Part shown: positions 1-64,000 of the stretch, in pieces | Position numbering within the stretch: the stretch's first letter is position 1 | How the letters are laid out: each line of letters begins with the position of its first letter | Assembly (NCBI GenBank): GCA_023898365.1 | Contig: CP060219.1 | Location: 133,743 to 197,742 of the forward strand | Length of the DNA: 64,000 bases | Reading direction: 5' to 3' | Source: Candidatus Woesearchaeota archaeon | Lineage (GTDB): Archaea; Nanobdellota; Nanobdellia; Woesearchaeales; GCA-023898365 | Made by a program: the position numbers and the translations under genes | Notes under the pieces: model-generated | Databases searched by the model: none | Told to the model about the DNA's origin: nothing | Seen by the model: only the letters and a program-made list of their open reading frames with translations

Positions 1-3
1 GTC

Positions 4-1212
4 ATGGCAACGTACGCGTTTGATAAGATCAGCGAAGGAGAGGAGATCTTAACTATTCGTTTTAAGCGGTTTTACACATTCACCCTCGCAAAAGATCGCC
101 TGCTGACCCTCGGATCATATCATATCAAAGATAACGCCCTTGTGTTCCCTGATCTTTCTGAGAAAGCGTTCTGGAATAAGTTTCGTTTTGTTCTTCAAGA
201 AGGGATGAGCACACTTACCAGCAATCTTACTGGGAAAAAAGTCATCTATCTTGATGAAGATCTTGGCGTCCCTCTTCTTGGCACCAACGAATTCGGCATT
301 ATTGATAGGGGTTCGAACATTATCGAAATTAAACCGAACACGGGATGTAATCTTAACTGCACGTTTTGTTCAGTAAGTGAAGGCATCAACAAAAAAGACT
401 ATGATTATCTTGTTGATCCTGATTTTTTGCTTAGAGAACTTGAGCCAGTGGTCGCTCTCAAAAAACATCCTGTTGAAATCAATATTGGCCCCCAAGGAGA
501 ACCGTTGTTGTACCCTGATCTTGTTTCGCTGATCAAGGGCCTTAAAGAGATTGCGAACATTGCAACAATAAGTATGAATTCCAACGGGGTCTTGCTCACC
601 AAACAACTTATCGATGAGTTAGCTCACGCAGGTCTTGATCGCATTAATCTTTCCCTGCACACACTTGATGAAACCCTTGCCAAAAAGATTATGGGAAACA
701 AAGCATACAGCGTTACCCATCTTGTTGAACAAATAAACTATTGTAAAGGAAAGATTGCAGTCCTCTTTGCTCCTGTGATGATTAAAGGCGTTAATGAAGA
801 GTTAAAAGATGTTGTAGAACTAAGCAAAGAATTTTCTTCGCCGTTTCCAAAAATGGGCATTCAAAACTACCTCCACTATAAAGGAGGCAGGATTATTGCT
901 AAAGAAATGCAGTGGGACGATTTTTTTAATCGTATCAAAGCGCTTGAGAATGAAACGGGAGAGCAACTCATGCTCAAAACTGACGCCAATCCGTTCCATA
1001 TTTTTCCAGAACAAACATTACCTAAGCCCTTCTTGAAAGGAGAAGTAATCACTGCTGACATAAAGATGCCTGGCAGATTTTCTCGTGATAAAATAGCTGT
1101 TGCTAAGGATCGCGCAATCACCATTCGTAATTGTCCACAAGAAAAAGGATCGATTAAGATCAAGCTCATTCGAGACAAGCACAATATCTTTTCAGGCGTG
1201 CCTTTACGGTAA
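4..1212 (+). CDS. Radical SAM domain protein with C-terminal TRAM-like beta-barrel region (possibly N-terminally truncated by window edge)
   Basis: CxxxCxxC motif GCNLNCTFCSV at about aa 115. The C-terminal segment GEVITADIKMPGRF...KGSIKIKLI resembles a TRAM fold. No MTTase N-domain is present. The ORF begins 3 nt from the window start. Confidence 0.7.
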   Translation: MATYAFDKISEGEEILTIRFKRFYTFTLAKDRLLTLGSYHIKDNALVFPDLSEKAFWNKFRFVLQEGMSTLTSNLTGKKVIYLDEDLGVPLLGTNEFGIIDRGSNIIEIKPNTGCNLNCTFCSVSEGINKKDYDYLVDPDFLLRELEPVVALKKHPVEINIGPQGEPLLYPDLVSLIKGLKEIANIATISMNSNGVLLTKQLIDELAHAGLDRINLSLHTLDETLAKKIMGNKAYSVTHLVEQINYCKGKIAVLFAPVMIKGVNEELKDVVELSKEFSSPFPKMGIQNYLHYKGGRIIAKEMQWDDFFNRIKALENETGEQLMLKTDANPFHIFPEQTLPKPFLKGEVITADIKMPGRFSRDKIAVAKDRAITIRNCPQEKGSIKIKLIRDKHNIFSGVPLR

Positions 1213-1304
1213 GAATCGTTCTTAAGAAAACACCTGCACAGTTGTTATCCGCGACTAGGATATTTATCGCACAGAAATTTCAAATCCAAAGCTAGTTCTC
1301 ATAA

Positions 1305-1367
1305 CAAATTAAGAAAACGAGAAGAGAAAAAGAATAAAAAAAATAAGAAAAAAAATCAGCTTTCGAC
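1305..1367 (-). terminator. Oligo-T tract terminator candidate downstream of the surface-protein gene
   Basis: On the minus strand, immediately 3' of the stop at 1368, there are several runs of 7-9 T. Archaeal intrinsic terminators are T-tracts. Confidence 0.4.
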
Positions 1368-3563
1368 TTATGCTTCGTCACCAGTGGTGTCATCTTCTTC
1401 TTCTGCTGCAGGTGCAACATAAGGTGCGATGACTGGTGTGTCAGAACCATCTTGTAAGGAAACCATAACTTCGCTTCCAACAAGTTGTCCTGCGTACATG
1501 TCGTAGTTTGCAAGCGTTTGAGCTGCAAGCAAGGTGTCTTCTGCAGTATAACCTGCAACAAGAACTGCATTTTGAGTTCCGAAGAGCTTAATGCGTCCTA
1601 CACCTTGTTCAAAGCCTTCAACACAGTTAGCTGCTGTTACGCCAAGAAGGTCACGTGCAACAGTGTTTGCACATGGTCCGCCGACGACAAGCAAGTTTGT
1701 GTTACCAACAAGGCTTGCTCCAACACTATCCAAGACTCCAAGACCGACTGGGATTTGGTTCACAACATATGAACTTGCATCGCCAGCTGTGGTGGTCACA
1801 GTTGAACCCGACGTCGTAATGATGATGTGGGCTTCGACTTGGTCACTTGGAATGCTAAACTCGACTTTGTCACTATCAAGCTTGTTTTCTGGGTTGTAGA
1901 TAATTGCTCCATACTCAGTTAACAAGTCATAGTCACGAGCACCGATTGCGGTGGTGTCGTAGTACAAGTCCGTTCCGAGATTCTCATCGGTTGCACCAAT
2001 GGTGTAGGTTGCTCCTCGTAATGCATAACGTGCATTGATTCGGATGTTGTCCAATCCACCATCGTCGACAAAGGTGAAGTTACCTTCTGTTGCTCCGTTT
2101 CCAATTGTAACAACGTTAAAGTAATATTTAGCGTCGTTATTTTCAATGTACCACGTTGCAAGATTGTCTTGTGCAAGTGTTGATGCAAGGTCAGTCCAGC
2201 CATCGTCCTCATCGTAGTATGTCACGTTCAAACCATTAGACATGTTGGTTGGATCCGCAAGATACGCTCTGATCTTCTTTGACTGTGTTCCGCCAAGGTT
2301 GAATGCTTGTTCATCAGTTCCCGAAAGAGTAATTTCGAATCCTGGATGTCCCGTATTGTCTTCATCCTTAACTTCCTTTGCATCGACAACAACCTTAAAG
2401 CGATCGTCGTACTTCAAACTGTCGAACGTGACACTCACGTAGTCGTTAGGGAATGGAAGCACTCCACCAACACCGACCATTTCGAAGTAGTCTGCATCAA
2501 GCTCTTCTTCGGTTGCACCAACAACTTCCGACATAGCATTTGTCAACTGAACACCGACACGGTCAAGTGATGCTCCCGCATTGGTATCAATGTTCCAAAC
2601 CCATGGCGCATCTCCGGAATCGTACTCTGTGAAGAGTTCGAAGTCGTCACCGTCGTTTGCAGTCTTACCGCCTGTGTCTTCGCCGATTAATGCTTCAACA
2701 AAGTCGTCTGCATTATCATCTGCGTTGAACAAGGATTCAACTTTAATTTCGATGTCTCCGTAGGTTTCTGTGTTACCAGTGCTGATAACGTCTGAAACGC
2801 CATCTACTTTGATAACTGCGCTGGTGTCTCCAACATTGACAAGCTCAATTTCATGGCCTGCAACAGTAACTGGGTTGTCTCGTGTTAAGATCTCTGTTAC
2901 GGAGTTCTTGTACTTGATTCCCGTTGCAGTAATGTCGATGATTTCGAAAGATTCTCCAAGGAAGTCAAATTCGATGTTGTAATCTTCGTCGTCACTGACA
3001 CCCACACCAACAATTGATGCTTGGTCTGCTGCGTCAACTGCTACATAATATTCGTAGCCAGCTTCATTGACTTGCAAGTATGGATCAGCACCCATATCTT
3101 CTGCTTCAGATGCATAACCTAAGTTATACTGAACTGTCACACCAGAAATGTTCAAATACTCGCCGTAGTCAACGTCCGTGTCGTTGTAGTCGAATTGATC
3201 ATCTGCAAATCCTGCAAGGTCGCCGTCATCTAAGATACCGCTGGTACCGAATTGAACGGATAATGCCTGGCCGAATAAGAGATCTTCAACTTGACCGCCT
3301 TCAACAGTTGTTACACCATCTGTTGATTCATATCCTGTTTTTGCTGCGTACTGTAAGCTCGCCGCAATATCTACTGCGCCGATGACGTCCGAAACTGCTG
3401 CTTCTCCGCCAACAACGATTTTGCCGTTAAATACTCCATCAGTTACGAATGGTTCTGGATAATCTGCCAAACTTGCATATGCTCCCATTGCGGTTGCGCC
3501 AAGCATGACTGCTCCAATGCCAATCGTTCCGATTCGTTTCATAGTTTTTCCCAACTTACTCAT
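1368..3563 (-). CDS. Acidic secreted surface (S-layer-like) protein, 731 aa
   Basis: The N-terminal signal peptide MSKLGKTMKRIGTIGIGAVMLGATAMGAYA is preceded by the strong SD GGAGGTG. The protein is very D/E/T/V/G-rich with no internal TM and has an acidic C-terminus. No enzyme motif was recognised. Confidence 0.55.
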   Translation of the reverse strand: MSKLGKTMKRIGTIGIGAVMLGATAMGAYASLADYPEPFVTDGVFNGKIVVGGEAAVSDVIGAVDIAASLQYAAKTGYESTDGVTTVEGGQVEDLLFGQALSVQFGTSGILDDGDLAGFADDQFDYNDTDVDYGEYLNISGVTVQYNLGYASEAEDMGADPYLQVNEAGYEYYVAVDAADQASIVGVGVSDDEDYNIEFDFLGESFEIIDITATGIKYKNSVTEILTRDNPVTVAGHEIELVNVGDTSAVIKVDGVSDVISTGNTETYGDIEIKVESLFNADDNADDFVEALIGEDTGGKTANDGDDFELFTEYDSGDAPWVWNIDTNAGASLDRVGVQLTNAMSEVVGATEEELDADYFEMVGVGGVLPFPNDYVSVTFDSLKYDDRFKVVVDAKEVKDEDNTGHPGFEITLSGTDEQAFNLGGTQSKKIRAYLADPTNMSNGLNVTYYDEDDGWTDLASTLAQDNLATWYIENNDAKYYFNVVTIGNGATEGNFTFVDDGGLDNIRINARYALRGATYTIGATDENLGTDLYYDTTAIGARDYDLLTEYGAIIYNPENKLDSDKVEFSIPSDQVEAHIIITTSGSTVTTTAGDASSYVVNQIPVGLGVLDSVGASLVGNTNLLVVGGPCANTVARDLLGVTAANCVEGFEQGVGRIKLFGTQNAVLVAGYTAEDTLLAAQTLANYDMYAGQLVGSEVMVSLQDGSDTPVIAPYVAPAAEEEDDTTGDEA

Positions 3564-3936
3564 CTAAACACCTCCGTGTTGGAATGTTTTTTTATTTGTT
3601 TGTCCCATTCGTTGCCGGATGGTTTGCGCTATGGCAAACAACGTGCTTTGTTGCTCACCACAAATTTAAGCCCACCGACACCAAACAGTTCACAATGGTG
3701 ATTGTGCAACCCTTCCAATGTCCAGTTTTATTTATAAACTTTTCGTAGAGGCATAATCTGTTTTCCAAGAAGGGGACGTTTAGAGAGTCCAAAACGCCCA
3801 ATACAGCCAAATAAAACAGTTATTACTCCCGAGTGACCTTCTTGAACATTGGTGCTTTCAAAGGCAATGTTTAAAAACTGAAAGCAAAAAAAAGGCATCA
3901 ATTTAAAAACAAAAATACTGGTAAAAATCATTTTCT

Positions 3937-5718
3937 TCAAGACCGATTCTTTTGAGTTGCATGTCGCTGATCATCAAAAATGTCTGCAACATGATCAAGG
4001 GAAGTTATTGAATCACTGCCTCGATCATCTCGAAGCCGCAAAATTCTTGGAAAACGTAAGGCAAAACCCGCTTCATACGTTGTGCTCTTCTGAATTTCTT
4101 CAAATGCGACTTCAACAACTATGTGGGGAGTCAATCGCACCTCTCGACCGACCTCCTCTAATATATAGGGGCGCAATAACTCAGTCATTTCAGAAAAACT
4201 AACGCCAAGTTCCTCTTTTTCTTTAAGACCAGTACCAACCCGACCTACAGAAACATACTCCCCATCGAATGTTCTGCACGCAAGAAGAAAAGACGTAAGC
4301 CAACCACTGCGCTTACCTTCACCCCATTCAGCTCCAACAATAACCAAGTCAAACGTTTCAAGCGTTGGCTTCATTTTCACCATGTGACCAACACGCTTGC
4401 CTAGGGCATACGGCGAAGACAAATTCTTAAACATGACTCCTTCGTTGCCTGCACCAAGTGAACGTTCATAAAATTCTTGCGCTTCTTGCTCTGAGGATAT
4501 AATTTTTCTTGTTGCAAGTTCAAGTTCATGCGGTAAAGGAACAAGTAACTTTTCCAATGCTGCTCGCCGATGTTCGTTTGACTCATCTAATAAGGTGACC
4601 CCATCAGCAAACAACGCATCAAAAACAACGAACACACAAGGAAGTTTTTTTGCAAGTTCGTCAATACGATACTTTCGTCGTATGCGCTGAGAAACAAATT
4701 GAAAAGGAAGGTACTTCTTTGTTTTGGGATCAATACCTACAGCCTCACCATCAAGAATGAACTCTTTTGCCGCAACTCCCTTATTTAAGGCAGCGACAAC
4801 TTCAGGAAATTGATTGGTGACCAATTCAAGTTTTCTTGTATACAAAGAAATGACGCCATTCACTTTATGAGCAAGAATACGAAACCCATCATATTTATAT
4901 TCAATCGCAGCAGGAACGCCAACTGTTTTGAGTGCTTGCTCGATTGTTTCCATTTTTGGGCCCAGCATGACACGAATAGGACTTCCAGGAACTAAGCGTA
5001 TTTTTTCTAACCCTTCTAATCCTTCAGTCTTTGCAATATAACAGACAAGAGCAAGATCGCCAGAAAGATCTATTGCGCGTTGCACAGCTGAAACGCGAAC
5101 GACATATTGTTCTCGGTCATTATATTTTCCCTCATCAACGCCCTCGTCTTGTTCAAACATGCCATCTTGATCAAGGAACGCGCGCACAATCGCATCGCGA
5201 AGCGTACCTTCGGCAACACCAACTCGTAATTCTTCTAAAACACCCCGCACCAAATACTTTGCCTCAAGCGGAGTGGCGCTTGAAAGGAGACGAGAAAAGA
5301 GCTTGACTTTTTGAGAAACAGATCCTTCGCCCGTGTACGAGGCTATTTTTCTAAAAGAAGAAAAGACTTCATCAACAGAAAGAGGTGAAGAAAAGAGGAC
5401 GTTTTGCTTTTTTTTATGCAGTAATTCTTCAGCAACTAGACCTAAATCGCCAAGGGATCTCCAACGTTCTTCGATTTCTTTTTCTGAAAAGCCAGCTGAG
5501 ATCGCGATTGATTTAATGACCAACCTCGTGGAATAGCCAATTTTTGCTTCATCTGCTTGAGAAAATACTTTGCCCTGAAGTAATAAGATAAGCTCAAGTG
5601 CGTCTTGCTTTGTCGTCACTCCTTTTTTCAAGAGCGTCGCAATAAGTGCTGCTTTTTTCAGCGAACTTGGCTCTGCAACAAGCGAGTCATATACGGCAGC
5701 AAGGTCGATGTATTGCAT
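3937..5718 (-). CDS. lig: ATP-dependent DNA ligase
   Basis: The adenylation motif KYDGFR (EYKYDGFRILAHK) sits in a protein of about 593 aa. This length is typical of archaeal ATP-dependent ligases with an N-terminal DNA-binding domain and an OB-fold C-terminus. Confidence 0.9.
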   Translation of the reverse strand: MQYIDLAAVYDSLVAEPSSLKKAALIATLLKKGVTTKQDALELILLLQGKVFSQADEAKIGYSTRLVIKSIAISAGFSEKEIEERWRSLGDLGLVAEELLHKKKQNVLFSSPLSVDEVFSSFRKIASYTGEGSVSQKVKLFSRLLSSATPLEAKYLVRGVLEELRVGVAEGTLRDAIVRAFLDQDGMFEQDEGVDEGKYNDREQYVVRVSAVQRAIDLSGDLALVCYIAKTEGLEGLEKIRLVPGSPIRVMLGPKMETIEQALKTVGVPAAIEYKYDGFRILAHKVNGVISLYTRKLELVTNQFPEVVAALNKGVAAKEFILDGEAVGIDPKTKKYLPFQFVSQRIRRKYRIDELAKKLPCVFVVFDALFADGVTLLDESNEHRRAALEKLLVPLPHELELATRKIISSEQEAQEFYERSLGAGNEGVMFKNLSSPYALGKRVGHMVKMKPTLETFDLVIVGAEWGEGKRSGWLTSFLLACRTFDGEYVSVGRVGTGLKEKEELGVSFSEMTELLRPYILEEVGREVRLTPHIVVEVAFEEIQKSTTYEAGFALRFPRILRLRDDRGSDSITSLDHVADIFDDQRHATQKNRS

Positions 5719-5753
5719 ATCCTTTCGTACGGGCGTGACGTTTAAAAAACTAT

Positions 5754-6821
5754 TTACGAACGCGATATTCCTTCAGCCCATAGTCGGTCAAATTCGTTCT
5801 GAAATGCAGAAATAAGCGAAGCATCTTGAGAAATGAGCAAGAGCTCGTTGTTTGTTTCATAACCACCACGTGTAGGATTTGCACTCCCTGCAATAAGCGT
5901 TTGATTCCCAATTATGAAGACTTTGTGATGCATCGTCTGAGGATTGCTATCTGTGCGCACCAGTAAGCGAGTGTCGTCAGGGACTAAATATGCCATGCGC
6001 TTTTCCACAAGAAGCCTTACGTTGCTTGTGGGCAAGAGACTTGCGTAAAGGTCGTTGCGAGACGTGACAAACTGCATCGCATCAACCTGCGGAGCAGAAG
6101 TCAGTGCTTTACGAACAAGGTCAGAGCAGGAGTCGTACGGACAATGATAAAAAATAATTGGAAAATTTGAGAACGGCTTATGGTGAAATAAGAGATTGTT
6201 TGAGTAAAATAATTCTGTAAATACTTGTGCAATGAAATGATCATGAATCACAAACACGTTGTTATTATTTAATTCAAGTCCGTTTCTTGTTGGATTTGCA
6301 CTCCCAACAAGGACAAGGTCAGTATCAATCACACAATATTTCACATGATCAATGCCTGCATGATACGAAGGGAGTGCAGATAAAGAATCTTTGCTTAGAG
6401 ATATTTTGTGCGCGTTCTCTTGTTCGACAAGAACAGTAACGGCAATCTCTTGTTGTTTGCGAGCAAGCAATGCGATAAGCGCGGGATGGGTGAAATCATA
6501 AAATGAACAAAGAATTTGTTCGCGCGCTCCCATGAATGCATCGAGAAAGAGTTGGGTGCAAGGAGCTTCAGGGCAAAAATGAACAGAAATTGTTGCAGTG
6601 GGGGTGCGAGAGGTGTGTAAAGCAAATTCATTCATTGCAAACCACGCAAGAAGTTTTCTTATAACAAGATCAAGCGAATCAAAAACAGATCGCTCTTGAA
6701 CAAGTACCGGTTCAGTGCCAAGAATTGTATTTGTTAGTTGCTTAACGCAAGAAAGCAACAGCACAAGCAAAAAAAGAAAGAACAAAAACTTGACAAGAAC
6801 CACAACAAGTCGACGTAACAT
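5754..6821 (-). CDS. Phospholipase D superfamily protein with two HKD motifs and an N-terminal TM anchor
   Basis: Two HxK(x4)D(x6)GSxN motifs are present: HVKYCVIDTDLVLVGSANPTRNG and HHKVFIIGNQTLIAGSANPTRGG. The N-terminus is hydrophobic (LVVVLVKFLFFLFLLVLLLS). Confidence 0.75.
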   Translation of the reverse strand: MLRRLVVVLVKFLFFLFLLVLLLSCVKQLTNTILGTEPVLVQERSVFDSLDLVIRKLLAWFAMNEFALHTSRTPTATISVHFCPEAPCTQLFLDAFMGAREQILCSFYDFTHPALIALLARKQQEIAVTVLVEQENAHKISLSKDSLSALPSYHAGIDHVKYCVIDTDLVLVGSANPTRNGLELNNNNVFVIHDHFIAQVFTELFYSNNLLFHHKPFSNFPIIFYHCPYDSCSDLVRKALTSAPQVDAMQFVTSRNDLYASLLPTSNVRLLVEKRMAYLVPDDTRLLVRTDSNPQTMHHKVFIIGNQTLIAGSANPTRGGYETNNELLLISQDASLISAFQNEFDRLWAEGISRS

Positions 6822-6872
6822 AAAAAACTAGTAACTTGATTCGCTAAAAAACTAGCTAAAAGAAAGCAAAAA

Positions 6873-8270
6873 ATGTTTCGAAAGTTCCTGGAAACTAGTA
6901 GTTTTCTGCAAAACCTTTTTATACAGAGGCGCAGTAATAAGCATCAGATGAAAGAAAGCAAAAAACAATCTCAATCTAAGGCAGCGTATACCAAGATGCA
7001 TAAGAATGAAGTGACCGTTCAACTCACAGATAAGCAAAGCGTTGAAGGAAAACTCATTACAGAAAATGAAACAACCATCACACTCAAACTTTCTTCAGGC
7101 TACAATCAACTACTCTTGAAAAAACGCATAAAATCAATTACTCAAAAAAATAAGACAACGACAGGAAAAAAAGCAACCGAGGAAAAAAAGAAACAAACCA
7201 CTAAGAAAAAAGAACAAGGGTGGAACGATGCCATTGTCATTCTCAATGTTGGAGGCACCATTGCGTGCAAAATAGATTATGCCACGGGCGCAGTCGTTGC
7301 GCAAACAGAACCTGATGAGCTCACTAGCACCATTCCTGAATTACAAGACTATGCGCCGATTGCGACAAAAAGTCTTTCAAATATGCAATCTGATGATATC
7401 AGACTTCAAGATATTAATGCAATTGTTAAAGCCATCGAAGAATGTGTCAACAAAGGTGCGAGAGGAGTTATTGTCACGCATGGAACTGATTTTCTCCATT
7501 ACAGTGCATCAGGAGTGAGTTTTGCACTTGAGCATCCACCCATTCCAGTTATTTTTGTCGGTTCACAGCGCTCATCAGATCGACCATCATCCGATGCAGC
7601 AATCAACGTCATTAATGCAGCATATACAATAAGAAACAGTTCGTTTACAGGAGTTGCCCTGTGCATGCATAAAAATGCTGACGACGGGACAAATACGTTG
7701 TTTAATCCCCAGCAATGTATGAAGCTTCACACGTCTCGCAGAGATGCATTTAAACAAATCAATGCCGCTCCACTTGGGGAAGTCAATGCAGAACAGAATC
7801 ATCTTGTTTTGTTCCATAATGTAATGAATGAAACAAAACCATTCAAAGCGTATCACTATAATGAAAACTTGCGCATTGGTCTTGTCAAAGCACATCCACA
7901 TATGTTTGTTGAAGAATTTTTACATCTCAACAAGTTCGATGCAGCGATTTTCGAAGCAAGCGGACTGGGACATTTTCCCATTTCTATCCACAAAGAAAAT
8001 GAAAAAATTCGAGCCGCCCTTGCAAAACTATCCTGTAAGAAAGTACTCACTGCACAAACTATTTGGGGCAGGATCAATCTTAATGTTTATTCCCCGCAAC
8101 GGATTTTAAAAGAAATGGGATTTCTGGGACATAACCTTAATGTACCAACCCATGCAGCATTTATGAAGATAGCTTTTCTTCTCAGTAACTTTCCTGAAGA
8201 TGTTGATGAACTCTATGAAATTAATCTTCGCGGAGAACTAACTGAGCGAACAGAAAATGTTACAGATTGA
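6873..8270 (+). CDS. gatD: Glu-tRNA(Gln) amidotransferase subunit D (asparaginase-like), with a Lys-rich N-terminal extension or linker
   Basis: The asparaginase-type signature VILNVGGTIACK and the motif VTHGTDFLHYSASG are present. The length is about 465 aa. The first ~110 aa are K/T-rich and low complexity, so the true start may lie at a downstream Met. Confidence 0.8.
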   Translation: MFRKFLETSSFLQNLFIQRRSNKHQMKESKKQSQSKAAYTKMHKNEVTVQLTDKQSVEGKLITENETTITLKLSSGYNQLLLKKRIKSITQKNKTTTGKKATEEKKKQTTKKKEQGWNDAIVILNVGGTIACKIDYATGAVVAQTEPDELTSTIPELQDYAPIATKSLSNMQSDDIRLQDINAIVKAIEECVNKGARGVIVTHGTDFLHYSASGVSFALEHPPIPVIFVGSQRSSDRPSSDAAINVINAAYTIRNSSFTGVALCMHKNADDGTNTLFNPQQCMKLHTSRRDAFKQINAAPLGEVNAEQNHLVLFHNVMNETKPFKAYHYNENLRIGLVKAHPHMFVEEFLHLNKFDAAIFEASGLGHFPISIHKENEKIRAALAKLSCKKVLTAQTIWGRINLNVYSPQRILKEMGFLGHNLNVPTHAAFMKIAFLLSNFPEDVDELYEINLRGELTERTENVTD

Positions 8271-9303
8271 TGGAAGCAGTGGTGGCGGGAGCGTCATCAG
8301 ACTTGCTTTGGCACTTTCTAGTATTACAGGAAAAGAATTTTCGGTGACCAACATTCGAGCTTCTCGACCCAATCCGGGTCTTGCCATGCAGCATCTGATG
8401 GCAGTCAACGCGTTTGCCCGCATTAGCAATGCTAAAGTTGTTGGCAACACCAAAGGGAGCCGCGAACTAACATTTTCTCCAGGTACTATTCAAAAAAATA
8501 AATTGTTCATTGATGTGCAAACCGCAGGATCGTTAAGTCTTATCATTGAAGCTCTTCTTCCTTGGTTTGTTGCAACAAAACAACCTCTTGATCTTGAGTT
8601 AATTGGAGGCACGAATGTACCCTGGAGCCCTCCCGTTGATACGCTTCAACTGGTTCTCTTCCCCCTCCTCTACAAATATGGCACGTTCACAGCTACCATA
8701 GGAAGACGTGGTTTTTATCCAAAAGGAAAAGGACAAGTAAGATTTTCGTACAGACCAGGAGAGCAAATACCCTATCGTGCAATTCGTCTTACAAAAAAAC
8801 AAGAACTCCATCATGTTAAAGGAATTCTTATTACCACAGAAAAGGATTTGCGTTTTGCAACTGCAATCCACTCTGCGCTTTCTCAAGTACACGAAACAAG
8901 CGACCTTGAAACATTGCAAGTGACTGCTGCAAGCGAAGGAACACAACTCATCTTACTCGCGTATTATGGTGACGACACCGGTTATGACCCCTTTCGTCCA
9001 ATGATTTTATCTGCAGACTGTTTGCTTGAAAAAAATCCTGAACAAACAACACAAGAAACAATTGCTCGTTTCAAAACATTACTTTCAAGCGCTGCGTGTG
9101 TCGATGAACAAACGGCTGATCAGCTTCTTCCCTATCTGGGATTATTTGGTGGCGAACTTATCACAACGGAGCTTACCAATCATTTGACTATTGCCTGCGA
9201 GCTTCTTTCGCTCTTTTTGGAAATCGATATAAGCGCCCAGCAGGGAAAAATTCTGGTCAAAGAAGGATTTATAGAAAAGGAAGCCAAAAAACAACCTTTA
9301 TAA
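8257..9303 (+). CDS. rtcA: RNA 3'-terminal phosphate cyclase
   Basis: The N-terminal segment IDGSSGGGSVIRLALALSSITGKEFSVTNIRASRPNPGLAMQHLMAVNA matches the RtcA signature IDGSxGEGGGQ...R.xPGL..QH. The gene overlaps the gatD end by 14 nt. Confidence 0.8.
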   Translation: MLQIDGSSGGGSVIRLALALSSITGKEFSVTNIRASRPNPGLAMQHLMAVNAFARISNAKVVGNTKGSRELTFSPGTIQKNKLFIDVQTAGSLSLIIEALLPWFVATKQPLDLELIGGTNVPWSPPVDTLQLVLFPLLYKYGTFTATIGRRGFYPKGKGQVRFSYRPGEQIPYRAIRLTKKQELHHVKGILITTEKDLRFATAIHSALSQVHETSDLETLQVTAASEGTQLILLAYYGDDTGYDPFRPMILSADCLLEKNPEQTTQETIARFKTLLSSAACVDEQTADQLLPYLGLFGGELITTELTNHLTIACELLSLFLEIDISAQQGKILVKEGFIEKEAKKQPL

Positions 9304-9333
9304 AGCATTTGGCGTTTCTCCCAAGTATCACGC

Positions 9334-9440
9334 GGGGCTATGGGGTAATCTGGTTATCCTTTTCGGTTTGGGACCGAACGATCCCGGTTCGAAGGCTTTA
9401 ATTCAGGTTCCTGAAAGGCGCGAAAGTCCGGGTAGCCCCA
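9334..9440 (+). tRNA. tRNA-Pro(UGG) with a putative 33-nt non-canonical intron in the T-arm. The alternative acceptor assignment 9332..9441 contains one mismatch.
   Basis: The 7-bp acceptor GGGGCUA/UAGCCCC is followed by discriminator A. U8 is present. The D-stem is GGGU/AUCC with G18G19 in the D-loop. The anticodon stem UUCGG/CCGAA carries loop UUUGGGA, giving anticodon UGG and G37. The T-stem 5' strand CCCGG and loop UUCGAAG are separated from the matching 3' strand CCGGG by a 33-nt insertion, GCUUUAAUUCAGGUUCCUGAAAGGCGCGAAAGU. Confidence 0.55.
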
Positions 9441-9455
9441 CTTTATGTTGGGAAA

Positions 9456-9707
9456 ATGGCAAAAAAAAGTATGTACGGTTCAGTGAAGCGGTTTGGTCCA
9501 CGATATGGTCGAACAGTCAAGAACAAACTTGGAAAGATTGAGCACGAACAGCGCAAACTCCATGAATGTCCAAAATGCTTACGCCCTGCGGCGAAGCGAG
9601 ATTCTGTAGGCATCTGGATCTGCACCAAGTGCGGAAATAAATTTGCAAGCAAAGCATACACGGTCGCAAAACCTGCCTTGCTTAAACAAAATGCACAAGA
9701 GGTATGA
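9456..9707 (+). CDS. rpl37ae: 50S ribosomal protein L37Ae
   Basis: The protein has a C4 zinc ribbon CPKC...CTKC and the segment GPRYGRTVKNKLGKIEHEQRKLHECPKC...VGIWICTKCG. This aligns with the L37Ae consensus GTRYGASLRK...C.FCGK...VGIWHC.SC. Confidence 0.85.
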   Translation: MAKKSMYGSVKRFGPRYGRTVKNKLGKIEHEQRKLHECPKCLRPAAKRDSVGIWICTKCGNKFASKAYTVAKPALLKQNAQEV

Positions 9708-9709
9708 TC

Positions 9710-9847
9710 ATGGCTGAATATCGATGTTTTTTCTGTAAACGGACCATCAGTGAAGATCATGTTAGACGACGAGTGCGTTGCATTTACTGCGGATCAAAAA
9801 TATTGTTTAAACCACGAACTGTGGAAACCACCATTGAAGCAGTATGA
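9710..9847 (+). CDS. rpoP: DNA-directed RNA polymerase subunit P (Rpb12/RpoP), 45 aa; absent from the ORF track because it is under 60 aa
   Basis: The translation is MAEYRCFFCKRTISEDHVRRRVRCIYCGSKILFKPRTVETTIEAV. The zinc ribbon CxxC...CxYCG(S/A)KIL(F/Y)KPR is characteristic of RpoP. The gene starts 3 nt after the rpl37ae stop. Confidence 0.75.
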   Translation: MAEYRCFFCKRTISEDHVRRRVRCIYCGSKILFKPRTVETTIEAV

Positions 9848-10059
9848 TTCGTGCCAAAATCACGTATCCCCAAAAAGTTGCGGACCTGTTTGTTGCTGAA
9901 GAGAAAACTATTGGCAACGATCGAAGCGGCTACGAAGTGAGCGTGGAAGGAAACATGACGGTGTTTAGCATCTTTGCAAAGGATGCAACCTCATTGCGAA
10001 CCATCATCACTTCAATAACAAAAATCCTCAATGTGATTGAACAGGTTGATGCCTTATGA
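9844..10059 (+). CDS. pcc1: KEOPS complex subunit Pcc1-like protein
   Basis: The protein is 71 aa and its pattern ...FSIFAKDATSLRTIITSITKILNVIEQV matches the Pcc1 C-terminal motif (A.D..aLRA..nsylr). It sits in the usual exosome-superoperon neighbourhood next to rpoP and prefoldin beta. It overlaps rpoP by 4 nt. Confidence 0.5.
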   Translation: MIRAKITYPQKVADLFVAEEKTIGNDRSGYEVSVEGNMTVFSIFAKDATSLRTIITSITKILNVIEQVDAL

Positions 10060-10352
10060 ACGAGGAAGAAACAAAGAAGATTTCGCTTCTTGAGCAAAAT
10101 CGCGAACATCTTCTCCAACAAAAAAAGCTCTTTGAAAATCAATTAGCAGAAGTTAAACTCGCACAGAAAGAAGTGGAAGCGACAGACACCTGCTATCAAC
10201 TTTTGGGCAACATCATGGTGCGTACAAATAAAGAAAAGCATCAAAAACAATTGCAAGAACAACAAGAATTACTATCACTTCGTCTAAAAACACTCATTGA
10301 TCACGAAGCAAAACTTGAAGCTGAAATAAAAACTATTAAAAATAAAAAATAG
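10056..10352 (+). CDS. pfdB: Prefoldin beta subunit
   Basis: The 98-aa protein is coiled-coil/beta-hairpin/coiled-coil. The central motif CYQLLGNIMVRTNKEK corresponds to the prefoldin beta hairpin (Y..iG.vlVk). Confidence 0.7.
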   Translation: MNEEETKKISLLEQNREHLLQQKKLFENQLAEVKLAQKEVEATDTCYQLLGNIMVRTNKEKHQKQLQEQQELLSLRLKTLIDHEAKLEAEIKTIKNKK

Positions 10353-10355
10353 GGG

Positions 10356-10625
10356 ATGAGTCGCATGCAAGAACTAGATGAAGCAGTTGATTTTCTCAAA
10401 GAAATGCAAGAAGATCACACCATTTCTAAGACGGTCAAGGCAAAGCTTGGCGTTATCATTCAAGAGCTCGAAAAAAGTGCAGACGTTTCTTTAGTTATTA
10501 ACCGCGGGCTTTCTCTCATTGAAGAAATAGCAAACGATATGAACATTCCTCCTTTTCTTCGGACTCAACTCTACAATGTTGCAGGAATTCTCGAGTCAAT
10601 CGACACGCAAGTTGAAAAGAGTTAG
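10356..10625 (+). CDS. Small conserved archaeal protein, UPF0147-like
   Basis: This 89-aa helical protein has a C-terminal DMNIPPFLRTQLYNVAGILESI reminiscent of UPF0147 family members. That family often lies next to prefoldin. The assignment is from memory only. Confidence 0.4.
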   Translation: MSRMQELDEAVDFLKEMQEDHTISKTVKAKLGVIIQELEKSADVSLVINRGLSLIEEIANDMNIPPFLRTQLYNVAGILESIDTQVEKS

Positions 10626-10805
10626 ATAGCGCAAGAAAGGGTCTTGAAGTTGCGTATCTTCTCCAAATGTTTGCTCTGAAGAAGGCACGGCCGTTTCATT
10701 CGAGTGCATCTGTTGCTGTGTGCCCGTATCTTGCATGAAGGCTACAATCAGTAATACTGCAATGACAATTCCCATTGCAAGAAGTTGCCAAAGTTTTTTT
10801 CTCAT
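10596..10805 (-). CDS. Small single-TM membrane protein (hypothetical)
   Basis: The 69-aa product has the N-terminal TM MRKKLWQLLAMGIVIAVLLIVAF. It makes a 4-nt ATGA overlap with the upstream 545-aa gene. It converges on the UPF0147 gene and overlaps it by about 30 nt. Confidence 0.35.
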   Translation of the reverse strand: MRKKLWQLLAMGIVIAVLLIVAFMQDTGTQQQMHSNETAVPSSEQTFGEDTQLQDPFLRYLTLFNLRVD

Positions 10806-12439
10806 TTTTGTAGCACCTCTAACAGCGGTAATTCAGGAGGTAAGAGTAATGGCTGCGCGTCATCAAAACAAATAGGAAGATTACGAGAATACAATCGCAA
10901 ACGAAGTTGACCCATACGAAGAGCGATGAGTTCCAAATCATGATAGGTCGCCATGTAATGATTTGCTAATTTTTTAACGGTTGCTTCATCAACATCACGA
11001 TCAAGATCAGCCAGAGCTTCTCTATCTTTCATAAATGATTCATAGGATAACGCAAGAAGAGTAGATATAGTTTCTGCTTCGCTTCGAAGTAATGATTCTT
11101 CTCGTGGTGCAAGAAAAAGAGAATCATGAAGCCGCATCCCTTGAGAAAACATTCGAATAAATAAATGGTGGAGCCGCGCATCACGCTCAATTAAATGAAA
11201 ATGAACAATATCTTCCTTGATTAAGTCAATTGTGTCAAGATGTTGTTCTTGCCAGAATTGAAGACTTGCATCCGTATCAACAGTGAAAATTTCTTTGTTC
11301 AAAAAATTGAGTGTGTTCTGATGTCCTAAAAGTGTCCGTAACATTGTATCTTTTTGTTTTGGAAAAAGTCCTTGATTGGTTACTATGCGAAGAATAAGTG
11401 TTTCAGTCGTTGCATTCAAACCAAGCAACATATAAGAAAACGCAACGGTGGAAACAAGCACACGATCTTCAGGCACGACCTGTTCGGCAAGCTGCGCAAC
11501 TGATGAAGAAAAATAGGAAAAAGTTCTTTTTGTTTTTTTATGCGAAGCAACCAGTTCAATTTCTGCTCGGCTTTGAATTTCATGAGGAAGATAACTCTTT
11601 GCATAGCCATCAGCAACAAGCAAAGGGTCTTGAAGGGGAGAAAGCTTTTCAAAAAACAAATATGATGGTGGGGCAAATTGCAAAGGCGATGATTCTAAGT
11701 TTGATCCAATCAAATCGCCGTCAGTTCCCAGTAGCAAAGGAAGTCGATAAAAAGAAAGCGAAAGCGGGTTAAAAGAACACGAAGAAGGTTGAATAAAGAG
11801 TTTCTCAAAAAGCAGTTGCACTTCAAGATTGTTAAAATTGTTGTGTATTGCCCTCGAAGAAAAATCTGCATAAATAGAACGAGAATAATTTTTTTCAGAA
11901 GAACCTACCTGCATTGAAAGAAAAGAGGCAGATAGTAAAGCAGTGCAAAATTGGTTAATATCATTAGCGAAAAGGTTCTTATGGAGATGTGCAAAGAGAC
12001 GAAAGCAATATTGAGGATAATCATGAAGAAACAACGCTTCAACACCACTAATAATTTCTTCATTAAATATAAATGGAGTGATGAGTCTTCCTGTTTGTAA
12101 AAGAGCAATCATCTGATCAACATCAAGTACCACTTCAGTACCATTAGTAAGAACAACAAAGGTTGATTTATTTTCATGAGCAAGTACTTGCTGATGCATT
12201 GAAGCAATATACCGATCTATGACAAATTCTTCTTCACGTTCTTGAGCAGCTTGAGCCAAAAGAGCAAACTCTTCCGAAACAGTCGTGTCATTCCCAAGCA
12301 AAGAAAGATTTTCATATAACACAATAACCTGTTCATCAAGAGGAATCGGCCTGGAAATAAAATCATCTAGGACCGCGCCAAAACTTGGAGCGATAAGAAA
12401 GATAAGAATAATTAAACCCCCCGACAACTTCATACTCAA
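10802..12439 (-). CDS. Secreted or membrane-anchored hypothetical protein, 545 aa
   Basis: The N-terminal signal/anchor is MSMKLSGGLIILIFLIAPSFGAVL. No recognisable catalytic motif was found. Confidence 0.5.
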   Translation of the reverse strand: MSMKLSGGLIILIFLIAPSFGAVLDDFISRPIPLDEQVIVLYENLSLLGNDTTVSEEFALLAQAAQEREEEFVIDRYIASMHQQVLAHENKSTFVVLTNGTEVVLDVDQMIALLQTGRLITPFIFNEEIISGVEALFLHDYPQYCFRLFAHLHKNLFANDINQFCTALLSASFLSMQVGSSEKNYSRSIYADFSSRAIHNNFNNLEVQLLFEKLFIQPSSCSFNPLSLSFYRLPLLLGTDGDLIGSNLESSPLQFAPPSYLFFEKLSPLQDPLLVADGYAKSYLPHEIQSRAEIELVASHKKTKRTFSYFSSSVAQLAEQVVPEDRVLVSTVAFSYMLLGLNATTETLILRIVTNQGLFPKQKDTMLRTLLGHQNTLNFLNKEIFTVDTDASLQFWQEQHLDTIDLIKEDIVHFHLIERDARLHHLFIRMFSQGMRLHDSLFLAPREESLLRSEAETISTLLALSYESFMKDREALADLDRDVDEATVKKLANHYMATYHDLELIALRMGQLRLRLYSRNLPICFDDAQPLLLPPELPLLEVLQK

Positions 12440-12516
12440 GACACATACAAAACTAAATTTAAGAATGTTGTGATTTTAATCAGATGTAGGTAACAATATA
12501 TTTAAATCACACTCAC

Positions 12517-13008
12517 TTGATAACGTTCATGAACTCGTACCTTCACTTCGGCGTTGTGGTTTTGTTGTTGTTAAGTCTTGTAGGAGGTGTGCGAGCCGCA
12601 CAAATTACAGGTACTGTTTATGACGAAGAATTTGAGCCAAAAAAAAATACGCTCTTAATCATTGACGAGACAAGTGAAAATATTCATTATCTTTCGAACA
12701 ATTCTTTCCAAATTAATGTATCTCAGGGAAAACATCATCTTGCCTTTTTCGAACTTGTTGATCAATATATTGTGCGACAAGCAACACTCTCTTTGGATGT
12801 GGAAAATGATTTGAATGTTTCTGTTATTATGCTTCCTCTTCTCGTACCGACCTTAGTCAGTGAAGCGTACAAGCCAAGCACTTCGCAAGACGCATCAAAA
12901 AGTCCCAAGAATATTATGATCAGAGGATTGCTTTCGCTGCTTGTGCTCGGAACGGGGTATGTGATCGTAAAAAAACGTCAGAAAAAATCCTTCAAGAAGC
13001 GACAATAA
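12517..13008 (+). CDS. Small surface protein with signal peptide and C-terminal TM anchor plus basic tail
   Basis: The signal peptide is MITFMNSYLHFGVVVLLLLSLVGGVRAA. The C-terminal TM LLSLLVLGTGYVIV is followed by KKRQKKSFKKRQ. Confidence 0.5.
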   Translation: MITFMNSYLHFGVVVLLLLSLVGGVRAAQITGTVYDEEFEPKKNTLLIIDETSENIHYLSNNSFQINVSQGKHHLAFFELVDQYIVRQATLSLDVENDLNVSVIMLPLLVPTLVSEAYKPSTSQDASKSPKNIMIRGLLSLLVLGTGYVIVKKRQKKSFKKRQ

Positions 13009-13033
13009 AAAAATTGTAAAAAAAAATTCAAAA

Positions 13034-13240
13034 TTATCGATCAACGGTTATGGGAATAACTCCCTTTTCAAACTCTTGTTCGGCGATCTTGAGTGGATCG
13101 TAACGAATCTTTTCAAGTTCTGCTTTTGAAAGTTTAATGAGAAAAGGAGCACCCATCGAAAGTTGCAAAGCACGGGCACCAACAATTCTTGCTTTCTCAA
13201 AACGAGTTAATCGAATGACTTCTTCTTGTTTCTTAACCAT
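13034..13240 (-). CDS. rpoK: DNA-directed RNA polymerase subunit K (Rpb6 homolog)
   Basis: The motifs [21 protein letters not shown] and [11 protein letters not shown] match the RpoK/Rpb6 signature closely. Confidence 0.8.
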
Positions 13241-13249
13241 AGTTATTCC

Positions 13250-14029
13250 TCAAAGTGCTGCGATTTGTGCACGCAAATCTTTTGCTTTTGAAAAGGCAAG
13301 ATCAAGTGCTTTCTTTAATTCCTCTTCAGAAAAGGGCTGATCTCCTCCTTTTTGCATGGCGCAAACTCTTTTGTCATCAAGCGTTGTAATGGTGATGCGC
13401 GCATCACTCGCTTGTTCTTCAGCTTCAGTTGGATCAACAATTAAATTGTTTCCAATTTTATGTACAGTTACAGGAATAGGAAACTCACTTAATTTTAGTT
13501 TCTCATCCGTTAACTCGCCAAACACAACTTTTCCATTTTCAAGTTTTGGAAATCTTGTCACACGAAGTGCAGCAAGAGAAGCAATTGCTCCCAGATCGAT
13601 AAGGTTGCCATCAGCATTGAGCGGCACAATATCAACTTGCACCATCCACACCAGCTCGCCTTTCTTGATACATAAACTCTTCGTATCAAGCGATCCGCTC
13701 TCACGAATACCTCGATCAATAACTCGAGACGTTTCAATAGAATCAATTGAAGGCGGACCTTCCTCAAAATGAGGGGATGCAAGTGGACGAAGTTCGCAGT
13801 TTACCATAAGAACGCCGTCATCGGGTGTGTCAGGAAAGGGTGTTCCCGCGGTAAGCTTTACACCAACAAGTAACTCTGACTCTCCTGCAATGATCTTTGC
13901 ACTTCCTTCGGCAGTAAAAATACTTCCCACTTCGAAAGAAATTTTTCGAAATTCATCATTCTTTCGCCCATCGAGGCGAAAGCCTTTCTTAATTGCGTTG
14001 GCAACATGGGTTTTCACATTACTATTCAT
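13250..14029 (-). CDS. rrp42: Exosome complex component Rrp42 (inactive RNase PH-like subunit)
   Basis: The 259-aa protein has an RNase PH-like fold pattern (DGR...GSAKI...). It lies directly downstream of rrp41 with a 4-nt overlap. Confidence 0.75.
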   Translation of the reverse strand: MNSNVKTHVANAIKKGFRLDGRKNDEFRKISFEVGSIFTAEGSAKIIAGESELLVGVKLTAGTPFPDTPDDGVLMVNCELRPLASPHFEEGPPSIDSIETSRVIDRGIRESGSLDTKSLCIKKGELVWMVQVDIVPLNADGNLIDLGAIASLAALRVTRFPKLENGKVVFGELTDEKLKLSEFPIPVTVHKIGNNLIVDPTEAEEQASDARITITTLDDKRVCAMQKGGDQPFSEEELKKALDLAFSKAKDLRAQIAAL

Positions 14030-14730
14030 TTTTGTTCACCCTCGCTAAAGCGATCTTTTAATGCCTGCTTTTGAACCTTTAGAATTTCTTGAAGTGCTGG
14101 TTTAACAAGTGTAAGCGCCTCAAGAACTTGATCCTTCGTCATAATACCATCCATTTGCAAGAGAGTGTATTCTCCCGTTGAAGGAATCATTGCAATAGGA
14201 ACATCAGGCGTTTCATTTTCATTCATGTGTTCTTCTTCGCCATCAAGATCTACAACAAGTTCATTGTTAATTAAACCAACGGAAACTGCTGGAACAAGAT
14301 CTTTCATGGTGATTCCTGCGTCAGCAAGAGCAATCGCTGCTGCGCAAATACCTGCACATCTACTTCCCGCATCAGTCTCTGAAAGTTCAATAAACACATC
14401 AACTACTGCGTTAGGATATTCACTTAAATCAACTACGGGAAGCAATGCTTTTTGTGTAACAAGTGAAAGCTCTTTACTTCTTCTTGAAGGTCCAGGTCTA
14501 TTTCGTTCGGTCGTCGAAAAAGGAAGCATGTTGTAAGAACATCGTAAAATTCCCGTTCTCGGATTTTGCATAAATTTTGGATGCAATTCGCGTGGACCAT
14601 ATACTGCTGCATAGGCCGCGGTGTTTCCAATTTTGAAATAGGCAGATCCATCAGCTTTTTTGATCACACCAGCTTTTGCTTGGAGTTTTCGCACATCAAG
14701 ATTTGATCGTCCATCATGTCGTTTTGTCAT
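14026..14730 (-). CDS. rrp41: Exosome complex exonuclease Rrp41 (RNase PH-like catalytic subunit)
   Basis: The N-terminal segment RHDGRSNLDVRKL...ADGSAYFKIGNTAAYAAVYGPRE matches the Rrp41/RNase PH signature. The protein is 234 aa. Confidence 0.85.
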   Translation of the reverse strand: MTKRHDGRSNLDVRKLQAKAGVIKKADGSAYFKIGNTAAYAAVYGPRELHPKFMQNPRTGILRCSYNMLPFSTTERNRPGPSRRSKELSLVTQKALLPVVDLSEYPNAVVDVFIELSETDAGSRCAGICAAAIALADAGITMKDLVPAVSVGLINNELVVDLDGEEEHMNENETPDVPIAMIPSTGEYTLLQMDGIMTKDQVLEALTLVKPALQEILKVQKQALKDRFSEGEQK

Positions 14731-14732
14731 TT

Positions 14733-15617
14733 TTATTCCTCCGATCCTTGCGGCGTTTTCTCCTCGCTTGCTTGCATAGGAGGCCTATCTCGAGGCGGTC
14801 GTCGTTCTCTTCGGTCGCGTCCTTCGAATCTTGAACGAGGGCGATCACGATCTGGTCGACGCTCTCTCATTGGAGGTCGCTCAGATTCACCCACCTGTTC
14901 TTCGGGAACTTCCGGACGATTTAGCGCTTCTTCACCTAGCTTTTCTTTAAGATAGGTTTCGACGCGATTGGTTAATCCACTTATGTGAGCATATTTTTCG
15001 ATCATACGGATAGCGCCAACAACAACATATTCTTCTTCAGGTGTGCCATTGATCCAAATCAATCCATTTTGACCGACAACGATGCGACAGCCGGTTGCAC
15101 GTTTCAAAAGGGAAACCATGCTACCACTCTTGCCAATAACACGAGGCACTTTTGCAGAATTAACAGTGATAAGTCGGCCACCAGTTAATTTGCCAAGTCC
15201 CTGACCTTTTGCAGAAATATCAATAAGGTTCTGACTGGTAACATTCGTTATTTTCACCGCTGCATAATCATCAATACAAAAATACTTTGTCAAATCTGCT
15301 CCGCGAGCGACAAAATCAAATGTTCCATCTTTAAGACCGATAACAGCCGAGTAGGCTCCGCCGATATCTACGCGCCAACCACTAATCAGCACATCAATGA
15401 CTTTACCGATAACGACATCATTTTTCTTAGGTTGGTAGACGCCAGAAAGAGGCACTGTTTTCACAACCTTTCCAGAAACTTGGAGCAAGCCAAGACGGTT
15501 TGCAATAATGTGGTCATTTGCCCGATAGGTTCCCGTTGAGGGTAGAAAATCCATTCCTTCAGCAATCAATTCGCCGGGCACGACGATTGCGCGTTCATTT
15601 ACTAAAAGTTTACTCAT
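14733..15617 (-). CDS. rrp4: Exosome complex RNA-binding subunit Rrp4 (S1 + KH) with unusual ~60-aa R/D/E/P-rich C-terminal tail
   Basis: The N-terminal S1-like and KH segments are present (GxxVIGKVI..., KVPRVIGKSGSMVSLLKRATGCRIVVGQNG). The tail reads RPPMRERRPDRDRPRSRFEGRDRRERRPPRDRPP. The gene ends 2 nt before rrp41. Confidence 0.8.
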   Translation of the reverse strand: MSKLLVNERAIVVPGELIAEGMDFLPSTGTYRANDHIIANRLGLLQVSGKVVKTVPLSGVYQPKKNDVVIGKVIDVLISGWRVDIGGAYSAVIGLKDGTFDFVARGADLTKYFCIDDYAAVKITNVTSQNLIDISAKGQGLGKLTGGRLITVNSAKVPRVIGKSGSMVSLLKRATGCRIVVGQNGLIWINGTPEEEYVVVGAIRMIEKYAHISGLTNRVETYLKEKLGEEALNRPEVPEEQVGESERPPMRERRPDRDRPRSRFEGRDRRERRPPRDRPPMQASEEKTPQGSEE

Positions 15618-15835
15618 ATGTAATCCTCCGTATCTCTTTTTCTCTTAGGTAAAAGAGAACCCGATTTGATTTAAAAAGGTTTAGATACGAGCATATAAAA
15701 TAAAGGAATGACCGTTCGACAAGAAAGCCACCAAACCCGCTTCTTCAGGAGACAAACGAGTCAGTATAGTTTTTTCACCAAAAACGACAAAAAAACGAAA
15801 GTTTTAAATATGAAGTCCTGTCTTTTCGAGCTCAT

Positions 15836-16471
15836 ATGATAAAGAGATTTCAGTCAATCTTGAAACGATTCTTGTCACGTTTCCTTCGAAAACACAAGGA
15901 TGTAAAAATAGGACTATATGGTCCGCCAAACGGAGGAAAGACAACGCTTGCCAACAAGATTTGTAAGGATTGGCTTGGCATCGAAATGGGTACTGTCTCA
16001 AACGTAGCCCATGAAACAAGAGAAGTACAGTTCAAAGAAAACGTGATCATCAAGAACAAAAAAGGACAAACTATAAGTTTCTCACTTGTTGACACGCCAG
16101 GCATCGCAACTAAAATCGACTATGAAGATTTCATGAAAACAGGCATGAAAGAAAAAGACGCCAAAACAAGAGCAAAAGAAGCAACAAAAGGCGTTATCGA
16201 CTCCATCAAATGGCTTGATGACATGGACGTTGTTATTGTTGTGCTCGATGCAACTGTTGATCCCTATAACCAAGTTAACATCACCATCATTGGAAATCTT
16301 GAAGCAAGAAAAATTCCCGTTCTTATTGTTGCAAACAAGACTGATTTGAAAAAGGCAAAAATAAAGAAAGTGCAATCTGCATTTCCACAATATAAAGTCG
16401 TGCCTATTAGCGCAAGAAATGGCACACACATCGAAGATATGTACGAAGCAATCTTCGATATAGCGCGATGA
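15836..16471 (+). CDS. Small GTP-binding protein (P-loop GTPase, Era/EngB-like)
   Basis: G1 GPPNGGKTTL, G3 DTPG and G4 ANKTD motifs are present. The protein is 211 aa. Confidence 0.75.
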   Translation: MIKRFQSILKRFLSRFLRKHKDVKIGLYGPPNGGKTTLANKICKDWLGIEMGTVSNVAHETREVQFKENVIIKNKKGQTISFSLVDTPGIATKIDYEDFMKTGMKEKDAKTRAKEATKGVIDSIKWLDDMDVVIVVLDATVDPYNQVNITIIGNLEARKIPVLIVANKTDLKKAKIKKVQSAFPQYKVVPISARNGTHIEDMYEAIFDIAR

Positions 16472-16860
16472 TCATGAAATCAAAAACGTTGACATTACAA
16501 TTCATCCCCTATCAAGAAATAGAGGGACTTTCTAGCGTCAAGCGAGTTGCGAAACTCCTACGCATTGTAAAATCAGATAAAATTGTTCTTCTCGAAGGTA
16601 AATTAAAAAGCCATGAAGAAGCAGACCTTATCAGAAGAACCATGGAAGAAATCGATGCAAAGTTTAAGGGCATCGAGATCTCCGTCATTGACACACTCAC
16701 AAAGAAAGAAGATATGCAGCTCTTTGAAAAACTTCGCAAAGTAGTGCTTGGATTTATTCTTGGCGCTCGCAGCGGTTTTACGATCATTGGACCGGCCACT
16801 ATCGTAAAGGAAATCAGGCAAGATCCTGACAAAATCCAGCTCTTTATGAGCAATAAATAG
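16468..16860 (+). CDS. Conserved archaeal protein, DUF2073-like (GTPase-associated)
   Basis: The 130-aa protein makes a 4-nt overlap with the upstream GTPase gene. Its position and size match the archaeal GTPase-DUF2073-Zn-ribbon triad. The family name is from memory only. Confidence 0.45.
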   Translation: MIMKSKTLTLQFIPYQEIEGLSSVKRVAKLLRIVKSDKIVLLEGKLKSHEEADLIRRTMEEIDAKFKGIEISVIDTLTKKEDMQLFEKLRKVVLGFILGARSGFTIIGPATIVKEIRQDPDKIQLFMSNK

Positions 16861-16867
16861 GTGTTCT

Positions 16868-17269
16868 ATGGCGCATCGCTGTATTAGTTGTGGAAAAATC
16901 TACAAAGATGGGTCAGATGAAATTCTCAAGGGATGTTCTTGTGGAAGCAAACTCTTTTTCTATGTGAAAAATGAAAAAGTAAGTACACCTGAAATCCGCG
17001 AAATCGTTAAGTTAAGCAAAAAAGATCGAGATCAAATTGAACGAGACATCTTTGAAATTATTGGTGTAAACAGAGAAGAAGAGCAACCAGTCGTCTTAGA
17101 TTTGGAATCAATCAAAATCAAACGACCTGGAAAGTACGAACTTGATCTGGTCAACTTATTCAAGAAAAAACACCCTCTTGTTTACAAGCTTGAAGATGGA
17201 AAATACATGATCGACATCATCGAGTCGTTTGAAAAAATGCGCACAAACGATGAAGAAGAGAAATCATGA
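16868..17269 (+). CDS. Zn-ribbon protein (DUF2072-like)
   Basis: The N-terminal C4 ribbon is CISCGK...CSCGSKLF. The C-terminus is acidic. It is the third member of the conserved triad. Confidence 0.5.
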   Translation: MAHRCISCGKIYKDGSDEILKGCSCGSKLFFYVKNEKVSTPEIREIVKLSKKDRDQIERDIFEIIGVNREEEQPVVLDLESIKIKRPGKYELDLVNLFKKKHPLVYKLEDGKYMIDIIESFEKMRTNDEEEKS

Positions 17270-17327
17270 GCAATTATTCTTAAACAAGGGTTCATTTTAT
17301 AAATATCCATTTATTCACTTTCTCTAA

Positions 17328-17633
17328 ATGGCGTTGTTCGATTTACTTGATCCGCAAGAAGCAACTGAGGAAAAAACAAGGGTTCTTGAACAAATTTCTA
17401 GGATTCTTGGAGAAAATGACCCTGTTGGTGTTGACATAGAGGTTCAATCGAGAAGAATCGGTGTTCGCTCACCTCAGCACTTTTCTCAAATCGTGACCGG
17501 TTTCGACAACCCTCGTGTTATGACAAAAGGAGGACCTCATATTCGCATCGAAATAGGAGATTATTTTTACACCGTTCATCTAGAAAAAGAAACTGAGAAG
17601 TATGGTGACCACCCTGTTCAAAACTACGGATAA
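17328..17633 (+). CDS. Hypothetical protein, 101 aa
   Basis: It is an ORF with no recognised motif, lying in an intergenic-sized gap with its own upstream AT-rich region. Confidence 0.35.
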   Translation: MALFDLLDPQEATEEKTRVLEQISRILGENDPVGVDIEVQSRRIGVRSPQHFSQIVTGFDNPRVMTKGGPHIRIEIGDYFYTVHLEKETEKYGDHPVQNYG

Positions 17634-17684
17634 CAAAATATACTAGTTCACATTATTTCAAGAAAAGAGGAATAAACAACTAAA

Positions 17685-18128
17685 ATGGCGATAAAAAAAG
17701 GCGACAAAGTAAAAGTTGATTACACCGGAACGCTCGATGATGGATCAGTATTTGATGATTCAAAAAAGCACGGCCAACCACTCGAATTTGAAGTTGGAAG
17801 CGGCCAAGTTATTAAAGGATTTGACGACGCGCTTATGGGCATGAATGTTGGCGATGAAAAAGACATCACGATCGAATCAAAAGATGCGTACGGAGATCCT
17901 CGAGAGGACCTGGTTAAGAAAGTTCCTCGAGACCAATTTCCAAAAGACCAACAATTAGAAAAAGGCATGATTCTTGTAATGCAGCTTCAGGACGGTATGC
18001 AGCTCCCCGCTACTGTTGTCGACGTCAGCGACAGTGAAGTGACCATCGACTTAAATCATCCGCTTGCTGGAAAAACACTTCATTTCAAACTTACCGTTGT
18101 TACAATCAACGAAGAAGCAAAGAAATAA
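17685..18128 (+). CDS. FKBP-type peptidyl-prolyl cis-trans isomerase (SlyD/short archaeal FKBP)
   Basis: The motifs KGDKVKVDYTGTLDDGSVFDDS...PLEFEVGSGQVIKGFDDALMGMNVGDEK are a classical FKBP signature. The protein is 147 aa. Confidence 0.8.
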   Translation: MAIKKGDKVKVDYTGTLDDGSVFDDSKKHGQPLEFEVGSGQVIKGFDDALMGMNVGDEKDITIESKDAYGDPREDLVKKVPRDQFPKDQQLEKGMILVMQLQDGMQLPATVVDVSDSEVTIDLNHPLAGKTLHFKLTVVTINEEAKK

Positions 18129-18293
18129 GTGGTTCCACCTTTTTCCACGGAAGACTTAAAAGCAGTAATCACCCCATTCTTACTATAAAGAGTTTTTAAA
18201 CTACTTGAAAATAGTAAACTATATAAATGTCGGTCCATGACCGATCAATGCGTATTTACTCTTATGTAAAGACACTTGGGGAGGATATGAAAA

Positions 18294-20267
18294 ATGAAAC
18301 AAGTTATTATGCTCATGACGTTGGTTGTTGTGCTTCTCTCATACGGAGTCATTGCAAGCCAAGGCGATCAGCACAGAACTGATCCAGACATCTCATTTAT
18401 TGCAGTGCTCGACGATGTGGCAAGCACACAAAGCACAACAGGAACACTTACTATTACCACTACGGGCGAAGCGACCTTTATTGTAACGCTTTCCGCGGGA
18501 ACACTTGAAGGAGCCTGCACCATTAGTGACATTTCTCTCTCACAAGAAGAATTTACCTTTGTGAATGCAAGCACAGAAGAAGTCAATATCAGCGTTTCCT
18601 TACCAGCATGTGCTGCCCGAGGAAACTACACGGGACACTTGTATGCTGACGTTGACATTACAACTAATGAAACTGGCTACATCTACACAGACAACATCTC
18701 AGTAACACTCGAAGTCCTTAATCGAGCACCAGTTATTCAAGCCATTGCAGACATAACTAACCAATCTGGAAGTGCGTTTAGCATGCAAGTTGAAGCATCA
18801 GACGTTGACGGAGATGACTTAACCTATTCACTGAGCGGCACCACCGCATTAAGTATTAATCAAGAGGGACTTCTTGTCGGCACAGTTCCAGAAGGAGCAA
18901 CCACCATCGAAGTGCAAGTAAGTGACGGCACTGTTAGCGTCAGCGACACCTTCGTGTTAACCGGCACGTACCAAGGTAAACGCTTACAAACAAGCACCGC
19001 AACTCTCTTTGTTGGGGGCCCAAGCCAAGACAGAGAAACGAACTTGAGTTTCAGTTTTACCTTAAGCAACACCGGCACAGAAACCATTACGAATTTGCTA
19101 TACGGAAACAATATTGACAGCGAATATGCATTTGCATTTACGAGTGGTCCTAGCTCTCTTGCCCCAGGAGCTCAAGCTCTAGTCACAGGATATATCTACA
19201 TTCCTGACTCTAAAGACTCTGAGCGAGAACAAATCGGCATCATTGCCATAGGAGACGAAACATCAATTCTTGTCACACTCCCAGTCGATATGCAAGCAGT
19301 TTCTGAAGCAGAAATTAAGAAGCTTAAAGTGGAAACCTCACTTGAAGAAGACACCAGCGTGCAAGATGATGAGAAAGTAAAAGCACGTATCGGAGACGAA
19401 GTGACAGTCACCATCACTGTTAAAAATAAATTTAATGAAAATATTGACTTCGAAGACATCACCATTACACTTATCAGCGAAGACTTAAATGATCTCGACG
19501 AAGAAGATAGTTTTGGCGACACCATCAGAGACGGCAAAGATGAAACATTCACCATGACCTTTGACATCGATGAAGATCAAAATGATGGCGAAAACAGAGT
19601 GACTGTTCTTGTTGAAGCTGAAGATGAAAATGGAGCCATCCACACTGTCGAGCAAGACTTCATTATTGATATTAATCAAGAAGATGAAGATTATCGTATT
19701 GATGGATTCACTTTGACGCCACTTACTGTGCAGTGCGGTGGAACGATGACGGTTCGCGCAGATATTGACAATATTGGTGCAGATGATGTTGATCGCGGCA
19801 TGGTTATTTTCAGTGTTGCAGATTTGAATATTGAGCGAGTCAACAACGATGTAAGCATTGATTTTGATGACTCAGACACCATCACGTTCAGTGTTCCAAT
19901 CCCTGCAAACGCTGCGCCAGGATCATATCTTGCAGAAGTTTCAGCATATATCGGCCTTGATCGAGATGATGATTTAACCGATTCTGAAGCAACACAATTT
20001 ATTGTGACGTGCAATGATGATCAGACGTCAACAAACAACAATAACAACCAACAGACGCAAGGAAACACCGGAAACTCAGGCATTGTCTTATTAGATCAAG
20101 ATAATGAAGCATTACAAGAGCTTGTCGGCGTTAGTGCAACAGGAACAGAAAGAAAGGACGCGTCAAGTGGCATTGACACAACAGAAGTGATTCTCTTCGC
20201 TCTTGTTGTTTTAATGATCATTGTGATCTTGCTTCTAGCTGTTAATCTTATGCGTCAAAAAAAGTAG
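18294..20267 (+). CDS. Large acidic surface protein with cadherin/Ig-like repeat signature and C-terminal TM anchor
   Basis: The protein has a signal peptide. The DVDGDDLTYSLSG motif is typical of dystroglycan-type cadherin-like or putative Ig domains. A T/N/Q-rich linker precedes the C-terminal TM ILFALVVLMIIVILLLAV and the basic tail RQKK. Confidence 0.6.
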   Translation: MKQVIMLMTLVVVLLSYGVIASQGDQHRTDPDISFIAVLDDVASTQSTTGTLTITTTGEATFIVTLSAGTLEGACTISDISLSQEEFTFVNASTEEVNISVSLPACAARGNYTGHLYADVDITTNETGYIYTDNISVTLEVLNRAPVIQAIADITNQSGSAFSMQVEASDVDGDDLTYSLSGTTALSINQEGLLVGTVPEGATTIEVQVSDGTVSVSDTFVLTGTYQGKRLQTSTATLFVGGPSQDRETNLSFSFTLSNTGTETITNLLYGNNIDSEYAFAFTSGPSSLAPGAQALVTGYIYIPDSKDSEREQIGIIAIGDETSILVTLPVDMQAVSEAEIKKLKVETSLEEDTSVQDDEKVKARIGDEVTVTITVKNKFNENIDFEDITITLISEDLNDLDEEDSFGDTIRDGKDETFTMTFDIDEDQNDGENRVTVLVEAEDENGAIHTVEQDFIIDINQEDEDYRIDGFTLTPLTVQCGGTMTVRADIDNIGADDVDRGMVIFSVADLNIERVNNDVSIDFDDSDTITFSVPIPANAAPGSYLAEVSAYIGLDRDDDLTDSEATQFIVTCNDDQTSTNNNNNQQTQGNTGNSGIVLLDQDNEALQELVGVSATGTERKDASSGIDTTEVILFALVVLMIIVILLLAVNLMRQKK

Positions 20268-20330
20268 GGTTGATTGTAAGCAGATTTTTTTTTAATTTTT
20301 TTCTTTCTCTTTCTTTTTGTTCCAGCCCTT
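20268..20330 (+). terminator. T-rich tract downstream of the surface-protein gene (terminator candidate)
   Basis: The tract ttttttttaatttttttctttctctttctttttg lies immediately after the stop codon. Confidence 0.35.
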
Positions 20331-21879
20331 ACAGAACAAAACACTTATATACACGATTCGTCCTTTTTTTCTCAGAATGGTGTTGTCGCAGAAAATTCTG
20401 CTTGGCCTCATCGCTGTTGTGAGCGTTACGTGTGTGTATCTTCTTATCGAAATAGTTTTTACGCCAACACTTACTGCTCATGTAATTACTGCATATGGCG
20501 GAGAAATAACCCAGATGAATGTCCATCTTGACACCGTGTATCAAAATGATTGGTGGTTTGCAGTCTATGGCAACATTACGAACACCACAAACAGCACAAA
20601 TATGACTACAAATTCTGCATCAAATGTTGTTGGCGCGACATTATATGTTAATTGGACGGCGTTTTTTGATAATCTTACTGAAGACCGGTATACTAATCTT
20701 AACTTATTTGCTTCAACGCATGAGAATCCAGATCTTACAAATCTTTGGCCCGTTCACCCCGCATGGGCAGATGTGCTTGTGTATGGATTTAACTGGCAAG
20801 ATGGTCGCTCAAATATGGGAACGTTTACCACGTTTCATGATTTCACCATAAACAGTCAGCTTCGTTCCTTATATAGCACGCGCACCAACAGCGTTGAAGG
20901 AGAGTATTGGGTGGGCATTGCGCGCGATGCAACAAACAATAAACCAGTCTTTGTAACTGAGATTGTAAATGGATCGGGATTTGATGGATCTCATGCAGAC
21001 TTCCAATTGATTCTTCCGGTCAACAGTACAAACATTACCTACTACTTTTCTTTTGCAAAAAAAATAGATGCTCTCTTGAATTGCACTGAAGACTTTGAAC
21101 TTAACGCCTCATTACTCGATGATAATCAGACGGTTCAGCTTAATTGGACAAATGTTACAGGAGCTACAAGTTATACGCTTTCTGTGCTTACGGGAAATGT
21201 AACAACCGCTCCTGATTTCAGAAATGCAACGAACAACTCGCTTGCAAACCCTTGGTTTACGTACGTTGATACAGGAACAGAAACTACCTTCTTTCAAGTG
21301 ACCGCCCATAAAGGCATTCAGTCATGCACCTATAACAACACGCTGGCAGGAATCTACAATATCAACACCTACGAAGGTCTCAATCTGGTAAGTGTTCCCG
21401 TCATTCCTGTTGATCCTACAATCGAAGAAGTGTTTAAGACCATTGATGAGTTATATGTTACCATTAATGAATATGACAACTCCATTCAAGATTATCATTT
21501 TTATATTCGTGTTGGCGGTTTTGTTTTTCAAGACTTTTACACCATCAATAAGGACTTTGGCTATTGGATGCTAACAGAAAATGCTGATGGCGTAGCTACA
21601 GTTGTTGGAGCAGTCACGCAACAAAAGAATGAAGCGTTACTCCCAGGAGTTAGCCTTGTCGTGTTCCCAACTCCTCCTGACGAAAATCACACCGTAGAAA
21701 ATAGATTTTCATCAGTGTTTCCAAATCTTTCTACTATTAACGAATATGAGAACAGCATCCACGATTATCACTTTTACATTCTTGTTTCAGGATTTGTGTT
21801 TCAAGACTTTTACAACGCGATTCCAACGAGAGGTTATTGGACGGTACTTACTGGTGCAGACACCATGGTGATTTCATGA
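20317..21879 (+). CDS. N-terminally anchored, heavily N-glycosylation-sequon-rich surface protein with internal tandem repeat
   Basis: The N-terminal TM is LGLIAVVSVTCVYLLIEIVF. More than 20 NxT/S sequons are present. Two copies of a ~50-aa unit occur: INEY(D/E)NSI(Q/H)DYHFYI.V.GFVFQDFY....GYW. Confidence 0.55.
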   Translation: MFQPLQNKTLIYTIRPFFLRMVLSQKILLGLIAVVSVTCVYLLIEIVFTPTLTAHVITAYGGEITQMNVHLDTVYQNDWWFAVYGNITNTTNSTNMTTNSASNVVGATLYVNWTAFFDNLTEDRYTNLNLFASTHENPDLTNLWPVHPAWADVLVYGFNWQDGRSNMGTFTTFHDFTINSQLRSLYSTRTNSVEGEYWVGIARDATNNKPVFVTEIVNGSGFDGSHADFQLILPVNSTNITYYFSFAKKIDALLNCTEDFELNASLLDDNQTVQLNWTNVTGATSYTLSVLTGNVTTAPDFRNATNNSLANPWFTYVDTGTETTFFQVTAHKGIQSCTYNNTLAGIYNINTYEGLNLVSVPVIPVDPTIEEVFKTIDELYVTINEYDNSIQDYHFYIRVGGFVFQDFYTINKDFGYWMLTENADGVATVVGAVTQQKNEALLPGVSLVVFPTPPDENHTVENRFSSVFPNLSTINEYENSIHDYHFYILVSGFVFQDFYNAIPTRGYWTVLTGADTMVIS

Positions 21880-22526
21880 AAACAATACTAGGCGCGATCT
21901 TATTTTTGCTATTTGTTGCAAGTAGCTTTGCATTTCTTCCCACACCGTTTAATATTGTTGGCACCTATTCTCCTGGCCAAACAGTCACCATCCAACTTGA
22001 AAGTGGGAATCAATTGTTCGAGAAAGAATTCGTTGTGAACGCTGAAGGGTATTATGCGGGCGTTATCTCACTTCCCAGCCAAGAAGATGTTTCAGTGCTT
22101 GTTCGCAATAGTGCAGGAGATATTATTTTTGAAAATGAGGATGTTAATCCATGGAATATGCACATATGGTATTTTGAAAACGGTAATGTTCGTGATGAAT
22201 CCATTCCTGTTGAAAAACCAATTGTTGACTCCTATTTTGTTGACGTAACAGCTCTTGCTCGAGAAACAGACCCCTCGAAACCTTCTCAGGAAACAAATGC
22301 ACTGCGTGATCAATACGCATTCGATATATCTGAACCTCCCGAGGAACTCCTGCAAGAACAGGATCCAACATTCATCATCAAGGGAAGTGCAGAGCACGTT
22401 TCAGGGTATAGTGACAAGACACCGTATTTGTTCATCGTTCTTCTTCTCTTTTTGCTTCTCTTAGTAAACACCTATATCAAGGACCGAGCAACTCCTTCTG
22501 AATTGTTTGAAGATAGATCTAACTAG
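21837..22526 (+). CDS. Surface protein with signal peptide and C-terminal TM anchor (true start probably the Met at 21876)
   Basis: The signal MKTILGAILFLLFVASSFA begins 13 aa into the ORF. The C-terminal TM is YLFIVLLLFLLLLVN. Confidence 0.5.
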   Translation: MDGTYWCRHHGDFMKTILGAILFLLFVASSFAFLPTPFNIVGTYSPGQTVTIQLESGNQLFEKEFVVNAEGYYAGVISLPSQEDVSVLVRNSAGDIIFENEDVNPWNMHIWYFENGNVRDESIPVEKPIVDSYFVDVTALARETDPSKPSQETNALRDQYAFDISEPPEELLQEQDPTFIIKGSAEHVSGYSDKTPYLFIVLLLFLLLLVNTYIKDRATPSELFEDRSN

Positions 22527-22529
22527 ATC

Positions 22530-22694
22530 GAATAATTCTTATTTAACGAAAAAAACATAAATTTACATAATTTTTAATTATATCTTAATTATTCACTAAT
22601 TATCCATATTTTCATAAAATCAAATAATAACTATTATTTTCTAAAAATATCATAAAAAGAAAACTTTATAAAGGTAAAAGTTGAGTTCACCCAT
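22530..22694 (+). promoter_or_regulatory. Long AT-rich intergenic region upstream of the wHTH regulator/giant surface protein gene pair (promoter region candidate)
   Basis: About 165 bp with more than 80% A+T contain multiple TATA-like elements (tttataaaggtaaaag immediately upstream of the ATG region). Confidence 0.35.
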
Positions 22695-23246
22695 ATGAAA
22701 TTAACTAGCACGAAGACACTGCCCGTGCTCCTCTCCTTATTTGAATCATTCTCCTTCACACAAACAAGTATCCACGAAGCAACAGGCGTATCTCTTGGTC
22801 GCATCAACGCCATCCTCAAATGGCTTATCGACAAAGAAATCGTGATAAAAATGACAGGAACCTACGAACTCACTCAACCCAATCGGCTTGCAGAACTCAT
22901 CGCGACCGAACTCTCACTAAAAAAGCAACAATCATTCTACATCGACCTACCAAAAAAAGAAGCGCTAGAACTTGTTAGACAAACAAAAGCACAACTGTGT
23001 TCATTTAGCCTCGCAGGCGCATTCAAAAAAGAACTAGACACACCAGAAATCCATGCATTTGGAAATGAAAAATTAACAGCAAAACTCAAAACAATCCCTC
23101 GAGGAGAACACAAACTAAATCTCTACGAACCAAACAATCTCTCATCAGAAGAAACATTCACGTCACTTGTCATACAATTCTCAATCCTAGGACAAACCAA
23201 ACTCCTTGAAAAACAAATACTAACAAAATGGAAAACACTCCAATAA
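22695..23246 (+). CDS. Winged-helix (HTH) DNA-binding protein, putative transcription regulator
   Basis: The N-terminal ~70 aa (LPVLLSLFESFSFTQTSIHEATGVSLGRINAILKWLIDKEIVIKMTGTYELTQ) have the pattern of a wHTH of the TrmB/MarR/ArsR kind. The 3' end overlaps the start of the giant gene by 19 nt. Confidence 0.5.
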   Translation: MKLTSTKTLPVLLSLFESFSFTQTSIHEATGVSLGRINAILKWLIDKEIVIKMTGTYELTQPNRLAELIATELSLKKQQSFYIDLPKKEALELVRQTKAQLCSFSLAGAFKKELDTPEIHAFGNEKLTAKLKTIPRGEHKLNLYEPNNLSSEETFTSLVIQFSILGQTKLLEKQILTKWKTLQ

Positions 23247-26200
23247 AAAAAGAGGTGAACCGCGAGAGTGTTCTTGCACTACTCCTACTTCTAGTTCTCA
23301 CACTCCCTTCAATAACTGCACTCCCACTTAACTATGGAGGAAGCGTCATGGGAGAATGCCGCGAGTTTGCCATAGTCAACATGTCATTTTTCTCATCAGG
23401 AAATGTAGGCAATCCCGCGTTCAGGCTAGGAAGTCAATTAGCGTATGCCAACAGCGTAGGTGTCTTTGGAAATGCGACCTCCTACAACGAAATAACAAAT
23501 CCAACCGTGGACGTCCAATTTCGAGTAACAAACCCCTCCTGTAGCGCAAGCGCAACAGGAACAAACACCTCAACAGGACATAACCTTGCTAATCCAGCCA
23601 TATTCAACGTATTAAGTACAAACCCTGTAAGCCTTATTACCCCAATAAATGGCAATGCGCAAACAACAAATCTTACGGTCTTCGATTGGACGCACACGCA
23701 TCCAACCGCATCATACATGCTTCTTATCAGCAACACCACTAACTTCGCAGTACTTGAAAGAAATATTACGGGCATAGCAGCAACCACCTATACCTTCAAC
23801 AGTTCTGAAGCACTTAATGACGGCACGTATTATTGGCGCATCATGACCTACAACAGAACAGAATACATGGCAACTTCAAGCTACGCATCCTGGCAAGTAG
23901 CAGCAGGAGCCGCATCACTTACCAGTATCACCCCCGCAAATACCTCCTGGCAATCAAGCACCACTATTAGTGCAACCGTTATCACTAACATTCCAGCGAC
24001 ATGCGCCTATTCCCAAACATCAGGAAGTTATGCAAGTAAGACGCCCATGTCAAACACGGGTGGAACAACACACACTACCACGCTTACTGCATATCAAGAA
24101 GGAAGAAATTATTTCTACTTTCAATGTAACACCTCGGTTGTTAGTCAAGAACGAACCCATTACTTCCTCGTCGACACCACCGCTCCCGATAGAACTGCTG
24201 CAGTCCTTCACATAGAAAATGATGCAACATACACAAACGACACCACCCTTAGTCTTAACTGGTCAGGATTCAGTGACGGAACAAACGGAAGCGGCATTAA
24301 TCGCTATTACTATTCATTTACCAATTCGGGAGGAAGCGCAATTGGAACCTGGACAGGATTTACCACGATAACACTTGCAGGAGCAACGGAAGGAACCGAA
24401 CAAGTTTATGTGTGGGCAAGGGACGCTGCGGGAAACATAGGACTTGCAGCAACAGATTCCATCATAGTTGACACGACTCCCCCATCCATGGGAAGCTGGA
24501 GTACGAGTCCCGCCGACTTAACAAAGTACTCAACAGGAAGCTTCACAGTGACGGTCACCATTACCGATTCGACGCCCCTCAACGGACTTCCCCAATTCAG
24601 GTATAGAGTTGGAAATGATACCTACAGCGCATATGCTGCCACAACCAGCCTTGGCAGCGACAGATATCGATTCTCAATACCTGAAGGCAGCGGTGCAAAT
24701 TCGTGGTGGAACAGGGCAGGAGACTACGTGTACTACGACGTTATTGCGTACGATACTTTTAATGAGTTAACTAATCTTACCAGAAGTGAATTTATTAACA
24801 ATCAAACAACAGCACCGGTCTTTCACAGCATAAGCGCAAAAAGTATGCTTGAAGACACGACCCTTACCTTTAACTTAACAGGAGTTGACGTTGATTTTAA
24901 TTATCTGACGTACGGCATTGTTACCAACACAACAGACCTTGATTACACCATCACCGCAATCAACGCCACGAGAAGTAGCGTAAGCATCAGTGCAGAAAAT
25001 GATGATGTTGGAACGCACACCTTGCAATTTTATGTTACTGACCAAATCTATACGATTTATCGCAACGTCACCCTTACCGTTATCAACGTCAATGATGCGC
25101 CCGTTCTTTCATCAATTGGAAACCTCGTAGGTTACCAAGGAGCTTATTTCAATCTAACGCTTAACGCATCAGATGTGGATGATACCACACTCATCTTCTC
25201 ATCAAACTCAACTTTTTTTAGCGTTAATCCAATAACTGGTCACTTCGGATTCACGCCGCTCGCATCAAACAGAGGAGTACACTCACTTGTCTTTCGTGTT
25301 CGTGATGGCAGCAATGCAGAAGATAACGAGACCGTGACGTTCACTGTAAATTACTGCGGCAACAATATTTGCGAAGCAGCTTATGAAACCTGCGGTCGCT
25401 GCGCTGTAGATTGTGGGGTGTGCGGTGATGAAGAATCCAAAGCCCTCCTTATTGAACCAGTAAACTGCGTCAATAAAACAATGACAATAGAAGTTGCAAA
25501 ACTTGTCGAGCGAGGAACTTGCTATCCACGAGGAGAAATTATTCGCAACATGGAAGTATGTGGAAGAATCGCAAGCGAAACCATATCAGTCAGTGTCTAC
25601 GATGAAGATGTCTGGGTGGAACTTGAAGAAGTAACAAGCGACGTTACTGGCGCAATCAGTTGGACACCAACAGAAGTAGGACTGCACAAACTCTCCTTTT
25701 CATCAGGAAGTTATGAAGAAGTCGAATTTACCACAAACTATTGCGGCAAAGAAGAAACTAGTTCGAGCGTTACGCAAACAAGTGATGAAGAAACAGACAA
25801 TACGAAAAAAAACACAGGATCAGACGCGACTTCGCCAACCGCCCCTGATAGGAACGCTTCGCTTGATGGAAACAGCAGATGGTTCTGGTGGACATTATTT
25901 ACCATCTTATTCTTACTTGCGGCCTATCGCATCATAAAACTTGCCTACATTAATTTGGTGCGATCAAACAAAACAAACATATTTGTCAAGTCAGTGGATT
26001 GGTTAATCAAGCTCTACTTCCTTGCAAGCATTCAAACAAACCAATTCCTTGACGATAATCCAAAAGTAAAACATCAAGTGAAAAAGATGAAACGAGCTTT
26101 GCACACAGGAATTGAGTTTTCTGCAGCACTCGCTGCCTCGCTTAAAGCAAGACTTAACTTATTTACTAAAGTCAATGTGCCCTTTTTTGCCATGAATGGA

Positions 26201-26572
26201 GAAGGAGAAGCATCTCTTCTTGTCGCCATATCATTAATGAAAATGAACAGCAAGGATTCGCTTGGCACTTTGTTCGACCGTCTCGGAGGAGCAAAAGTGC
26301 ACACTCTCCAAGCATTATGCGCCACACTTCGCGCACAAGGCATTAATGCCATGTTACGTACAGGAACACTGATCGACATCAAGACAGGTATTGACATGAA
26401 CGAAGCATGCGTTCTTGACAATGGTAAAACAAGACTTATCATCATGGGATATGATACGAATGTTGTCTATGCCCACGACTACGAAAACGGCATCAAATGC
26501 AGGAAAATACCTGATGACGATCTTGAGCGCAATTGGAATGGCGCATTCATTGCAGTAAAAAAAAGAAGGTAG
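23228..26572 (+). CDS. Giant (1114 aa) surface protein: signal peptide, multiple Ig/cadherin-like beta domains, Cys-rich DUF4215-like motif, single TM, cytoplasmic C39 peptidase-like (degenerate) C-terminal domain
   Basis: The signal peptide is LALLLLLVLTLPSITA. The protein is T/S/N-rich with many NxT/S sequons. A Cys cluster NYCGNNICEAAYETCGRCAVDCGVCG is present. The TM WFWWTLFTILFLLAAYRIIKL is followed by about 210 aa. The pattern ...ASLLVAISLM...RLIIMGYDTNVVYAHDYENG...WNGAFIAV resembles the C39 bacteriocin-processing peptidase domain, but the catalytic Cys and His are replaced. Confidence 0.6.
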   Translation: MENTPIKKEVNRESVLALLLLLVLTLPSITALPLNYGGSVMGECREFAIVNMSFFSSGNVGNPAFRLGSQLAYANSVGVFGNATSYNEITNPTVDVQFRVTNPSCSASATGTNTSTGHNLANPAIFNVLSTNPVSLITPINGNAQTTNLTVFDWTHTHPTASYMLLISNTTNFAVLERNITGIAATTYTFNSSEALNDGTYYWRIMTYNRTEYMATSSYASWQVAAGAASLTSITPANTSWQSSTTISATVITNIPATCAYSQTSGSYASKTPMSNTGGTTHTTTLTAYQEGRNYFYFQCNTSVVSQERTHYFLVDTTAPDRTAAVLHIENDATYTNDTTLSLNWSGFSDGTNGSGINRYYYSFTNSGGSAIGTWTGFTTITLAGATEGTEQVYVWARDAAGNIGLAATDSIIVDTTPPSMGSWSTSPADLTKYSTGSFTVTVTITDSTPLNGLPQFRYRVGNDTYSAYAATTSLGSDRYRFSIPEGSGANSWWNRAGDYVYYDVIAYDTFNELTNLTRSEFINNQTTAPVFHSISAKSMLEDTTLTFNLTGVDVDFNYLTYGIVTNTTDLDYTITAINATRSSVSISAENDDVGTHTLQFYVTDQIYTIYRNVTLTVINVNDAPVLSSIGNLVGYQGAYFNLTLNASDVDDTTLIFSSNSTFFSVNPITGHFGFTPLASNRGVHSLVFRVRDGSNAEDNETVTFTVNYCGNNICEAAYETCGRCAVDCGVCGDEESKALLIEPVNCVNKTMTIEVAKLVERGTCYPRGEIIRNMEVCGRIASETISVSVYDEDVWVELEEVTSDVTGAISWTPTEVGLHKLSFSSGSYEEVEFTTNYCGKEETSSSVTQTSDEETDNTKKNTGSDATSPTAPDRNASLDGNSRWFWWTLFTILFLLAAYRIIKLAYINLVRSNKTNIFVKSVDWLIKLYFLASIQTNQFLDDNPKVKHQVKKMKRALHTGIEFSAALAASLKARLNLFTKVNVPFFAMNGEGEASLLVAISLMKMNSKDSLGTLFDRLGGAKVHTLQALCATLRAQGINAMLRTGTLIDIKTGIDMNEACVLDNGKTRLIIMGYDTNVVYAHDYENGIKCRKIPDDDLERNWNGAFIAVKKRR

Positions 26573-26577
26573 AATCA

Positions 26578-26742
26578 ATGCAAACAAAAGCTAAAGATGC
26601 TGACTTGTGGAAGTTAGGCTTTCTAGGTTTCCTTGGCATGCTTGGCTTACTAGGAATCGCAACAGACAATCCAGGATTTATGGGCTTCTTTGGTTTCTTT
26701 GCCTTTTTTGCATTCTTTGGACTTAAGAAATCAAACACATAA
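26578..26742 (+). CDS. Small Gly/Phe-rich double-TM membrane peptide (54 aa)
   Basis: The SD-like GAAGGT lies 8 nt upstream of the ATG. The translation is MQTKAKDADLWKLGFLGFLGMLGLLGIATDNPGFMGFFGFFAFFAFFGLKKSNT. It lies immediately downstream of the giant gene. Confidence 0.45.
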   Translation: MQTKAKDADLWKLGFLGFLGMLGLLGIATDNPGFMGFFGFFAFFAFFGLKKSNT

Positions 26743-26814
26743 GATGCAAAAGATCAATCTATTTCTAGAACGAGTTATATTAGGAAAACTCGAAGAGTTA
26801 GTTTGTCAAAAAAA

Positions 26815-28008
26815 CTAATACACATAATCCATCAAATATACAACTGCACTATCAGATTGGGGAAACACAGAAAGAAGGGTTATTTCATAGCCGAAGAATT
26901 GTTCTGTTTGACCAATAGTGAGAACATCAGACTGTGAACGACCATAGGCATCAGTTACCCTGAGCACAGCAGAATTATTATTTGTAGCATTAAGCACCAC
27001 TTCATGATCAAGGAAGAACGCAGGTTGGTGTTCGACAAGCGTGACGTTTATCATTTGTGTTGGGGGAGGTAAGAGTTCGTAAGTTAAATCTGCAATTTCT
27101 GCATTATGTTCTAAACCAAGCGCGTCAACGCCAGATAAAGATAAAAGATAAGTTCCCTCGTTTTGATCGCCCCACGGATAACTTTGATCTGCCCATTGGG
27201 TGTACGTGTAGGTTGGCACGGGAAGGGAAAGCGTTCGATAGTAATGGTTGACCCCAATATTTGTTTCTCTTAGTCCATCTACTTGGCCAAAACTTGATTG
27301 CCAAGAAGTATCAAGATAGGTTAATGGTGTTGAGACTTCGTAATTGAACGTGATGTTAACAAGTGCACCAGGAGGTAAGAGAAGTGCAGGTTCTGAAAAT
27401 GGAGGAGTAACTTGGTGAACTTCTCCCGTAACAAAATTGGTGATGCGAACGCGTTGAATCTGCATGAACAATTCGTTTTCTCGAGCATAAAGCCATTCGT
27501 TTACAAAATTGTTTTGAGAATCAATATCCTGCTTATTTAGTAAAGATGCCTCAATATAATAAGAGGAATTTGTTTCGTTGGTAAAGTTGCACACTCCAAG
27601 TTCTTGGAGAACAGTAACCTCATCACCTTGACGAAGTGTTTGAGAAAAGACGAGGTTTGACGTAGTGAGTTCGTCCGATTGCGGGCAGCCACTAATAAGC
27701 TCATAACGAGAACCTGCAGCAATAACTGAAGAACCTACATTTGCGAATTTGATGCGAGCTTGAGGAACGGGATTGGCTGGATCGATTCGGTGATCGAAGT
27801 TAACTGTTTCTATGGCTAAATCATACAGCCTTGTTGGGGCAATTTCTTCCCCACCAGGCAGCCTCGTTTGAGCAGCCACGTCAACACGCAACGCGTTTCC
27901 TGCAAGATTACCGTCTTGTTGTGAAAAGAAAGCTAAGAACACACCTACAAGAGCAACTAGTCCGACAAGACCAACAAATCCAAAAAATGACGAATTATGC
28001 GATATCAT
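26815..28008 (-). CDS. N-terminally anchored surface protein, 397 aa
   Basis: The N-terminal hydrophobic segment is HNSSFFGFVGLVGLVALVGVFLAFF. The remainder is beta-rich with no recognised motifs. Confidence 0.5.
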   Translation of the reverse strand: MISHNSSFFGFVGLVGLVALVGVFLAFFSQQDGNLAGNALRVDVAAQTRLPGGEEIAPTRLYDLAIETVNFDHRIDPANPVPQARIKFANVGSSVIAAGSRYELISGCPQSDELTTSNLVFSQTLRQGDEVTVLQELGVCNFTNETNSSYYIEASLLNKQDIDSQNNFVNEWLYARENELFMQIQRVRITNFVTGEVHQVTPPFSEPALLLPPGALVNITFNYEVSTPLTYLDTSWQSSFGQVDGLRETNIGVNHYYRTLSLPVPTYTYTQWADQSYPWGDQNEGTYLLSLSGVDALGLEHNAEIADLTYELLPPPTQMINVTLVEHQPAFFLDHEVVLNATNNNSAVLRVTDAYGRSQSDVLTIGQTEQFFGYEITLLSVFPQSDSAVVYLMDYVY

Positions 28009-28035
28009 AAGCGTTCTCTTCCCGAAGCAATTTAC

Positions 28036-28125
28036 CTAAGATAAGTATAAGACAATGATTGCAACGACCGCAACGACTGCCACAAAACCCACGTAGGCAA
28101 AAAATGACGAATTATGTTCAATCAT
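28036..28125 (-). CDS. 29-aa hydrophobic peptide paralogous to the N-terminus of the downstream 397-aa protein
   Basis: The translation is MIEHNSSFFAYVGFVAVVAVVAIIVLYLS; the downstream protein begins MISHNSSFFGFVGLVGLVALVGVFLAFF. GAGGGTG lies a few nt upstream of the ATG. Confidence 0.4.
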   Translation of the reverse strand: MIEHNSSFFAYVGFVAVVAVVAIIVLYLS

Positions 28126-28202
28126 AACCACACCCTCTGAAAAACACCTAACCTTTTTTGTTTATAAAGGTTTTTATAGAAAGAGGTTTTTATAGAAAGT
28201 AA

Positions 28203-31040
28203 TCATTCGACCACTATAGCAGGTTTCAAAGGTAGTGCTTGCGATTTCTTTTGATGAGAAGAATCCTTTGCATGCACAATAGTTGGCACGAGTCCAAATT
28301 CTTCTTTGAAAAGGTTCGTTGCTGTTTGAAGAATTTCTTTATCGTTATCTGCACTACCAAATTCATCAAGAACAAAAGGATTCTTTACCACTTTACCAAT
28401 TGTTGCAATTACTTCTTTGCTATGTGGTTTGTATGCTTCTTGACCCATAAAATGAGAAATAAGATCCTTAGGGTTCATTGTTTGAGCAAGCTTCCTTGCG
28501 AGCTCTGCATAAAAACCATACTTCCACTCATCTGCAATAATAAAGGTGATGCTCGAGGGCGTTTCTATTTTAGCAAGATCAAGCACGGTTCTCGTATCGG
28601 TAATGAGCCGAGAAATCATGTCTTCTGCAGCGTCAAGTAACGCGCCGTTTGCAATTGAAGGAACAACAGGGTATTCGCTTGTACAGACTAGTTCTTTTCG
28701 CCCGAGCAAGGTGCCAAGTTCTTCAGCAAGGTAAGGGGTGAACATACTCATCAAAACACTCCAAGAGGAAAAATAGGTTTTGAGAAGATCAAGGTTGTGT
28801 CCTCCTCGCTTCACATACCACTGCAGGTGTCTTTGCATCTGAAAATAAATGACATCTGTTGCTGTTTTCATTTCGAATGCGAGCATGTGTTGATCAACGT
28901 TTCGAATGGCTTCTTCAAGTTTAAATGAAAGCCATGCATCAAGATGGTTGTTTGGTTGAGATTCTGTACTGAGCAATTCTTCAGCGAACGAATAAATTTT
29001 TTCTAATCGATGTTTATGCTTGGTTATTTCTTCTTCGTCAAAAATGATGTCAACAAAAGGATTTGCGATGTTTGCATAGAACAAGCGAAGCGCGTCAACA
29101 GAGTATTCCTCGCCAACTTCAGCTATTGATTTAGCCCCTTTCTTACTCTTGCTCTTTGAGATTTTTCCGTCCTTGCTTTTCACCCACCAATTGACAAAAA
29201 TACCTCCTGGCTGCATATGCGCAGGAAGAATTGCTGCGTGATTCATCAAGAATACGGGAAAGTGCACTGTTTGATGTTCTTTGCCGCCAAGATTGATATC
29301 TAATGGATAAAAATATTCCACATCTTTGCGAATATCTTGATACCATTCTTTTGCAGGAGTTCCTTTTCCTAAGAAAACATAATCAAAGAATGGTTCATTT
29401 AATTCATCAAGAGAAAGTTTTCCTTCATTGTAATATTTAGAAACTAAATAGTAAATTGGATAAAGTGTCGAGTCAGATATGGGTTCAACAATGTATGATT
29501 CATCAAATGGCAGAGGAGTTCCAAGCCATCTTCCTTGCCTTGCACAAGCCCGATCGGAAAACCATTCCAAAACAGAAGAGAGGTTTTCTTTGAACTGAGC
29601 GGGAAATATAGTCATGTTCTTTGTGAACGATTTTGTTTTCTCAGTTAATTCCTTATCAGAATAGCGAATAAACCATTGGTCGTCTACTCGTTTGATGAAG
29701 ACTTGTTTGCCGCATCGACACAATACTTCTTCTGAAAGATCAAAGAAGATATCTGCTTGACCAGCAGCAATTAAATCAGCCTTCATCTTCTCTTTAGCTT
29801 GATCGACGCGCATACCTGCATAAGGACCGCAGTTCTCGAGCATCACACCCGTATGAAATCCTTTCTTATACACAATTTTTTTTGCTTCATCAAGCTTTTC
29901 GTGATCATGTTGGTTTTGCACGCCAAGTTGTTCACACATTTCTTTTCCGGGAAGAAGTCCAAAGTCAGGTGACTTTATGATTGCAATAGGTTCGATTGCT
30001 TTGATTGTTTCATAATCAAGACCGTGCTCTTTGCAAAGAGCTGCATCATGCTGCAAATCATGAAGGGCGATCCAATCAGCTGGCGCATCACTTGGCACAC
30101 TCGTTACAATGCCTGTTCCGATTGTTGGATCACAAAATGCGGAAGGCAAAATAATGACATCACGATTGACTGCAGGAGCTGTTGCATACGTGCCAAGCAT
30201 TTCTTTACCTGCTAGTTCTCCAACAAGTTCCACGTCATCTTTTTGATGCTGAAGTTTTTCAGCTGCTTCTCGTGAAAGAATCCACGTTTCTGATCCGACG
30301 CGTGCTTTAACATACCTTACGTTTTCGTCAAGCCAGATATTTGTCTGACCATACATGGTTTCAGGACGAAGTGTGGCAACAACAATGAATTGATTTGGTT
30401 CCTTGTAAGCAAGTTTAATTAACGTGTACTCGGTTTTTGTTGCGTTGCCCCCTTTTGAAAGATCCATTTCGCTTGGATCAATAGCAACAGGTCCGTGTTC
30501 CAGACAAACAGGAGAGTAATAGGGTTTTTGCACAAGCAAATTATTTTCTTTTAATTTCAAGAATTGCCATTGAATGAATTTTTGATAATCAGGAAAGGTG
30601 GTAACCGTAAACCGTCTCCAGTCGCCAAGAAAACCATACTCTTGATAATCTTCAATGTACCGCTCAGAAAAGTAGTTTACAAAACCTTCGGGTGTGCTTA
30701 TTGTCTGCACGTCTTCATCAGATAAGCCCATGGCCTTATAATACGCAACCGTATCAGCGTCGCCTTCTTTGACCAGTTGTGCTTTAGCAACAGCCCCGTT
30801 CCCAGAAGCGTGACCTCCCGCGCATAAGAGCACATTGTAGCCTTTAAGACGTTTATATCGGGCAAAAGCATCAGTGTAAGAATAGCCTCGCATATGACCT
30901 ACGTGATGGAATCCTGAAACAGTCAAATACGCCCAAATAATAAAGAACTTAGGTTTTTCTGAGCGATCAGCCTCCCCAAGGGATAATTCCTTGAATTTTG
31001 CCTTCCACTTTTCCTTTGCAGCGCGATGATCGTAAGACAT
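28203..31040 (-). CDS. leuS: Leucyl-tRNA synthetase (archaeal/eukaryal type)
   Basis: The HIGH-class motif HVGHMRGY and the KMSKS-like KISKSKS are present. The 945-aa length fits archaeal LeuRS. Confidence 0.9.
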   Translation of the reverse strand: MSYDHRAAKEKWKAKFKELSLGEADRSEKPKFFIIWAYLTVSGFHHVGHMRGYSYTDAFARYKRLKGYNVLLCAGGHASGNGAVAKAQLVKEGDADTVAYYKAMGLSDEDVQTISTPEGFVNYFSERYIEDYQEYGFLGDWRRFTVTTFPDYQKFIQWQFLKLKENNLLVQKPYYSPVCLEHGPVAIDPSEMDLSKGGNATKTEYTLIKLAYKEPNQFIVVATLRPETMYGQTNIWLDENVRYVKARVGSETWILSREAAEKLQHQKDDVELVGELAGKEMLGTYATAPAVNRDVIILPSAFCDPTIGTGIVTSVPSDAPADWIALHDLQHDAALCKEHGLDYETIKAIEPIAIIKSPDFGLLPGKEMCEQLGVQNQHDHEKLDEAKKIVYKKGFHTGVMLENCGPYAGMRVDQAKEKMKADLIAAGQADIFFDLSEEVLCRCGKQVFIKRVDDQWFIRYSDKELTEKTKSFTKNMTIFPAQFKENLSSVLEWFSDRACARQGRWLGTPLPFDESYIVEPISDSTLYPIYYLVSKYYNEGKLSLDELNEPFFDYVFLGKGTPAKEWYQDIRKDVEYFYPLDINLGGKEHQTVHFPVFLMNHAAILPAHMQPGGIFVNWWVKSKDGKISKSKSKKGAKSIAEVGEEYSVDALRLFYANIANPFVDIIFDEEEITKHKHRLEKIYSFAEELLSTESQPNNHLDAWLSFKLEEAIRNVDQHMLAFEMKTATDVIYFQMQRHLQWYVKRGGHNLDLLKTYFSSWSVLMSMFTPYLAEELGTLLGRKELVCTSEYPVVPSIANGALLDAAEDMISRLITDTRTVLDLAKIETPSSITFIIADEWKYGFYAELARKLAQTMNPKDLISHFMGQEAYKPHSKEVIATIGKVVKNPFVLDEFGSADNDKEILQTATNLFKEEFGLVPTIVHAKDSSHQKKSQALPLKPAIVVE

Positions 31041-31119
31041 AGTTCAACCCGTAGTTATCTTTCTAGAAGAGGCGCAGGCTCATTTAAATAAGTGTTGGTG
31101 AAGAACTGTTCTAGGAAAT

Positions 31120-32232
31120 TTACTTCCATCCCCAGTTTTTTTGGAACGCTGTTTTGAACGCTTCAAAAGTGTTAGTCTTGATTTCTTCGCGTGAACGATC
31201 CATGAGCCGTTGCATAAAACGAAGGTTGTGGATTTGTTCAAAGCGTTTACCGACAGGATCGCCAATTTTTGAAAGGTGGTAGACATAAGCTTTCGTATAC
31301 TTTTGACACACCAGGCAATCACAGCCTTCTTCAAGTGGAGAAAAATCGAGGCGATACTTTCCTTGGTCAATAGTAAGTGGTCCGGCGAAGGTAAACAGTT
31401 TATGATGCCTGCCAGATTTTGTTGGGTAGATGCTATCAAACATGTCCGCGCCAAGACTGATTGCTTCAAGCACATCAGGCGGAGAACCAAGTCCCATGAC
31501 ATAGCGAGGTTTATGCTCATCAAGCAACGGCAAGCTGATGCGTAGTGCTTGAAACATTTCACTTGAAGGTTCGCCAATAGCAAGGCCGCCAACAGCATTT
31601 CCTGGAAAATCCATCTCGTTTATTGCTTTTGCTGCAAAGGCTCGTAATTCATCTGAAAATCCTCCCTGAACAATGCCAAAGAGTAATTGTTTCGCATCAG
31701 TATGTGCTTTTTTCGCGCGCTGATGCCAGGCAAGCGTTATATCAAGTGCTTTTTTGAAGTCCGCTTCACTCGATCCATATGGCATCATAACATCAAGTGC
31801 CATGGCAATATCGGATCCTAAAGTCATCTCTATGTCCATCATTTTTTCTGGCGTGATTACATGAAGTGATTGATCGTAAGGACTGCGAAAATGTAAGGCG
31901 TTTTTTGATGATTTTTCAAAAAAACCTCTGGACATTTGAAACCCCCCCGAGTCTGTTGCGATAAGACCGTGGAAATTCATAAACTTATGAAGGCCTCCTG
32001 CTTTTTTGATTGCTTCAAGACCTGGACGAAGATACGTAACAAGCGCGTTACAAATTATTGCTTGCTGCGCATTTGCGTTGTAATCATCACTTGTAATTAT
32101 TTTTCCTGTTGCTCGCGTTGCAACTGCCATAAAGAAAGGTGTTTGCATCACGCCACTTCTTGATACGAACTCAAGAACGCGGGCTTTTCCTGAACGTGCA
32201 AGAATTGTTGCCATAAGAAAAAGAGAAAGCAC
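31120..32232 (-). CDS. tgt: tRNA-guanine transglycosylase catalytic (TIM-barrel + Zn) domain protein; no C-terminal PUA/C2 domains
   Basis: The nucleophile/substrate motifs DSGGFQ and GLAIGE are present. The zinc site is CDCLVCQKYTKAYVYHL. The protein is only 370 aa. Confidence 0.75.
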   Translation of the reverse strand: MLSLFLMATILARSGKARVLEFVSRSGVMQTPFFMAVATRATGKIITSDDYNANAQQAIICNALVTYLRPGLEAIKKAGGLHKFMNFHGLIATDSGGFQMSRGFFEKSSKNALHFRSPYDQSLHVITPEKMMDIEMTLGSDIAMALDVMMPYGSSEADFKKALDITLAWHQRAKKAHTDAKQLLFGIVQGGFSDELRAFAAKAINEMDFPGNAVGGLAIGEPSSEMFQALRISLPLLDEHKPRYVMGLGSPPDVLEAISLGADMFDSIYPTKSGRHHKLFTFAGPLTIDQGKYRLDFSPLEEGCDCLVCQKYTKAYVYHLSKIGDPVGKRFEQIHNLRFMQRLMDRSREEIKTNTFEAFKTAFQKNWGWK

Positions 32233-32266
32233 AAGTTATTTTTTAAAATGATGGTTTATTGAAGAT

Positions 32267-33832
32267 TCAATGTTCATTCCTACAATTACTCGAACAACCA
32301 TCACCATCTCTCCAATTGCCATCATCACATTCTTCCGAGTCTTCTCGTATGCCATTACCGCACCATCGCGGCAAGGAAATTGATGAATGAACACAATATA
32401 GCCGATATTCATTTTCACAAGTTTTTTTCTCACCAGTATCAGTCCACTTAAAGTTAGTGCTTGTCGAATCACCTACTATTCCAAGCTGAGAAGATTTGGT
32501 CCAGACATCGCAATTATCTCCAAAGAGAAATCCGTGCCTGAGACCAGTCCACACAAAATCTGAAACTGTATGTCCGTATTCATCATACATGATTGGAAAG
32601 TAAAGATCATAAAGGCCTAAATCTTGAAAACTATCGGCAACAAGGGTTGCGTTTGCACTTTCATTTGCTGAACGGACATAATACTCAACTCCGCTGTCAG
32701 GAATAGCTATATGACTCAACACGCCAACACGAGGCATCGCGCCTAACCAGGCAATCCATGCCCCTTGACCGATTGTTATTCCGTCAGAATTTTTTGCTAA
32801 ATAATTACAAATAGCATCAGCAGCAAGTAGTTCGTTTGCTTCTTCAGGACTATTTATCATGTTCTTTGTGTAGGGATTAATCAAACCAACGGCATAATTT
32901 AAAAACTTCCCTCCTTCATAGATTTGGCTTGTTACAAAAACATTTGAATAATACTTACATTTCGCATTACAATAATCACCACCATTATCAATGCCGTCGT
33001 CGCATTGTTCGCCATATTCTTGCCCGCCTAAAGTCACATTTCCTATTTGAGCATCACCGCAGAAGAGAGGAGAATCAATTCGTACATTGCCACAGGTTGC
33101 GTTGCAGTAATAACAAGCACTGCCATATGGTGGAGGAACGCAGAGTTGACCGTTTCCTGCGCCATCGTCGCATACTTCTCCTGGTTCTGCAAATCCATTT
33201 CCGCAGGACGTGAAGCATTGTGAAATGTCAAGTTGACAATTCGCTGTGCATTGCATCGTCCCTCCTTCATAATATCCTTGCGAGAGGCAAGTTGCGCCTC
33301 CTAAACTTGCACCATCACATTGTTCGCCAGTCTCAATTATGCCATTGCCGCATTCAGCGCCAAGTGCTTGTTCAACTTCTCTTGCGGCAACTTCTGTAAC
33401 GATAGTACCAAGCGCGTCGTATTCTATTCCAGATCCTGAACTTAATAAATAGGTGAAGTTAAGTGTGAGAATTACTGTTGTTCCGGGAGCAAATTCTTTG
33501 TTGAGATCAAATCGTGTTTGACGAGATTCGGAAGGATTAAGAACCAGAGGTGTTGAAAACTCTTGTGTGGCTGATGAAAATTCGAGAATGCGTACACTTG
33601 TTATATTTACCGGACGCGCAACTTCATTTCGAAAGTTTATTGCAAACAAGCCGCTTTCGGTGAGAAGCGCATCTTCACAGGCAAAGGTTGACCCAAGATC
33701 ACAAACCCGTTGCGTAATAACAGTTGGTTCAAATATGGTTGAGGAAAGCAAGAAGCCAACTCCTCCAAGGACTATGAGAAGAGTGAGAGAATAAAAAACA
33801 ATGGTTTCAATTGCCGCAGCACGATGATTCAT
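32267..33832 (-). CDS. Secreted protein with four DUF4215-type Cys-rich repeats
   Basis: The N-terminal TM is LTLLIVLGGVGFLLSSTIF. The repeats CGNGIIETGEQCDG..., CGNGFAEPGEVCDDGAGNG, CGDAQIGN...GEQCDDGIDNGGDYCNAKC and CGNGIREDSEECDDGNWRDGDGCSSNC match the CGNG..E.GE.CDDGN...DGC..C myxo-type disulfide repeat. Confidence 0.55.
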   Translation of the reverse strand: MNHRAAAIETIVFYSLTLLIVLGGVGFLLSSTIFEPTVITQRVCDLGSTFACEDALLTESGLFAINFRNEVARPVNITSVRILEFSSATQEFSTPLVLNPSESRQTRFDLNKEFAPGTTVILTLNFTYLLSSGSGIEYDALGTIVTEVAAREVEQALGAECGNGIIETGEQCDGASLGGATCLSQGYYEGGTMQCTANCQLDISQCFTSCGNGFAEPGEVCDDGAGNGQLCVPPPYGSACYYCNATCGNVRIDSPLFCGDAQIGNVTLGGQEYGEQCDDGIDNGGDYCNAKCKYYSNVFVTSQIYEGGKFLNYAVGLINPYTKNMINSPEEANELLAADAICNYLAKNSDGITIGQGAWIAWLGAMPRVGVLSHIAIPDSGVEYYVRSANESANATLVADSFQDLGLYDLYFPIMYDEYGHTVSDFVWTGLRHGFLFGDNCDVWTKSSQLGIVGDSTSTNFKWTDTGEKKTCENEYRLYCVHSSISLPRWCGNGIREDSEECDDGNWRDGDGCSSNCRNEH

Positions 33833-34368
33833 TTTAGTTTTTTATCCATTTTTTGAGCAACTGCTGCTAGTTTTGCTACGTTTTCTGTAAAGAGCGGCAG
33901 AACTTGCGAGAATACTTTTTCCATAGCTTTCACTTCTGCGCCAACATTCAAAATGTGCTTGTCGTATTCTGCAACTTTTCCAAGAACAGATTCGTTAAGC
34001 ATTTTTACTTGTGCTTGCACGTCGTTGAGCTGTTGCGAAAGTTTGCTTAGCGTGATTTGTGTTTCGTTTTTCCAATCAATTATTTTGTTAATGTCAGCAA
34101 TGACTTCATTCCATTTTTCATCAATGACCGTTTCGACAAGTTCTTCGACCGCAAGATGTTGACGTTTTGGCGAAGATACATGATCTTGTGGCTGGACTTC
34201 TTGACCAAAGGTTGCATCATTTTGTGTATGGGCAGTTTTAATTTCTGCTCGACTTAATGCGTTGAAGATGTCTGATGATGAGTGACCTTCTTTTTGAAGA
34301 ATTTCAATAATTTGTTGCTTTGTCAGGCCTTGCCCTTGCATATCCTGAATTCTTGTAGTTTGAATCAC
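33829..34368 (-). CDS. Coiled-coil protein, 179 aa (hypothetical)
   Basis: It is predicted to be helical with heptad-like repeats. It makes a 4-nt overlap with the upstream coiled-coil gene and with the downstream DUF4215 gene. Confidence 0.45.
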   Translation of the reverse strand: MIQTTRIQDMQGQGLTKQQIIEILQKEGHSSSDIFNALSRAEIKTAHTQNDATFGQEVQPQDHVSSPKRQHLAVEELVETVIDEKWNEVIADINKIIDWKNETQITLSKLSQQLNDVQAQVKMLNESVLGKVAEYDKHILNVGAEVKAMEKVFSQVLPLFTENVAKLAAVAQKMDKKLK

Positions 34369-34745
34369 TTTTTCACCTCTTCAAGCTCTTGTCTTGTTAC
34401 AAAGTTCTGTGGTTGCCAAAGATTAATATATGTTTCTATTTCTTTAAGTTCGGGCTGTCTTGCCAAAAACTTCATTTCTGAGCGTAATAGTGCAAGTTCT
34501 GCTTGCATTTCATGCAGTGTTGACTTTATGGCAAGAAGATCTTCTGAAAGGTCTCTTATTTCTCTCACTGCGTCTTTACTTACTTCTCTGAATCGATCGT
34601 CAGTTATTTGGTTTTTTTTGTGGAGCGTTCCATTTCGTTCTTCAAGAAGCTTGATGCGCGTATTAAGGTGAGTTATTTTTTCAGAATAATCTGTTCCCTC
34701 TTGTTTTTTCCCCTTTTCAGGAGGTGGAAAGAGTTCATTTGCCAT
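34365..34745 (-). CDS. Coiled-coil protein, 126 aa (hypothetical)
   Basis: The sequence is helical and charged, e.g. LLEERNGTLHKKNQ...LHEMQAELALLRSEMKF. Confidence 0.45.
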   Translation of the reverse strand: MANELFPPPEKGKKQEGTDYSEKITHLNTRIKLLEERNGTLHKKNQITDDRFREVSKDAVREIRDLSEDLLAIKSTLHEMQAELALLRSEMKFLARQPELKEIETYINLWQPQNFVTRQELEEVKK

Positions 34746-34888
34746 ACGCTATGCCTTTGCAAGTATCATTTATTAAGCTATTGTTTGTTTAGCTCAATTT
34801 ATTGAGTTGTAAGAAACAAAGAATGTAACCTAAAAATATTAACTTTTCAGTAGTAATATTTATAAACAAGATATGAGTTTCTCTTCCT

Positions 34889-35155
34889 ATGAAAGCACTT
34901 ATCATGCTCCCCATCGTTCTTGGCATCATTCTCACTACAGCAATGAGTTTGCAGGAATTTGCAGAATCTTCAAGTGAGAAAGCAATAGATTTTGCAGATG
35001 ATATGAACAACGCATTTAGCTGCGCGGCGCTAGGAAAATCAATCTTTGAGTGCTCACCAGATCTGAAAACCACAGATTTTACCAATGAAACCATCAAAGC
35101 AAAAGAACTCATTGCAGAACTCGAAGAGAATCTCGACGACGCAAACCAATTCTAA
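34889..35155 (+). CDS. Small secreted acidic protein with two Cys, 88 aa
   Basis: The signal peptide is MKALIMLPIVLGIILTTAMS. The mature part is acidic with a CAALGKSIFEC pair. Confidence 0.4.
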   Translation: MKALIMLPIVLGIILTTAMSLQEFAESSSEKAIDFADDMNNAFSCAALGKSIFECSPDLKTTDFTNETIKAKELIAELEENLDDANQF

Positions 35156-35169
35156 AGTAGTAGTTACGT

Positions 35170-37032
35170 TTATTGCTTTTTAACCTTCTGTTTTAACCGA
35201 GCAATCATGTCTTCGCTTTGTTTAATCCGCTCATAGCGCTGTTGACGAAGAGCATCTTCCTGAGAAGCAAAAGTGGCCTGCGCTGCAACCACCTCTTTTT
35301 TTGCAAGGTCATCAATAGGAGGGGCAGCACCACCACCCGATCTCGAAGAAGAAATGTGAGATTTCAACGCCTTCGTTCGTTCATGCATCTGCTTAAGTGA
35401 TCGCACTTGTTTTCGTTTAGAGGAAGAAAAATAATTTGCAGGAAGCAAATAGACAAGGAGAAACAAAATAACTGATGCAAGACCAACCAATTCAAACCAA
35501 TGAATGGCAAGTAGGGCGATGCGAGACTCGATGATATTTACTAACAAAATTGTGGAACGCACAGAAGACATAGGAACTCCAAAAACACTCGGCAACGTAT
35601 TTAACACATCTTCAGAATCAGTAACATAAGAAGTGATCCACGATTCACCCTGATCGATACGATCAACCACCCAAACACCCTTCTTGGTGAACGGTTGAGA
35701 AATCTCTCTAAATTCAGCAGACTCCGGAATCAACTCTTTAACAACAAGATCTTCCAACGGACTTTCTCCCAAATTCAACAAATTAAGTGTGACGCGAATC
35801 TCATCTTGCGTAATGTACGCGACACTCTTTTGCACGAAGAGTTTTTTCTCAGGAATATATTGGCGAATGAACGGCAATGACGAGCTATACACCCTGTTTT
35901 TCCCATAAACAAATTCTCCAGCAGGGAAAAAATCAACACCTAACGAATCTTCATCAACATATTTGATCGCGTATTCGACCCGTTTTGACTTTCGAGGATT
36001 TAACGACATATCCCACGTAAGTGTTGAACCATCAGCATTCTTTGTTCCTTCGCCCGTATCAATAATTTCAAAACCCGAAGGAATCTCATCAGTGAGTTTT
36101 CCTGAAACAAGAAGCGGATCAAAATTATTCAAAATAAGTTTGACGTCAATAACGTCTCCTGGTAAGACTTGTGTTGAAGAAACAGTTTTTCTTAAAAACA
36201 CATTATTCAAAAGGAAGCTATTAAAGAACACATCTCGTCCAGTCCCATTTACTGAGGCATTCAAACTGTAATTAATCAAATCATCTTCAGTAAAGAGAGA
36301 AATATTGTTTGTTCTATTATACACGAACTGAGAGGCATCAAGAAACACGTCCGCTTGAAGCCAATAAATCTCCCCTTCGACCACTTCTTCATCGAAAAAA
36401 TCCTTCGCGTAAAATTCGCCAGGGCCAATTTGAGTAACCTCTCCTGTAAAATCCCACGATTCGAGTTCACGCGTAATATCCAAATCAGATGTTTTCGTCA
36501 CTTTAAATAAATCAAGTGTTAAATTAAAACTTGTTGGATTCTCAAAATGAACACTGATTAATCTTCTATCACGGCCAGTGATTGCTTCAACTTCTGGTTC
36601 GTTTTTGAGAAGTTGACCGAACACATCAGTGTAGACTTCGGGTTCTTCTTGGAAGATGCCACCTGCAAGAATAGGTTCCCCATCAACAATAGGATTAATC
36701 GACGTAATACCCAAAATATTGTAACTGAGTGAAATTGAGCTTTGCGGTTCAATACTAAAAATTATCAATCCTTGCGACGTCATCAATTGACCTGAAGAAG
36801 TTGCATTAGAGCGAAGTTCAAGACCAAACAAATTATACGGTATGTTAAGATTGTTAAGCGTGACTTCTTCTTGGTTATATATAGTGATTACTCCATCAAC
36901 ATTGACAACATAAAAATCATCGTAGAAACTTGTAATCTTGCCCGATTCGACAATATCAAAGACTATAGTACCTGCCGTTGCAAAAGGAAGGAGAAAAATG
37001 GCAAGAGTGAAAAAAAGAACAAACCATTTCAT
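35170..37032 (-). CDS. Type I membrane protein: large ectodomain, one TM, cytoplasmic coiled-coil tail
   Basis: The signal peptide is MKWFVLFFTLAIFLLPFATA. The TM LVGLASVILFLLVYLL is followed by a ~110-aa K/R/Q-rich helical tail. The gene makes a 4-nt overlap with the upstream gene. Confidence 0.5.
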   Translation of the reverse strand: MKWFVLFFTLAIFLLPFATAGTIVFDIVESGKITSFYDDFYVVNVDGVITIYNQEEVTLNNLNIPYNLFGLELRSNATSSGQLMTSQGLIIFSIEPQSSISLSYNILGITSINPIVDGEPILAGGIFQEEPEVYTDVFGQLLKNEPEVEAITGRDRRLISVHFENPTSFNLTLDLFKVTKTSDLDITRELESWDFTGEVTQIGPGEFYAKDFFDEEVVEGEIYWLQADVFLDASQFVYNRTNNISLFTEDDLINYSLNASVNGTGRDVFFNSFLLNNVFLRKTVSSTQVLPGDVIDVKLILNNFDPLLVSGKLTDEIPSGFEIIDTGEGTKNADGSTLTWDMSLNPRKSKRVEYAIKYVDEDSLGVDFFPAGEFVYGKNRVYSSSLPFIRQYIPEKKLFVQKSVAYITQDEIRVTLNLLNLGESPLEDLVVKELIPESAEFREISQPFTKKGVWVVDRIDQGESWITSYVTDSEDVLNTLPSVFGVPMSSVRSTILLVNIIESRIALLAIHWFELVGLASVILFLLVYLLPANYFSSSKRKQVRSLKQMHERTKALKSHISSSRSGGGAAPPIDDLAKKEVVAAQATFASQEDALRQQRYERIKQSEDMIARLKQKVKKQ

Positions 37033-37739
37033 TCTGCACCCTTCTTTCGAAACGTAAAAACTGTTTTACCTAAGACGAGCACGATAACAATCAACCAAAA
37101 GATGTTTACCGCCCTAATCTTATCGTTTCTAAAGAAGGGAATAATCGAGTATTCAAAACTCAAACGCTCAGTTGGACCCCATTCGAGCAAAGTTGATGAG
37201 CCTTCTGAAGAAACAAGGGCATCAGGGGCGAACGTTACATGATATTTCTTTGGCAAGACAAACGAGGTCGTCTCAACTTTCCGTGGAATGGTAGTGTGCT
37301 CAGCAGGAATATCAATGCCATAGAATAAGATGCCTCGAGGCTTAAAATCTAACCAGTACGTCATAGTCACATCATAATAAAATTGTGGCAAAAGAGGATC
37401 CCAAATGGTAAACACAAGATCGGTAAAATCTGTTCCGGGAACAATCTTAGTATCTAGTCGTTGATCAAATTTGTTTTTTACGACAAATTCTGAGGCGCCA
37501 ATTGATTCTTCACGATCACCACCACTTACTAACTTTGAAAGTTTGAAATGAATCTCACCAGGAATAATAGGATTGTCGCCAACATTCTTGAGGCGAATTT
37601 CTTTTTGTACAAGAATTTTTCCATCTTCTAAAGAGTAAGTGGTTTGATAATTATCAAAAACAACAACTTCAGCAGAAACTTGAGATAGAGTGATAAGTAG
37701 GGAGAATAACAAAACCAGTAACGTAATTGATGTTCTCAC
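37029..37739 (-). CDS. Surface protein with signal peptide and C-terminal TM anchor, 236 aa
   Basis: The signal peptide is MRTSITLLVLLFSLLITLSQVSA. The C-terminal TM IFWLIVIVLVLG is followed by RKKGAE. Confidence 0.5.
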   Translation of the reverse strand: MRTSITLLVLLFSLLITLSQVSAEVVVFDNYQTTYSLEDGKILVQKEIRLKNVGDNPIIPGEIHFKLSKLVSGGDREESIGASEFVVKNKFDQRLDTKIVPGTDFTDLVFTIWDPLLPQFYYDVTMTYWLDFKPRGILFYGIDIPAEHTTIPRKVETTSFVLPKKYHVTFAPDALVSSEGSSTLLEWGPTERLSFEYSIIPFFRNDKIRAVNIFWLIVIVLVLGKTVFTFRKKGAE

Positions 37740-37794
37740 GGAACTTTACACCCCCAAAGTTGAAAAAATGAAAATAAAAAAAAATTGGAAGAAC

Positions 37795-39639
37795 CTATTT
37801 GTACTTCCTTAGCTTATGATTGATCTGCCTAGTCATCAACACGTTTGCTACATTGATCGCGATCAAAAACACCACGAGGCCAACATAGAACAATTCTCTT
37901 GTTCGCGTGCCAAGGACCGATCTCATCAAAATAGCTTCCGAACCACCAGCTCCATCAACTTTACGAGGGTCCAATCCTACAATGTAAAGTTCAGACGCAC
38001 GATAGTCACCGGATCCGTTTACCCAGTAACTCACATTCCAAGTCCTGTTATTGTATGACTCACTGATTGGACCAAGAGATGAGTTGTAAGGATTCTTCAA
38101 TGGAATATTCCATTGATGAGTCGTACCGTTAAACTCGGTGTTGGTAACGTTGGCGGACGCGTCTGGCGTTCTACTATACGTATAGTTGAATGGCGTGAAT
38201 TCTGAAGGCACGAAGTCGTAGACCGTGACCACTAAGTGTTGTGGCGTCCAGTCATTTCCAATGTTTTCAACTAAGATGTCAATGCGATATTGATCTTCGT
38301 ATGTTGAAACAACATCCTTATGCACTTCAAGCCAGTAGCCATTTACCACGTAGATGTACTTCATATAATAATCGTTGCCATTTCTCGTATATGTCGAGTT
38401 TAAAATTTGATTATAGGCGTTGATTATGTTGAAGTAAGGCAACATCCACACAACAGGTGGTGGAGAAGTTACCGGATCACTTCCGTCGGTAAAGTTAAAT
38501 TCCCATGCAGTGCTTAAGTAACCTGTTGACAAGTTGATTTCTTGATTTGGATACACCGTTGAGTTGAGTAATCCAAAGTCAGTCGTTCGGTTCGTCATAT
38601 TAAGCGTTGTTGTAACCCACATAGATAATTTTGTCAAGCGGTAAGCAATGTTAATTGGCGTGGTAACATTAGACCGCGCTTCCCACGTCACATTTGTATT
38701 GTTCTCATTATCTGCAGGCTGCACAATTCTTTTTGTTAAGTGATCATGTGCTTGCGCAGAAGCAATAACTGAATCTAAAGAGAGGTTAGATGCTAAATAG
38801 GAAATATTGTATCTAAGCGTCTCAGTGATTGCCTTGTACGTATCTGACGTTGGAACATTGTTTGGCGCAGTCACATTGTACTGAATCCAGACAGTTTCGC
38901 CAGGAACTAAGGTTCCTGCACTCGCTTGCCAATACCAACTCGTGTTACTTGTTCCATTCCCGTGGAGATTAGCAAAATCTCCAAGCTCGTAGAGTTCGTC
39001 AAGAGAGAACAAACTGTTTGTTCCATTCCATAAAATACCATTAACTTGGATAGAAATATTAATATCATTTACATTCTGGCCGACAGCTAAAACGTTGCTT
39101 GCTGATTGATTAACTTGCCAAGTGTGACCAGCAAGAACCTTCCTGTTAAATCCATGTTCGACATTTCCATAAGAAGTGTTAATATCTAATGGTGGTTGAA
39201 CTGAACCACAAGACATATTATAGTTAAACGTTGAAAAATTTCCTGCTCGAAGTTGAGGAATATGAACTTGAAAGACATCTCCTGGAGCAGAACCAAGAGT
39301 TTGCGAACCGTATCTTCCTGCAATGAGTGTGAAATTCGTACTCATTGTGTCCGTGTTCGAGAAGTTAATATAGATATCATCTACCGTGTCCGGACTTGGA
39401 TTAGTCACGTTGAGAATTCCAATGATCTCACATGTTGTCGTTGATTCCGTTAAATAAAAATTTTCTGCGTAGGTAACATTCTGATTGACTGTTTCAACCA
39501 ATGAAATGTTAATCCTTGTCGGAAGCGCTGAAGCCACCGACATAAATAGCAATCCTAACACTAAGAGAAAAATAGCTCGTCTCACCTTGGTCACCTTTGT
39601 ATATCTTTGAAAACGAATAGTTTCATGCGAGCAACACAC
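37795..39639 (-). CDS. Large N-glycosylation-sequon-rich surface protein with C-terminal TM anchor, 614 aa
   Basis: The protein has a signal peptide. More than 40 NxT/S sequons are present. The C-terminal TM LFYVGLVVFLIAINVANVLM is followed by a basic tail. Confidence 0.55.
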   Translation of the reverse strand: MCCSHETIRFQRYTKVTKVRRAIFLLVLGLLFMSVASALPTRINISLVETVNQNVTYAENFYLTESTTTCEIIGILNVTNPSPDTVDDIYINFSNTDTMSTNFTLIAGRYGSQTLGSAPGDVFQVHIPQLRAGNFSTFNYNMSCGSVQPPLDINTSYGNVEHGFNRKVLAGHTWQVNQSASNVLAVGQNVNDINISIQVNGILWNGTNSLFSLDELYELGDFANLHGNGTSNTSWYWQASAGTLVPGETVWIQYNVTAPNNVPTSDTYKAITETLRYNISYLASNLSLDSVIASAQAHDHLTKRIVQPADNENNTNVTWEARSNVTTPINIAYRLTKLSMWVTTTLNMTNRTTDFGLLNSTVYPNQEINLSTGYLSTAWEFNFTDGSDPVTSPPPVVWMLPYFNIINAYNQILNSTYTRNGNDYYMKYIYVVNGYWLEVHKDVVSTYEDQYRIDILVENIGNDWTPQHLVVTVYDFVPSEFTPFNYTYSRTPDASANVTNTEFNGTTHQWNIPLKNPYNSSLGPISESYNNRTWNVSYWVNGSGDYRASELYIVGLDPRKVDGAGGSEAILMRSVLGTRTRELFYVGLVVFLIAINVANVLMTRQINHKLRKYK

Positions 39640-39870
39640 CCTTGAAACCCACAGAGCTAAAAACCGAAGTTTTCATATATAAATGTTTCGAAAAAATGTC
39701 TGTTAGAATAGAAAAATCTGACATTTTTTGTTAGCACGTTTGAAGAGTAACGAAAAACTATGTAAAAAAATATTCAACAAAAACTTCTGCTTGAGAACAG
39801 TCACTAACATCACGTTCTATGACTGCATCTATAGCAAGACTTATAAAGTGGATTTATCCAAAATAGGTTC

Positions 39871-40800
39871 ATGGTTCATAGGAAACCAGCTGGTCCAAAA
39901 GGACTTGGGCTAGTTGTTATACTTTTCACGCTCTTCTTCTTAGTGGCAGTAATCCCTTTCACAACAAGCATTAGCGTTAATCCACAAGAAACAATAATTG
40001 AGCGGATTGACCAAGAAAATATCATTCGCATCAGCATCATCAATAATGATGTTGAAGTCCAAAACATTCAACTGCAAACGAGTCAAGAATCAAAGTATCT
40101 TGACAGACATTTTTCTATCAACCCAACATTATTCGGTCTTTCACCTGGCGAAACAAAAGTTATTGAAGTGCAACCAACAGACTTACTTTCTGTAACACCC
40201 GAAAAACATCATTTTTCCTTATTAGTAATCAGTGTTGACGAAGAAAATCAAGAGCAAACAATTAGTGGCGCAATCACCATTTATTTTACCAAAGAAGGAG
40301 ATCAACAACCTTCTCTTCATTTTGACAAACTTACCGTGGTGAGTTCTTCACCAGAAGAAATTGTTTACAGTGTAGATCTTCTTAACAATGGCAACATAAA
40401 TGATTGGATTAAGCCACGCGTTTCTTTATTTGACGAATCAAGAAATGAGGTGTTCTCTACAACGTATAAAAAACCATTTCTTCTTGAACCAAGCCAATCA
40501 ACGACTTTGACTCTCCCTCAGCAATTTAGTAGATTAGAAAGAGGAACCTATACACTTCGTGTTCAGATGATTTACAACGAAAATCTCTCCTCGCCGCTTC
40601 GAGAAGCGCAAATTACTATTAACCAAGAACGTGCAAGGACAACAGAAGGAAACGATTACTCAATCCCTCTGGTCATCTCTCTAGGTGTGCTCGGACTCTT
40701 AGGATTCATCTTGTATCGATACCGAGAATACATAAAAATCAAAGAAGAGCTTGAAAAAAAGCACAGCAACAAAGAAGGAACAAACACGAAGAAAAAATGA
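39871..40800 (+). CDS. Surface protein with N-terminal signal/anchor and C-terminal TM plus Lys-rich tail, 309 aa
   Basis: The N-terminus is RKPAGPKGLGLVVILFTLFFLVAVIPF. The C-terminal TM IPLVISLGVLGLLGFILY is followed by a KKHSNKEGTNTKKK tail. Confidence 0.5.
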   Translation: MVHRKPAGPKGLGLVVILFTLFFLVAVIPFTTSISVNPQETIIERIDQENIIRISIINNDVEVQNIQLQTSQESKYLDRHFSINPTLFGLSPGETKVIEVQPTDLLSVTPEKHHFSLLVISVDEENQEQTISGAITIYFTKEGDQQPSLHFDKLTVVSSSPEEIVYSVDLLNNGNINDWIKPRVSLFDESRNEVFSTTYKKPFLLEPSQSTTLTLPQQFSRLERGTYTLRVQMIYNENLSSPLREAQITINQERARTTEGNDYSIPLVISLGVLGLLGFILYRYREYIKIKEELEKKHSNKEGTNTKKK

Positions 40801-42188
40801 AACGCGTAATTATTTTCATTTCTGTTGCGATAGTGATTTCGCTTATCTTCCTCTTTCCAAAACAAAGTGATGGATGCGATTGCGCAGGATCATTACTCTC
40901 AAAAGAAACCTTATGTCTTGGCATTCCTCTTTGTCAGGAAACGATTGTGGCGGCTCCAGAAAAAGAACCAACAGCTATTGATCAAACAACCAGTATTCCA
41001 AACAGTAGCAATACGACTTCCGTACTGCAGAACTCCACTATCAGTAATACCACAAATCAAAATCAGTCGCAAGCTGTTGAGCTAGTCACTGAGAACCCTG
41101 TTTCCACTTCATCCAACACAAGTTCAAATGAATCACTGGTGTGTTCCGCTGATTGCGCAACAATTCGTGAACTGCTCAAAGCAACAGAGCTTGGCACGTA
41201 CGAACAATTTTCAAATTACACGTATAGTAACAATGAGCGAGAAGCAATTGTGCTTGCCATCGACACGTCTGAAAGCATGCAGCGTAGAATCGGACATGCA
41301 AAAGAAGCAGCAAAACAACTTATCGATCTCATCGGCTATGAAGATAGCGTTCTCATTCTCTCATTTGATCAAGAAACAAAAATTTCGTATGGGTTTACGA
41401 ACGACAAAACAGTGCTCAAGAGCCAAATCGATGCATTGACGGTAGGTCTTGGCACTGACGGGTATGAGTTATTTAGAAAAACAAATCTTGTCTTAAACAC
41501 ATTTGACGCGCCAGTAAAAAAACTCATCGTTATTACTGATGGTATTTTTTGGGATGATGGCACAAACCAAACTGCAATTGAAGCTGCACAAGCCACGTAC
41601 TGCATAAATATTATTACTCAAGGTGTTGATATCCTCAAGGATAAAAACAAAGAAAAGCGGATCAAGAATCTAGTAAATGCATGTGGCAGTTATTATTACA
41701 GCCCAGAAACCCCTGAAGAATTGTTTACTCTTATGAATTTGATTTATCACGAAATTGAAGAAGGGTCAAACGAGTTATCCCTTCGCATCAAACTATCACA
41801 TGACCTGGTTGCAAAAAATGAAAATGTAACCATTTCTAGTCTTGCATTCTCCTCATACACAGGCATGGTCTTGCCGTTTTCAAACGACGCATACTGTATT
41901 GAAGCGCCCATTATTACTCTAAATACAAAGGAGTTGTCGACGAAAGGGAGCTGGCAAGAACTATCAACCAACGATCTTATTCCAGGAGAAAACATTCTTG
42001 TTTTACATGCCAAGATCCCCGGATGCAATATTGTAGGTTCAAAAGAATTTGAAGTTATCGTACAGCGAAACAAAGATTATGATTTCCTCACCGTTCTATT
42101 CATTCTCCTTCTGGTTGGGAGCAGCAGTTATTTCTTTATCAAACCAAAACATGTTCGCGCAGTTAAGTTGTTCTTCGGGTTTAAATAA
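40797..42188 (+). CDS. von Willebrand factor A (vWA) domain surface protein with MIDAS motif, 463 aa
   Basis: The protein has a signal peptide and an S/T/N-rich linker. The segment AIVLAIDTSESMQRRIGHAKEAAKQLIDLIG...VLILSFDQET contains a DxSxS MIDAS motif. A C-terminal TM is present. The gene makes a 4-nt overlap with the upstream gene. Confidence 0.65.
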   Translation: MKRVIIFISVAIVISLIFLFPKQSDGCDCAGSLLSKETLCLGIPLCQETIVAAPEKEPTAIDQTTSIPNSSNTTSVLQNSTISNTTNQNQSQAVELVTENPVSTSSNTSSNESLVCSADCATIRELLKATELGTYEQFSNYTYSNNEREAIVLAIDTSESMQRRIGHAKEAAKQLIDLIGYEDSVLILSFDQETKISYGFTNDKTVLKSQIDALTVGLGTDGYELFRKTNLVLNTFDAPVKKLIVITDGIFWDDGTNQTAIEAAQATYCINIITQGVDILKDKNKEKRIKNLVNACGSYYYSPETPEELFTLMNLIYHEIEEGSNELSLRIKLSHDLVAKNENVTISSLAFSSYTGMVLPFSNDAYCIEAPIITLNTKELSTKGSWQELSTNDLIPGENILVLHAKIPGCNIVGSKEFEVIVQRNKDYDFLTVLFILLLVGSSSYFFIKPKHVRAVKLFFGFK

Positions 42189-42379
42189 AAGCAATAAACA
42201 GTCTTTCATAAGAGGAAGCGAACTCTCGCAGTGCTCGTTTTTTCACAAAGAATCATTCTCTTACCAAACAAAAAGCTAATTGCGCAAAAGATAGGAAAAT
42301 CATCAAAAGAAAAACACATGAAGAGATAAACACGTGAAGAACTTAAAAAAAACACTATTAAAAAAATATACGATCGCTC

Positions 42380-43753
42380 TTAACTCATTTTTACTGGCCA
42401 GACATACTCCAATTCCTGATTGATCGCTTCAGGAGCAGTAACAACCACTTCTTCAGTTGTGCCTGTTCTTGGAATAAGTCGAATATCAAATGATTCGCCG
42501 CCTTCAATCGAAGAAGGTAAACGGAAATGTATTTTGATGACGTCATCTTCATGAACTGAACCAAGTGAATAATCAGGTCCACGTTTTGCATAGGTTACTG
42601 CGAACGTTCCTTGACCCACAGAAGGAGGTGAAACTGTAAACGTGTCGCCCGCATCAATAGTACGCTTAGCAGTCGTCAGACCATACGTTTCTAAATAACC
42701 TGCAGGATCACCAGCAAGCGTAGTAAAAGACGTCCTTGACTTGTCAAAGGTTGCACCAATCGAAGAAATATCTCCTCCTAAAGGAACGGCGACACCTTCT
42801 GTTGAGTTATATTGCACAGAAACATTTCCATCCGATGAGAAGAAAAAGATAGCGTGCGACTCATTCAAACCCATCCACTCATACTCTTGATCGTTATCAT
42901 GATCATTAGCTAAATAGTAAGGATTCCTAAATAGATGCACTTGATTTGCGTTAATGCCGTTCGAGTTGTTGTTTTTTCCAAAAATAGAAATTAGCCCATA
43001 TCCGGATATGTTTGTTAAAAAGTTTCCAAACTGACCCCCGCCAGAACCGATAAGTCGAACGCCACCAGATGCATTAACAGGCCTCACGTACTGAATTCCT
43101 GCACTGGAGACATTGATCATGAGCCATCTTGTTCTCGAAGCTTGACCAAAGCAAGGATTCGTGGCAAGATTTCCAACATCACTTCGACAAGATCTCGCAG
43201 TTTCATTGATGCCATCGCCGTCAATATCCACATTCAGATTGACAAAGGCAAAAAATCCAATTTGCACTTTATTTGTCCCATAAAAAGGAGCATGAAGTTC
43301 ATCAAATTCTTGATCAGAATAAATAGTATACCCCGTAAATGAGTACGCAGCCTCAGCATCAACACCAGCATATTGATAGGAAGATGACGCATCGCTTGCA
43401 CCCGCCAGAATAGTGAGTTGACTTAGTGACATAATATCAGAACCAGGAGTTAAGTGAGCTACAACTTGGACATCTTCCAAATAACTGTCCGTACCATCAG
43501 TAGCAGTAATTTCGGTAACCAGTAAGTGCGAAGCAACATTTGAGTTCACAGAATTTCCCGCTTGGATGGTAGTTTCTTGAAACGACCCACTCGTTCGAAT
43601 TATAACTAATGAAACAAATCCAGCAATAATTATCATAGACAAGACGACAAGCACTAATCCGAGACCAGCAACAGCTCGCTTTCCAACCATTGGACTACAC
43701 CCCACGATAATTCGTAAGTTGCACAATTTATAAAACTTCTCATTTAAGGACAT
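42380..43753 (-). CDS. Archaeal type IV pilin/archaellin-like protein with class III-type signal (probable start at the Met of MVGKRAVAG, about 43690)
   Basis: The N-terminus MVGKRAVAGLGLVLVVLSMIIIAGFVSLVII closely parallels archaellin/pilin prepeptides (…[20 protein letters not shown]…). A DIDGDGINE Ca-binding-like motif follows. The remainder is beta-rich. Confidence 0.5.
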   Translation of the reverse strand: MSLNEKFYKLCNLRIIVGCSPMVGKRAVAGLGLVLVVLSMIIIAGFVSLVIIRTSGSFQETTIQAGNSVNSNVASHLLVTEITATDGTDSYLEDVQVVAHLTPGSDIMSLSQLTILAGASDASSSYQYAGVDAEAAYSFTGYTIYSDQEFDELHAPFYGTNKVQIGFFAFVNLNVDIDGDGINETARSCRSDVGNLATNPCFGQASRTRWLMINVSSAGIQYVRPVNASGGVRLIGSGGGQFGNFLTNISGYGLISIFGKNNNSNGINANQVHLFRNPYYLANDHDNDQEYEWMGLNESHAIFFFSSDGNVSVQYNSTEGVAVPLGGDISSIGATFDKSRTSFTTLAGDPAGYLETYGLTTAKRTIDAGDTFTVSPPSVGQGTFAVTYAKRGPDYSLGSVHEDDVIKIHFRLPSSIEGGESFDIRLIPRTGTTEEVVVTAPEAINQELEYVWPVKMS

Positions 43754-43818
43754 GCTGGCAAGTTGAAGAAATAGTAAAAAACAAAACTATATAAAACAAA
43801 GTTTTTGTGCTTTAACCA

Positions 43819-44274
43819 ATGAAAATAAGCAAAGAAGTCATAAACAAAGCCGTTGGTGTCAAAGAGAGCTCCTGGCTAATTTCAGAACTCGAACTCTATG
43901 ACATTGATGGTGAAACAGAAGAAGAACTTCGTACGCAAGTTATTGAACACATTATTGAATATCTCGAAGATGTAAGCAAAATAGTAGTAGAAGTTGCCCA
44001 TCCTGAAAACATCACTTCGATGGAAGAAAGCGCTTGTTTTGCTGAAGAAGATATGCAAGAAGTAGACCTTCTGTTTAGAGACGTACATTATTTGCTGCGA
44101 AAGGCACAACGCATAAGGTACCTTCAAAATAAAGAGGAACTTTCTTCCTATCTTCTTGAATTTGAAACGAATTGGAAAGAACATAAAAAAACGTTCATAA
44201 CAATGCTTTCAAAACTCGAGAACTGCTGGAAAGAAAAAAAATCCATGCAAAAAACGGGTGCGTATTTTATATGA
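43819..44274 (+). CDS. Hypothetical acidic cytoplasmic protein, 151 aa, co-transcribed with adk
   Basis: It makes a 4-nt ATGA overlap with adk. No motif was recognised. Confidence 0.4.
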   Translation: MKISKEVINKAVGVKESSWLISELELYDIDGETEEELRTQVIEHIIEYLEDVSKIVVEVAHPENITSMEESACFAEEDMQEVDLLFRDVHYLLRKAQRIRYLQNKEELSSYLLEFETNWKEHKKTFITMLSKLENCWKEKKSMQKTGAYFI

Positions 44275-44804
44275 ACATCATCATTTTTGGGAAACAAGGA
44301 TGTGGCAAAGGAACACAGGCAGCCAAACTTGCGCAAAAATTTGGCATCCCCGCAGTTTCTGTTGGCAACCGACTGCGAGAACTCGTCGCTTCTGGAAGTG
44401 AATTGGGTTTGAAGTTAAAGTCGTACATGGACAAAGGAGAACTCGTTCCTTTTGAAATCAACGTTGCCATTGTTAAGGAACTTATTGATACGCATCCGCA
44501 AGGCATGATTCTAGATGGATTTCCAAGAAATAAAGAACAAGCAGCGTGGCTTGCAAAAGAATGGCAGGTTGACGTCGTTATCGAATTAGAGATATCAGAC
44601 GAAGAAGCTATACGAAGAATTCTTGAACGAGCAGCGATTGAACATCGAAGCGATGACACCCCTGAAGTCATTCAAAAGCGCCTTGACATCTATCATCATG
44701 AAACCGAGCCTCTAAAACATTTACTTTCTGCAAAAAAAATAATAATCATTGATGGTTCTGGCAGCATTGAAGCAGTATTTGAACAAATTTGCAAGAAACT
44801 CTAA
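44271..44804 (+). CDS. adk: Adenylate kinase, short type without zinc LID
   Basis: The P-loop GKQGCGKGTQ, the NMP-binding DGFPRN motif and RSDD are present. The protein is 177 aa. Confidence 0.85.
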   Translation: MNIIIFGKQGCGKGTQAAKLAQKFGIPAVSVGNRLRELVASGSELGLKLKSYMDKGELVPFEINVAIVKELIDTHPQGMILDGFPRNKEQAAWLAKEWQVDVVIELEISDEEAIRRILERAAIEHRSDDTPEVIQKRLDIYHHETEPLKHLLSAKKIIIIDGSGSIEAVFEQICKKL

Positions 44805-44812
44805 ACGTGCAG

Positions 44813-45682
44813 TTAAACGCCAACAAATTTTCTTAACAGCAAACCAAAGAGGAAGCTAATGCAAGCAACACCCAGTGAAATTACAGCCATTTCTACAAAC
44901 CGTCTCCAAAACGAAAGTCCTTTTGCAGTTGTAATGTAAAAGGTGTAGAGTGAAATGATCAAGAGCACGACTCCAATCATGACACCAATAGCAACAAAGA
45001 CGTCAAAAAGCACATACGGCAAAATAAGCAAAACCACGGTTACCACGTACGCGATGCCCGTATACATTGCACCTTTAAGCGGAGCTTTTCCAACAATATC
45101 TTCTTCTCGCGTTGAAAGATAACCTGAGGCTGCCATCGAAAGTGATGCGGCAAAGCCAGTGATCGCCCCCGTAATAGCAATAAGTTTAGCATCACGAAGT
45201 GCAATAGAAAAACCAACAAGAGCTGCAGAAATTTCAACTAGCGCATCATTAAGTCCAAGCACGACAGAACTTGCGTAGACGAGACGCTCATCTGAAAGCA
45301 TGCCAATCAAGAGTCGTTCGTGTTTTTCCTCGTCTTTAATGATGGCTTTTGCTTTCGTGAATTGTTTAACGCGTTCCTTATAAAATTTTGTCGCACCAAC
45401 TTCTAAACTCTCCATGAAACGAAGAGCGAACGAAACACCAAAAAGAGACGCGAAGAACAAAATCATACATTTTCTGAAACGCAAAGGAGCCACATCGATT
45501 TTCGAATACGATTTCCAAAACGCGTAATGATGTTGTTCATCCTTTGCAATGGTAAGAAGAATTTTTTTATTCTTAGGATCCTTTTCTTTTCGAGCAAGAG
45601 CTTCGTACACCTGCAAGTCAGTGAGTTCTGCACGCTGCGCTTTATGCACAAAAACTAAGGAATCTTGATCCATGGAAGGCAA
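44813..45682 (-). CDS. VIT1/CCC1-family iron/manganese transporter with N-terminal ferritin-like domain
   Basis: The N-terminal ferritin/rubrerythrin-like helices (EALARKEKDPKNKKILLTIAKDEQHHYAFW) are followed by about 5 TM segments typical of VIT1. Confidence 0.65.
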   Translation of the reverse strand: MPSMDQDSLVFVHKAQRAELTDLQVYEALARKEKDPKNKKILLTIAKDEQHHYAFWKSYSKIDVAPLRFRKCMILFFASLFGVSFALRFMESLEVGATKFYKERVKQFTKAKAIIKDEEKHERLLIGMLSDERLVYASSVVLGLNDALVEISAALVGFSIALRDAKLIAITGAITGFAASLSMAASGYLSTREEDIVGKAPLKGAMYTGIAYVVTVVLLILPYVLFDVFVAIGVMIGVVLLIISLYTFYITTAKGLSFWRRFVEMAVISLGVACISFLFGLLLRKFVGV

Positions 45683-45722
45683 AGAGAGAAGTTGTTTTAT
45701 AAAAACTTTGAAAATGAAAACA

Positions 45723-47132
45723 CTATTTTTTTAGACGATCGAATTCGACTTCGCTGACCGCCTTAGCAGAAATTCCTCTTTTTTGTAAAGCTCGCTCAAC
45801 AGTAAACGACTTATACCCTCCCTTGCAAATAATAAGGTACGATTTCTTTTTATCAAAATCATCAAGCTCGTCAAGAATTTCTGGGAACGAACGCACTTCA
45901 AAAGAAGCGCCGAATTTGAGTACTTTTGCATCAGTTCGCAAATCAATAATCGCTAAATCAGCAAGCGAAGTAAAAGATAATGTTTCTTCATACAACCCAG
46001 CAAAAGTAAGTGACTCGAGGATGAGTTTCTTTGCACGAGCACGAAACGAAGGAATGTGCTCTTCGTCTTTCTCTTTTGGAGACGTTGCAACAGGACCTTC
46101 AGAAAGAGAACAATGTTCCTGAACATGTTCTGAGTACGTAAACGTTCCCGCCCATCTGGCCAGAGCAATAATATCTTGCTTGTTTTGTGTGAGAAGCGGA
46201 CGAAATACAGGAACAGGAAATTTCTTTTGAATAAACGCAAGACTCGCACCCGTCTGACTCGATTTTTGGCTGAGCACTTCACCCGTTGCAAGCGCAACAT
46301 ACGCATGCTGAGTAATAAGAATGGCAGAAAGTTCATACAGAAAACGTTTAAACGCGATTTGTCGAAAACGGGAAGGAACAGCAGACGTAATTTCTTCAGC
46401 TACAACAGAAGCATCCACAATAAAGAGTTTTGGCTTGTAATTAAAACAAAAAGTATCAACAAGATAATTATAGCCACGCGCAACCTCTTCACGCTGCGCA
46501 TCACCAGCCGTTTGTACAAATAAAAAATCGATAAGAAAACCACGCTTCAACAATTCAATCGCGGCAACAGGACTATCAATCCCACCAGAATACAAGAGCA
46601 AGAGTTTCTCTCCGCTACCAGGAGGAAGACCGCCAAGCCCCCGTTCTTGAGAAGCATACACAAAACACTCCGATTGACGCACCTCAACAAAAATAGTCAC
46701 TTCAGGCGTGTGTAAATCAACACCTGCACTTGCTTTGTAAAGCTTTGCGCCAAGCTCCTTTGCAACATCATCAGAAGAAAACTCGTGTTTACCAGTCCTT
46801 GACTTCACCCGCACACGAAACTTCTTGTTTGCAACCAAAGGAAGGCCAAAACGAGTAGCTTGCATAAGCAACTCATCAAGCGAAGCAAATGAAAACGAGA
46901 AAGCAGGAGACAAACTGGCAACAGCAGGCACAAACTTACACGCTTGAAGAACCTCATCAGGAGAAGAAGAATAAATAATAAAACGACCACCGAAATTCTT
47001 AATCCGACCCTTCACACCCTTTCTGCGAAGCGCATCCCTTAGCGCAAACACGTATTTGCGCTCAAAAATCATTCTCGCACCACGGCTCTTAATACCGAGC
47101 TCATCATAGCGAAGGAGGACTGCGTTAATCAT
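45723..47132 (-). CDS. thiI: tRNA 4-thiouridine synthase ThiI with C-terminal rhodanese domain
   Basis: A THUMP-like N-terminus and the PP-loop SGGIDSPVAA are present. The C-terminal rhodanese segment contains the Cys in LIICKGGYKS. Confidence 0.85.
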   Translation of the reverse strand: MINAVLLRYDELGIKSRGARMIFERKYVFALRDALRRKGVKGRIKNFGGRFIIYSSSPDEVLQACKFVPAVASLSPAFSFSFASLDELLMQATRFGLPLVANKKFRVRVKSRTGKHEFSSDDVAKELGAKLYKASAGVDLHTPEVTIFVEVRQSECFVYASQERGLGGLPPGSGEKLLLLYSGGIDSPVAAIELLKRGFLIDFLFVQTAGDAQREEVARGYNYLVDTFCFNYKPKLFIVDASVVAEEITSAVPSRFRQIAFKRFLYELSAILITQHAYVALATGEVLSQKSSQTGASLAFIQKKFPVPVFRPLLTQNKQDIIALARWAGTFTYSEHVQEHCSLSEGPVATSPKEKDEEHIPSFRARAKKLILESLTFAGLYEETLSFTSLADLAIIDLRTDAKVLKFGASFEVRSFPEILDELDDFDKKKSYLIICKGGYKSFTVERALQKRGISAKAVSEVEFDRLKK

Positions 47133-47300
47133 AAGAAAAGAGAAGTTCCGACCACTTTATAATTATTCCCCAATAACTTTTACTAAGACACGTTTCTTTC
47201 GTTGACCGTCGAATTCCGATAATCAGCATACCAGAGGATTCATTAATACAGAAAAACACATATGAACACCTATTAAAGATAAGCTTATCTTAAGCAGATA

Positions 47301-49019
47301 TCACCTGCCTACATGAGTTGGGTGTTCATGTCCTGCCTCTTTTCTTCGATTCAAATGCTCTAAATGCACCATCTTTTCTTTTATGAATTTGTTTATGTCG
47401 GTTTTGTTTTTTTCAATCATTGTTGAAAAATGTTTTCCACCTAAAAAATGAGGCATTAAAACATATGTTGCGCCTTCATCGTACAATCTAACAGCATCAT
47501 CTATCTGATGCGACACCACTGCTATAATTGCTTTTTTATTATCCTCTTTAACTTTGTTTATTAATAACATGTTAGTGTCAATGAGAGGTATTGTCGAGAC
47601 AACCATTTTTGCCTTAGAAAAGTTAACCTCATTTAGAAATTCAGAATCTTCTGCATCCCCATATCTGCAATCGTATCCTTCTTTGAATAATTTTGTAATG
47701 ACTTCAGGATCATAATCAATAATGAGAAATTTCTTCTTTATTTTTTTTAGAGATTCCAAAATGTCGAACCCGATTCTATTATAACCAACAAGAATAATCT
47801 CATGATCGTCTTTCTCATGATACTTATGCTCATCAACTTTTCTTCCTTTTTTTTCAAATATGCTTAAATAATTTGATAGTGCTGGATAAAGTTTGTTGGC
47901 ATACAAGATCATATACGTCGATCCTGCAAACGTTATTAAACCTACTGCAGTGACTAAGGACAAGATTTCATTACTCACGTGACCTACTGAAACTCCTAAA
48001 GCAACAACAATCAAGGAGAATTCGCTTATTTGTGCAACTGTAAGTCCTGCTAAAAAACTGTTTCTCTTAGTATAACCCAAGAATCCCATAAGAGTCATTA
48101 CAATAATTGGATTGCCGATCATCACAAACAGAGAGAAAATCATGATAATGCCAATATTGTGATATAAATTTGAGAATGTCATTTGTGAGCCCAGCACAAT
48201 GAAAAATAGAACCAAGAAAAAATCCCTTAAAGGTTTCATTTTTGAACTTATCTCGAAATGATAAGGAGATACAGAAAGGGTCATTCCAGCAAGCAGCGCT
48301 CCCGCCTCAATAGAAAAATTGAGGTAGTGGAAAATTGTTGCAATGGCAAAACACCAACTAATTGAGAATAATAGTAAGAATTCTTGAGATTTGGCAATAA
48401 TCTTAATTACAGGCGGCATGATATACTTAGTGAAAATGAACAACAACAGCATTGCCCCCATACCTTTCAAAAAAGATCCTAGAGCTAAAGAAGTTAAACT
48501 AGAACCGTTACTAAGAGAAGAAATAACTAATAGAATCCCTATTGCTATGAAATCTTGCACAATCAAAAATCCTATAGCTATTCTCCCATATAATGATTCT
48601 AGGTCTTTCTTATCAGACAGCAGCTTCATGATAATAATCGTGCTGCTAAAAGTAAGTGCGATCGCAACATATACTGAAACCAGAGTGGATAGTCCTAATG
48701 CTTTTGAGATCAAAAACCCAACTGACGCAGTAAATACTACTTGGCCAATTCCTGTGATAAGGGATATTTTTCCAACATCTTTTATCACTTTTGGATTTAA
48801 ATTTAAACCCACAAAAAATAATAGCAGTGCAACTCCTATCTGAGAAAAAGCAGTCAGCGTATCAGAAGAATCAATTATGTTTAAGACAAAAGGACCAACA
48901 ATGATGCCGCTCAAGATGTACCCTATTATTGCTGGCTGCTTCAGAAGTCTTACAAAACCAGTAATAGCTACTGTTATAACAAGTATTTTGCTTAACTCAA
49001 CAAATATATCTGAACTCAT
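47301..49019 (-). CDS. Monovalent cation:proton antiporter (CPA2/Kef-type) with C-terminal TrkA-N (RCK) domain
   Basis: The N-terminal ~400 aa carry 12-13 TM segments. The Rossmann-type motif EIILVGYNRIGFDILESL follows. Confidence 0.8.
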   Translation of the reverse strand: MSSDIFVELSKILVITVAITGFVRLLKQPAIIGYILSGIIVGPFVLNIIDSSDTLTAFSQIGVALLLFFVGLNLNPKVIKDVGKISLITGIGQVVFTASVGFLISKALGLSTLVSVYVAIALTFSSTIIIMKLLSDKKDLESLYGRIAIGFLIVQDFIAIGILLVISSLSNGSSLTSLALGSFLKGMGAMLLLFIFTKYIMPPVIKIIAKSQEFLLLFSISWCFAIATIFHYLNFSIEAGALLAGMTLSVSPYHFEISSKMKPLRDFFLVLFFIVLGSQMTFSNLYHNIGIIMIFSLFVMIGNPIIVMTLMGFLGYTKRNSFLAGLTVAQISEFSLIVVALGVSVGHVSNEILSLVTAVGLITFAGSTYMILYANKLYPALSNYLSIFEKKGRKVDEHKYHEKDDHEIILVGYNRIGFDILESLKKIKKKFLIIDYDPEVITKLFKEGYDCRYGDAEDSEFLNEVNFSKAKMVVSTIPLIDTNMLLINKVKEDNKKAIIAVVSHQIDDAVRLYDEGATYVLMPHFLGGKHFSTMIEKNKTDINKFIKEKMVHLEHLNRRKEAGHEHPTHVGR

Positions 49020-49027
49020 TTTATTGA

Positions 49028-49525
49028 TTAATAGTCTTTTAACAATTTTATAATACTGCTTGGAGTGACAACACCAATTACCTTGTCGTTTTCATTGAGA
49101 ACAGGAACATATTCAAATCCTTTTTTCCCCACTAATTTTATCACTTTATTGATTGGAGTGTCAGCTCTGACAAATGATTTGTGCTTATTTATCATACTTA
49201 TAGCTGATTTGTGGAGAAATTCTCTTCTATACCCAATGTTAAGTAGTTGAACAAGTGGTTCGTATTTAACTTGCTGCAAAAAGAGCCTAACAATATCATT
49301 ATCACTAATTTCTCCTAAAAACTTTTTTTCTTTTGTCACAACAATACATGCATTCACGTGCTCTTTCTCCAGTTTTTTCAGTATCTTCTTCACCGTATCA
49401 TCGGGATACAATAATACTGGCTTAACCATTGCATCTTTCGCACATAATTGCTTAACTTCTAATTCGCTACGCAACCTTTCTGCATGTTCTCTTCTTTTGA
49501 CTTGAAAATCCGTTAACTCACTCAT
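49028..49525 (-). CDS. CBS-domain pair protein
   Basis: Two CBS-like repeats are present (…NACIVVTKEKKFLGEISDNDIV… and …VPVLNENDKVIGVVTPSSIIK…). The start overlaps the ATPase gene stop. Confidence 0.7.
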   Translation of the reverse strand: MSELTDFQVKRREHAERLRSELEVKQLCAKDAMVKPVLLYPDDTVKKILKKLEKEHVNACIVVTKEKKFLGEISDNDIVRLFLQQVKYEPLVQLLNIGYRREFLHKSAISMINKHKSFVRADTPINKVIKLVGKKGFEYVPVLNENDKVIGVVTPSSIIKLLKDY

Positions 49526-52209
49526 TGAACATACCTCCTTCCAAACATATTTGATTTCATCAACAACTTACTCAATTCCATAAATAGTAAACCAAATAAT
49601 GAAACAAGCAGTATGATTAGCCAATCACCCCAGAGCAAAGGAACAGTGCCAAATATTGCTTGCAAAGGAACCCAGTAAATAACAGCCAAATGAACCATTA
49701 CTGAAAGACAAACAGCCCCAAACAGCAGTTTGTTTGAAAAAGGATTTAATTTCGCCAAAGAAGGCGACAATGATCTGCTACTCATTACAGCAAACATCTG
49801 AATCATAACTAACGCAGTAAATGCTACTGTTTGCGCTTTAACTAAACTGACATCTTTGTATAAAACAAATAAGAATAATGTGCCAAGACCCATTATAAGA
49901 CCTATTATGATAATAGAAGCAAAAAGTTTATTTGAAATAGGTTTTTCATCGGGATCTCTTGGCTGCCGCTTCATAATCCCCTCTTCGGCAGCTTCAAACC
50001 CCAAACCCAAAGCTGGAGATGTATCCGTAAGCATGTTTATCAGGAGGATTTGAAGCGGCAGTAATGGCAATGGAAAATTAAGAAGAATAGCAGTAAGTAT
50101 AGTAATAATTTCTCCTGTGTTGCACGACAAAAGATATTTTGCAGATTTAATCATTTTGTCATAAATATTTCTTCCTTCCTTAATTGCACTAACAATCGAT
50201 GCAAAATTATCATCAGTCAGAATAGCTTTTGAAACTTCTTTGGCGACATCAGTTCCGGTAATACCCATTGCAATCCCTATGTCTGCTTTTTTAAGAGCGG
50301 GAGCATCGTTAACTCCATCTCCAGTCATGGCAACAATATGACCTTTATTCTGTAATACATTGACGATTCTAAGTTTATGAATGGGCATCGCACGAGCAAT
50401 TATTCTCACATCATCAATAATTTTCTCGAGCTCAAAATCGCTCATTTTTTCGACATCTTCACCAGATAATATCAAATCCCCTTTCCTAAATAACCCAATT
50501 TGCTCTGCTACTGCTTTTGTTGTTATTGCCTGATCCCCTGTTATGATCATAACTTTTATTCCAGCATCCTGACATTGTTCAACTGCTAGCCTAACTTCAT
50601 CTCTTGCAGGATCGATCATTCCGGCAAGACCAACAAAAACAAGGTTATTCTCCACGTTGCTTATCATATACTTTTTAGAATGAGGAAGTTCTCGGTAGGC
50701 CAATGCGAGAACTCGCAGGGCTTTTTTTGCATAGTTACGATTCACATCTAAAATTTTTTTTCTATCTTCTTTTGTGAGCTTTCTTATTACCCCATTTTCA
50801 AATATTTTATCGCATCTGTCAAGTAATAGATCGGGGGCGCCTTTAACATATGCTTCTGCCTTTTTACTAATATTGTTCTTAAAAATAACCGACATTCGTT
50901 TTCTGTCAGAATCAAAAGGTAATTCTTCAATGAAAGTAAATTTCTTCTGCAATTGTTTGTCATCAAGACATCCTTTTTTACCAAGAACTATCAAAGATCC
51001 TTCTGTCGGATCTCCTAAAATTTCACTTTTTTTTCCGTTCCTCACTAGTTTGGCATTGTTGCACATATACCCTATTCTGAAGAATAATTCTAATTTTTTA
51101 GGATTGATCTGTTTTTTTCCTTCGAAAAAATTCCCTTCAGGATTGTAGCCAGTTCCACTGACAGTAATAGTTCTATTACTGCAAAACAAGCTGGTAATAG
51201 TCATTTGATTTTTTGTTATCGTCCCAGTTTTATCACTGCATATAATCGTAGAAGCACCTAAGCTTTCCGCTGCGGGAAGCTTTTTAATTAGCATTTTCTT
51301 TTTTGCGAGGTCTTTTGCTCCTTTTGATAATCCAACAGTCACAATTACTGGAAGAGCGCTTGGAATTGTTGCTACAGCAAGAACTAGCGCGAACAAAAGC
51401 ATTTTTCCAAATGTTAGCGTGCCTTGTAATGTTCCAGAGATCAGTACAATGATAATTAAAATAACTGCGGCAATCCCTATTTGCTTTGCCAGTCTTTCAA
51501 ATTTAGCCTGAAGCGGAGTGATAGTTTCTTTTGTTGTTTGCAGCGAAGCAGCAATTTTACCAAATTCTGTTTTTATTCCAGTATTAGTAACAATACTTTT
51601 TCCTTTCCCATAGGTAACAGTGCAACCCATGAAAGCCATGTTTTCTTGATCTGATATGGAAATGCCAGCTTTGAATGGTTCTATTGTTTTCTTTGAAGGG
51701 ACGGATTCTCCTGTTAAGGATGCTTCATCAATTTGCAGGCTCGATATATCTAATAATCTTGAATCTGCCGGAACAATATCCCCTGCTTCAAGTAATAGAA
51801 TGTCACCTGGAACTACTTCTTTTGCAGGAATTTTTTGTTCTTCTCCACTTCGTAGGACTCTTGCTGTTGGAGAGGAAAGTTTCTCTAATGCTTCTATTGC
51901 TTTTTCAGCTTTATATTCTTGATAAAAGCCAAGCAAAGCATTTAGAATTACTATTGCAAAAATTGCTATTGATTCAACCAATTCGCCAAGGAAAAAAGAT
52001 ATGATGCCTGCAAGAATAAGCAGAAGGATAAGAGGATTTTTGAATTGACCGATGAAAATGTTCAGCAATCTAAACTTTTTTTCTTTAGGCAGTTCATTAT
52101 AACCAAATTCTTCCAATCTTTTTTGGGCTTCTTTTTTAGTCAAACCATACTCTGAGCTGTTCAACAACCTAATTGATTCCTTTGAACTAACAGCATAATA
52201 GTCGTTCAT
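49522..52209 (-). CDS. P-type ATPase, P2 (Ca2+/cation-transporting) family
   Basis: The phosphorylation motif DKTGTITKN, the TGES-like region, the hinge TGDGVNDAPALKKADIGIAMG and 10 TM segments are present. Confidence 0.9.
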   Translation of the reverse strand: MNDYYAVSSKESIRLLNSSEYGLTKKEAQKRLEEFGYNELPKEKKFRLLNIFIGQFKNPLILLLILAGIISFFLGELVESIAIFAIVILNALLGFYQEYKAEKAIEALEKLSSPTARVLRSGEEQKIPAKEVVPGDILLLEAGDIVPADSRLLDISSLQIDEASLTGESVPSKKTIEPFKAGISISDQENMAFMGCTVTYGKGKSIVTNTGIKTEFGKIAASLQTTKETITPLQAKFERLAKQIGIAAVILIIIVLISGTLQGTLTFGKMLLFALVLAVATIPSALPVIVTVGLSKGAKDLAKKKMLIKKLPAAESLGASTIICSDKTGTITKNQMTITSLFCSNRTITVSGTGYNPEGNFFEGKKQINPKKLELFFRIGYMCNNAKLVRNGKKSEILGDPTEGSLIVLGKKGCLDDKQLQKKFTFIEELPFDSDRKRMSVIFKNNISKKAEAYVKGAPDLLLDRCDKIFENGVIRKLTKEDRKKILDVNRNYAKKALRVLALAYRELPHSKKYMISNVENNLVFVGLAGMIDPARDEVRLAVEQCQDAGIKVMIITGDQAITTKAVAEQIGLFRKGDLILSGEDVEKMSDFELEKIIDDVRIIARAMPIHKLRIVNVLQNKGHIVAMTGDGVNDAPALKKADIGIAMGITGTDVAKEVSKAILTDDNFASIVSAIKEGRNIYDKMIKSAKYLLSCNTGEIITILTAILLNFPLPLLPLQILLINMLTDTSPALGLGFEAAEEGIMKRQPRDPDEKPISNKLFASIIIIGLIMGLGTLFLFVLYKDVSLVKAQTVAFTALVMIQMFAVMSSRSLSPSLAKLNPFSNKLLFGAVCLSVMVHLAVIYWVPLQAIFGTVPLLWGDWLIILLVSLFGLLFMELSKLLMKSNMFGRRYVQ

Positions 52210-52454
52210 CTATTTCGGCCCCACTTATCATTTAATAATAATCCTGTAAACGCAAAATAGATTGAGAGAATAAAAAATATGAGACCAGTTCCTAAATACA
52301 CCGTATACTGCTTTAATTGCCCAGGATATAGAGTTGACCAAATAATAACACCCGAGTAAACAATAATATAAATAACCGAAAAAATACCTAGAGGGCGTTC
52401 TATGTATCTTACTTTCATCCAAAAGGAATATCTTTCCATTTCTTCTTTTTTCAA
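52206..52454 (-). CDS. Small two-TM membrane protein upstream of the P-type ATPase
   Basis: The 82-aa protein is hydrophobic. It makes a 4-nt overlap with the ATPase gene. Confidence 0.4.
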   Translation of the reverse strand: MKKEEMERYSFWMKVRYIERPLGIFSVIYIIVYSGVIIWSTLYPGQLKQYTVYLGTGLIFFILSIYFAFTGLLLNDKWGRNR

Positions 52455-52531
52455 ATGGCGTTATGACATAATAGACCTTTTTAAAGAAGAAACCAAAAGT
52501 AAGTAAAAAAAAGGAAAAAAGAAGGAAAAAA

Positions 52532-53005
52532 TCACTTAAATAGGGAATTGCCGAGCGTCGTTAATTTAAGATATTTGTTATTACCTTTTTCTTCAAAAGA
52601 AACATAATTCATTTCGATTAAGAAATCAATTCTTTTTTTTATAGTAGGTTTTGTAATTTTTAATTTTTTTCTTAATTTTGACTGATTAATCAAAATTCCT
52701 TTTTTATTCTCATCATCAATCATTTGCATGATTTTCATCAATTCTTCCGGCATAAGCTTATTTATTCTTCTTTTGTAATATCCTAAGAATGCTTTTGCCA
52801 CAATTATAAATAAGGTAAGAAAGAGCATTAATTGAATTATGGAATGTACAACTGAACTACCTAATAAGTGATCGAAGATGTCATCCACTATTTCAGTGAT
52901 AATAAAAAGCGTAAAAAGCACAATAAAAAGATTCCTATCCTGCCGATTATAACTGATCATTTTTTCTCCAACGCACTTCGAGTAACTTCTTTGACAGATT
53001 CTCAC
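52532..53005 (-). CDS. Membrane-anchored winged-helix regulator (2 TM + C-terminal wHTH)
   Basis: The N-terminal TMs are LFIVLFTLFIITEIV and IIQLMLFLTLFIIV. The C-terminal segment is LRKKLKITKPTIKKRIDFLIEMNYVSFEEKGNNKYLKLTTLG. Confidence 0.5.
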   Translation of the reverse strand: MRICQRSYSKCVGEKMISYNRQDRNLFIVLFTLFIITEIVDDIFDHLLGSSVVHSIIQLMLFLTLFIIVAKAFLGYYKRRINKLMPEELMKIMQMIDDENKKGILINQSKLRKKLKITKPTIKKRIDFLIEMNYVSFEEKGNNKYLKLTTLGNSLFK

Positions 53006-53146
53006 ATAAGAATTTGCCTCAATAAACTTTGAAAAATGTCCCTCTATCGTATCATGATCTTGTAAGCTTTCTTTTGCTCATCGATCAGTATTCATACAAA
53101 AAGCTCCAAAAGCATCAGGATTTAAACATGTTTGCATGTAAAGCAA

Positions 53147-53914
53147 TTAATCATTATCCACTCGTGGTGCGAGGACAAAGCTTAACTCTAATTTGTTGAG
53201 TTGTTTGTACTCGATGTTGAGCGGGTAATCATCTGAGAATTTGAGCGTCATTTTATCTGCAAGTTTGCTTCCTTGCATGATTTTCTTTAAGTACTCAATG
53301 GAGTATTTTGATTTTGCTTCTTTTTCTACCACTATTTTTGTGGTGTCGTCGCCTTCCATTTCAACGTCCGCTTTTGTGAGGTCGTTTTGGGATGCGATGA
53401 TGAATTTGTTCTTTTCTGTTTGTAAGGTGACTGATTCACCAACAATATCCATATCATCAATTGCTTCTGCGAAGCTTGAGGAAAGGGTTACTATAGTTGA
53501 AGAAAAGGTTAGTCCTGGAACGCGTTGTTCTTGTTCGTCCATTTCTAAGAGTGGTAATTGGAAGGATCTCTTTGTTTTTGCTTTTAAGGTAATGTGAAGT
53601 TTTGAATCCTTAAGTTCGAGTGTGAGCGTGTCGTTTGGTCCTGCTCGTCTAAGAACTTGTTTGAGATTGTTCAGATTAATCGCGATTGTTTGCGGTTCTT
53701 TTATGTCATATTCGACAAAACAGGAAGATAGAAGCTTGAAAATGACCATGGCAACGTTTGCTGGGTCAATTGCGACGAGTTCCAAGCCATCGCTTGTGAA
53801 CTTCATGGAAGTTTCAGTGACAAGATCAGAAATTATGGTAATTGAATCTTTGAGCAATCTTGGTTCAGATAGTGTTAGTCTCATTTTCTCCTCCCAGTAT
53901 AAGAAAAAGATCAC
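53147..53914 (-). CDS. pcn: DNA polymerase sliding clamp PCNA (probable start at MRLTL, 53884)
   Basis: The protein is about 245 aa. The N-terminus ...SDLVTETSMKFTSDGLELVAIDPANVAMVIFKL aligns with archaeal PCNA (…EAAFKVTEDGISMRAMDPSRVVLIDL…). Confidence 0.8.
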   Translation of the reverse strand: MIFFLYWEEKMRLTLSEPRLLKDSITIISDLVTETSMKFTSDGLELVAIDPANVAMVIFKLLSSCFVEYDIKEPQTIAINLNNLKQVLRRAGPNDTLTLELKDSKLHITLKAKTKRSFQLPLLEMDEQEQRVPGLTFSSTIVTLSSSFAEAIDDMDIVGESVTLQTEKNKFIIASQNDLTKADVEMEGDDTTKIVVEKEAKSKYSIEYLKKIMQGSKLADKMTLKFSDDYPLNIEYKQLNKLELSFVLAPRVDND

Positions 53915-53960
53915 GTTCTCTTTATATATTTTTTACTTTTCAAGAGTATATAAAGGATGC

Positions 53961-55214
53961 CTATGGCCAGACGAAAACATCTCCGTTTTCAAGAATGCGT
54001 GCTTGTGCACCGTGTTGTTCTGCAAGGAGTTTCACGGAATTGTTTAATTCTGGCGTGCCATGTGTTGGCAGGACCAATTTTGGCTGTGCAAGCGTAAGAA
54101 GTTTCTCCCTATCAGGCCTTGTTGCGTGTCCCGAGGTGTGAATTTCTTTTGTGACGTTCGTGTTCCGTTCTTCAAGGAGAGCTTCAAGTGCTCGGCGATT
54201 CTCTTCATTTTCTGGTGTTGGTATGACTCTGCAACTAAAGATGACTTCGTCACCTTTCTTAAAGTTGTAAAGGCCCTTTCTGACCATACGCGAAAGAACT
54301 GCTGAAGGCTCAGCTTGATGGCCAGTGACAAGAAGGACGTGCTGCGAGGGATCAACAAGTGATGCAAGAAAATTTTCGATCTTCTTTGGACGTTTAAGCA
54401 CCCGAACGTCTTCAAAATCAATACCTATCTCTTCGGCTGCTTTCACATACTTGTGCAAAGAATTGCCAAGGAGGGTGATTGTTCGACCAGAACGCTTTGC
54501 GCAATCTATAATGGTCTTGATTCGGGAAATATGTGATGCGAAAGTCGTAACGACAACCAAACCTTTTTGTTTGGTAATTTTTCGAAGCAAAGAACACATA
54601 TCCCGCGCAACCGACTGTTCTGTAGGATTCGTTGTCATCACTTCATTATTCAAACTGTTCAAAATAAGAATATCTGGCTTTGCAGCGACAATCCCTTCAT
54701 AATCAGGAGGTTCGCCAAGTGTTGGGGCATCATCTAAACGAAAATCATTCGCGTAAAGAATTCTTGCTGTTTTGGTTTTGACAAGAATAAGTGCGCTTTG
54801 GATCGTAGAATGTGTCACATGAATAAATTTTACTTGAATATTCCCGACCTTGATGTTGCGCTCGAAAGACACAGGTTTAAGATTGAGCTTCTTATTATAC
54901 TGTCGGATAACTGCCAAAGAAAAAGGCGTACCATACACGGGAAAAGGAAGGTGTTTGTAAAATTGCAACGCGCCCAAATGATCAAGATGCGCGTGAGAGA
55001 TAAACAAGGCCTTAACCTTTTTTTTCACATCCGTAATATTAGGGATTGCTCCAATACTGCGCAACGCCTTCAAACTCATTTCGGGAAGCGCATTCTTGCT
55101 GAAACGATCGACATGAAGACCAAGATCGAGTAAGAGACCATCACTTCCTTCTTCAATGTACGTGCAATTCCTACCTATCTCGCCATAACCACCCAAAGGA
55201 ATAATTTTTACCAT
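53961..55214 (-). CDS. Archaeal RNase J-like beta-CASP ribonuclease
   Basis: The N-terminus IIPLGGYGEIGRNCTYIEEGSDGLLLDLG matches RNase J, and the HxHxDH metallo-beta-lactamase motif ISHAHLDHLG is present. The protein is 417 aa. Confidence 0.7.
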   Translation of the reverse strand: MVKIIPLGGYGEIGRNCTYIEEGSDGLLLDLGLHVDRFSKNALPEMSLKALRSIGAIPNITDVKKKVKALFISHAHLDHLGALQFYKHLPFPVYGTPFSLAVIRQYNKKLNLKPVSFERNIKVGNIQVKFIHVTHSTIQSALILVKTKTARILYANDFRLDDAPTLGEPPDYEGIVAAKPDILILNSLNNEVMTTNPTEQSVARDMCSLLRKITKQKGLVVVTTFASHISRIKTIIDCAKRSGRTITLLGNSLHKYVKAAEEIGIDFEDVRVLKRPKKIENFLASLVDPSQHVLLVTGHQAEPSAVLSRMVRKGLYNFKKGDEVIFSCRVIPTPENEENRRALEALLEERNTNVTKEIHTSGHATRPDREKLLTLAQPKLVLPTHGTPELNNSVKLLAEQHGAQARILENGDVFVWP

Positions 55215-55309
55215 TCGTTCAAACCGGTATCGATAAGGGGCTTCAATTGAAATAGTTAACGATTCTTAGTGCCGACTAGTAAAGAACACAAAGCAACATA
55301 ATAAGGTAA

Positions 55310-55774
55310 TTACTCGCCTACCTCAATGTAAAAAGAAGGTCTCCAGATATGAACACGAGATTCTGATTGCTCACTAAGTTTTTGCGCGTCAGCATAAAAA
55401 ATTATCTTATGATAAGTATACTCAAGAGGTTTAGGATCATCAACACCTGAAAGTTGCACATCAAGACTGATCGAGTCTCCAGAGCCAAGATTATACCCGC
55501 CAAGACGTTTCAGAATGATGCCATCCTGATCAGTATACTCAAAATTGCTCACTTCATGATCAATTACAAAAGAATTATCCTCGCCATTTCCATTACTAGA
55601 TGACTTAGCTACGTGATACCAGACCTTCTGGCCGACAACAGGTTCTGCATTGTACAAAACACGCACATCCAACATGACATCAACAGGAATTACTCTTGAA
55701 TCAAGAAAACAACCAGAAAGAAAAAAACTACCCAAGAGCAAAAACAAAAGAATGAAAGCAGGAGTGAATTTCAC
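55310..55774 (-). CDS. Putative lipoprotein / secreted protein, 154 aa
   Basis: The signal has a lipobox-like LSGC (MKFTPAFILLFLLLGSFFLSGCF). Confidence 0.5.
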   Translation of the reverse strand: MKFTPAFILLFLLLGSFFLSGCFLDSRVIPVDVMLDVRVLYNAEPVVGQKVWYHVAKSSSNGNGEDNSFVIDHEVSNFEYTDQDGIILKRLGGYNLGSGDSISLDVQLSGVDDPKPLEYTYHKIIFYADAQKLSEQSESRVHIWRPSFYIEVGE

Positions 55775-55961
55775 ACCTTACCATATTCGTAACCATATAA
55801 ATAAGTTTCGATAAAAGAAGCTTTGAAAGAGAAAAAAAGAACAACAATCAAAGATGAGATTTCATGAAGGCAACCATGTCGTTTTCTGCCATGTTTACTA
55901 CCTCGTAAAGCACGGTTTTATTTAAACATCGGTCAGACAGCGCATTAGAATGTAATAAAAG

Positions 55962-56127
55962 TGCGGAGGAAAGTAACTTCATTAGCATTCAGGACCTTCC
56001 TGAGAAACACACAAGAAAAATAAATGCGGGGGAAGGTAACTTCATTAGCATTCAGGACCTTCCTGAGAAACAAACAAGAAAAATAAATGCGGGGGAAGGT
56101 AACTTCATTAGCATTCAGGACCTTCCC
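55962..56127 (+). repeat. 63-bp direct tandem repeat, ~2.6 copies, each unit beginning with a copy of the tRNA-Leu 3'-end (tgcgggggaagg)
   Basis: Unit starts are at 55962, 56025 and 56088. Copies 2 and 3 are identical (tgcgggggaaggtaacttcattagcattcaggaccttcc...). Copy 1 is degenerate. Each unit contains the palindrome caggaccttcctg. Confidence 0.8.
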
Positions 56128-56175
56128 ACAATTGAGAAAATCCTAAAAACCAACGAAGCCCTTCAATCCGCATGA

Positions 56176-56312
56176 TGCGGGGGAAGGGATTCGAACCCTC
56201 GAACCTACTTAAGGACTAGATTCCTCAAAGGCGCAAACGATCCAAATGATAGTTTGCCTGCGTAAGCAGTTTCTTGAGTCTAGCGCATTTGACCAGACTT
56301 TGCTACCCCCGC
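56176..56312 (-). tRNA. tRNA-Leu(CAA) with 51-nt intron after position 37/38
   Basis: The reverse complement gives acceptor GCGGGGG/CCCCCGC with discriminator A. The D-arm is GCAA...AUGC. The anticodon stem CUAGA/UCUAG carries loop CUCAAGA, giving anticodon CAA. A 51-nt insert lies between the loop and the 3' stem strand. A long variable arm, the T-stem GAGGG/CCCUU and the loop UUCGAAU follow. No CCA is encoded. Confidence 0.7.
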
Positions 56313-56372
56313 GCTAAGGAGAAGAAAACCTAGCTGGTTTTTTAAATGTGATGGTAAGAAAGAGAAAAAGAA

Positions 56373-56732
56373 TCAGAGATTTTTCAGTTTTTCATCAATC
56401 TCGGCAAGCGTTGCCTTTATCATTTCATAGTCTTCGCTTGGTCCTTTTTTGACAGCTAACTGTTTGGATTGTGCTGGCGCTAACTGTTTTTTCGCAGTTA
56501 CTGGTTTCTTTTCTCGTTTAATGCTTTTTTCTGGAAGCAATCCATCAAGTTTTTGCACAAGAAGAGTGAGCTCTTTGAGTTGCCCTTTCAAGTTCGAGAT
56601 TTGCAAAATTTTTTCTTTTCGCAAATTAAGTACTTTAACGTATCGCTGCATGTCTGAAAGAACAAGTTTTGATGTTTCTAAGGTTCGTCTGCGAAAAGAA
56701 TCCTTGTCCGCAATCGTTTTGTAGAGAGTCAT
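56373..56732 (-). CDS. Coiled-coil hypothetical protein, 119 aa
   Basis: The sequence is a helical, K/L/E-rich ORF. It makes a 4-nt overlap with the upstream gene. Confidence 0.4.
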   Translation of the reverse strand: MTLYKTIADKDSFRRRTLETSKLVLSDMQRYVKVLNLRKEKILQISNLKGQLKELTLLVQKLDGLLPEKSIKREKKPVTAKKQLAPAQSKQLAVKKGPSEDYEMIKATLAEIDEKLKNL

Positions 56733-56989
56733 TTTTGTCCAGTTGAGAGCGCGTCATGGAGCGCTTGAATGCGTTCTTCAACAGTGCTAATATTTTCTGT
56801 CCAATTGTCCAGTTCGTCGTCTTCTTGACGTTTAAGGTCATTGATTGATTTGAGCGTTAGTTTTGCTTCGTTTACTTTTTCTTTAAGCACTGCTAGGATG
56901 CCAAGCACCTCTTTGTATTCATCTATTTTGATAAACGTTGGATTTTCCATAGTTTTAACCTCGTTCAAACAAGCGGCTATCAATTGCAA
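56729..56989 (-). CDS. Small helical hypothetical protein, 86 aa
   Basis: It is an overlapping operon member. No motif was recognised. Confidence 0.4.
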   Translation of the reverse strand: MQLIAACLNEVKTMENPTFIKIDEYKEVLGILAVLKEKVNEAKLTLKSINDLKRQEDDELDNWTENISTVEERIQALHDALSTGQK

Positions 56990-58193
56990 GAAGTTTTTCT
57001 TGCACCTCGTTCATTTTGTCATACCAAGATTGCATTGCGTTATTGAGTTTGCTATACTTCAAAATATACCCGTCTATGCGTCGAAACTGCTTGGAAACGT
57101 GTTGTTTGACATTGTCCACATCATGAAGAAAGTCGTGGTATTCCCATTTTTCTACAAACACGCCTTCGTCGTCTTGCACCAAGGATTGTTCTGCGATTGG
57201 AAGATCATTTTTTGCAATAAGCGTTGGGGGAACAAATGCTGGCAGTTCTTCTGATGGCGCAACATCTTGTCCGAAGTCAGGAAGCACAGAAAGATCATCT
57301 GCTTCTTTCACCGGTTCAGGTTTCACCTCATCTTCAGGTCGGACTTGAATAGGTAAATCAATTCCTTCATCAAGATTAAGATCTGCAATGTCTTTTGTTA
57401 AATCATCATCAAACTCAGGCATTTCTTCAGATTCTTTTTCAGGAACCACTTCTTTTTTGGGAAGTGATGGGCTTACCAAGGAAACATCATCAGATTCCGG
57501 AGTAGTATCCGTACTGCGTCTTCCAAACATTGAAGGTTCGTCAGTAGCATCTTGCAGTACAAAATCTTTTTCTGCATCTTGCATGGCCGTGTCAGGAAGC
57601 ACTTCTTGGCCAATAATGCTCTCTTCATCAGATGATCCTTTCGCTCCGACAACGGTTGGCGTCATAAGTTCTCCTTCTTCATCTTGCAGTTGTCCAAAAT
57701 TTCTTGAAGGAGGAGGAGCTTGCAAAGTAGATTTCTTTTCTGTTGCTCCAGGCAAAAGGTCTGAATGATCATGTGAAGGGGCATCTGAAAAGAATGAATC
57801 TTCTGAAGAAGCATCAGATTGTTCTTCACCATCAACCTCTTGTTTTGTTGCTAGAGAGGAAACGGGAGATGGCTTCGCACTCGCAGCTGAAAACGCTGAA
57901 GGAATTTCTTGCAAAGGAGGCTCTTGAGAAGGAGCGGGCACACTCTTCATCGTAGGTGGTGGCGGAACAGCCAAATCACCAGAACTTGTTTCAAGCAGAG
58001 GGTTAACGTCCTCTGGCTTTTTCTTTCTACTAAATAATCCCAAAAATCCTACACCTCTAATCTTTGTTTTATCTAAACAGTATTTATATACTTTTCTGTT
58101 TAGAAAAAAATATTTTTTGTCATTCAAAACGTAATGGTTTCCCCAATTGAAGGGCCCATTACCGTTGTTTGTGGCAACGCTTTCTTTCCCCAT
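56955..58193 (-). CDS. Hypothetical protein with long acidic/Pro-rich disordered core and helical C-terminal domain, 412 aa (start uncertain; overlaps the beta-CASP gene end)
   Basis: The central ~250 aa are D/E/S/P-rich and low complexity. The C-terminal segment ...FVEKWEYHDFLHDVDNVKQHVSKQFRRIDGYILKYSKL... is helical. Confidence 0.4.
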   Translation of the reverse strand: MGKESVATNNGNGPFNWGNHYVLNDKKYFFLNRKVYKYCLDKTKIRGVGFLGLFSRKKKPEDVNPLLETSSGDLAVPPPPTMKSVPAPSQEPPLQEIPSAFSAASAKPSPVSSLATKQEVDGEEQSDASSEDSFFSDAPSHDHSDLLPGATEKKSTLQAPPPSRNFGQLQDEEGELMTPTVVGAKGSSDEESIIGQEVLPDTAMQDAEKDFVLQDATDEPSMFGRRSTDTTPESDDVSLVSPSLPKKEVVPEKESEEMPEFDDDLTKDIADLNLDEGIDLPIQVRPEDEVKPEPVKEADDLSVLPDFGQDVAPSEELPAFVPPTLIAKNDLPIAEQSLVQDDEGVFVEKWEYHDFLHDVDNVKQHVSKQFRRIDGYILKYSKLNNAMQSWYDKMNEVQEKLLAIDSRLFERG

Positions 58194-59413
58194 GCAAGCA
58201 TGGCTTCAATTGCTTCAGGATCTCCATGCTGCACAATAAGCTTTTTTGGATTGATGCTTTCAATAAATGCATGTAAATGATTTTGATCTGCATGACCTGA
58301 AAACATGAATTGTTTCACATCACAGTCAACTTGGGTTTTCCAACCTTTTAGGTAAATTGCACGTTCTTCGAGAAGCATTCTTCCTTGGCATCGATGGCAT
58401 TGATAGCCTGTTAAGAAGATTGCTGATTTCGGATCATGCCAAATATGTTTTATGTAATGAATAACCGGGCCTCCTTGCACCATACCTGATGTCGAGACAA
58501 AAATTCCTGGTCTTGTTGCAGCATAATTTCTTCGTTTTTCACTTGAAACAAAACGCACCTTTGAAAACATTTCTTTTAATGCAGGCCTTCCTTGGAGATG
58601 CCGTTCAGAATTTCTTAGAACTGTTTTGGTTATTTTAGTGGCCATTCCATCAAAATACACAGGAACATCCCATTTTGCGCGAGAGAGAATTATGAGAATG
58701 TCTTGCGCTCGTCCAACGGCAAAAACAGGAATAACGACGCGCCCACCATTTTTTACAACACGTTCAACTTCGCTCAAAAACTCTTCAGCAAGTTGGGCCT
58801 TCTCTGGTAGAGGCCTGTTTCCATAGGTTGATTCAGTTATCATAATATCAATTGGTGGAAGATGCGCATCAGCAGGCGCCATGAGAAGTTGTTTTCCAGG
58901 ATTAAAATCACCCGTGTAGAGAATATTCTTCCCTTCGGTTTGAAGCAAGAGCATGCCAGCACCAGGTATGTGTCCTGCGTTATAAAAACTGAATGCATCT
59001 CCTCGATGTTCGTATTGCGTGCCAAGACGTACAGGTTTAACATATAAGGAGATTTTTCGCAGATCTAAACTATCATATGCTGGATGCAAATGTTTGATGC
59101 GAGCTATCTTGTAAGAATCTTTGAGAAGAATTTTTATCAAACCCCACGTTTGTGGCGTCATGTAGAAAGGAAATTTTACTTTTTTTGCAGAAAGTTCATG
59201 CACAAGAAGTGGAAGTCCTCCTGAATGATCAAGATGAGCGTGGCTCAAAAACAACGCACTTACTTGTTCAGGATCTTTGAGTCCTTCAGGATAATCATAC
59301 CCTGACGAACTGAATTTGATTCCGTAATCGAACAAATATCTATTCTTTGATCGTAACTCAATACAACTACGGCCTACTTCATTAGCTGCGCCATGAAAAA
59401 CCAACTCACCCAT
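58124..59413 (-). CDS. aCPSF2-like beta-CASP metallo-beta-lactamase ribonuclease (no KH domains)
   Basis: The N-terminus is ELVFHGAANEVGRSCIEL. The HxHxDH motif LSHAHLDHSGGLP and the beta-CASP motifs (…TGDFN…, …SGHAD…) are present. The protein is 429 aa. Confidence 0.7.
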   Translation of the reverse strand: MGELVFHGAANEVGRSCIELRSKNRYLFDYGIKFSSSGYDYPEGLKDPEQVSALFLSHAHLDHSGGLPLLVHELSAKKVKFPFYMTPQTWGLIKILLKDSYKIARIKHLHPAYDSLDLRKISLYVKPVRLGTQYEHRGDAFSFYNAGHIPGAGMLLLQTEGKNILYTGDFNPGKQLLMAPADAHLPPIDIMITESTYGNRPLPEKAQLAEEFLSEVERVVKNGGRVVIPVFAVGRAQDILIILSRAKWDVPVYFDGMATKITKTVLRNSERHLQGRPALKEMFSKVRFVSSEKRRNYAATRPGIFVSTSGMVQGGPVIHYIKHIWHDPKSAIFLTGYQCHRCQGRMLLEERAIYLKGWKTQVDCDVKQFMFSGHADQNHLHAFIESINPKKLIVQHGDPEAIEAMLAWGKKALPQTTVMGPSIGETITF

Positions 59414-59546
59414 ACCTTCACTTATCGCGCAGCAATTTATATGTGTTGCGATTATGAAAAAAAGATAGTAAGTGATTCCGAAAACTTAGTTCATTTCGGA
59501 TACGTCAAGAAATATTTCAGAGTTCTTACAAGAAAATTATCAAAGA

Positions 59547-61253
59547 ATGGTTGCGCCAAGAGAGACTATGAAAAAAACCCAGATAGTGTTCATTATCATC
59601 CTCGGGTGCTGTATGATAAGTTCCTTCGCCAGTTCTTGCAATGAAAACATGACAGGATGTTTTGACGTAGAACTAACACTCCACCAAACAGAACCAGTAC
59701 TTAACACAACATACACGAATTTATTTCGATTGGAAAATTTAGATCATGAACAAGGAGTGGAAGAACAACTACGCATTTTTGTAACCTATAATGTATCATG
59801 GCATAACGAAACGTACAATAATTCATTTCTCAAGACAATCAACTCCTATTCAACGACCGGAACAGGAACGTTTACGTTTTCTGCAAACACAAGCCATCTT
59901 CTCTGCGGCGAAATCAGAAACATTTCACAAAACGGAGAGCAGATTAGTGATCCCCACCCGGAAAATAATGTTCTTTGCACCGCAATTGTTTTCGATAACA
60001 CCAGTAATGCAACGGTCAACGAAACAGGTAACGCAACAAACGAGTCTGAAGAAGGAGTTTGCAATCAATCAGTACGTTTCCTCGTTTTGCAGGCGCTAAG
60101 CAATCACAGTTTTCAATTTAAACCAATAATTTCTGCAGAACAACATTGGACGCTCACCTATTGGATAGAAGATCTTGATGGTGTCATATTCAAACAACCT
60201 ATGAACACAACAAACACGAACTGGAAATCATTTACTCCCAGCTCAAGTGTTACGGGAGAAAAAATATTCAGGCTTTACGGACGTCTCAACACAACGTGTG
60301 CACAAACAGAAAACTCAACGTTTCTTTTGCTCAAAAGAGCGCAAGAAGAAAATGAAGAATCATCAGAAAGTGAATGCGTAGAAGATGAAGAAGAACAACA
60401 AGAATCAGCATTGTCATTTACCGCATTACCTGAGGAAATAATTGCAGGATCGACAATTTCGATAAAAGTCAAGGCATACCGAGGAAATACGCTCAAAAGG
60501 AAAGTGACGTTGAGAGGTCCTGGCAATCAAATGAGTTTTTTGATTAACGACAAATATGCTGAAACAGAAGTGACCATTCCCTTCACTATTGAGAAGAGTT
60601 GTTCACTCGAAGAAGGACCAGTTGATTTTATCCTTTCAGGTCTTGACGAAGAAAAAATTATTACCGCGCAGCTTTTCAGACCAACTCAAGATGAGTGCCA
60701 ACCAGCAGAAACGAATGCGACTACCAGCTCACCAAGTCAAAATAGCATTGCAAGTTTTTATACGCGAAAGAAAAAATATGCGCCGCACATAAATTTTTCC
60801 TATCGTCTTGAGCAAGAGTCAAACGACAGCTCAATACTACTTATCATTCCACATCTCCTTCTCAATACAACGACAAATGTGCCTGCTAAGCCAGGCAACA
60901 ACACCGTTTTTTTTCTGCTTAAAGAAGGAGAAGACATAATTGATTTTTTTGAATATCAGTATTTTCTTGAAGATGATTCGCTTAGTCTTGGCGAAAGTGA
61001 AGATCAAAAAGAATCCGAATCCGACTCGTCGAACAACACTCAACGTGAAGACAGTGATCGTTCTCCGCTTACTGGTTTAACCATTTCAGTTCCAAAGAAT
61101 GAGGGGAAGAAAGTAATCGCAATTAGTGTTTTAATCATGCTCGGCATAGCAACATTCGCTGTTGCGCTCATCAAACGAAAGAACATTATTTACGCGGTAC
61201 AACATAGTAGCTTTTATCTTCATAAGAAGAATTCAAAGGATGGAAAGGGTTGA
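59547..61253 (+). CDS. N-glycosylation-sequon-rich surface protein with signal peptide and C-terminal TM anchor, 568 aa
   Basis: The signal peptide is MKKTQIVFIIILGCCMISSFASS. Many NxT/S sequons and acidic stretches are present. The C-terminal TM AISVLIMLGIATFAVALI is followed by KRKN. Confidence 0.55.
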   Translation: MVAPRETMKKTQIVFIIILGCCMISSFASSCNENMTGCFDVELTLHQTEPVLNTTYTNLFRLENLDHEQGVEEQLRIFVTYNVSWHNETYNNSFLKTINSYSTTGTGTFTFSANTSHLLCGEIRNISQNGEQISDPHPENNVLCTAIVFDNTSNATVNETGNATNESEEGVCNQSVRFLVLQALSNHSFQFKPIISAEQHWTLTYWIEDLDGVIFKQPMNTTNTNWKSFTPSSSVTGEKIFRLYGRLNTTCAQTENSTFLLLKRAQEENEESSESECVEDEEEQQESALSFTALPEEIIAGSTISIKVKAYRGNTLKRKVTLRGPGNQMSFLINDKYAETEVTIPFTIEKSCSLEEGPVDFILSGLDEEKIITAQLFRPTQDECQPAETNATTSSPSQNSIASFYTRKKKYAPHINFSYRLEQESNDSSILLIIPHLLLNTTTNVPAKPGNNTVFFLLKEGEDIIDFFEYQYFLEDDSLSLGESEDQKESESDSSNNTQREDSDRSPLTGLTISVPKNEGKKVIAISVLIMLGIATFAVALIKRKNIIYAVQHSSFYLHKKNSKDGKG

Positions 61254-63906
61254 GTTCAAGATGAGTATTTGTTGAAACGTCAATCATTCTTCGCCACACT
61301 TCTTGTGACACGTCAGGAGACATCGGATAGGATTGTTCGAGGAGGCCATGATATGCTTGAGAAGTAAACAGCAATTGCCCCACATTAAATCCTGAAAAAA
61401 CTGCACCTTTTCCTCTACGAGAATATCTGCGTAGATCTGATTGACCTCGTTCACTTGAAACATTTAAGAAACCAATATTCCCTCCAAGTCCAAGAACAAA
61501 ATTTGCTTCTCGCGTATCACCACCAATATCTGCAGTGCCCGATTTCCCCCACAACAATTCTTCCCCTGCTTGATCGGTTAAAAAAACGCCAGTTGGCCAC
61601 GTTCGAAGACGCTGCCTCCACTCAGCTCGGTCTTTCTCAGATGGTGCAATAAGTGAATTTGGAGGCAATCCTTCGTAACCATATGAATAAGGAACAATCC
61701 TCGCATATGCTTGCGTTGCAGAAGCTGCAAAGGGTGAAAGCCCTCCATGAGGACTTATAGCCCGCTCAACAAAGACCGTGTCAGCACTACCGTTTGAAAC
61801 AACAAGTTTCGAAAACCAGCGAAGACCTGGAACTTCAATTGGTGCAGCTCCTTCGAATAGTACTTTGTTTGTTGTCAGCGCACCATGGTTTTGAAACATT
61901 AACAGGTAGGTAAGCGCATCATCAATATGAAGGGGCACTGCGCCAAGAATAGTTGCGTCAATCTTTGGATCTAATTGGTGTGATCGAGAAAATCCGATAC
62001 GCTCATTCCAAAATGAAGCAAGTTCTTCAGTGATAGTTGGCCTGCCTTCTTCTCTTCGTGCATTGTTTCCAATATTAAGAAGATTGACAAAATAGCGGTT
62101 TATTGACTTGCCAAGCGCAAAACTAAAATCGACAAGACCCCAATATTTATTTTTAAAATTTTTTATAGGAGGAGAAAATACGGGTCTTCCTTTCCAGTTA
62201 ATTCGTTTGTAGCGAACAGGATTAACGGGCGTGTCAGAAAAAATTTCTCTATCAAGTCCTTCTTCGATAAAGAAAGGAGCGTAGAGAAGCTTGCAAATAC
62301 TTCCAATTTGCCTTGGTTCATCAAACGAATGACCAGTTGCTTTTCCTCGGGTATTACTAAAAGCGGCAATGACATCGCCTTGTCTGCTTGCAACAATTCC
62401 CGTGAGATTAGGATCATCATCAATCGATAAGAGCGTGTCAAGAGATCCGAAGAGGCGAGGAACAAGCGTCTGTTGTTGATAAGGAAAATTTGTCAACGTC
62501 GTATGCACAGCAAGGTTTCTTGCAAGCAATTCTTCTCCCGTTTGTTTTGAAAGGTAACGCAAAATTTCACTTGCACGAGCATAGAGTGTGTTTTTTAACG
62601 CAATAGCGCCAGCGTTTTCCAAAGGTGCAGGTTTGCGGCCAGCAATTGAACTTGCAAACGAAAGAGATGAAGGAGGAGTAATACCATTTCCTTCAAGCGT
62701 TGGAGCAATTCTATAATGAAAATCATCTTGAAACAATTGTGCGAGAGAATCAACATATGCTTGCTGCGTGTTTGGTTCTCCTAAAAATCCTTCTGAATTA
62801 ATCGAAGGTTTGTTTGTTGAGGTGAGAAGCATCATCATTTCTGTTTCTGAAAGTGGCGAAGTGCGACCAAAATGGTGTAAAGATGCTGCGGCAAGGCCTC
62901 TTGAAAAAACACCTCTGTCAAGGCCAAACGGGATGTTATTAAGCGCGAGTTCGAGTAAGCGATACTTAATTACTTCTCTTACTTGTCTTTCAGGAAGCGT
63001 TGCTGCAAATGTTCGCTCCGCATCAGAAAAGAGGGGTGTTGTGGAAGGGTCAGCTACAAGAACAGAACGCGTAATTTCCTCAAGTTTTCTACCATAATCT
63101 CGTTCAAATTGTTTGTCGTCGCCAAGACGCATGAGTTGTTGCACAATAGTGCTGCTTCCTTTTGGAGATCCTGGTTTACTATCACTTCGCAGACCTCGAA
63201 CTAAGGAAGGCAAATCAATTCCGAAAAGCGAATATCCTTCGACCCCCTCCCAGTAATTCAAGAATTGAAGAACTTCAGAAGGCCTATACGTGGTGGTGTC
63301 TTGATGCCACGCACCTTTTTCAAAAAATTGTGAGTAAAATCCTGGAAGTACCTTCCCCTCTGAATCGCGAAGAACGGTAAGCGAATCTGGCAAGAAAATA
63401 GGAGGAGGAGTTCTATTTCGAAACATTTCTTTGCCTTGCACATCATAGACAATGAATTGTCGATTATGAGCAAATCCTTGCAAAGAAGCGATTTGATCCT
63501 CAAGAGAGTGTTCGTGAAGTTCCCTTTCAATACTCTGCGATAGCGCGTCCCAATCATGACCTTTGCGTTCAAGCACCACATCAATTCCTTTGAAAAGAGC
63601 TTGTTGGGTGAGTCCTAGACCTTCGTTTTTCCCTCCAAACCGCGCCACAAATGCTGCTGCAACGTTATCGTTACCTGATCGAAGGACAGCAGTTCCTACC
63701 TCTTGAACAAGTGACCGATAAGGAACGTGTGCAAGGGAGACGCCTATTGCAGATCCTGCGGCAAGAAGAGAAGCTGTTTTGAGAAGAGAGCGACGTTTTC
63801 GCGGAGCTCGTTCCTTGCTTGGAGAACCTTCTTTATTGAAATCTATCGTATAGAGTGGATCCTTCACAGATCCTTCTAAAGAGGGTTTAGAATCAGGCGC
63901 AACCAT
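61186..63906 (-). CDS. Bacterial-type bifunctional class A penicillin-binding-protein-like enzyme (GT51 peptidoglycan glycosyltransferase + transpeptidase) with Tat-like signal
   Basis: The Tat-like signal is RKRRSLLKTASLLAAGSAIGVSLA. Three GT51 motifs are present: EGVEGYSLFGIDLPSLVRGL, GSSTIVQQLMRL...YGRKLEE and KYRLLELALNNIPFG...AASLHHFGRTSPLSETEMMMLLTSTNKPS. The transpeptidase motifs are SxxK (GSICKLLYAPFF), SxN (GKSINRYFVNLL) and K(S/T)G (WGKSGTA). Confidence 0.65.
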   Translation of the reverse strand: MVAPDSKPSLEGSVKDPLYTIDFNKEGSPSKERAPRKRRSLLKTASLLAAGSAIGVSLAHVPYRSLVQEVGTAVLRSGNDNVAAAFVARFGGKNEGLGLTQQALFKGIDVVLERKGHDWDALSQSIERELHEHSLEDQIASLQGFAHNRQFIVYDVQGKEMFRNRTPPPIFLPDSLTVLRDSEGKVLPGFYSQFFEKGAWHQDTTTYRPSEVLQFLNYWEGVEGYSLFGIDLPSLVRGLRSDSKPGSPKGSSTIVQQLMRLGDDKQFERDYGRKLEEITRSVLVADPSTTPLFSDAERTFAATLPERQVREVIKYRLLELALNNIPFGLDRGVFSRGLAAASLHHFGRTSPLSETEMMMLLTSTNKPSINSEGFLGEPNTQQAYVDSLAQLFQDDFHYRIAPTLEGNGITPPSSLSFASSIAGRKPAPLENAGAIALKNTLYARASEILRYLSKQTGEELLARNLAVHTTLTNFPYQQQTLVPRLFGSLDTLLSIDDDPNLTGIVASRQGDVIAAFSNTRGKATGHSFDEPRQIGSICKLLYAPFFIEEGLDREIFSDTPVNPVRYKRINWKGRPVFSPPIKNFKNKYWGLVDFSFALGKSINRYFVNLLNIGNNARREEGRPTITEELASFWNERIGFSRSHQLDPKIDATILGAVPLHIDDALTYLLMFQNHGALTTNKVLFEGAAPIEVPGLRWFSKLVVSNGSADTVFVERAISPHGGLSPFAASATQAYARIVPYSYGYEGLPPNSLIAPSEKDRAEWRQRLRTWPTGVFLTDQAGEELLWGKSGTADIGGDTREANFVLGLGGNIGFLNVSSERGQSDLRRYSRRGKGAVFSGFNVGQLLFTSQAYHGLLEQSYPMSPDVSQEVWRRMIDVSTNTHLELNPFHPLNSSYEDKSYYVVPRK

Positions 63907-64000
63907 ACTTAGAGCGAATCAACAACCATTTATATATGTTACTCTTGTGAAGTGATAATTCATCTCTTTTTTGGTGGTTTTCGAGGAGAAACAACCCGTT

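Follow-up and report, generated by a model that had tools for sequence, protein, structure and literature searches.

A C39-like fold without its catalytic residues in the predicted cytoplasmic tail of a woesearchaeal surface protein, and the genes that flank it

Why would an archaeal surface protein carry, behind its membrane anchor, a domain that resembles a peptidase, and which neighbouring gene (if any) would that domain serve? The question is raised by a 64,000-nucleotide stretch of contig CP060219.1 (the whole of the DNA analysed, termed ‘the window’ below) from a Candidatus Woesearchaeota MAG (DPANN), in which a gene for a 1114-residue type-I membrane protein is followed at once by a small open reading frame. 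A preliminary description of this DNA proposed that the large protein ends in an inactive C39-like domain and that this domain, together with the small hydrophobic peptide encoded downstream, might form a pair for signalling, quality control or the recognition of a peptide substrate, or else represent a relic of peptide export.

Topology and fold of the tail

The elements of the large gene, numbered within the window, are as follows.

23228..26572, + strand: surface-protein ORF, 1114 aa (NCBI H6502_01000)
23228..23326, + strand: signal-peptide-like N-terminal segment, a basic n-region followed by the h-region LALLLLLVLTLPSITAL (hydropathy scan)
23327..25879, + strand: ectodomain (Pfam and NCBIfam matches, invariant Cys columns, sequon count)
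25880..25948, + strand: single TM anchor WFWWTLFTILFLLAAYRIIKLAY, aa 885-907, followed by basic RIIK...RSNK
25979..26155, + strand: predicted juxtamembrane cytoplasmic helical hairpin, aa 918-976 (AlphaFold model: two long helices, tail residues 11-36 and 38-69)
26165..26569, + strand: putative C39-like papain-fold pseudo-peptidase domain, aa 980-1114 (profile, hhalign, AlphaFold, Foldseek)

Only two hydrophobic segments were identified in the protein by a Kyte-Doolittle scan: one at aa ~10-37, which resembles a signal peptide and has a hydrophobic counterpart at the equivalent position in all relatives, and the other at aa 885-907. Basic residues flank the TM on its inner side and mostly acidic ones on its outer side, both in this protein and in its relatives. 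The ectodomain contains 26 NxS/T sequons and the TM flank one, with none in aa 926-1114, and lysine makes up 1.2% of the residues outside versus 9.0% in aa 926-1114 (9.2% when all 206 tail residues are counted); this asymmetry across the TM is repeated in 11 of the 11 relatives examined. Read from these features, the protein is single-pass and N-out/C-in, with a predicted cytoplasmic tail, in agreement with what had been described. The strings originally singled out were also recovered, at aa 994-1004 (EASLLVAISLM), 1069-1088 (RLIIMGYDTNVVYAHDYENG) and 1103-1110 (WNGAFIAV) of a post-TM stretch of 207 residues from aa 908, and the span first reported (25973-26742) comprises exactly aa 916-1114 and the small ORF. 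The ectodomain itself, which is probably heavily N-glycosylated, carries Ig-like modules at aa ~540-708 (Big_9, tandem-95 and cadherin-like matches in Pfam and NCBIfam), an invariant Cys-rich module at aa 710-778 (defined by the Cys columns of the alignment) and a Ser/Thr/Pro/acidic stalk.

Full-length orthologs (P0003-P0007 and L006-L008) are 29-37% identical to the 1114-aa protein, and the tail is retained in nine long-form orthologs despite a mean identity of 31%. When identity is compared by region, the tail is found to diverge more quickly than the ectodomain, and the hairpin, at 20% mean pairwise identity, is the fastest-evolving part. Three short-tail relatives are without the C39-like domain.

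Searched alone, the protein’s own tail matches nothing in Pfam, in the PDB or among 1.84 billion representative proteins. When the orthologous tails are combined into a profile, in contrast, PDB entry 3ERV (a ‘putative C39-like peptidase’) is matched with E values of 1.1e-5 (six sequences) and 1.3e-5 (nine sequences); this is the only significant PDB match of the profile and also the top match in Foldseek. Pfam DUF3335 (‘Peptidase_C39 like family’) is matched by five of the nine orthologous tails and Peptidase_C39_2 by one, in both cases below threshold, and PF03412 gave no match to the tails at E <= 10. Alignment of the tail by hhalign to the verified sequences of ComA, PCAT1 and HlyB gave pairwise E values of 4e-4 to 8e-4 over 108-120 columns, with modest probabilities of 25-35%. 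The AlphaFold model of the tail, which was built from a six-sequence alignment and on which the fold call relies, has a pLDDT of 79.8 overall and ~85 in the core (aa 980-1114). When compared with the PDB by Foldseek, its top 40 ranked matches are all C39 or other papain-like proteins with a target TM of at most 0.70 (0.65-0.70 for the C39 domains of PCATs, with ComA 3K8U at 0.70 and PCAT1 4RY2 and LahT 6MPZ among the matches); the E values are 5e-6 for 3ERV, 8e-6 for LahT 6MPZ, 7e-4 for HlyB in 8DCK and 2.3e-3 for the HlyB CLD 3ZUA.

These profiles, alignments and model comparisons support a tail that consists of a helical hairpin and a domain of ~135 residues with a predicted C39-type papain-like fold. 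The original proposal of such a fold is thus upheld by the ortholog profile, hhalign and Foldseek, and not by the route that the preliminary description itself had suggested: a profile search with aa 900-1114 alone gives no C39 signal, and by that test the C39 reading would have failed; the signal appears only when orthologs are included.

Closest to the tail by sequence are Peptidase_C39_2 (PF13529; 3ERV) and DUF3335 (PF11814), which fall within cluster I of the papain-like proteins and are described as soluble/single-domain or GNAT-fused (PMC10318531), unlike the membrane-anchored tail. The active C39 domains of PCATs (ComA, PCAT1, LahT; PF03412) share its fold, and their C-terminal strand motifs (G-x-D...(D)-x-x-x-G...P...W-x-G) align with it; the tail differs from them in having neither the catalytic Cys and His nor an ABC fusion.

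Catalytic positions of the tail

Three sites correspond to the catalytic residues of C39 peptidases.

26201..26215, + strand: lost-nucleophile site E992-G-E-A-S996, at the start of the first core helix (AlphaFold; alignment columns)
26429..26431, + strand: Thr1068, at the catalytic-His position (HMM alignment to E-H-C-V-V-L-I-G-Y-D of 3ERV; hhalign to ComA His96)
26474..26479, + strand: His1083-Asp1084, the Asp aligned with the C39 catalytic Asp (hhalign, alignment)

Depending on the alignment, the nucleophile register (ComA Cys17 in hhalign) falls on Glu992 or, by extrapolation, on Ala995, and neither Cys nor Ser is conserved at this site (tail positions 85-89) in the nine-member alignment. 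The suggestion that the nucleophile Cys had been replaced by Ser is not sustained, since Ser996 is only adjacent to the site and is not conserved; nor is the catalytic His position occupied by Leu or Ile, as had also been suggested, the aligned residue being Thr1068 (T/A/T/S/S/S/S/S/N across the nine members, versus His in 3ERV). Cys1061 is replaced in L006 (by Ala) and in L008 (by Ala or Gln, according to the register), and the catalytic-Asp position is kept in eight of the nine members. As judged from the aligned residues, the domain is catalytically dead across the family: the Cys and His are gone in all nine members, the Asp remains, and with both residues lost in every member the tail cannot be a cysteine protease. 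The degeneracy that had been described is therefore confirmed, by way of other residues.

The HlyB CLD of E. coli (3ZUA) resembles the tail in being cytoplasmic, in its C39-type papain fold and in the loss of the nucleophile Cys, whereas it is N-terminal in an ABC transporter and keeps its His (sequence verified), the surface-protein tail being C-terminal with both Cys and His lost. By precedent the HlyB CLD is a binding module and not a protease, and the same role may be proposed by analogy for the tail; judged by fold and precedent, it would most likely be a protein- or peptide-binding module at the inner membrane face.

The upstream winged-helix gene

Two further elements of the window bear on the partner of such a module.

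22695..23246, + strand: winged-HTH (wHTH) gene, 183 aa (NCBI H6502_00995), with an N-terminal wHTH and an uncharacterised ~110-aa C-terminal domain
35170..39639, - strand: surface-protein triple (620-aa DUF11 protein, 236-aa protein, 614-aa glycoprotein), loosely linked and conserved

The conserved gene partner of the surface protein is the wHTH gene (~185 aa) and not the downstream peptide. It ends in K-W-K-T-L-Q-stop, and these final codons share 19 nt with the 5' end of the surface-protein gene. Pfam HTH_24 and TrmB each match six of seven wHTH orthologs (best E 2.3e-7), and in L002, L003, L004, L006, L007, L008, L033 and L034 the gene immediately upstream of the surface-protein gene is an ortholog of it (32-38% identity). 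With its stop overlapping the ATG of the surface-protein gene, the wHTH gene is found in eight of nine tail-bearing loci, and also in L033, versus none of three short-tail relatives (Fisher p = 0.018 for tail-bearing versus short-tail loci). Phylogeny confounds this correlation, the short-tail proteins being a clade of their own. An upstream DNA-binding gene does not strictly track the tail, because L005 (tail present) has an AbrB-like 52-aa gene in the wHTH slot and the short-tail L011 carries an AbrB-like gene upstream as well. The overlapping wHTH gene did not figure in the preliminary description.

Given the observed fold, topology and loss of catalytic residues, we lean, with somewhat better than even confidence, towards a cytoplasmic pseudo-peptidase module that would bind a protein or peptide and would possibly tether the wHTH regulator. 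(A regulator gene beside its target is common without physical interaction, a counterpoint to tethering.) A structural or anchoring tail, which might dimerise, dock to the membrane, or engage co-clustered surface glycoproteins by their tails, cytoskeletal factors or secretion factors, with the wHTH protein as a mere local operon regulator, is possible and a good deal less probable. Consistent with that alternative, the gene pair sits in a conserved surface-glycoprotein neighbourhood: in L002, L004, L005, L006 and L007, tblastn locates opposite-strand orthologs of the triple (33-65% identity; the 614-aa glycoprotein has a signal peptide and a C-terminal anchor) at a distance of 2-3 kb downstream from the big gene. 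The tail is kept in L005, which has no wHTH gene, the fast evolution of the tail and hairpin (20-31% identity) is what is expected of a loosely constrained scaffold, and inactive papain-like domains often serve as scaffolds (PMC10318531). What speaks for a closer relationship is that the short-tail relatives are without both the domain and the wHTH, which suggests that the two travel together, and that the stop/start overlap has been maintained across ~30-38% identity, an argument for co-expression in stoichiometric amounts; nor was a specific structural partner identified.

The downstream peptide and the remaining readings

26565..26569, + strand: Shine-Dalgarno-like GAAGG, 8 nt 5' of the ATG of the small ORF
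26578..26742, + strand: Gly/Phe-rich 54-aa ORF MQTKAKDADLWKLGFLGFLGMLGLLGIATDNPGFMGFFGFFAFFAFFGLKKSNT, a DUF3796-like, two-segment membrane peptide

The SD-led 54-aa ORF is present behind the big gene as described (ATG at 26578, stop ending at 26742, GAAGG upstream), with 5 nt between the stop of the big gene and the ATG. Its product scores 26.8 bits against Pfam DUF3796 (PF12676; cut-off 24.8) over profile positions 2-44 of 120, a match that disappears in nine of nine core shuffles, so that residue order matters; its codon-usage score ranks at the 66th percentile among real in-frame windows, and its WGxxGxxG NCBIfam score is 15 versus a cut-off of 35. Small membrane proteins of the DUF3796 and WGxxGxxG families (of unknown function in both cases) resemble it in their periodic Gly/hydrophobic hairpin (W-x-x-G-F-L-G-F-L-G...), the match being partial for the former and below cut-off for the latter. 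The peptide was not found in a 15-billion-protein collection, nor is it called in the Logan contig or in public annotations. It is probably the product of a real gene, specific to this locus of the source genome.

That this peptide and the tail form a functional pair is unlikely. The proposal gains from the close spacing and the SD-like GAAGG, from the gene-like character of the peptide and from the precedent that C39 domains bind peptides (PCAT1 and LahT complexes are among the fold matches). However, no similar small ORF occurs downstream of, or anywhere in, the orthologous loci L002-L008, an absence that the preliminary description had itself named as evidence against the pairing, and the downstream neighbours of the orthologs all differ (a convergent gene, HIT, an unrelated 96-aa ORF, DUF5654). 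The peptide is without a double-glycine leader, has never been annotated as a gene, and, being almost wholly hydrophobic, would expose little to a cytoplasmic domain. Probably it derives from an unrelated DUF3796-type small membrane-protein gene that lies by chance in the intergenic gap. A ‘peptide-export relic’ finds no support either: no ABC transporter or PCAT was detected among 39 window ORFs scanned with Pfam (every ORF >300 aa included). In a further difference from the PCAT systems, no double-glycine leader cargo was obvious nearby on inspection of the small ORF and wHTH protein sequences.

It is very unlikely that the tail is an enzyme with non-canonical residues (for example His1083 and Asp1084) acting on a cytoplasmic substrate. 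His1083 is family-specific, invariant in nine of nine members and adjoins the retained Asp, and an archaeal C39-like protein has been reported with glycosidase, not peptidase, activity (PMC13642728); that glycosidase, however, keeps a Q-C-H motif (PMC13642728) absent from the tails, and only L998, H1083 and W1103 are invariant in the tail family, so that no candidate nucleophile is conserved. Weakest, and barely credible, is a polymorphic toxin (by CdiA/Rhs logic) with the papain-like tail as effector and the small downstream ORF as immunity gene: Foldseek also matches CdiA-CT 8SSK (4e-4) and the toxin/immunity pair 9L5U (1.6e-3), small downstream ORFs vary among loci and the tail outpaces the ectodomain in divergence, but the catalytic Cys and His are gone throughout, the TM anchor ahead of the domain would hold the tail in the producer’s cytoplasm, the tails are homologous across orthologs with no swap for unrelated folds, a pre-toxin demarcation motif was not noticed on inspecting the alignment ahead of the tail, and a co-oriented downstream ORF is missing from several loci.

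The favoured binding module would link the surface protein with a partner in the cytoplasm, for which the best candidate would be the ~185-aa wHTH regulator, its gene being translationally coupled in nearly all tail-bearing loci. Whether the tail holds or releases this regulator might depend on the ectodomain’s state (host-cell contact, for example), and control would then take the form of membrane sequestration of a transcription factor. BlaR1/BlaI and MecR1/MecI each combine a membrane sensor with a winged-helix repressor, and regulators are sequestered by PtsG (Mlc) and by anti-sigma factors. The likeness to BlaR1/BlaI-type pairs (a co-transcribed membrane sensor, with extracellular and protease-type cytoplasmic domains, and a small winged-HTH regulator) is one of functional analogy without homology. 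BlaR1 cleaves BlaI by means of a cytoplasmic domain that is an active zinc metalloprotease, whereas the tail is a dead papain-fold module, so that the mechanism would be sequestration and not cleavage. The dead-protease tail and the conserved wHTH gene together hint at a possible outside-to-inside signalling device.

The surface protein and its topology

The present analysis establishes a surface protein that crosses the membrane once and whose cytoplasmic end folds into a C39-type domain, in which neither the catalytic Cys nor the catalytic His is retained. The genes most directly concerned are:

22695-23246, + strand: winged-HTH (wHTH) gene (~185 aa; 183 aa in the window), immediately upstream of the surface-protein gene
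23228-26572, + strand: surface-protein gene (1114 aa)
26578-26742, + strand: small ORF encoding a Gly/Phe-rich peptide of 54 aa

The surface protein (NCBI locus tag H6502_01000, from a Candidatus Woesearchaeota MAG) displays only two hydrophobic segments in a hydropathy scan of its 1114 residues: an N-terminal, signal-peptide-like stretch and a transmembrane (TM) segment at aa 885-907, which is directly followed by basic residues. Nearby genes encode, among others, a LeuRS of archaeal type and a tRNA-guanine transglycosylase of the TGT family (PF01702). The ectodomain (~850 aa) harbors 26 NxS/T sequons, a series of Ig modules (Big_9, tandem-95 and cadherin-like, in Pfam and NCBIfam) and an invariant Cys-rich module, and has a Lys content of 1.2%, versus 9.2% in the 207-residue tail that follows the TM segment, where a single sequon is found. 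The same outside/inside asymmetry is common to all of the relatives examined (11/11), with 1.8-3.9 sequons per 100 aa outside and 0-0.8 inside (1.9 inside in one ortholog, L008), 1.2-2.7% Lys outside versus 7.5-23% inside, and TM flanks that are basic on the inner side and mostly acidic on the outer side. Given this asymmetry and the basic inner flank, in the window protein and its relatives alike, the tail is predicted with high probability to be cytoplasmic. The order of elements given in the preliminary description (a large ORF with one TM segment and a tail, then a 54-aa ORF) and its cytoplasmic placement of the tail are therefore both upheld. A second TM segment within the juxtamembrane hairpin of the tail, which would flip this topology, was considered and rejected: the hydropathy threshold is reached there in L007 only, the other orthologs having charged residues in this segment.

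Full-length orthologs, with 29-37% identity, comprise five proteins (P0003-P0007) and three loci from GTDB genomes (L006-L008); no match to the protein was found in viral contigs. Several of the GTDB contigs with orthologs (L006, L008-L011) are labelled ‘uncultured Methanosarcinales archaeon’, a label that is probably a placeholder or mis-assigned, the locus being otherwise typical of Woesearchaeota/Nanoarchaeota.

Fold and catalytic residues of the tail

As a single sequence, the tail of the window protein is effectively silent. It has no Pfam or NCBIfam match at E <= 10, no PDB match by phmmer, and nothing in a word-indexed search of 5.8 billion proteins (a type of search whose blanks do not imply absence, since a six-tail alignment recovered none of its own source proteins by it), while phmmer, run exhaustively against 1.84 billion representative proteins, returned only the tail itself and a spurious repeat protein (P0002), which was dismissed on inspection as repeat junk. 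Similarity confined to the tail is too weak for that search to have found the full-length orthologs (ortholog tails share only 17-24% identity with the window tail), and an AlphaFold model built from the single sequence was unusable (pLDDT 41).

A profile of six tails from the family, by contrast with the single sequence, matches a ‘putative C39-like peptidase’ in the PDB (3ERV, E 1.1e-5), and a nine-tail profile does so at E 1.3e-5 over 75 profile columns. When the nine tails were scanned individually, five matched DUF3335 (PF11814, ‘Peptidase_C39 like family’), all weakly (best E 4.4e-4), and one matched Peptidase_C39_2 (PF13529), also weakly (0.013), the window tail being matched by neither; the Peptidase C39 family itself (PF03412) matched neither the window tail nor any of the nine at E <= 10. 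The profile relationship to C39 peptidases anticipated in the preliminary description was thus not obtained with the window tail alone, and was obtained with the tails of its orthologs. Alignment of the tail profile by hhalign to a C39 reference set (ComA from two species, PCAT1 and the HlyB C39-like domain or ‘CLD’, each sequence verified to be identical to its PDB entry) covered 108-120 columns, with pairwise E-values of 4e-4 to 8e-4 and a modest probability of 25-35%.

With a six-sequence alignment as input, AlphaFold produced a tail model with a pLDDT of 79.8 overall and ~85 in its alpha/beta core. Foldseek searches of the PDB with this model identified 3ERV (5e-6), LahT (6MPZ, 8e-6), PCAT1 (6V9Z, 9.5e-5), ComA (3K8U, 1.7e-4, target TM-score 0.70), HlyB (8DCK, 6.7e-4) and the HlyB CLD (3ZUA, 2.3e-3), with 3B79 also matched; every one of the best 40 ranked matches is a C39 or other papain-like structure. 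Since three independent lines (sequence profile, Pfam matches of the orthologs and fold search) agree, aa 980-1114 is assigned, with the fold itself taken from the model, as a C39-type papain-fold domain, as first proposed. Between the TM segment and this domain lies a juxtamembrane hairpin of two helices (aa 918-976).

The catalytic residues are a different matter. In the HMM alignment, the 3ERV segment E-H-C-V-V-L-I-G-Y-D falls on K-T-R-L-I-I-M-G-Y-D of the tail, which places Thr1068 at the position of the catalytic His; hhalign to His96 of ComA agrees. Across the nine tails this column reads T/A/T/S/S/S/S/S/N. The register of the nucleophile is ambiguous, in that one hhalign run places Cys17-Gly18 of ComA on Glu992-Gly993 and the other extrapolates to Ala995 (the core helix of the model starts at aa 994), and no conserved Cys or Ser is present at aa 992-996 in the nine tails. 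The third catalytic residue, Asp112 of ComA, aligns with Asp1084, which is Asp in eight of the nine members and Asn in one. Judged from these alignments, the whole family is predicted to be catalytically dead. The degeneracy announced in the preliminary description therefore extends to all nine members, and the substitutions that it named are corrected: the Ser said to replace the Cys is Ser996, a non-conserved neighbour of the aligned positions, and the position of the His, said to be Leu/Ile, is Thr1068. That the tail is a cytoplasmic C39-fold pseudo-peptidase can be held with considerable confidence.

Only three residues (Leu998, His1083 and Trp1103) are invariant among the nine tails. His1083 (window 26474-26476) lies directly before the retained catalytic-type Asp, at a position occupied in canonical C39 domains by Ala, Gly or Arg.

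The closest known counterpart of the domain by function is the HlyB-type CLD, and by sequence the stand-alone C39_2 and DUF3335 families. With PF03412 peptidases it has in common the fold and the third catalytic Asp and nothing else; it differs in the catalytic Cys and His, in the family HMM match and in the ABC fusion, and is not a member. The C39 domains of peptidase-containing transporters (PCATs) are N-terminal on an ABC transporter, whereas this domain forms the C-terminus of a surface protein. It resembles the HlyB-type CLD in having a C39 fold that has lost the nucleophile Cys, but that domain is part of an ABC transporter, while the tail has neither an ABC fusion nor an ABC neighbour among the scanned ORFs of the window. 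Literature searches returned no case in which a C39-like domain forms the cytoplasmic tail of a surface protein in archaea. The nearest published cases are an archaeal C39-like enzyme that stands alone and keeps its Q-C-H motif intact (PMC13642728) and, in DPANN, a bacteriocin-like locus that combines GG-leader peptides with an active C39 peptidase (PMC6393860). What appears to be new here is the setting of the pseudo-C39 domain: its architecture, its lineage and its genetic context.

A coupled winged-HTH gene and a possible switch

The last codons of the wHTH gene overlap the start codon of the surface-protein gene (A-TGG), the upstream protein ending in ...W-x-T-x-Q-stop. It consists of an N-terminal winged HTH followed by a C-terminal domain of ~110 aa without characterisation. 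Orthologs with 32-38% identity occupy the same position in eight related loci (L002, L003, L004, L006, L007, L008, L033 and L034); one of these, the short contig L033, was all that a metagenome scan with the wHTH alignment returned. Pfam HTH_24 and TrmB are each matched by six of seven members (best E 2.3e-7), MarR/Sso10a matches in NCBIfam are all sub-threshold, and the wHTH profile has only a weak, MarR-type match in the PDB.

Co-occurrence of the C39-like tail and the upstream wHTH gene (loci with both features readable)
Tail-bearing loci: wHTH upstream, 8; no wHTH, 1 (L005, with a 52-aa AbrB-like gene)
Short-tail relatives (L010, L011 and L035; ~47-aa tails): wHTH upstream, 0; no wHTH, 3

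The association gives a Fisher p of 0.018, a value confounded by clade structure. The short-tail relatives form a sister clade (L010, 3794-6727; L011, 5908-8265; L035 / P0008) in which the surface protein is 785-977 aa long and ends in a Lys-rich cytoplasmic tail of ~47 aa (terminating in ...LGYDK in two members), with neither the C39-like domain nor the wHTH gene. Upstream of it lies either a Gly/Ser-rich membrane protein (L010 and L035; also L009) or an AbrB-like gene (L011). In L005 (4846-5004) and L011 (5621-5911), the wHTH gene is replaced by a small AbrB/SpoVT-like DNA-binding gene, which overlaps the surface-protein gene at its start; coupling of the surface protein to some DNA-binding gene is thus seen even in the absence of the wHTH.

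The window contains further surface-protein genes. With one ORF of a different kind, they are:

35170-39639, - strand: triple of surface-protein genes (620 aa, DUF11; 236 aa; 614 aa, a glycoprotein with signal peptide and C-terminal anchor)
18294-22526, + strand: second set of similar layout (657, 520 and 229 aa), upstream of the 1114-aa gene
1368-3563, - strand: 731-aa candidate S-layer protein (S_layer_C, PF05124, E 1e-12)
61186-63906, - strand: 906-aa ORF with a Transgly domain (PF00912, E 4e-11)

The 620/236/614-aa triple is found in five orthologous loci, 2-3 kb downstream of the large gene and on the opposite strand, and its clear orthologs (33-65% identity) adjoin the wHTH and surface-protein pair in other Woesearchaeota loci; its best conserved member, the 614-aa protein, has no Pfam or PDB match. 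The 657/520/229-aa genes were also considered as the conserved neighbours and set aside, tblastn having identified the triple at 35170-39639 as the conserved set; they have no tblastn similarity to that triple, and could either have diverged from it as paralogs or be unrelated. An archaeon would not be expected to carry a Transgly domain, which is of the glycosyltransferase-51 type known from peptidoglycan synthases; murein-like synthesis, or horizontal transfer in DPANN, might explain its presence.

Inactive C39-like domains such as the HlyB CLD bind unfolded or peptide ligands. A scaffold role is common among inactive papain-like domains (PMC10318531). The tail may likewise be a binding module, for which the translationally coupled wHTH regulator would be the likeliest ligand, the two together forming a membrane-tethering switch. 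In such a switch, engagement of the glycosylated ectodomain (for example by a host cell surface) would alter the hold of the tail on the wHTH protein, which in turn would switch expression of the adjoining surface-protein genes; a dead bacteriocin-leader-binding fold would here have taken on a new task, that of tethering a transcription factor to the membrane. The arrangement would be analogous in logic, and not homologous, to BlaR1/BlaI, PtsG-Mlc and anti-sigma factors. The overall proposal of a cytoplasmic C39-fold pseudo-peptidase that acts as a binding module, and possibly tethers the wHTH regulator, is judged reasonably likely. The tethering step specifically is put forward as a tentative suggestion, and the fullest version, in which the two proteins would constitute an undescribed two-component-like contact-sensing device of DPANN archaea that switches surface genes, is doubtful.

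The alternative that survives best is that the tail is purely structural or anchoring and the wHTH protein an ordinary local regulator. Mean pairwise identity is 44% in the ectodomain, 31% in the C39-like domain and 20% in the hairpin; the tail evolves faster than the ectodomain, yet is kept in every long-form ortholog. The relation between tail and wHTH protein is observed as gene linkage, with overlapping stop and start, in 8/9 tail-bearing loci. A purely structural tail is possible, if rather unlikely.

Other readings of the tail and their bearing on DPANN biology

The preliminary description had paired the tail with the 54-aa peptide, as a signalling or quality-control partner or as a relic of peptide export. 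The peptide is probably a real gene, judging from its coding statistics and signals: its ORF begins 5 nt past the stop of the large gene, with GAAGG 8 nt upstream of the ATG, and its codon usage scores 0.325 bits per codon, which is higher than any off-frame window and falls at the 66th percentile when in-frame 54-codon windows are taken from the window's own genes (score of the antisense ORF, 0.09). The only short repeat within the gene is 9 nt long, in 3.8 copies. The peptide matches Pfam DUF3796 (PF12676) at 26.8 bits (gathering cut-off 24.8, E 7.4e-6), although only over positions 2-44 of the 120-position profile (its first third), 54 aa being all that the peptide offers of a full architecture of ~120 aa; none of nine hydrophobic-core shuffles retains the match, which rules out a composition artefact. 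It falls below the NCBIfam cut-off for WGxxGxxG (NF041742; 15 bits, cut-off 35), and no GG leader is seen by inspection.

The pairing itself is not supported. No similar peptide is encoded downstream of the large gene or elsewhere in the orthologous loci, an absence that the preliminary description had itself named as refuting; what follows the large gene there is a convergent gene, a HIT protein, a 96-aa ORF of unrelated sequence or a DUF5654 protein. The peptide is absent from a collection of 15 billion proteins, is uncalled on the Logan contig, and has no tblastn match in plasmids or viral contigs. It is outside the conserved system. The notion of an export relic is without local support, since no ABC transporter or PCAT is found among the 39 Pfam-scanned ORFs of the window (which include all those of >300 aa). 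Partnership of tail and peptide is therefore regarded as improbable.

The periodic G-x-x pattern of the small peptide also occurs in the next gene downstream, a convergent ORF of 397 aa (26815-28008, - strand), where it lies in an N-terminal TM segment (FFGFVGLVGLVALVGVF). This ORF is without a Pfam match, and none of the related loci has an ortholog of it. Its tblastn match to the window (90.8% identity over 436 columns, reaching 28125, beyond the listed ORF) looks like a gapped self-alignment.

Still less probable is that the tail is an enzyme of a non-canonical type. An alternative catalytic dyad of Cys1061 and His1083 was considered and rejected, the Cys being invariant in six sequences but Ala in L006 and Ala or Gln (depending on register) in L008; no alternative nucleophile is apparent among the nine tails. 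Least probable of all is a polymorphic toxin with its immunity gene: papain-like CdiA-CT toxins are also among the Foldseek matches, but the domain sits behind a TM segment and lacks catalytic residues, the tails are homologous in all orthologs rather than polymorphic at their C-termini, and the downstream ORF, the would-be immunity gene, is not conserved.

The tail as a cytoplasmic pseudo-peptidase widens the range of C39-type pseudo-peptidases, which to our knowledge have so far been N-terminal modules of bacterial ABC exporters, to archaea, to the C-terminus of a single-pass membrane protein and to the loss of both Cys and His. A practical lesson is that such a domain was invisible to single-sequence search, even against 1.84 billion proteins, and emerged through an ortholog profile and structure prediction. 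The architecture is real, conserved and previously undescribed, and signalling is offered as a hypothesis; should the tail turn out to be a structural stub and no more, the gain would be a modest one in annotation. A host-attached way of life is assumed for DPANN archaea such as Woesearchaeota, whose large surface proteins are prime candidates for mediating attachment; we know of no account of how surface events are relayed into these cells. A folded cytoplasmic domain on such a surface protein is unusual, and its retention in at least nine divergent genomes, combined with genetic coupling to a DNA-binding protein, makes it a concrete candidate for outside-in signalling.

Follow-up and report, generated by a model that had tools for sequence, protein, structure and literature searches.

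A 64-kb stretch of a Candidatus Woesearchaeota genome, called the window below, encodes on its minus strand a long protein with a pilin-like N-terminus, close to genes for anchored surface proteins, one of which carries a vWA domain. Which filament family does this protein belong to, and what could it do beside such neighbours?

Gene start, leader and family membership

The mechanical ORF (42380-43753, minus strand) is 457 aa long. The original prediction placed the true start at an internal codon, and this was confirmed: the ATG at 43690 (MVGKR) is the annotated start of USN45705.1 (H6502_01070, an NCBI "hypothetical protein" from a 1.13-Mb Candidatus Woesearchaeota MAG), which is 100% identical to the 436-aa product of the window (42380..43690, minus strand), and the alignment of homologs begins there too. 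Just upstream of this ATG, within the longer ORF, lie a TTTTATAAA box (43735-43727) and a Shine-Dalgarno-like GGGGTG (43703-43698). The in-frame extension that contains them (43691..43753, minus strand) is probably a 5' leader/promoter region and not coding.

The leader was examined with a FlaFind-type regular expression that requires [KR][GA]/[hydrophobic] and, after it, a stretch of over 20 uncharged residues; the slash marks the cleavage point. Only two ORFs of the window satisfied this class III rule, one being the gene considered here. Its predicted signal peptide is MVGKRA (43673..43690, minus strand), which a peptidase would remove after Ala6 (KRA/VAG). In 29 homologs and 118 locus archaellins the aligned site reads K[KR][AG]/EMG[VI]G, and the Gly at +3 (G9) is conserved at 90% or more. 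The model and the alignment place the N-terminal hydrophobic alpha-helix of the mature protein at residues 7-53 (43532..43672, minus strand), with residues 10-53 helical in the AF2 model. It aligns residue by residue with the helices of 5o4u, 5z1l and 7ofq in phmmer. In archaellins this helix forms the filament core. A second class-III-like protein is encoded at 32267-33832, 9 kb from the archaellin gene; homologs of the two genes upstream of it adjoin, in other genomes, a T2SSE ATPase of 735-772 aa.

The 436-aa protein is an archaellin (ArlB/FlaB family) and not a generic pilin, which makes more specific the archaellin- or prepilin-type leader and helix of the original prediction. Residues 3-119 match seven solved archaellins by phmmer (best 5o4u, E 8e-7, and 5z1l, E 1.1e-6). 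The NCBIfam flagellin profile PRK08541 matches at E 1.6e-11, with a score under its curated cutoff, and Pfam Arch_flagellin (PF01917) at E 9e-6 and 26.5 bits, below the cutoff of 29.5. The AF2 model has a pLDDT of 82.7, and its top 17 Foldseek matches in the PDB are all archaellum filaments (TM(target) 0.52-0.84), and the alignments reach both ends of the query. The C-terminal strand of the archaellin beta-sandwich is kept, and the protein ends in VWP, the family motif being (L/V)YP. The search returned 314 homologs at E<=1e-3, dozens of them full-length among the 150 listed, and identity to the full-length relatives listed is only 21-31%. The titles of the 79 genome loci read Woesearchaeota, Nanobdellota or Nanoarchaeia with few exceptions, namely one unclassified 'archaeon' MAG and TPA MAGs titled 'uncultured Methanosarcinales archaeon', which we judge to be mislabelled.

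If the protein were instead an adhesion pilin of some other type IV pilus (Aap/Ups/Epd-like), whose dedicated ATPase and platform are encoded at another site, it would bear a class III leader too, and the second class-III-like protein 9 kb away, with its link to a T2SSE ATPase in other genomes, could be cited in favour of this. We consider this reading very improbable: Pfam and NCBIfam scans of the 436-aa protein gave no match to Pilin_N/DUF1628 or another pilin family, all its sequence and fold matches are archaellins, and among its nearest relatives are archaellins whose genes immediately follow arlJ.

The outer domain and the size classes

The archaellin beta-sandwich is split by an outer domain at residues ~120-348 (42647..43333, minus strand), delimited from profile coordinates and the model. 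Its ~220 residues comprise two homologous modules, ~135-255 and ~256-348, aligned by hhalign with a probability of 97.1% and E 5.8e-11. The domain is modelled at a pLDDT of 84.3 and has no significant match among PDB folds (best E 0.09), the weak ones being propeller-blade-like. All 8 N-x-S/T sequons of the protein fall in this insert, within residues 162-295.

Both modules contain an acidic loop. Loop 1, the DxDxDGxxE motif DIDGDGINE (residues 155-163; 43202..43228, minus strand), has D155, D157 and D159 invariant in 29 homologs, as is the Cys168/Cys180 pair that follows it. Loop 2, DHDNDQEYE (residues 263-271; 42878..42904, minus strand), is a degenerate copy with Gln in place of Gly (DHDNDQ), in which D267 is invariant and D263, D265 and D271 are conserved at 90% or more in the family alignment. 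The Ca-binding-like motif reported by the original prediction is thus present; judging from the motif, the DxDxDG-type loops of both modules likely hold Ca2+.

Woesearchaeota archaellins fall into nested classes of ~200 (S), ~300 (M) and ~430 aa (L, long-form), with 0, 1 and 2 DxDxDG motifs respectively. S-type proteins match positions 2-123 and 345-419 of the L-type profile and M-type proteins positions 1-135 and 255-419. From these alignments the series reads as core (S), core plus module 2 (M) and core plus modules 1 and 2 (L), with the archaellin core intact throughout.

Could the protein instead be a non-filament surface protein, held in the membrane by a pilin-like helix, cleaved or uncleaved, as bindosome binding proteins with class III signals are proposed to be, and displaying a Ca2+-dependent binding domain? 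Surface proteins that form no filament can bear class III signals as well (bioRxiv 10.64898/2026.04.22.720090), the outer domain resembles no known fold beyond weak propeller-blade-like matches, and the N-terminal helix is divergent, as described below. However, the protein keeps the full beta-sandwich, the core of subunit contacts in archaella, and that core is intact across the S/M/L series, so we find this reading improbable. Hardly any credence goes to a decaying or functionless paralog, to which the divergent helix, the degenerate loop 2 and the low identity to the listed full-length relatives might point: the 436-aa frame is intact, the AF2 model is confident, all invariant residues are kept (D155, D157, D159, C168, C180, D267, P355, G361 and G410), and the promoter-like box and Shine-Dalgarno-like element are in place.

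Archaellum machinery and gene neighbourhood

The original prediction stated that the window contains no assembly ATPase or platform gene, and our searches agree: Pfam and NCBIfam scans of 47 larger ORFs (nearly every one of at least 120 aa, once antisense and overlapping shadows of longer ORFs are set aside) recovered no ArlH/I/J or other T2SSE/T2SSF gene from it, and tblastn of the genome's own machinery proteins against the window gave nothing at E<=1. The prediction would have been contradicted by a genome without type IV machinery. ArlI (USN46017.1) lies on the same 1,131,583-bp contig as USN45705.1, and Logan contigs with an identical ArlI carry an ArlF/G-ArlH-ArlI-ArlJ operon, in the order 305-aa archaellin, FlaC-like, ArlF/G, ArlH, ArlI, ArlJ. 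This operon and its archaellin are 312 protein accessions from H6502_01070. The expected location of the machinery elsewhere in the genome therefore holds for ArlF/G-H-I-J; the prepilin peptidase was not found by Pfam scans and a further search. Three other assemblies (DSBS01, RFJB01 and CAZPJY01) likewise combine an L-type locus with an arl operon.

The N-terminal helix of the window's archaellin is unusually divergent from the family consensus GVGTLIIFIAMLLVAAVAAGVLIQT and also far from that of its own genome's operon archaellin, which, as a 305-aa tblastn query, found no match in the window at E<=1. Given this divergence, it is less certain that the two archaellins co-polymerise. Most L-types elsewhere share the helix with S/M paralogs of their genome, as expected if filaments are shared.

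The neighbouring operon, on the plus strand, encodes two anchored proteins. The first (309 aa, w309 family; 39871..40800, from the ORF list and a reading of its termini) combines a signal peptide with a beta-rich ectodomain and has a C-terminal TM segment that is followed by a short charged tail; its Pfam hints are weak and of Ig/E-set type (PapD_N, MSP, Cep192; E 0.01-0.2), and it has no match among PDB sequences. The second (463 aa; 40797..42188) consists of a Sec-type signal/anchor, a linker rich in Cys and in S/T/N, a single vWA domain (Pfam VWA_2 E 6e-10, VWA E 8e-9) and a C-terminal TM segment. Its predicted intact DxSxS MIDAS was verified, D156-x-S158-x-S160, T220 and D248 all being kept in the three homologs from loci L002, L059 and L071, which have two vWA domains each. 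The operon had been described as divergently paired with the archaellin gene. In fact the operon ends at 42188 and the minus-strand archaellin gene at 42380, so that they converge tail to tail across a 191-bp spacer from stop to stop (42189..42379), and the two are therefore not co-transcribed in the window.

The divergent partner of the operon is the first gene of a conserved minus-strand set of three, T614 (37795..39639), which encodes a 614-aa anchored glycoprotein-like protein with 32 N-x-S/T sequons and no local Pfam or PDB match. Its orthologs in L002, L003, L015 and L076 are 43-53% identical and carry the precomputed PF27408 AF2028_C. The second gene (T236, 236 aa, anchored; 37029..37739) has orthologs of 43-50% identity always sited between T614 and T620. 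The third (T620, 620 aa; 35170..37032) encodes a DUF11/CLIPPER-repeat anchored protein (DUF11 E 3.5e-7) with a cytoplasmic coiled-coil tail, and its orthologs are 29-39% identical, in unchanged order in several loci.

We compared the surroundings of 16 L-type with those of 89 S and M archaellin genes, the loci being phylogenetically non-independent. Within 5 kb, a w309 homolog was present for 8/16 L-type versus 1/89 S+M genes (p 3.8e-7), a vWA homolog for 4/16 versus 0/89, T614 for 4/16 versus 1/89, and ArlI for 0/16 versus 14/89. The archaellin and surface genes are co-directional in L059, L009, L011 and L015 and convergent in the window, L002, L071 and L076. The association of the L-type archaellin with the 309-aa and vWA families, which recurs in other Woesearchaeota genomes, thus exceeds chance, and its persistence despite reshuffling argues for function.

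It is possible, although we doubt it, that the protein builds a separate non-rotating adhesive filament, Iho670-like, assembled by ArlI/J or other type IV machinery, with the anchored vWA and 309-aa proteins as partners in attaching to a host cell or a surface. In essence this is the idea originally proposed, with an archaellin as the subunit. The significant, rearrangement-tolerant linkage to these proteins, the constant separation of L-types from arlHIJ and the helix unlike that of the operon archaellin would fit, as would the weak structural match to Iho670 (5kyh, probability 0.69) and the suggestion that DPANN archaellins serve host attachment (PMC11606122). Against this, motile-archaellum subunits are far better structural matches, most L-types elsewhere share the helix of their S/M paralogs, and vWA occurs in only 4 of the 16 L-type loci. 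Moreover, the vWA and w309 proteins have Sec-type signals and C-terminal anchors and are not pilin-like, which bars them as tip subunits. Of the originally proposed attachment apparatus of pilin-like adhesins with vWA partners, the recurrent linkage stands, and a function in host attachment is conjectural.

Proposed role and comparison with known systems

We lean, with modest confidence, towards a long-form archaellin, paralogous to the subunit of the swimming filament, with an extra outer layer and used alongside surface proteins. The class III signal (MVGKRA/VAG) would be removed at the membrane by a prepilin/prearchaellin peptidase, after which the ArlH-ArlI-ArlJ motor/assembly complex would feed the helix into a filament. 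The helix would pack in the filament core, the beta-sandwich would form the usual surface layer, and the ~220-residue insertion, with its two modules and one conserved disulfide, would point outward as an additional, probably glycosylated layer. Such a layer may alter the filament surface through stiffness, sheath-like decoration or binding. Since the gene lies apart from the arl operon and beside Sec-exported anchored proteins, joint regulation and use with them is probable, most plausibly in contacting surfaces or partner cells. Given the calcium-type outer module and the surface-protein neighbours, the filament is possibly adapted to sticking besides swimming. Woesearchaeota archaellins are highly expressed in situ (PMC11606122).

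Canonical ArlB/FlaB proteins (M. maripaludis FlaB1, 5z1l; P. furiosus FlaB0, 5o4u; M. villosus ArlB1/B2, 7ofq) share the leader, helix and beta-sandwich, and as with them the genome of the window's protein has ArlF/G-H-I-J; the window's protein differs in being about twice their size, in its two-module insertion and in its location outside the arl operon. The canonical metal site of M. jannaschii FlaB1 is D-x-D-x-S...N..D (PMC6500986). Similar in size are ArlA2/ArlB of Haloarcula marismortui (about 454 and 463 aa; 9v95/9v96), likewise an archaellin core with an outer domain. The archaella that these 450-aa archaellins build are sheathed and functional, and large archaellins are found beside canonical or smaller ones in the same genome (PMC13357602). 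Similarity of 9v95 to the window's protein is limited to the N-terminal ~110 residues (E 0.43), and 9v95/9v96 are absent from its Foldseek results. The haloarchaeal D2 is described as a double beta-sandwich with two lobes, in contrast to the two duplicated DxDxDG modules of the present outer domain, and it is the Woesearchaeota long-form genes that are linked to anchored surface proteins.

Sulfolobus/Saccharolobus ArlB (8qx4, 8cwm; ~290-300 aa) are also archaellins enlarged by a surface subdomain, and good fold matches (Foldseek E 6e-7 and 9e-6). Their subdomain is tightly fused and makes ridges (PMC13357602); no DxDxDG repeats were noted in them. The window's protein resembles Iho670 of Ignicoccus hospitalis, which forms adhesive, non-motile filaments, as an archaellin-type subunit that may serve adhesion instead of swimming. 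Iho670, however, is small, has no outer domain and is a weak fold match (Foldseek E 0.027). Bacterial flagellins, to which we know of no homology, follow a similar concept, in which the filament core is conserved and the outer layer varies. Finally, vWA/MIDAS domains take part in filament-linked adhesion in the type IV pilus adhesins PilY1/PilC and the modular pilins of Streptococcus sanguinis; unlike there, the vWA domain of this locus is carried by a separate membrane-anchored protein and not by a filament subunit.

Gene model and archaellin identity

The three ORFs of 457, 309 and 463 aa on which the original prediction was built were found at the coordinates it claimed. The 457-aa ORF of the minus strand is a mechanical maximum, and initiation at an internal codon, at MVGKR, yields a protein of 436 aa (42380..43690, minus strand). 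The identical NCBI protein (USN45705.1, H6502_01070, annotated "MAG: hypothetical protein" on a contig of 1,131,583 bp) also starts at MVGKR. Situated between the two candidate starts are a TTTTATAAA box and a GGGGTG element which, judging by their sequence, would fit a promoter and a ribosome-binding site for the 436-aa product. Class III signals were searched for with a FlaFind-style rule (short basic leader, [KR][GA] at positions -2/-1, Gly at +3, followed by an extended uncharged segment), applied to every possible start of every window ORF of at least 60 aa. The N-terminus MVGKRA, followed by VAGLGLVLVV, conforms to this rule, in agreement with the prepilin/archaellin-like leader originally proposed. 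It aligns with the leaders of the homologs (K[KR][AG] followed by EMGxG), G9 at position +3 being conserved at 90% or more. Only two window proteins have class-III-like N-termini, the 436-aa protein and a 521-aa protein (32267-33832, minus strand).

Residues 3-119 were aligned by phmmer to seven solved archaellins, including P. furiosus FlaB0 (E 8e-7) and M. maripaludis FlaB1 (E 1.1e-6), with matches to 5o4u, 5z1l, 7ofq, 8rh5 and 9eq7 ranging from E 8e-7 to 9e-3. The scores for Pfam Arch_flagellin (PF01917; E 9e-6, 26.5 bits for a gathering score of 29.5) and for the NCBIfam flagellin PRK08541 (E 1.6e-11, 44.5 bits for a cutoff of 210) are below the curated thresholds because an insertion splits the archaellin domain; the precomputed Pfam annotation assigns PF01917 to the 436-aa protein. 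The AlphaFold2 model, built from 29 homologs (pLDDT 82.7, pTM 0.71), shows an N-terminal helix of 44 residues and, after it, beta structure. When the full model was compared with the PDB using Foldseek, each of the best 17 matches was an archaellum filament; the sources were Oxiplasma, Methanocaldococcus, Sulfolobus, Methanococcus, Saccharolobus, Pyrococcus, Halobacterium, a Chloroflexota archaellum, Methanospirillum and Aeropyrum. Target-normalised TM-scores reached 0.84, over alignments of about 430 columns that included both ends of the query. The Iho670 adhesive-fibre subunit was a weak match, and no type IV pilin or pilus subunit appeared among the significant PDB matches. An adhesion pilin of the Pilin_N/DUF1628 type is therefore unlikely, since neither a pilin family in the Pfam and NCBIfam output nor a pilin fold was found.

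From these sequence and fold matches we conclude that the 436-aa protein belongs to the archaellins, with an insertion dividing its globular core. The short Woesearchaeota archaellins (S-type) match the profile of the long forms (L-type) at both ends, including the C-terminal strands of the beta-sandwich. Leader, helix, fold and genomic machinery all place the protein in the family; it falls short only on the curated score thresholds.

Inserted modules and distribution of the long form

An exhaustive homolog search over 1.84 billion representatives (E<=1e-3) recovered 314 relatives, against 2 and 9 for word-indexed searches. The matches listed comprise dozens of full-length relatives of 400-450 aa with 21-31% identity, and many archaellins of about 200 and about 300 aa (S- and M-type) that match the L-type (about 430 aa) in two pieces. 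When aligned to an HMM built from the long forms, S archaellins cover positions 2-123 and 345-419, and M archaellins positions 1-135 and 255-419. The three lengths are thus nested: a core, the core with module 2, and the core with modules 1 and 2. The motif D-x-[DN]-x-[DN]-G-x-x-[DENST] is present in 0, 1 and 2 copies in S, M and L, respectively, with few exceptions among the 118 archaellin genes of the fetched loci. Module 1 (residues ~135-255) and module 2 (~256-348) were aligned by hhalign with a probability of 97.1% and an E-value of 5.8e-11; they are homologous, which means that an internal duplication gave rise to the long form.

In the 29 long forms aligned, D155, D157, D159, C168, C180 and D267 do not vary. 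The Ca-binding-like motif DIDGDGINE of the original prediction was confirmed at residues 155-163 of the 436-aa protein, and the second acidic loop is degenerate (DHDNDQEYE). DxDxDG loops are classic Ca2+ ligands, in EF-hand-like and FG-GAP-type loops, and from their sequence the inserted loops would be expected to bind Ca2+. We set aside the equation of DIDGDGINE with the metal site of canonical archaellins (D-x-D-x-S...N..D, PMC6500986): no mapping between the two was achieved and DxDxDG is absent from the Woesearchaeota archaellins of ~200 aa, so that these loops were treated as features of the inserted modules. All eight N-x-S/T sequons of the protein lie within residues 162 to 295, a placement expected for what may be an exposed, glycosylated outer layer. 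Residues 120-348, modelled separately (pLDDT 84.3), gave no significant match in the PDB, the best one having an E-value of 0.09 among scattered beta-propeller proteins.

GTDB species genomes, scanned with a 9-sequence subset of the 29-sequence alignment, yielded 79 loci. Their titles are those of Woesearchaeota, Nanobdellota or Nanoarchaeia MAGs, except for TPA bins titled "Methanosarcinales" and one MAG titled just "archaeon". The former are TPA "binchicken"/SRP MAGs of "uncultured Methanosarcinales archaeon" (loci L007, L008, L010, L012, L013, L015 and others), whose archaellin loci, arl operons and surface-protein sets match those of Woesearchaeota/Nanobdellota MAGs; the organism name they bear is probably erroneous or a placeholder. 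Archaellin paralogs are dispersed and many per genome, with five loci on one 1.84-Mb chromosome and four on the 782-kb HK-STAS-Nano-5 contig. Among the matches listed from metagenome contigs, mostly unrelated archaellins, no additional long-form locus was found.

Anchored surface proteins and other genes around the archaellin

The 309-aa anchored protein (w309, 39871-40800, plus strand) and the vWA protein (40797-42188, plus strand) had been described as divergently paired with the archaellin gene. This orientation was wrong: their operon, ending at 42188, converges with the archaellin gene, which ends at 42380. The gene divergent from the operon encodes the 614-aa protein (37795-39639) of the T614-T236-T620 set of anchored proteins (614, 236 and 620 aa; 35170-39639, minus strand). 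All these neighbours have an ordinary Sec-type signal peptide, a C-terminal transmembrane anchor and a cytoplasmic tail. They are cell-surface proteins and not filament subunits, and the same features rule them out as minor pilins. The vWA protein scores above the cutoffs for VWA_2 (40.1 against 27 bits) and VWA (36.3 against 23.8 bits), and its MIDAS, announced as intact, is indeed complete, D156, S158, S160, T220 and D248 being also conserved in three homologs. Pfam scans of the w309 family gave only sub-threshold Ig/E-set hints, and a PapD-like chaperone was rejected as unsupported. T614 carries 32 glycosylation sequons and its orthologs the uncharacterised Pfam family AF2028_C, for which a literature search on "AF2028" returned only antibody catalogue numbers. 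PDB sequence searches with the 614-aa protein and the w309-family profile yielded nothing meaningful.

ORFs were called in all loci and clustered by BLAST, and homologs were counted within 5 kb of each archaellin gene. A w309 homolog neighbours 8 of the 16 long forms, as against 1 of the 89 S/M genes (Fisher p 3.8e-7); the counts are 4/16 and 0/89 for vWA homologs (p 3.8e-4), and 4/16 and 1/89 for the T614-T236-T620 set (p 0.0017 for T614). These p-values are indicative only because the loci are phylogenetically non-independent. Conversely, arlI was found near none of the 16 long forms versus 14 of the 89 S/M genes. Locus L002 reproduces the window's gene order in full (ADK, small ORF, archaellin, vWA, w309, T614, T236, T620), with an archaellin just 24% identical to that of the window. 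The w309 gene, and vWA with it, is co-directional with the archaellin gene in L059, L009, L011 and L015 and convergent in the window, L002, L071 and L076. The neighbours thus persist through rearrangement, which argues for a functional tie.

Several further features were observed in the related loci. L067 shares partial synteny with window positions 32267-44804, from a coiled-coil pair to archaellin and adenylate kinase. The archaellin that it encodes there has 199 aa, whereas in the window and in L002 this place is taken by the long form plus the surface-protein genes. This comparison hints at an ancestral archaellin site where the long form and the surface island evolved in situ. Giant ORFs (~3,170-3,230 aa where complete) flank long-form archaellins in L008, L009, L010, L011 and L059, those of L010 and L059 running off the locus end, and a 2,226-aa ORF of L030 (2892-9572) was clustered by BLAST with archaellins. 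A two-TM protein of 70-110 aa ending in LIRIYEQH, without Pfam match, lies directly downstream of S/M archaellin genes in 15 loci (L003, at 10886-11104, and 14 others, e.g. L016, L029, L035, L044, L068 and L083) and never beside long-form archaellins.

Elsewhere in the window, the N-terminus of the 521-aa protein reads MNHRA followed by AAIETIVFYSLTLLIVLGG, and its C-terminus bears DUF4215 Cys-rich repeats with 26 Cys. It is preceded by two small coiled-coil ORFs of 126 and 179 aa (region 32267-34745, minus strand), whose homologs in L067 and L051 adjoin a T2SSE-type ATPase of 735-772 aa that is absent from the window. This region may be what remains of a second type IV filament system, or an accessory part of one. 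A 906-aa protein (61186-63906, minus strand) has weak matches to penicillin-binding protein 1A/1C transglycosylase/transpeptidases (E 1e-10 to 5e-9, far below the cutoffs), unexpected for an archaeon. A 731-aa protein (1368-3563, minus strand) with an S_layer_C domain (E 1e-12) is likely the S-layer protein, separate from the T614-T236-T620 set. Finally, the adjacent genes of the origin-associated proteins OapB and OapC (16468-17269, plus strand) imply that a replication origin may be nearby.

Assembly machinery, possible role and comparison with known archaella

As originally anticipated, no ArlH/I/J or other T2SSE/T2SSF protein was detected in the window, either by Pfam/NCBIfam scans or by tblastn with the machinery proteins of the same genome, and no window ORF matched Peptidase_A24 in the Pfam scans. 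These scans covered 47 larger ORFs, i.e. almost all those of at least 120 aa excluding antisense or overlapping shadows of longer ORFs. At least 8 loci of other Woesearchaeota contain a canonical ArlF/G-ArlH-ArlI-ArlJ operon followed by S/M archaellins. Using a profile of ArlI from such loci, we recovered the genome's own ArlI (P0207, USN46017.1, 64% identical), which lies on the same 1,131,583-bp contig as USN45705.1, 312 accession numbers apart. Contigs of the same sequencing project with an identical ArlI carry the operon translin, archaellin, FlaC-domain, HTH, ArlF/G, ArlH, ArlI, ArlJ, whose archaellin is of M-type (305 aa, one DLDGDG loop). The assembly machinery is thus encoded elsewhere in the genome, as had been supposed, and the absence of any such genes, named in the original prediction as an argument against it, does not hold. 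A simple search for the prepilin peptidase motif GxGD[VAILM][KR] found none in all fetched loci; FlaK was reported for Woesearchaeota generally in a comparative study (PMC8407392).

We propose that the 436-aa protein is a class-III-signal archaellin paralog whose leader would be removed at the predicted site between KRA and VAG, and which the genome's ArlHIJ complex would then polymerise. The duplicated modules, probably Ca2+-stabilised and glycosylated, would form an extra outer layer of the filament. The long form may join the swimming filament or may build an adhesive fibre of its own. The N-terminal helix of the window archaellin is markedly divergent, which at the sequence level would speak for a separate filament or for a specialised place in one; in most other long forms the consensus helix is retained, which would favour their co-assembly with the swimming filament. 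Contact with surfaces or partner cells is plausible given the conserved anchored surface-protein neighbours, one with a MIDAS site, and matches suggestions in the literature (PMC11606122). Free Nanobdella cells are described as motile by archaella (PMC11104419). A more specific reading, which we consider rather improbable, is that in Woesearchaeota the duplicated-module archaellin is the shaft of a dedicated contact organelle built by the archaellum machinery, with w309, the vWA/MIDAS protein and T614-T236-T620 as partners in a Ca2+-dependent attachment to partner or host cells. If true, it would offer a specific molecular entry point into the way uncultured DPANN archaea interact with other cells; should the long form do no more than decorate the swimming filament, the result would be a useful annotation and no surprise.

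The Woesearchaeota, an abundant group of archaea with small genomes and no cultured members, are thought to live in dependence on other cells. In nature, archaellin genes count among the genes that they express most strongly (PMC11606122). These archaea carry a graded archaellin series of core, core plus one module and core plus two modules, the largest form being annotated merely as hypothetical. This form is kept beside anchored surface proteins and not motor genes. These features provide concrete candidates for attachment or for a specialised filament surface. In the open-access literature text searched, neither the S/M/L series nor the duplication of the modules nor the linkage between long form and surface proteins was found described.

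The nearest precedent is the sheathed archaellum of Haloarcula marismortui, with archaellins of ~450 aa, whose authors report large archaellins alongside canonical ones in several archaeal groups (PMC13357602). Compared with Haloarcula ArlA2/ArlB, the window protein matches 9v95 only over residues 5-115 (E 0.43), and its outer domain has neither sequence homology to the haloarchaeal D2 nor a counterpart among solved folds in the PDB comparison. The match being N-terminal only and the outer domain without PDB match, the resemblance is one of architecture and not of homology. What was recently discovered for the "sheathed" archaella of haloarchaea (PMC13357602) would thereby be extended to another phylum, in which the outer domain is an unrelated one.

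Follow-up and report, generated by a model that had tools for sequence, protein, structure and literature searches.

Why should a tRNA gene be followed by a short tandem array in which the units carry a copy of that gene's own 3' end? The question is raised by the minus-strand tRNA-Leu(CAA) gene of a Candidatus Woesearchaeota archaeon (GenBank assembly GCA_023898365.1, contig CP060219.1), analysed here within a window of 64,000 nucleotides that covers positions 133,743 to 197,742 of the contig. A sequence-only reading had taken the array for the footprint of tyrosine-integrase-mediated insertion. The best reading of the evidence described below is that the array is a co-transcribed trailer of the tRNA, similar to the RtT repeats of Escherichia coli, which serves in termination and processing and has grown by local duplication. 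The probability of this reading is put at roughly 0.45.

The tRNA-Leu(CAA) gene and its surroundings

The tRNA-Leu(CAA) gene, with an intron in its anticodon loop, occupies 56176-56312 on the minus strand. It is matched by the Rfam tRNA model RF00005 at 45.9 bits (gathering score 29), with about 54 extra nucleotides in the anticodon loop, and at the array the model matches this real tRNA and nothing more. ARAGORN does not call the gene in its default mode, but with introns allowed (-i) it reports tRNA-Leu(caa) at c[277,413] of the segment 55900-56400, which gives the same coordinates. The intron proposed by ARAGORN is 43 nt long, and our own reading of the anticodon stem CTAGA/TCTAG would place an intron of 51 nt at 56222-56272; the mature tRNA comes to about 86 nt.

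A TATA-like box, TTTAAAAAA, lies at 56338-56346 on the minus strand, about 30 nt upstream of the 5' end of the tRNA, and by the archaeal promoter consensus it is a putative promoter for both the tRNA and its trailer. Downstream of the array, a consensus TATA box, TTTAAATA (55919-55926, minus strand), is the predicted mark of where the next transcription unit begins. By ORF and Pfam analysis, that unit consists of a 154-aa lipoprotein-like ORF (55310-55774) followed by the RNase J-like and PCNA genes, and transporter genes are also among those just downstream of the array. Contigs of the same species in Logan end at 55883 and 56285.

A tandem repeat that carries the tRNA 3' end

Tandem Repeats Finder delimits a repeat at 55962-56126, with a period of 63, 2.6 copies, 97% matches and a score of 309, just as the sequence-only reading had described it; the distance from the repeat to the tRNA 3' end, which had been given as about 50 bases, measures 49 nt. 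Every unit had also been said to start with 12 nt identical to the tRNA 3' end. The identity survives realignment, and the string that is actually shared is 13 nt long, ATGCGGGGGAAGG on the plus strand, made up of the last 12 nt of the tRNA and one flanking nucleotide. It is found exactly at 56024, 56087 and 56175, the last being the tRNA's own 3' end plus 1 nt. On the minus strand, tail copy 1 (CCTTCCCCCGCA plus T) spans 56087-56099 and tail copy 2 spans 56024-56036, both exact over 13 nt. The third copy, CTTTCCTCCGCA at 55962-55973 on the same strand, is degenerate, with two mismatches over the 12-nt core and three over the 13-mer at 55961/55962, and it forms the distal end of the array. Seven matches to the core with at most two mismatches occur in the window, compared with a mean of 1.55 in shuffled sequence, and none of 100 shuffles reaches seven. 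Chance does not account for this repetition of the tRNA 3' terminus, and the copies share the orientation of the tRNA. Local alignment against shuffles detects no identity with the tRNA past 13 nt (p = 0.3-0.8), and further copies of the unit or its parts within the window are limited to chance 9-13-mers.

Units B (56025-56087) and C (55962-56024), as defined by Tandem Repeats Finder and pairwise alignment, are 63 nt each and together fill 55962-56087 on the minus strand. They are identical at 62 of 63 positions, and each is made up of a T-rich tract, a 27-nt block, GGAAGGTCCTGAATGCTAATGAAGTTA, and a tail copy. The full array reads tRNA-core, A, core, B, core, C and a degenerate core, and then passes into a native-looking T-rich flank, such that there are n units but n+1 cores, with 50-75 nt of non-coding sequence between cores. 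Look-ups with the small ORFs that cross the repeats returned nothing. The inverted repeat CAGGACCTTCCTG, which had been assigned to each unit, is present in two of them (55990-56002, unstranded, and 56053-56065) and is disrupted in the third; rather than a notable feature, it is a minor stem of 5-6 bp, reaching 6 bp in single-unit folds.

An array with n units, n+1 cores and a native-looking flank is what insertion between direct repeats would produce, and not what simple slippage would. It favors the possible, though less likely, explanation that one or more tyrosine-integrase elements entered the 3' end of tRNA-Leu, duplicated the 13-nt core and lost their interiors, leaving CIME-like remnants. 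One such remnant would then have been amplified in tandem, and the modules would have no function of their own. The 13-nt core falls within the range of archaeal att cores, given that SNJ2-type integrases of haloarchaea use 14 bp of 3'-distal tRNA as the att core (PMC5861418), and the distal tail copy is decaying. The near identity of B and C, on the other hand, indicates local tandem duplication and not separate events; these two units are not independent scars of repeated integration and excision.

Neutral replication errors offer another explanation, and quite an unlikely one. By this account, a fold-back template switch at the quasi-palindromic T-arm and 3' end was followed by 63-nt slippage, with no function and no recombinase involved. 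The 98% identity of B and C in perfect tandem, together with the degenerate distal copy, is in keeping with such errors, but simple tandem duplication cannot yield n+1 cores that are each preceded by non-tRNA sequence.

A strand-specific hairpin in the first module

The sequence between the repeat and the tRNA had been treated as a plain gap, but it holds the dominant feature of the locus. RNA folding predicts a 37-bp hairpin at 56087-56173 on the minus strand, which starts 2 nt past the tRNA and consists of an L (5') arm (56133-56173), an AAUU loop (56129-56132) and an R (3') arm (56087-56128) that terminates in tail copy 1. The hairpin RNA has a minimum free energy of -48.0 kcal/mol, accounts for 47% of the ensemble and has a z score of -7.98 against 200 shuffles, whereas the plus strand of the same region folds to -25.4 kcal/mol at best. 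With DNA parameters, the corresponding values are -18.3 versus -12.1. The pairs comprise 29 Watson-Crick and 8 G.U. When the L arm is compared to the reverse complement of the R arm, there are 29 matches, eight differences of the G.U type and none of the A.C type; all eight transition differences fall so as to give G.U on the tRNA strand (one-sided sign test, 0.5^8 = 0.004). This bias could come in part from strand-biased C-to-T mutation. A predicted strand-specific hairpin that uses copy 1 as its 3' arm points to a role at the level of RNA, and a 37-bp hairpin with eight G.U and no A.C differences would not be expected in a decaying integration scar.

The base of the L arm, ATGCGGATTGAAGGGCTTCG (56153-56173, minus strand), is an imperfect inverted copy of the last ~19 nt of the tRNA (CGAATCCCTTCCCCCGCAT) in which the G-run is interrupted. 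Its inverted-copy score of 10.5 is attained by 1.6% of control windows. The first 21 nt past the tRNA form this inverted copy about a centre of 1-3 nt (CCGCA-TCA-TGCGG), which is typical of snap-back synthesis and supports the template-switch explanation. The outer two-thirds of the hairpin (26 positions, including all eight G.U pairs) are not derived from the tRNA and yet pair almost perfectly, on one strand only, which replication errors do not explain. Units B and C have no L arm to pair with, and their folds are weak (-10.7 kcal/mol, z -1.2); pairing of the tail copy with an upstream complement is seen in module A and not in B or C.

The base of the hairpin contains an AUU/CC internal loop, its discriminator A is paired, and there is no T-loop; it is not a faithful acceptor/T-arm minihelix. 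The t-elements of the Haloferax 5S rRNA leader and of plant mitochondria are partial tRNA mimics inside longer transcripts that are used by tRNA end-processing enzymes, and the haloarchaeal ones are cut by RNase P and tRNase Z (PMC4326828). The array would be similar in this layout, but t-elements keep the acceptor stem and T-arm, whereas the helix here has no T-loop and its acceptor-like portion is interrupted, which makes recognition by RNase Z or RNase P hypothetical. The internal loop, the paired discriminator and the missing T-loop led to the rejection of a t-element or minihelix mimic. The 3' half gene of a split tRNA was also rejected, given that 12 nt are shared with the tRNA and there is no complete T-arm and acceptor strand. 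A search of 55780-56400 for known RNA families in Rfam gave sub-threshold chance matches, such as SNORA69 at 22.9 bits (gathering score 47) and bantam, and no C/D or H/ACA box pattern was seen by inspection.

Oligo-T tracts and the likely transcript

Archaeal RNA polymerase terminates at oligo-T. The tract TTTATTTTTCTTG lies directly after tail copy 1 (56075-56087), is repeated after tail copy 2 (56012-56024) and has a counterpart, CTTTTATTAC, after tail copy 3 (55952-55961), all on the minus strand, and these tracts are putative archaeal terminators. A T5 run, GGTTTTTAGG, inside the L arm of the hairpin (56142-56151, minus strand) is a possible leaky early terminator. A T-tract is found right after every tail copy and not at the genuine end of the tRNA, as expected if the tRNA and the hairpin belong to one transcription unit.

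The search for a mobile element

The sequence-only reading had seen no integrase nearby, and none is found across the 64-kb window. The Phage_integrase domain (PF00589) and transposase and recombinase domains are absent from 60 ORFs that span the window, a set that includes nearly all ORFs of at least 110 aa, those nested in longer ORFs aside. The absence of an integrase or other mobile-element gene argues against integration scars, as does the nature of the genes just downstream (RNase J-like, PCNA and transporters). The interior of the unit, which might be expected as an attP-like copy, has no match in IMG/VR, in the GTDB representatives, among which the source genome is evidently not included, or in the phage and plasmid sets. 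The integrase-footprint reading therefore stands in part: the copies of the tRNA tail are real and show the n+1 core topology, but the element, the integrase and attP were not found.

Elsewhere the same tRNA end marks the limits of islands and of a provirus, which favors integration scars. In another Woesearchaeote (L052), a 5.3-kb island with a 22-nt direct repeat is bounded by this tRNA-Leu end, as is a 3.2-kb island in Methanomassiliicoccus (L039). In an IMG/VR contig (L007), a tRNA-Leu(CAA) with the same 3' end sits between two PF00589 integrase genes, and the record of an Archaeoglobus pleolipovirus provirus ends in the same tRNA fragment. Partial tRNA genes are a general outcome of element integration (PMC9897764), and tandem integration is known in archaea (PMC8371274). 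The true islands in L052 and L039, by contrast with the array, have no inverted arm. In short, the array resembles the direct repeats at att sites (SNJ2-type, SSV/pTN3-type and CIME-like) in having a same-orientation tRNA 3' duplicate downstream of an intact tRNA and a core of 13 nt, compared to the 14-bp SNJ2 core. It differs from them in its inserts of 50-75 nt, its two tandem duplicates, its strand-specific, RNA-type hairpin and the lack of a detectable element.

Casposons provide another route to duplication at this site, and it is barely credible that the 3' end of tRNA-Leu carries either a casposon target-site duplication or the degenerate remains of a CRISPR-like array. The casposons of M. 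mazei integrate at the CGCA 3' end of tRNA-Leu, where tandem insertion is possible (PMC6977970), and the tRNA-Leu in the window likewise ends in CGCA. The target is thus shared with Family-2 casposons, but the boundaries and length of the duplicated segment differ. The casposon duplication is 14 bp and consists of the last 4 nt of the tRNA and 10 nt downstream (PMC6977970), whereas the repeat in the window takes 12 nt from inside the tRNA (8 nt upstream of CGCA) and 1 nt from outside. The window also lacks terminal inverted repeats, Cas1 and PolB. A CRISPR array was rejected as well, since the would-be spacers are identical and the entire 63-nt unit repeats.

Tail copies behind other archaeal tRNA genes

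A sample of 119 archaeal tRNA-Leu loci with the same 3' end was searched for copies of the 12-mer with at most one mismatch within 400 nt. Direct tail copies are found downstream in 25 of the 119 loci, 32 copies in all (one to four per carrier locus), where 0.09 would be expected by chance; upstream copies number zero across the 119. The extra copies are exclusively downstream and in direct orientation, which is also what integration scars would give, and each array contains one true tRNA. By folding, the tail copy pairs with an imperfect upstream complement in many units of these other loci. Across 35 tail copies (33 from other genomes and two from the window), the identity blocks are mostly 12-25 nt, although five reach 37-116 nt. 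They are anchored at the tRNA end, mostly overrun it by 0-3 nt and have lineage-specific lengths, a pattern that is that of integrase identity blocks and so counts for integration scars.

The carriers include two Woesearchaeota other than the one in the window, one with two 115-nt tandem units (L016) and one with a 48-nt hairpin (L041), and most of the sampled DPANN tRNA-Leu loci have plain trailers. This sporadic distribution in DPANN and Woesearchaeota fits insertion or mutation better than conserved function, and it is a further point in favor of integration scars. No alignable orthologous intergenic region is available in relatives, given that identity to the closest RNase J homologue reaches only 41-42%. 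A metagenome scan for two cores placed 48-78 nt apart gave at least 120 matches, and almost all of these are unrelated bacterial REP-like palindromes (CCTTCCCCCGCAAGGGGGAAGG) or a CRISPR array; the sole tRNA-linked locus among them is L212.

Among 18 distinct Halorubrum units, the non-Watson-Crick variants on the tRNA strand are 14 G.U versus 4 A.C, and the Halorubrum hairpins show compensatory covariation. A homologous module is also found behind tRNA-Thr and tRNA-Glu of haloarchaea, and in each case both arms match the local tRNA. Neither covariation nor arms that co-vary with the local tRNA would be expected of integration scars, and the recurrence of the same design in many lineages, with covariation, speaks against neutral replication errors.

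These modules could also be miniature mobile cassettes, that is, small elements without coding capacity that enter the 3' ends of tRNA genes, perhaps in folded single-stranded form, and accumulate beside the tRNA. The model for such cassettes is the hairpins of integron attC and CTX attP. The explanation is very improbable, although several observations suit it: unit types in Halorubrum arrays differ in order between species, a homologous module follows three different tRNAs, a mismatch or internal loop lies opposite the central C's of the acceptor strand in four lineages, and one strand of the hairpin is favored with DNA parameters too. Against it, no recombinase is linked to the modules and no free or extrachromosomal copy was found; a comparison of the Halorubrum units with phages and plasmids gave one tRNA fragment, one weak 44-nt match and nothing else. 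The match of both arms to the local tRNA is explained neither by target-site duplication nor by an att mechanism, and the units in the window are simple tandem copies.

A broader claim, which we regard as unlikely, is that a widespread class of hairpin modules, so far undescribed, follows archaeal tRNA genes (Leu, and in haloarchaea Thr and Glu) and is the archaeal counterpart of RtT. The modules would copy the local tRNA 3' end in direct and inverted form and stack beside the tRNA, with the array in the window as one instance; they would be either small RNAs from tRNA processing or miniature cassettes that spread by folded-strand recombination. The literature searched gave background on integration and on RtT, but no account of such short arrays of non-coding tail copies in archaea.

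Comparison with the E. coli rtT repeats

In E. coli K-12, the tyrT-tyrV tRNA genes are followed by a 178-bp repeat of 3.1 copies, and the 3' 19-mer of tRNA-Tyr is present six times. The annotated sRNA RttR, a processed RNA, runs from just past the tRNA to the exact end of the next tail copy, and the tail copy pairs with an upstream GGGGAAGGAU. The rtT RNA is described as involved in processing of the tyrT transcript (bioRxiv 10.1101/2024.07.17.603846). The Rfam RtT model (RF00391) scores 133-137 bits for each E. coli unit and has no match at E<=10 in 55780-56400, so the likeness of the array to the E. coli repeats is purely architectural.

The likeness is as follows. [quoted passage not shown] In both arrays n units go with n+1 copies on the strand of the tRNA. 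Module A also resembles the E. coli units in that its tail copy pairs with an upstream complement. The E. coli repeats share this architecture and have no known link to an integrase or mobile element, which is another point against integration scars. The differences are that the units in the window are 63-88 nt long rather than 178 nt, that the closing helix is found in the first module alone, and that the host is archaeal, with an intron-containing tRNA, oligo-T termination and no supported Tpr-like ORF. Given the missing L arm and weak folds of B and C, an RtT-like closing helix is present in one of three modules, and this counts against the RtT-like reading.

Under the reading of the array as an RtT-like trailer, it would be transcribed from the tRNA promoter. 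The hairpin and its U-tract, backed up by the modules of tail copy and U-tract, would block read-through into the downstream operon. Elements of the array would supply the tRNA 3'-processing machinery with defined cut points, and cutting would free an RNA hairpin of some 88-100 nt. Growth of the array would then have come from local duplication of a unit that consists of the R arm and T-tract, and the first tail copy may have come from site-specific recombination or from partial duplication of the tRNA.

Implications

If integration scars are the correct explanation, the locus amounts to a commonplace hotspot of integration, now decayed, in the genome of a DPANN archaeon. Given that many archaea have this layout behind tRNA genes and that the E. 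coli rtT repeats share it, the array is not clear wreckage of an inserted virus.

Why repeats that bear a tRNA 3' end follow a tRNA gene has been a puzzle since the 1970s in the case of a single E. coli operon. If the RtT-like reading is true, that puzzle becomes a general, cross-domain feature of tRNA loci, with tail copies in 21% of the sampled archaeal tRNA-Leu loci that have the same 3' end. The reading predicts discrete RNAs that end at tail copies, strand-specific structure and arms that co-vary with the local tRNA. Short copies of tRNA tails are routinely taken as integration scars or island boundaries, but they can occur without a mobile element, and therefore island finders that rely on tRNA fragments may over-call.

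The tRNA-Leu gene and its tail copies

The sequence-only reading described a 63-bp direct repeat in 2.6 copies behind a minus-strand tRNA-Leu, an observation confirmed by Tandem Repeats Finder (55962-56126, 97% matches), Rfam, ARAGORN and sequence shuffling. The tRNA occupies 56176-56312 on the minus strand (Rfam, 45.9 bits), and its anticodon loop carries some 54 additional nucleotides; it is not called by ARAGORN at default settings and is called as tRNA-Leu(caa) once introns are allowed. At 43-51 nt, according to where its boundaries are called, the intron (56222-56272) is long, and it holds small hairpins of its own.

The exact string shared by the repeat and the tRNA 3' terminus is real, and is 13 nt long rather than the 12 nt first reported. 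It reads ATGCGGGGGAAGG on the plus strand and comprises the tRNA discriminator, the acceptor 3' strand, 4 nt of the T-stem and one flanking base. Exact copies are found at 56024, 56087 and 56175, and a copy at 55962 has two mismatches in the 12-nt core. The number of matches in the window was reached by none of 100 shuffles. Beyond this core, identity ends abruptly, and the remainder of the unit bears no relation to the tRNA.

Read 5' to 3' on the minus strand, the tRNA ends in CCTTCCCCCGCAT and is followed by module A (75 nt), a core, module B (50 nt), a core, module C (50 nt), a degenerate core and CTTTTATTAC, and then by the consensus TATA box of the next genes. The order tRNA-core, A-core, B-core, C-degenerate core therefore amounts to three units and four cores. 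With cores included, B (56025-56087) and C (55962-56024) are identical at 62/63 positions and consist of TTATTTTTCTTGT(T/G)TGTTTCTCA and a 27-nt block. The same block closes module A, the start of which differs, with the opening 21 nt forming an imperfect inverted version of the final ~19 nt of the tRNA (CATGCGG-ATTG-AAGGG-C-TTCG). Directly after every tail copy lies a T-tract (TTTATTTTT or CTTTTATT), and none lies behind the genuine tRNA end, apart from a T5 run within the 5' arm of the hairpin described below, which suggests a single transcription unit made up of promoter, tRNA, hairpin and T-tract. The explanation ranked first, with a probability of roughly 45%, is that the array is a structured trailer for termination or processing, comparable to the E. 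coli tyrT operon repeat RNA (RtT, Rfam RF00391) and enlarged by local duplication.

An ORF of 42 codons with a TTG start (55945-56073, minus strand) spans the repeats and encodes the peptide FLRKVLNANEVTF twice. No identical product is on record, and the ORF is probably meaningless; a tiny ORF (tpr) is present in the E. coli rtT repeats too.

A strand-biased hairpin behind the tRNA

The partial third copy of the repeat stands as a matter of sequence; what had been missed is that it is the 3' arm of a hairpin. RNA folding of 56087-56173 (minus strand) gives a single 37-bp hairpin of 29 Watson-Crick and 8 G.U pairs with a 4-nt loop, at -48.0 kcal/mol and 47% of the ensemble (z = -7.98), and its 3' arm contains the first tail copy. 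The opposite strand folds at only -25.4 kcal/mol, and DNA folding parameters give a smaller bias in the same direction. Alignment of the 5' arm to the reverse complement of the 3' arm yields 29 matches, with 3 indel positions and 3 other mismatches, and the arm differences on the tRNA strand give 8 G.U and 0 A.C pairs, a split with a calculated chance of 0.004. Such asymmetry is the expected product of selection on RNA or on one single DNA strand. The inverted and direct copies are rather unlikely to be neutral products of fold-back or slippage.

Tail copies at other archaeal tRNA-Leu genes

A search of one genome per GTDB species with the last 20 nt of the tRNA returned at least 119 loci from many archaeal phyla. 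Among the matches listed, 32 extra direct copies of the 12-mer (at most one mismatch) lie within 400 nt downstream of the tRNA, at 25 loci, versus about 0.09 expected by chance; upstream or inverted copies number zero at the same loci. Each array has one real tRNA. The identity blocks are anchored at the tRNA end, overrun it mostly by 0-3 nt, and have lengths, mostly of 12-25 nt, characteristic of each lineage. Imperfect inverted copies of the tRNA end occur within 120 nt downstream at 17% of loci versus 1.6% of control windows, and in four lineages the inverted copy is defective opposite the central C's of the acceptor strand.

Tail copies are present in two other Woesearchaeota, one with two 115-nt tandem units that each terminate in ATCCCTTCCCCCGCATC (L016) and one with a 48-nt trailer hairpin in which the tail copy is the 3' strand (L041); most DPANN loci have plain trailers. 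In a Thermoplasmata MAG (L031, ~5229-5670), tRNA-Leu is followed by four modules, A-B-C-A, of 98, 131, 101 and 98 nt. The two A copies are identical, and in the folds of A and B the tail copy forms the 3' strand of a long helix. Among metagenome matches (L128-L247), the 12-mer CCTTCCCCCGCA also forms the core of REP-like palindromes abundant in bacteria (CCTTCCCCCGCAAGGGGGAAGG), with periods of 33-35 and 62-63, and of a CRISPR repeat, GTCGCAATTCACCTTCCCCCGCAAGGGGATTGAAAC (L165). Neither has a connection to tRNA genes.

In all Halorubrum species sampled (L011, L020, L027, L049, L068, L076, L077, L079, L081, L082, L087, L096, L115, L117, L124), tRNA-Leu(TAA) is followed by 1-3 units, 113-139 nt long, that each close with an exact copy (22-23 nt) of the tRNA 3' end. 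Unit types vary inside an array and reappear in other orders across species, as cassettes would. That the modules of the window array are miniature mobile cassettes is improbable. Alignment of 18 distinct Halorubrum units gives a hairpin directly behind each core, with compensatory changes (CG, GC and UA at one pair), and a long-range helix in which the tail copy pairs with an inverted, T-arm-like arm. Non-Watson-Crick variants on the tRNA strand comprise 14 G.U versus 4 A.C, counts that are not phylogenetically independent. Homologous modules lie behind tRNA-Thr in Halorubrum (L082, ~6840-6940, minus strand; tRNA at 1087-1160 in locus coordinates) and after tRNA-Glu in Salarchaeum (L091, L113). 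The central segment of the Leu, Thr and Glu modules is conserved (73% mean column identity), and both arms, inverted and direct, match the local tRNA (TTCGAA/TTCGAA for Leu versus TTCAAA/TTTGAA for Glu and Thr). The haloarchaeal modules are not decaying scars.

Possible integration at tRNA-Leu

The att-scar interpretation has partial support: it is possible, though doubtful, that the window array consists of functionless att scars left by integrase elements at tRNA-Leu. The n+1 core topology is that of insertion between direct repeats. Haloarchaeal SNJ2-type integrases are documented to use att cores of 14 bp in the 3'-distal portion of tRNA genes (PMC5861418), partial tRNA genes are generally attributed to integration (PMC9897764), and archaea are known to undergo tandem integration (PMC8371274). 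Among the sampled loci, the core also delimits an island of 5.3 kb in a Woesearchaeote (L052) and a segment of 3.2 kb in Methanomassiliicoccus (L039); an obvious integrase is lacking in both. The island (Woesearchaeota Tobar13m-G34, tRNA-strand 1664-7012) is bounded by a direct repeat of 22 nt, AATCCCTTCCCCCGCACTCTTT, located at the 3' end of tRNA-Leu and, from motifs in its ORF translations, appears to encode radical-SAM-like, Nudix-like and other proteins. In an IMG/VR contig (L007), two tyrosine integrase genes (7736-8623, minus, and 9333-10325, plus; PF00589, 4e-23 and 1.4e-28) lie on either side of a tRNA-Leu(CAA) that lacks an intron and carries the same 18-mer at its 3' end; two related contigs (L005, L008) terminate at the tRNA. 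An Archaeoglobus pleolipovirus provirus record terminates in this tRNA 3' fragment. However, nothing mobile is present at the window locus, and repeated integration and excision, as the sequence-only reading proposed, does not fit B and C, since they are near-identical tandem units. A recombinational origin of the first tail copy is plausible.

As already suspected, no integrase lies nearby: none was found among the 60 window ORFs scanned, a set that takes in almost all of those of at least 110 aa not nested in another, nor were transposase, Cas1 or PolB. These ORFs are of housekeeping type or unknown, and include PCNA, archaeal flagellin-like, exosome and OapB/OapC genes, which along with the tRNA intron mark the window as archaeal. 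A search for further copies of the repeat unit left its interior unmatched in IMG/VR, GTDB representative genomes and a phage set. Casposons target the CGCA end of tRNA-Leu, and just the 4 terminal nt of the tRNA fall within their 14-bp duplication (PMC6977970); this boundary mismatches the window repeat, and a casposon duplication or CRISPR-like array is very improbable.

Downstream of the tRNA lie genes for a lipoprotein-like ORF, an RNase J-like protein (identical to one on record from a 'Candidatus Woesearchaeota archaeon' MAG, with the best homologue after it only 41-42% identical), PCNA, a wHTH protein, a P-type ATPase and a Na+/H+ exchanger. The last four, with a CBS gene, fall in a stretch (48000-54000) with G+C of 0.34-0.36 versus ~0.40-0.43 elsewhere, and the scan turned up no gene of a mobile element there. 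The tRNA locus has a ribonuclease gene of the beta-CASP/metallo-beta-lactamase type on each side (53961-55214 and 58124-59413, both minus), probably by coincidence; one of them is RNase J-like and the other aCPSF-like. Adjacent OapB and OapC (origin-associated protein) genes at 16468-17269 suggest a nearby replication origin, and a 906-aa protein (61186-63906, minus) has a peptidoglycan Transglycosylase domain (PF00912, 4e-11) in this archaeal (DPANN) genome.

Logan short-read contigs of the same organism (SRR12358675, SRR12358676) have identical flanking genes and stop at 55883/55884 and 56285, leaving the 400 nt between unassembled. The break at 56285 is what a tRNA 5' part common to other tRNA genes would cause. 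The left break is ~78 nt outside the last repeat copy and is not accounted for by the repeat itself; it may be the boundary of a population variant.

The E. coli parallel

The E. coli tyrT repeats, the closest precedent for an array of this kind, were checked computationally. In K-12, a 178-bp tandem repeat (3.1 copies) lies behind tyrV, and the tRNA strand carries six copies of the terminal 19 nt of tRNA-Tyr, two of them in tRNAs, one in the inter-tRNA spacer and three in repeats. Rfam RtT matches each unit with 133-137 bits, and the annotated sRNA RttR starts just past tyrV and ends exactly at the next tail-copy end. In the fold, the tail copy, AUCCUUCCCC, is paired with GGGGAAGGAU upstream of it, the same design as in module A and many archaeal units.

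The rtT RNA has been linked to the processing of the tyrT transcript and perhaps to the stringent response, its mode of action being unknown (bioRxiv 10.1101/2024.07.17.603846), and in haloarchaea tRNA-like t-elements serve as RNase P and tRNase Z sites (PMC4326828). The window has no match to the Rfam RtT model, so that the likeness is one of architecture rather than family membership. For the window array, the hairpin structure, its strand bias, the recurrence in other archaea and the parallel with E. coli are observed; transcription, termination and processing are inferred. By this analogy the Woesearchaeote array would work like RtT, as a transcribed trailer that may direct termination and processing behind tRNA-Leu and would expand by local duplication of its unit.
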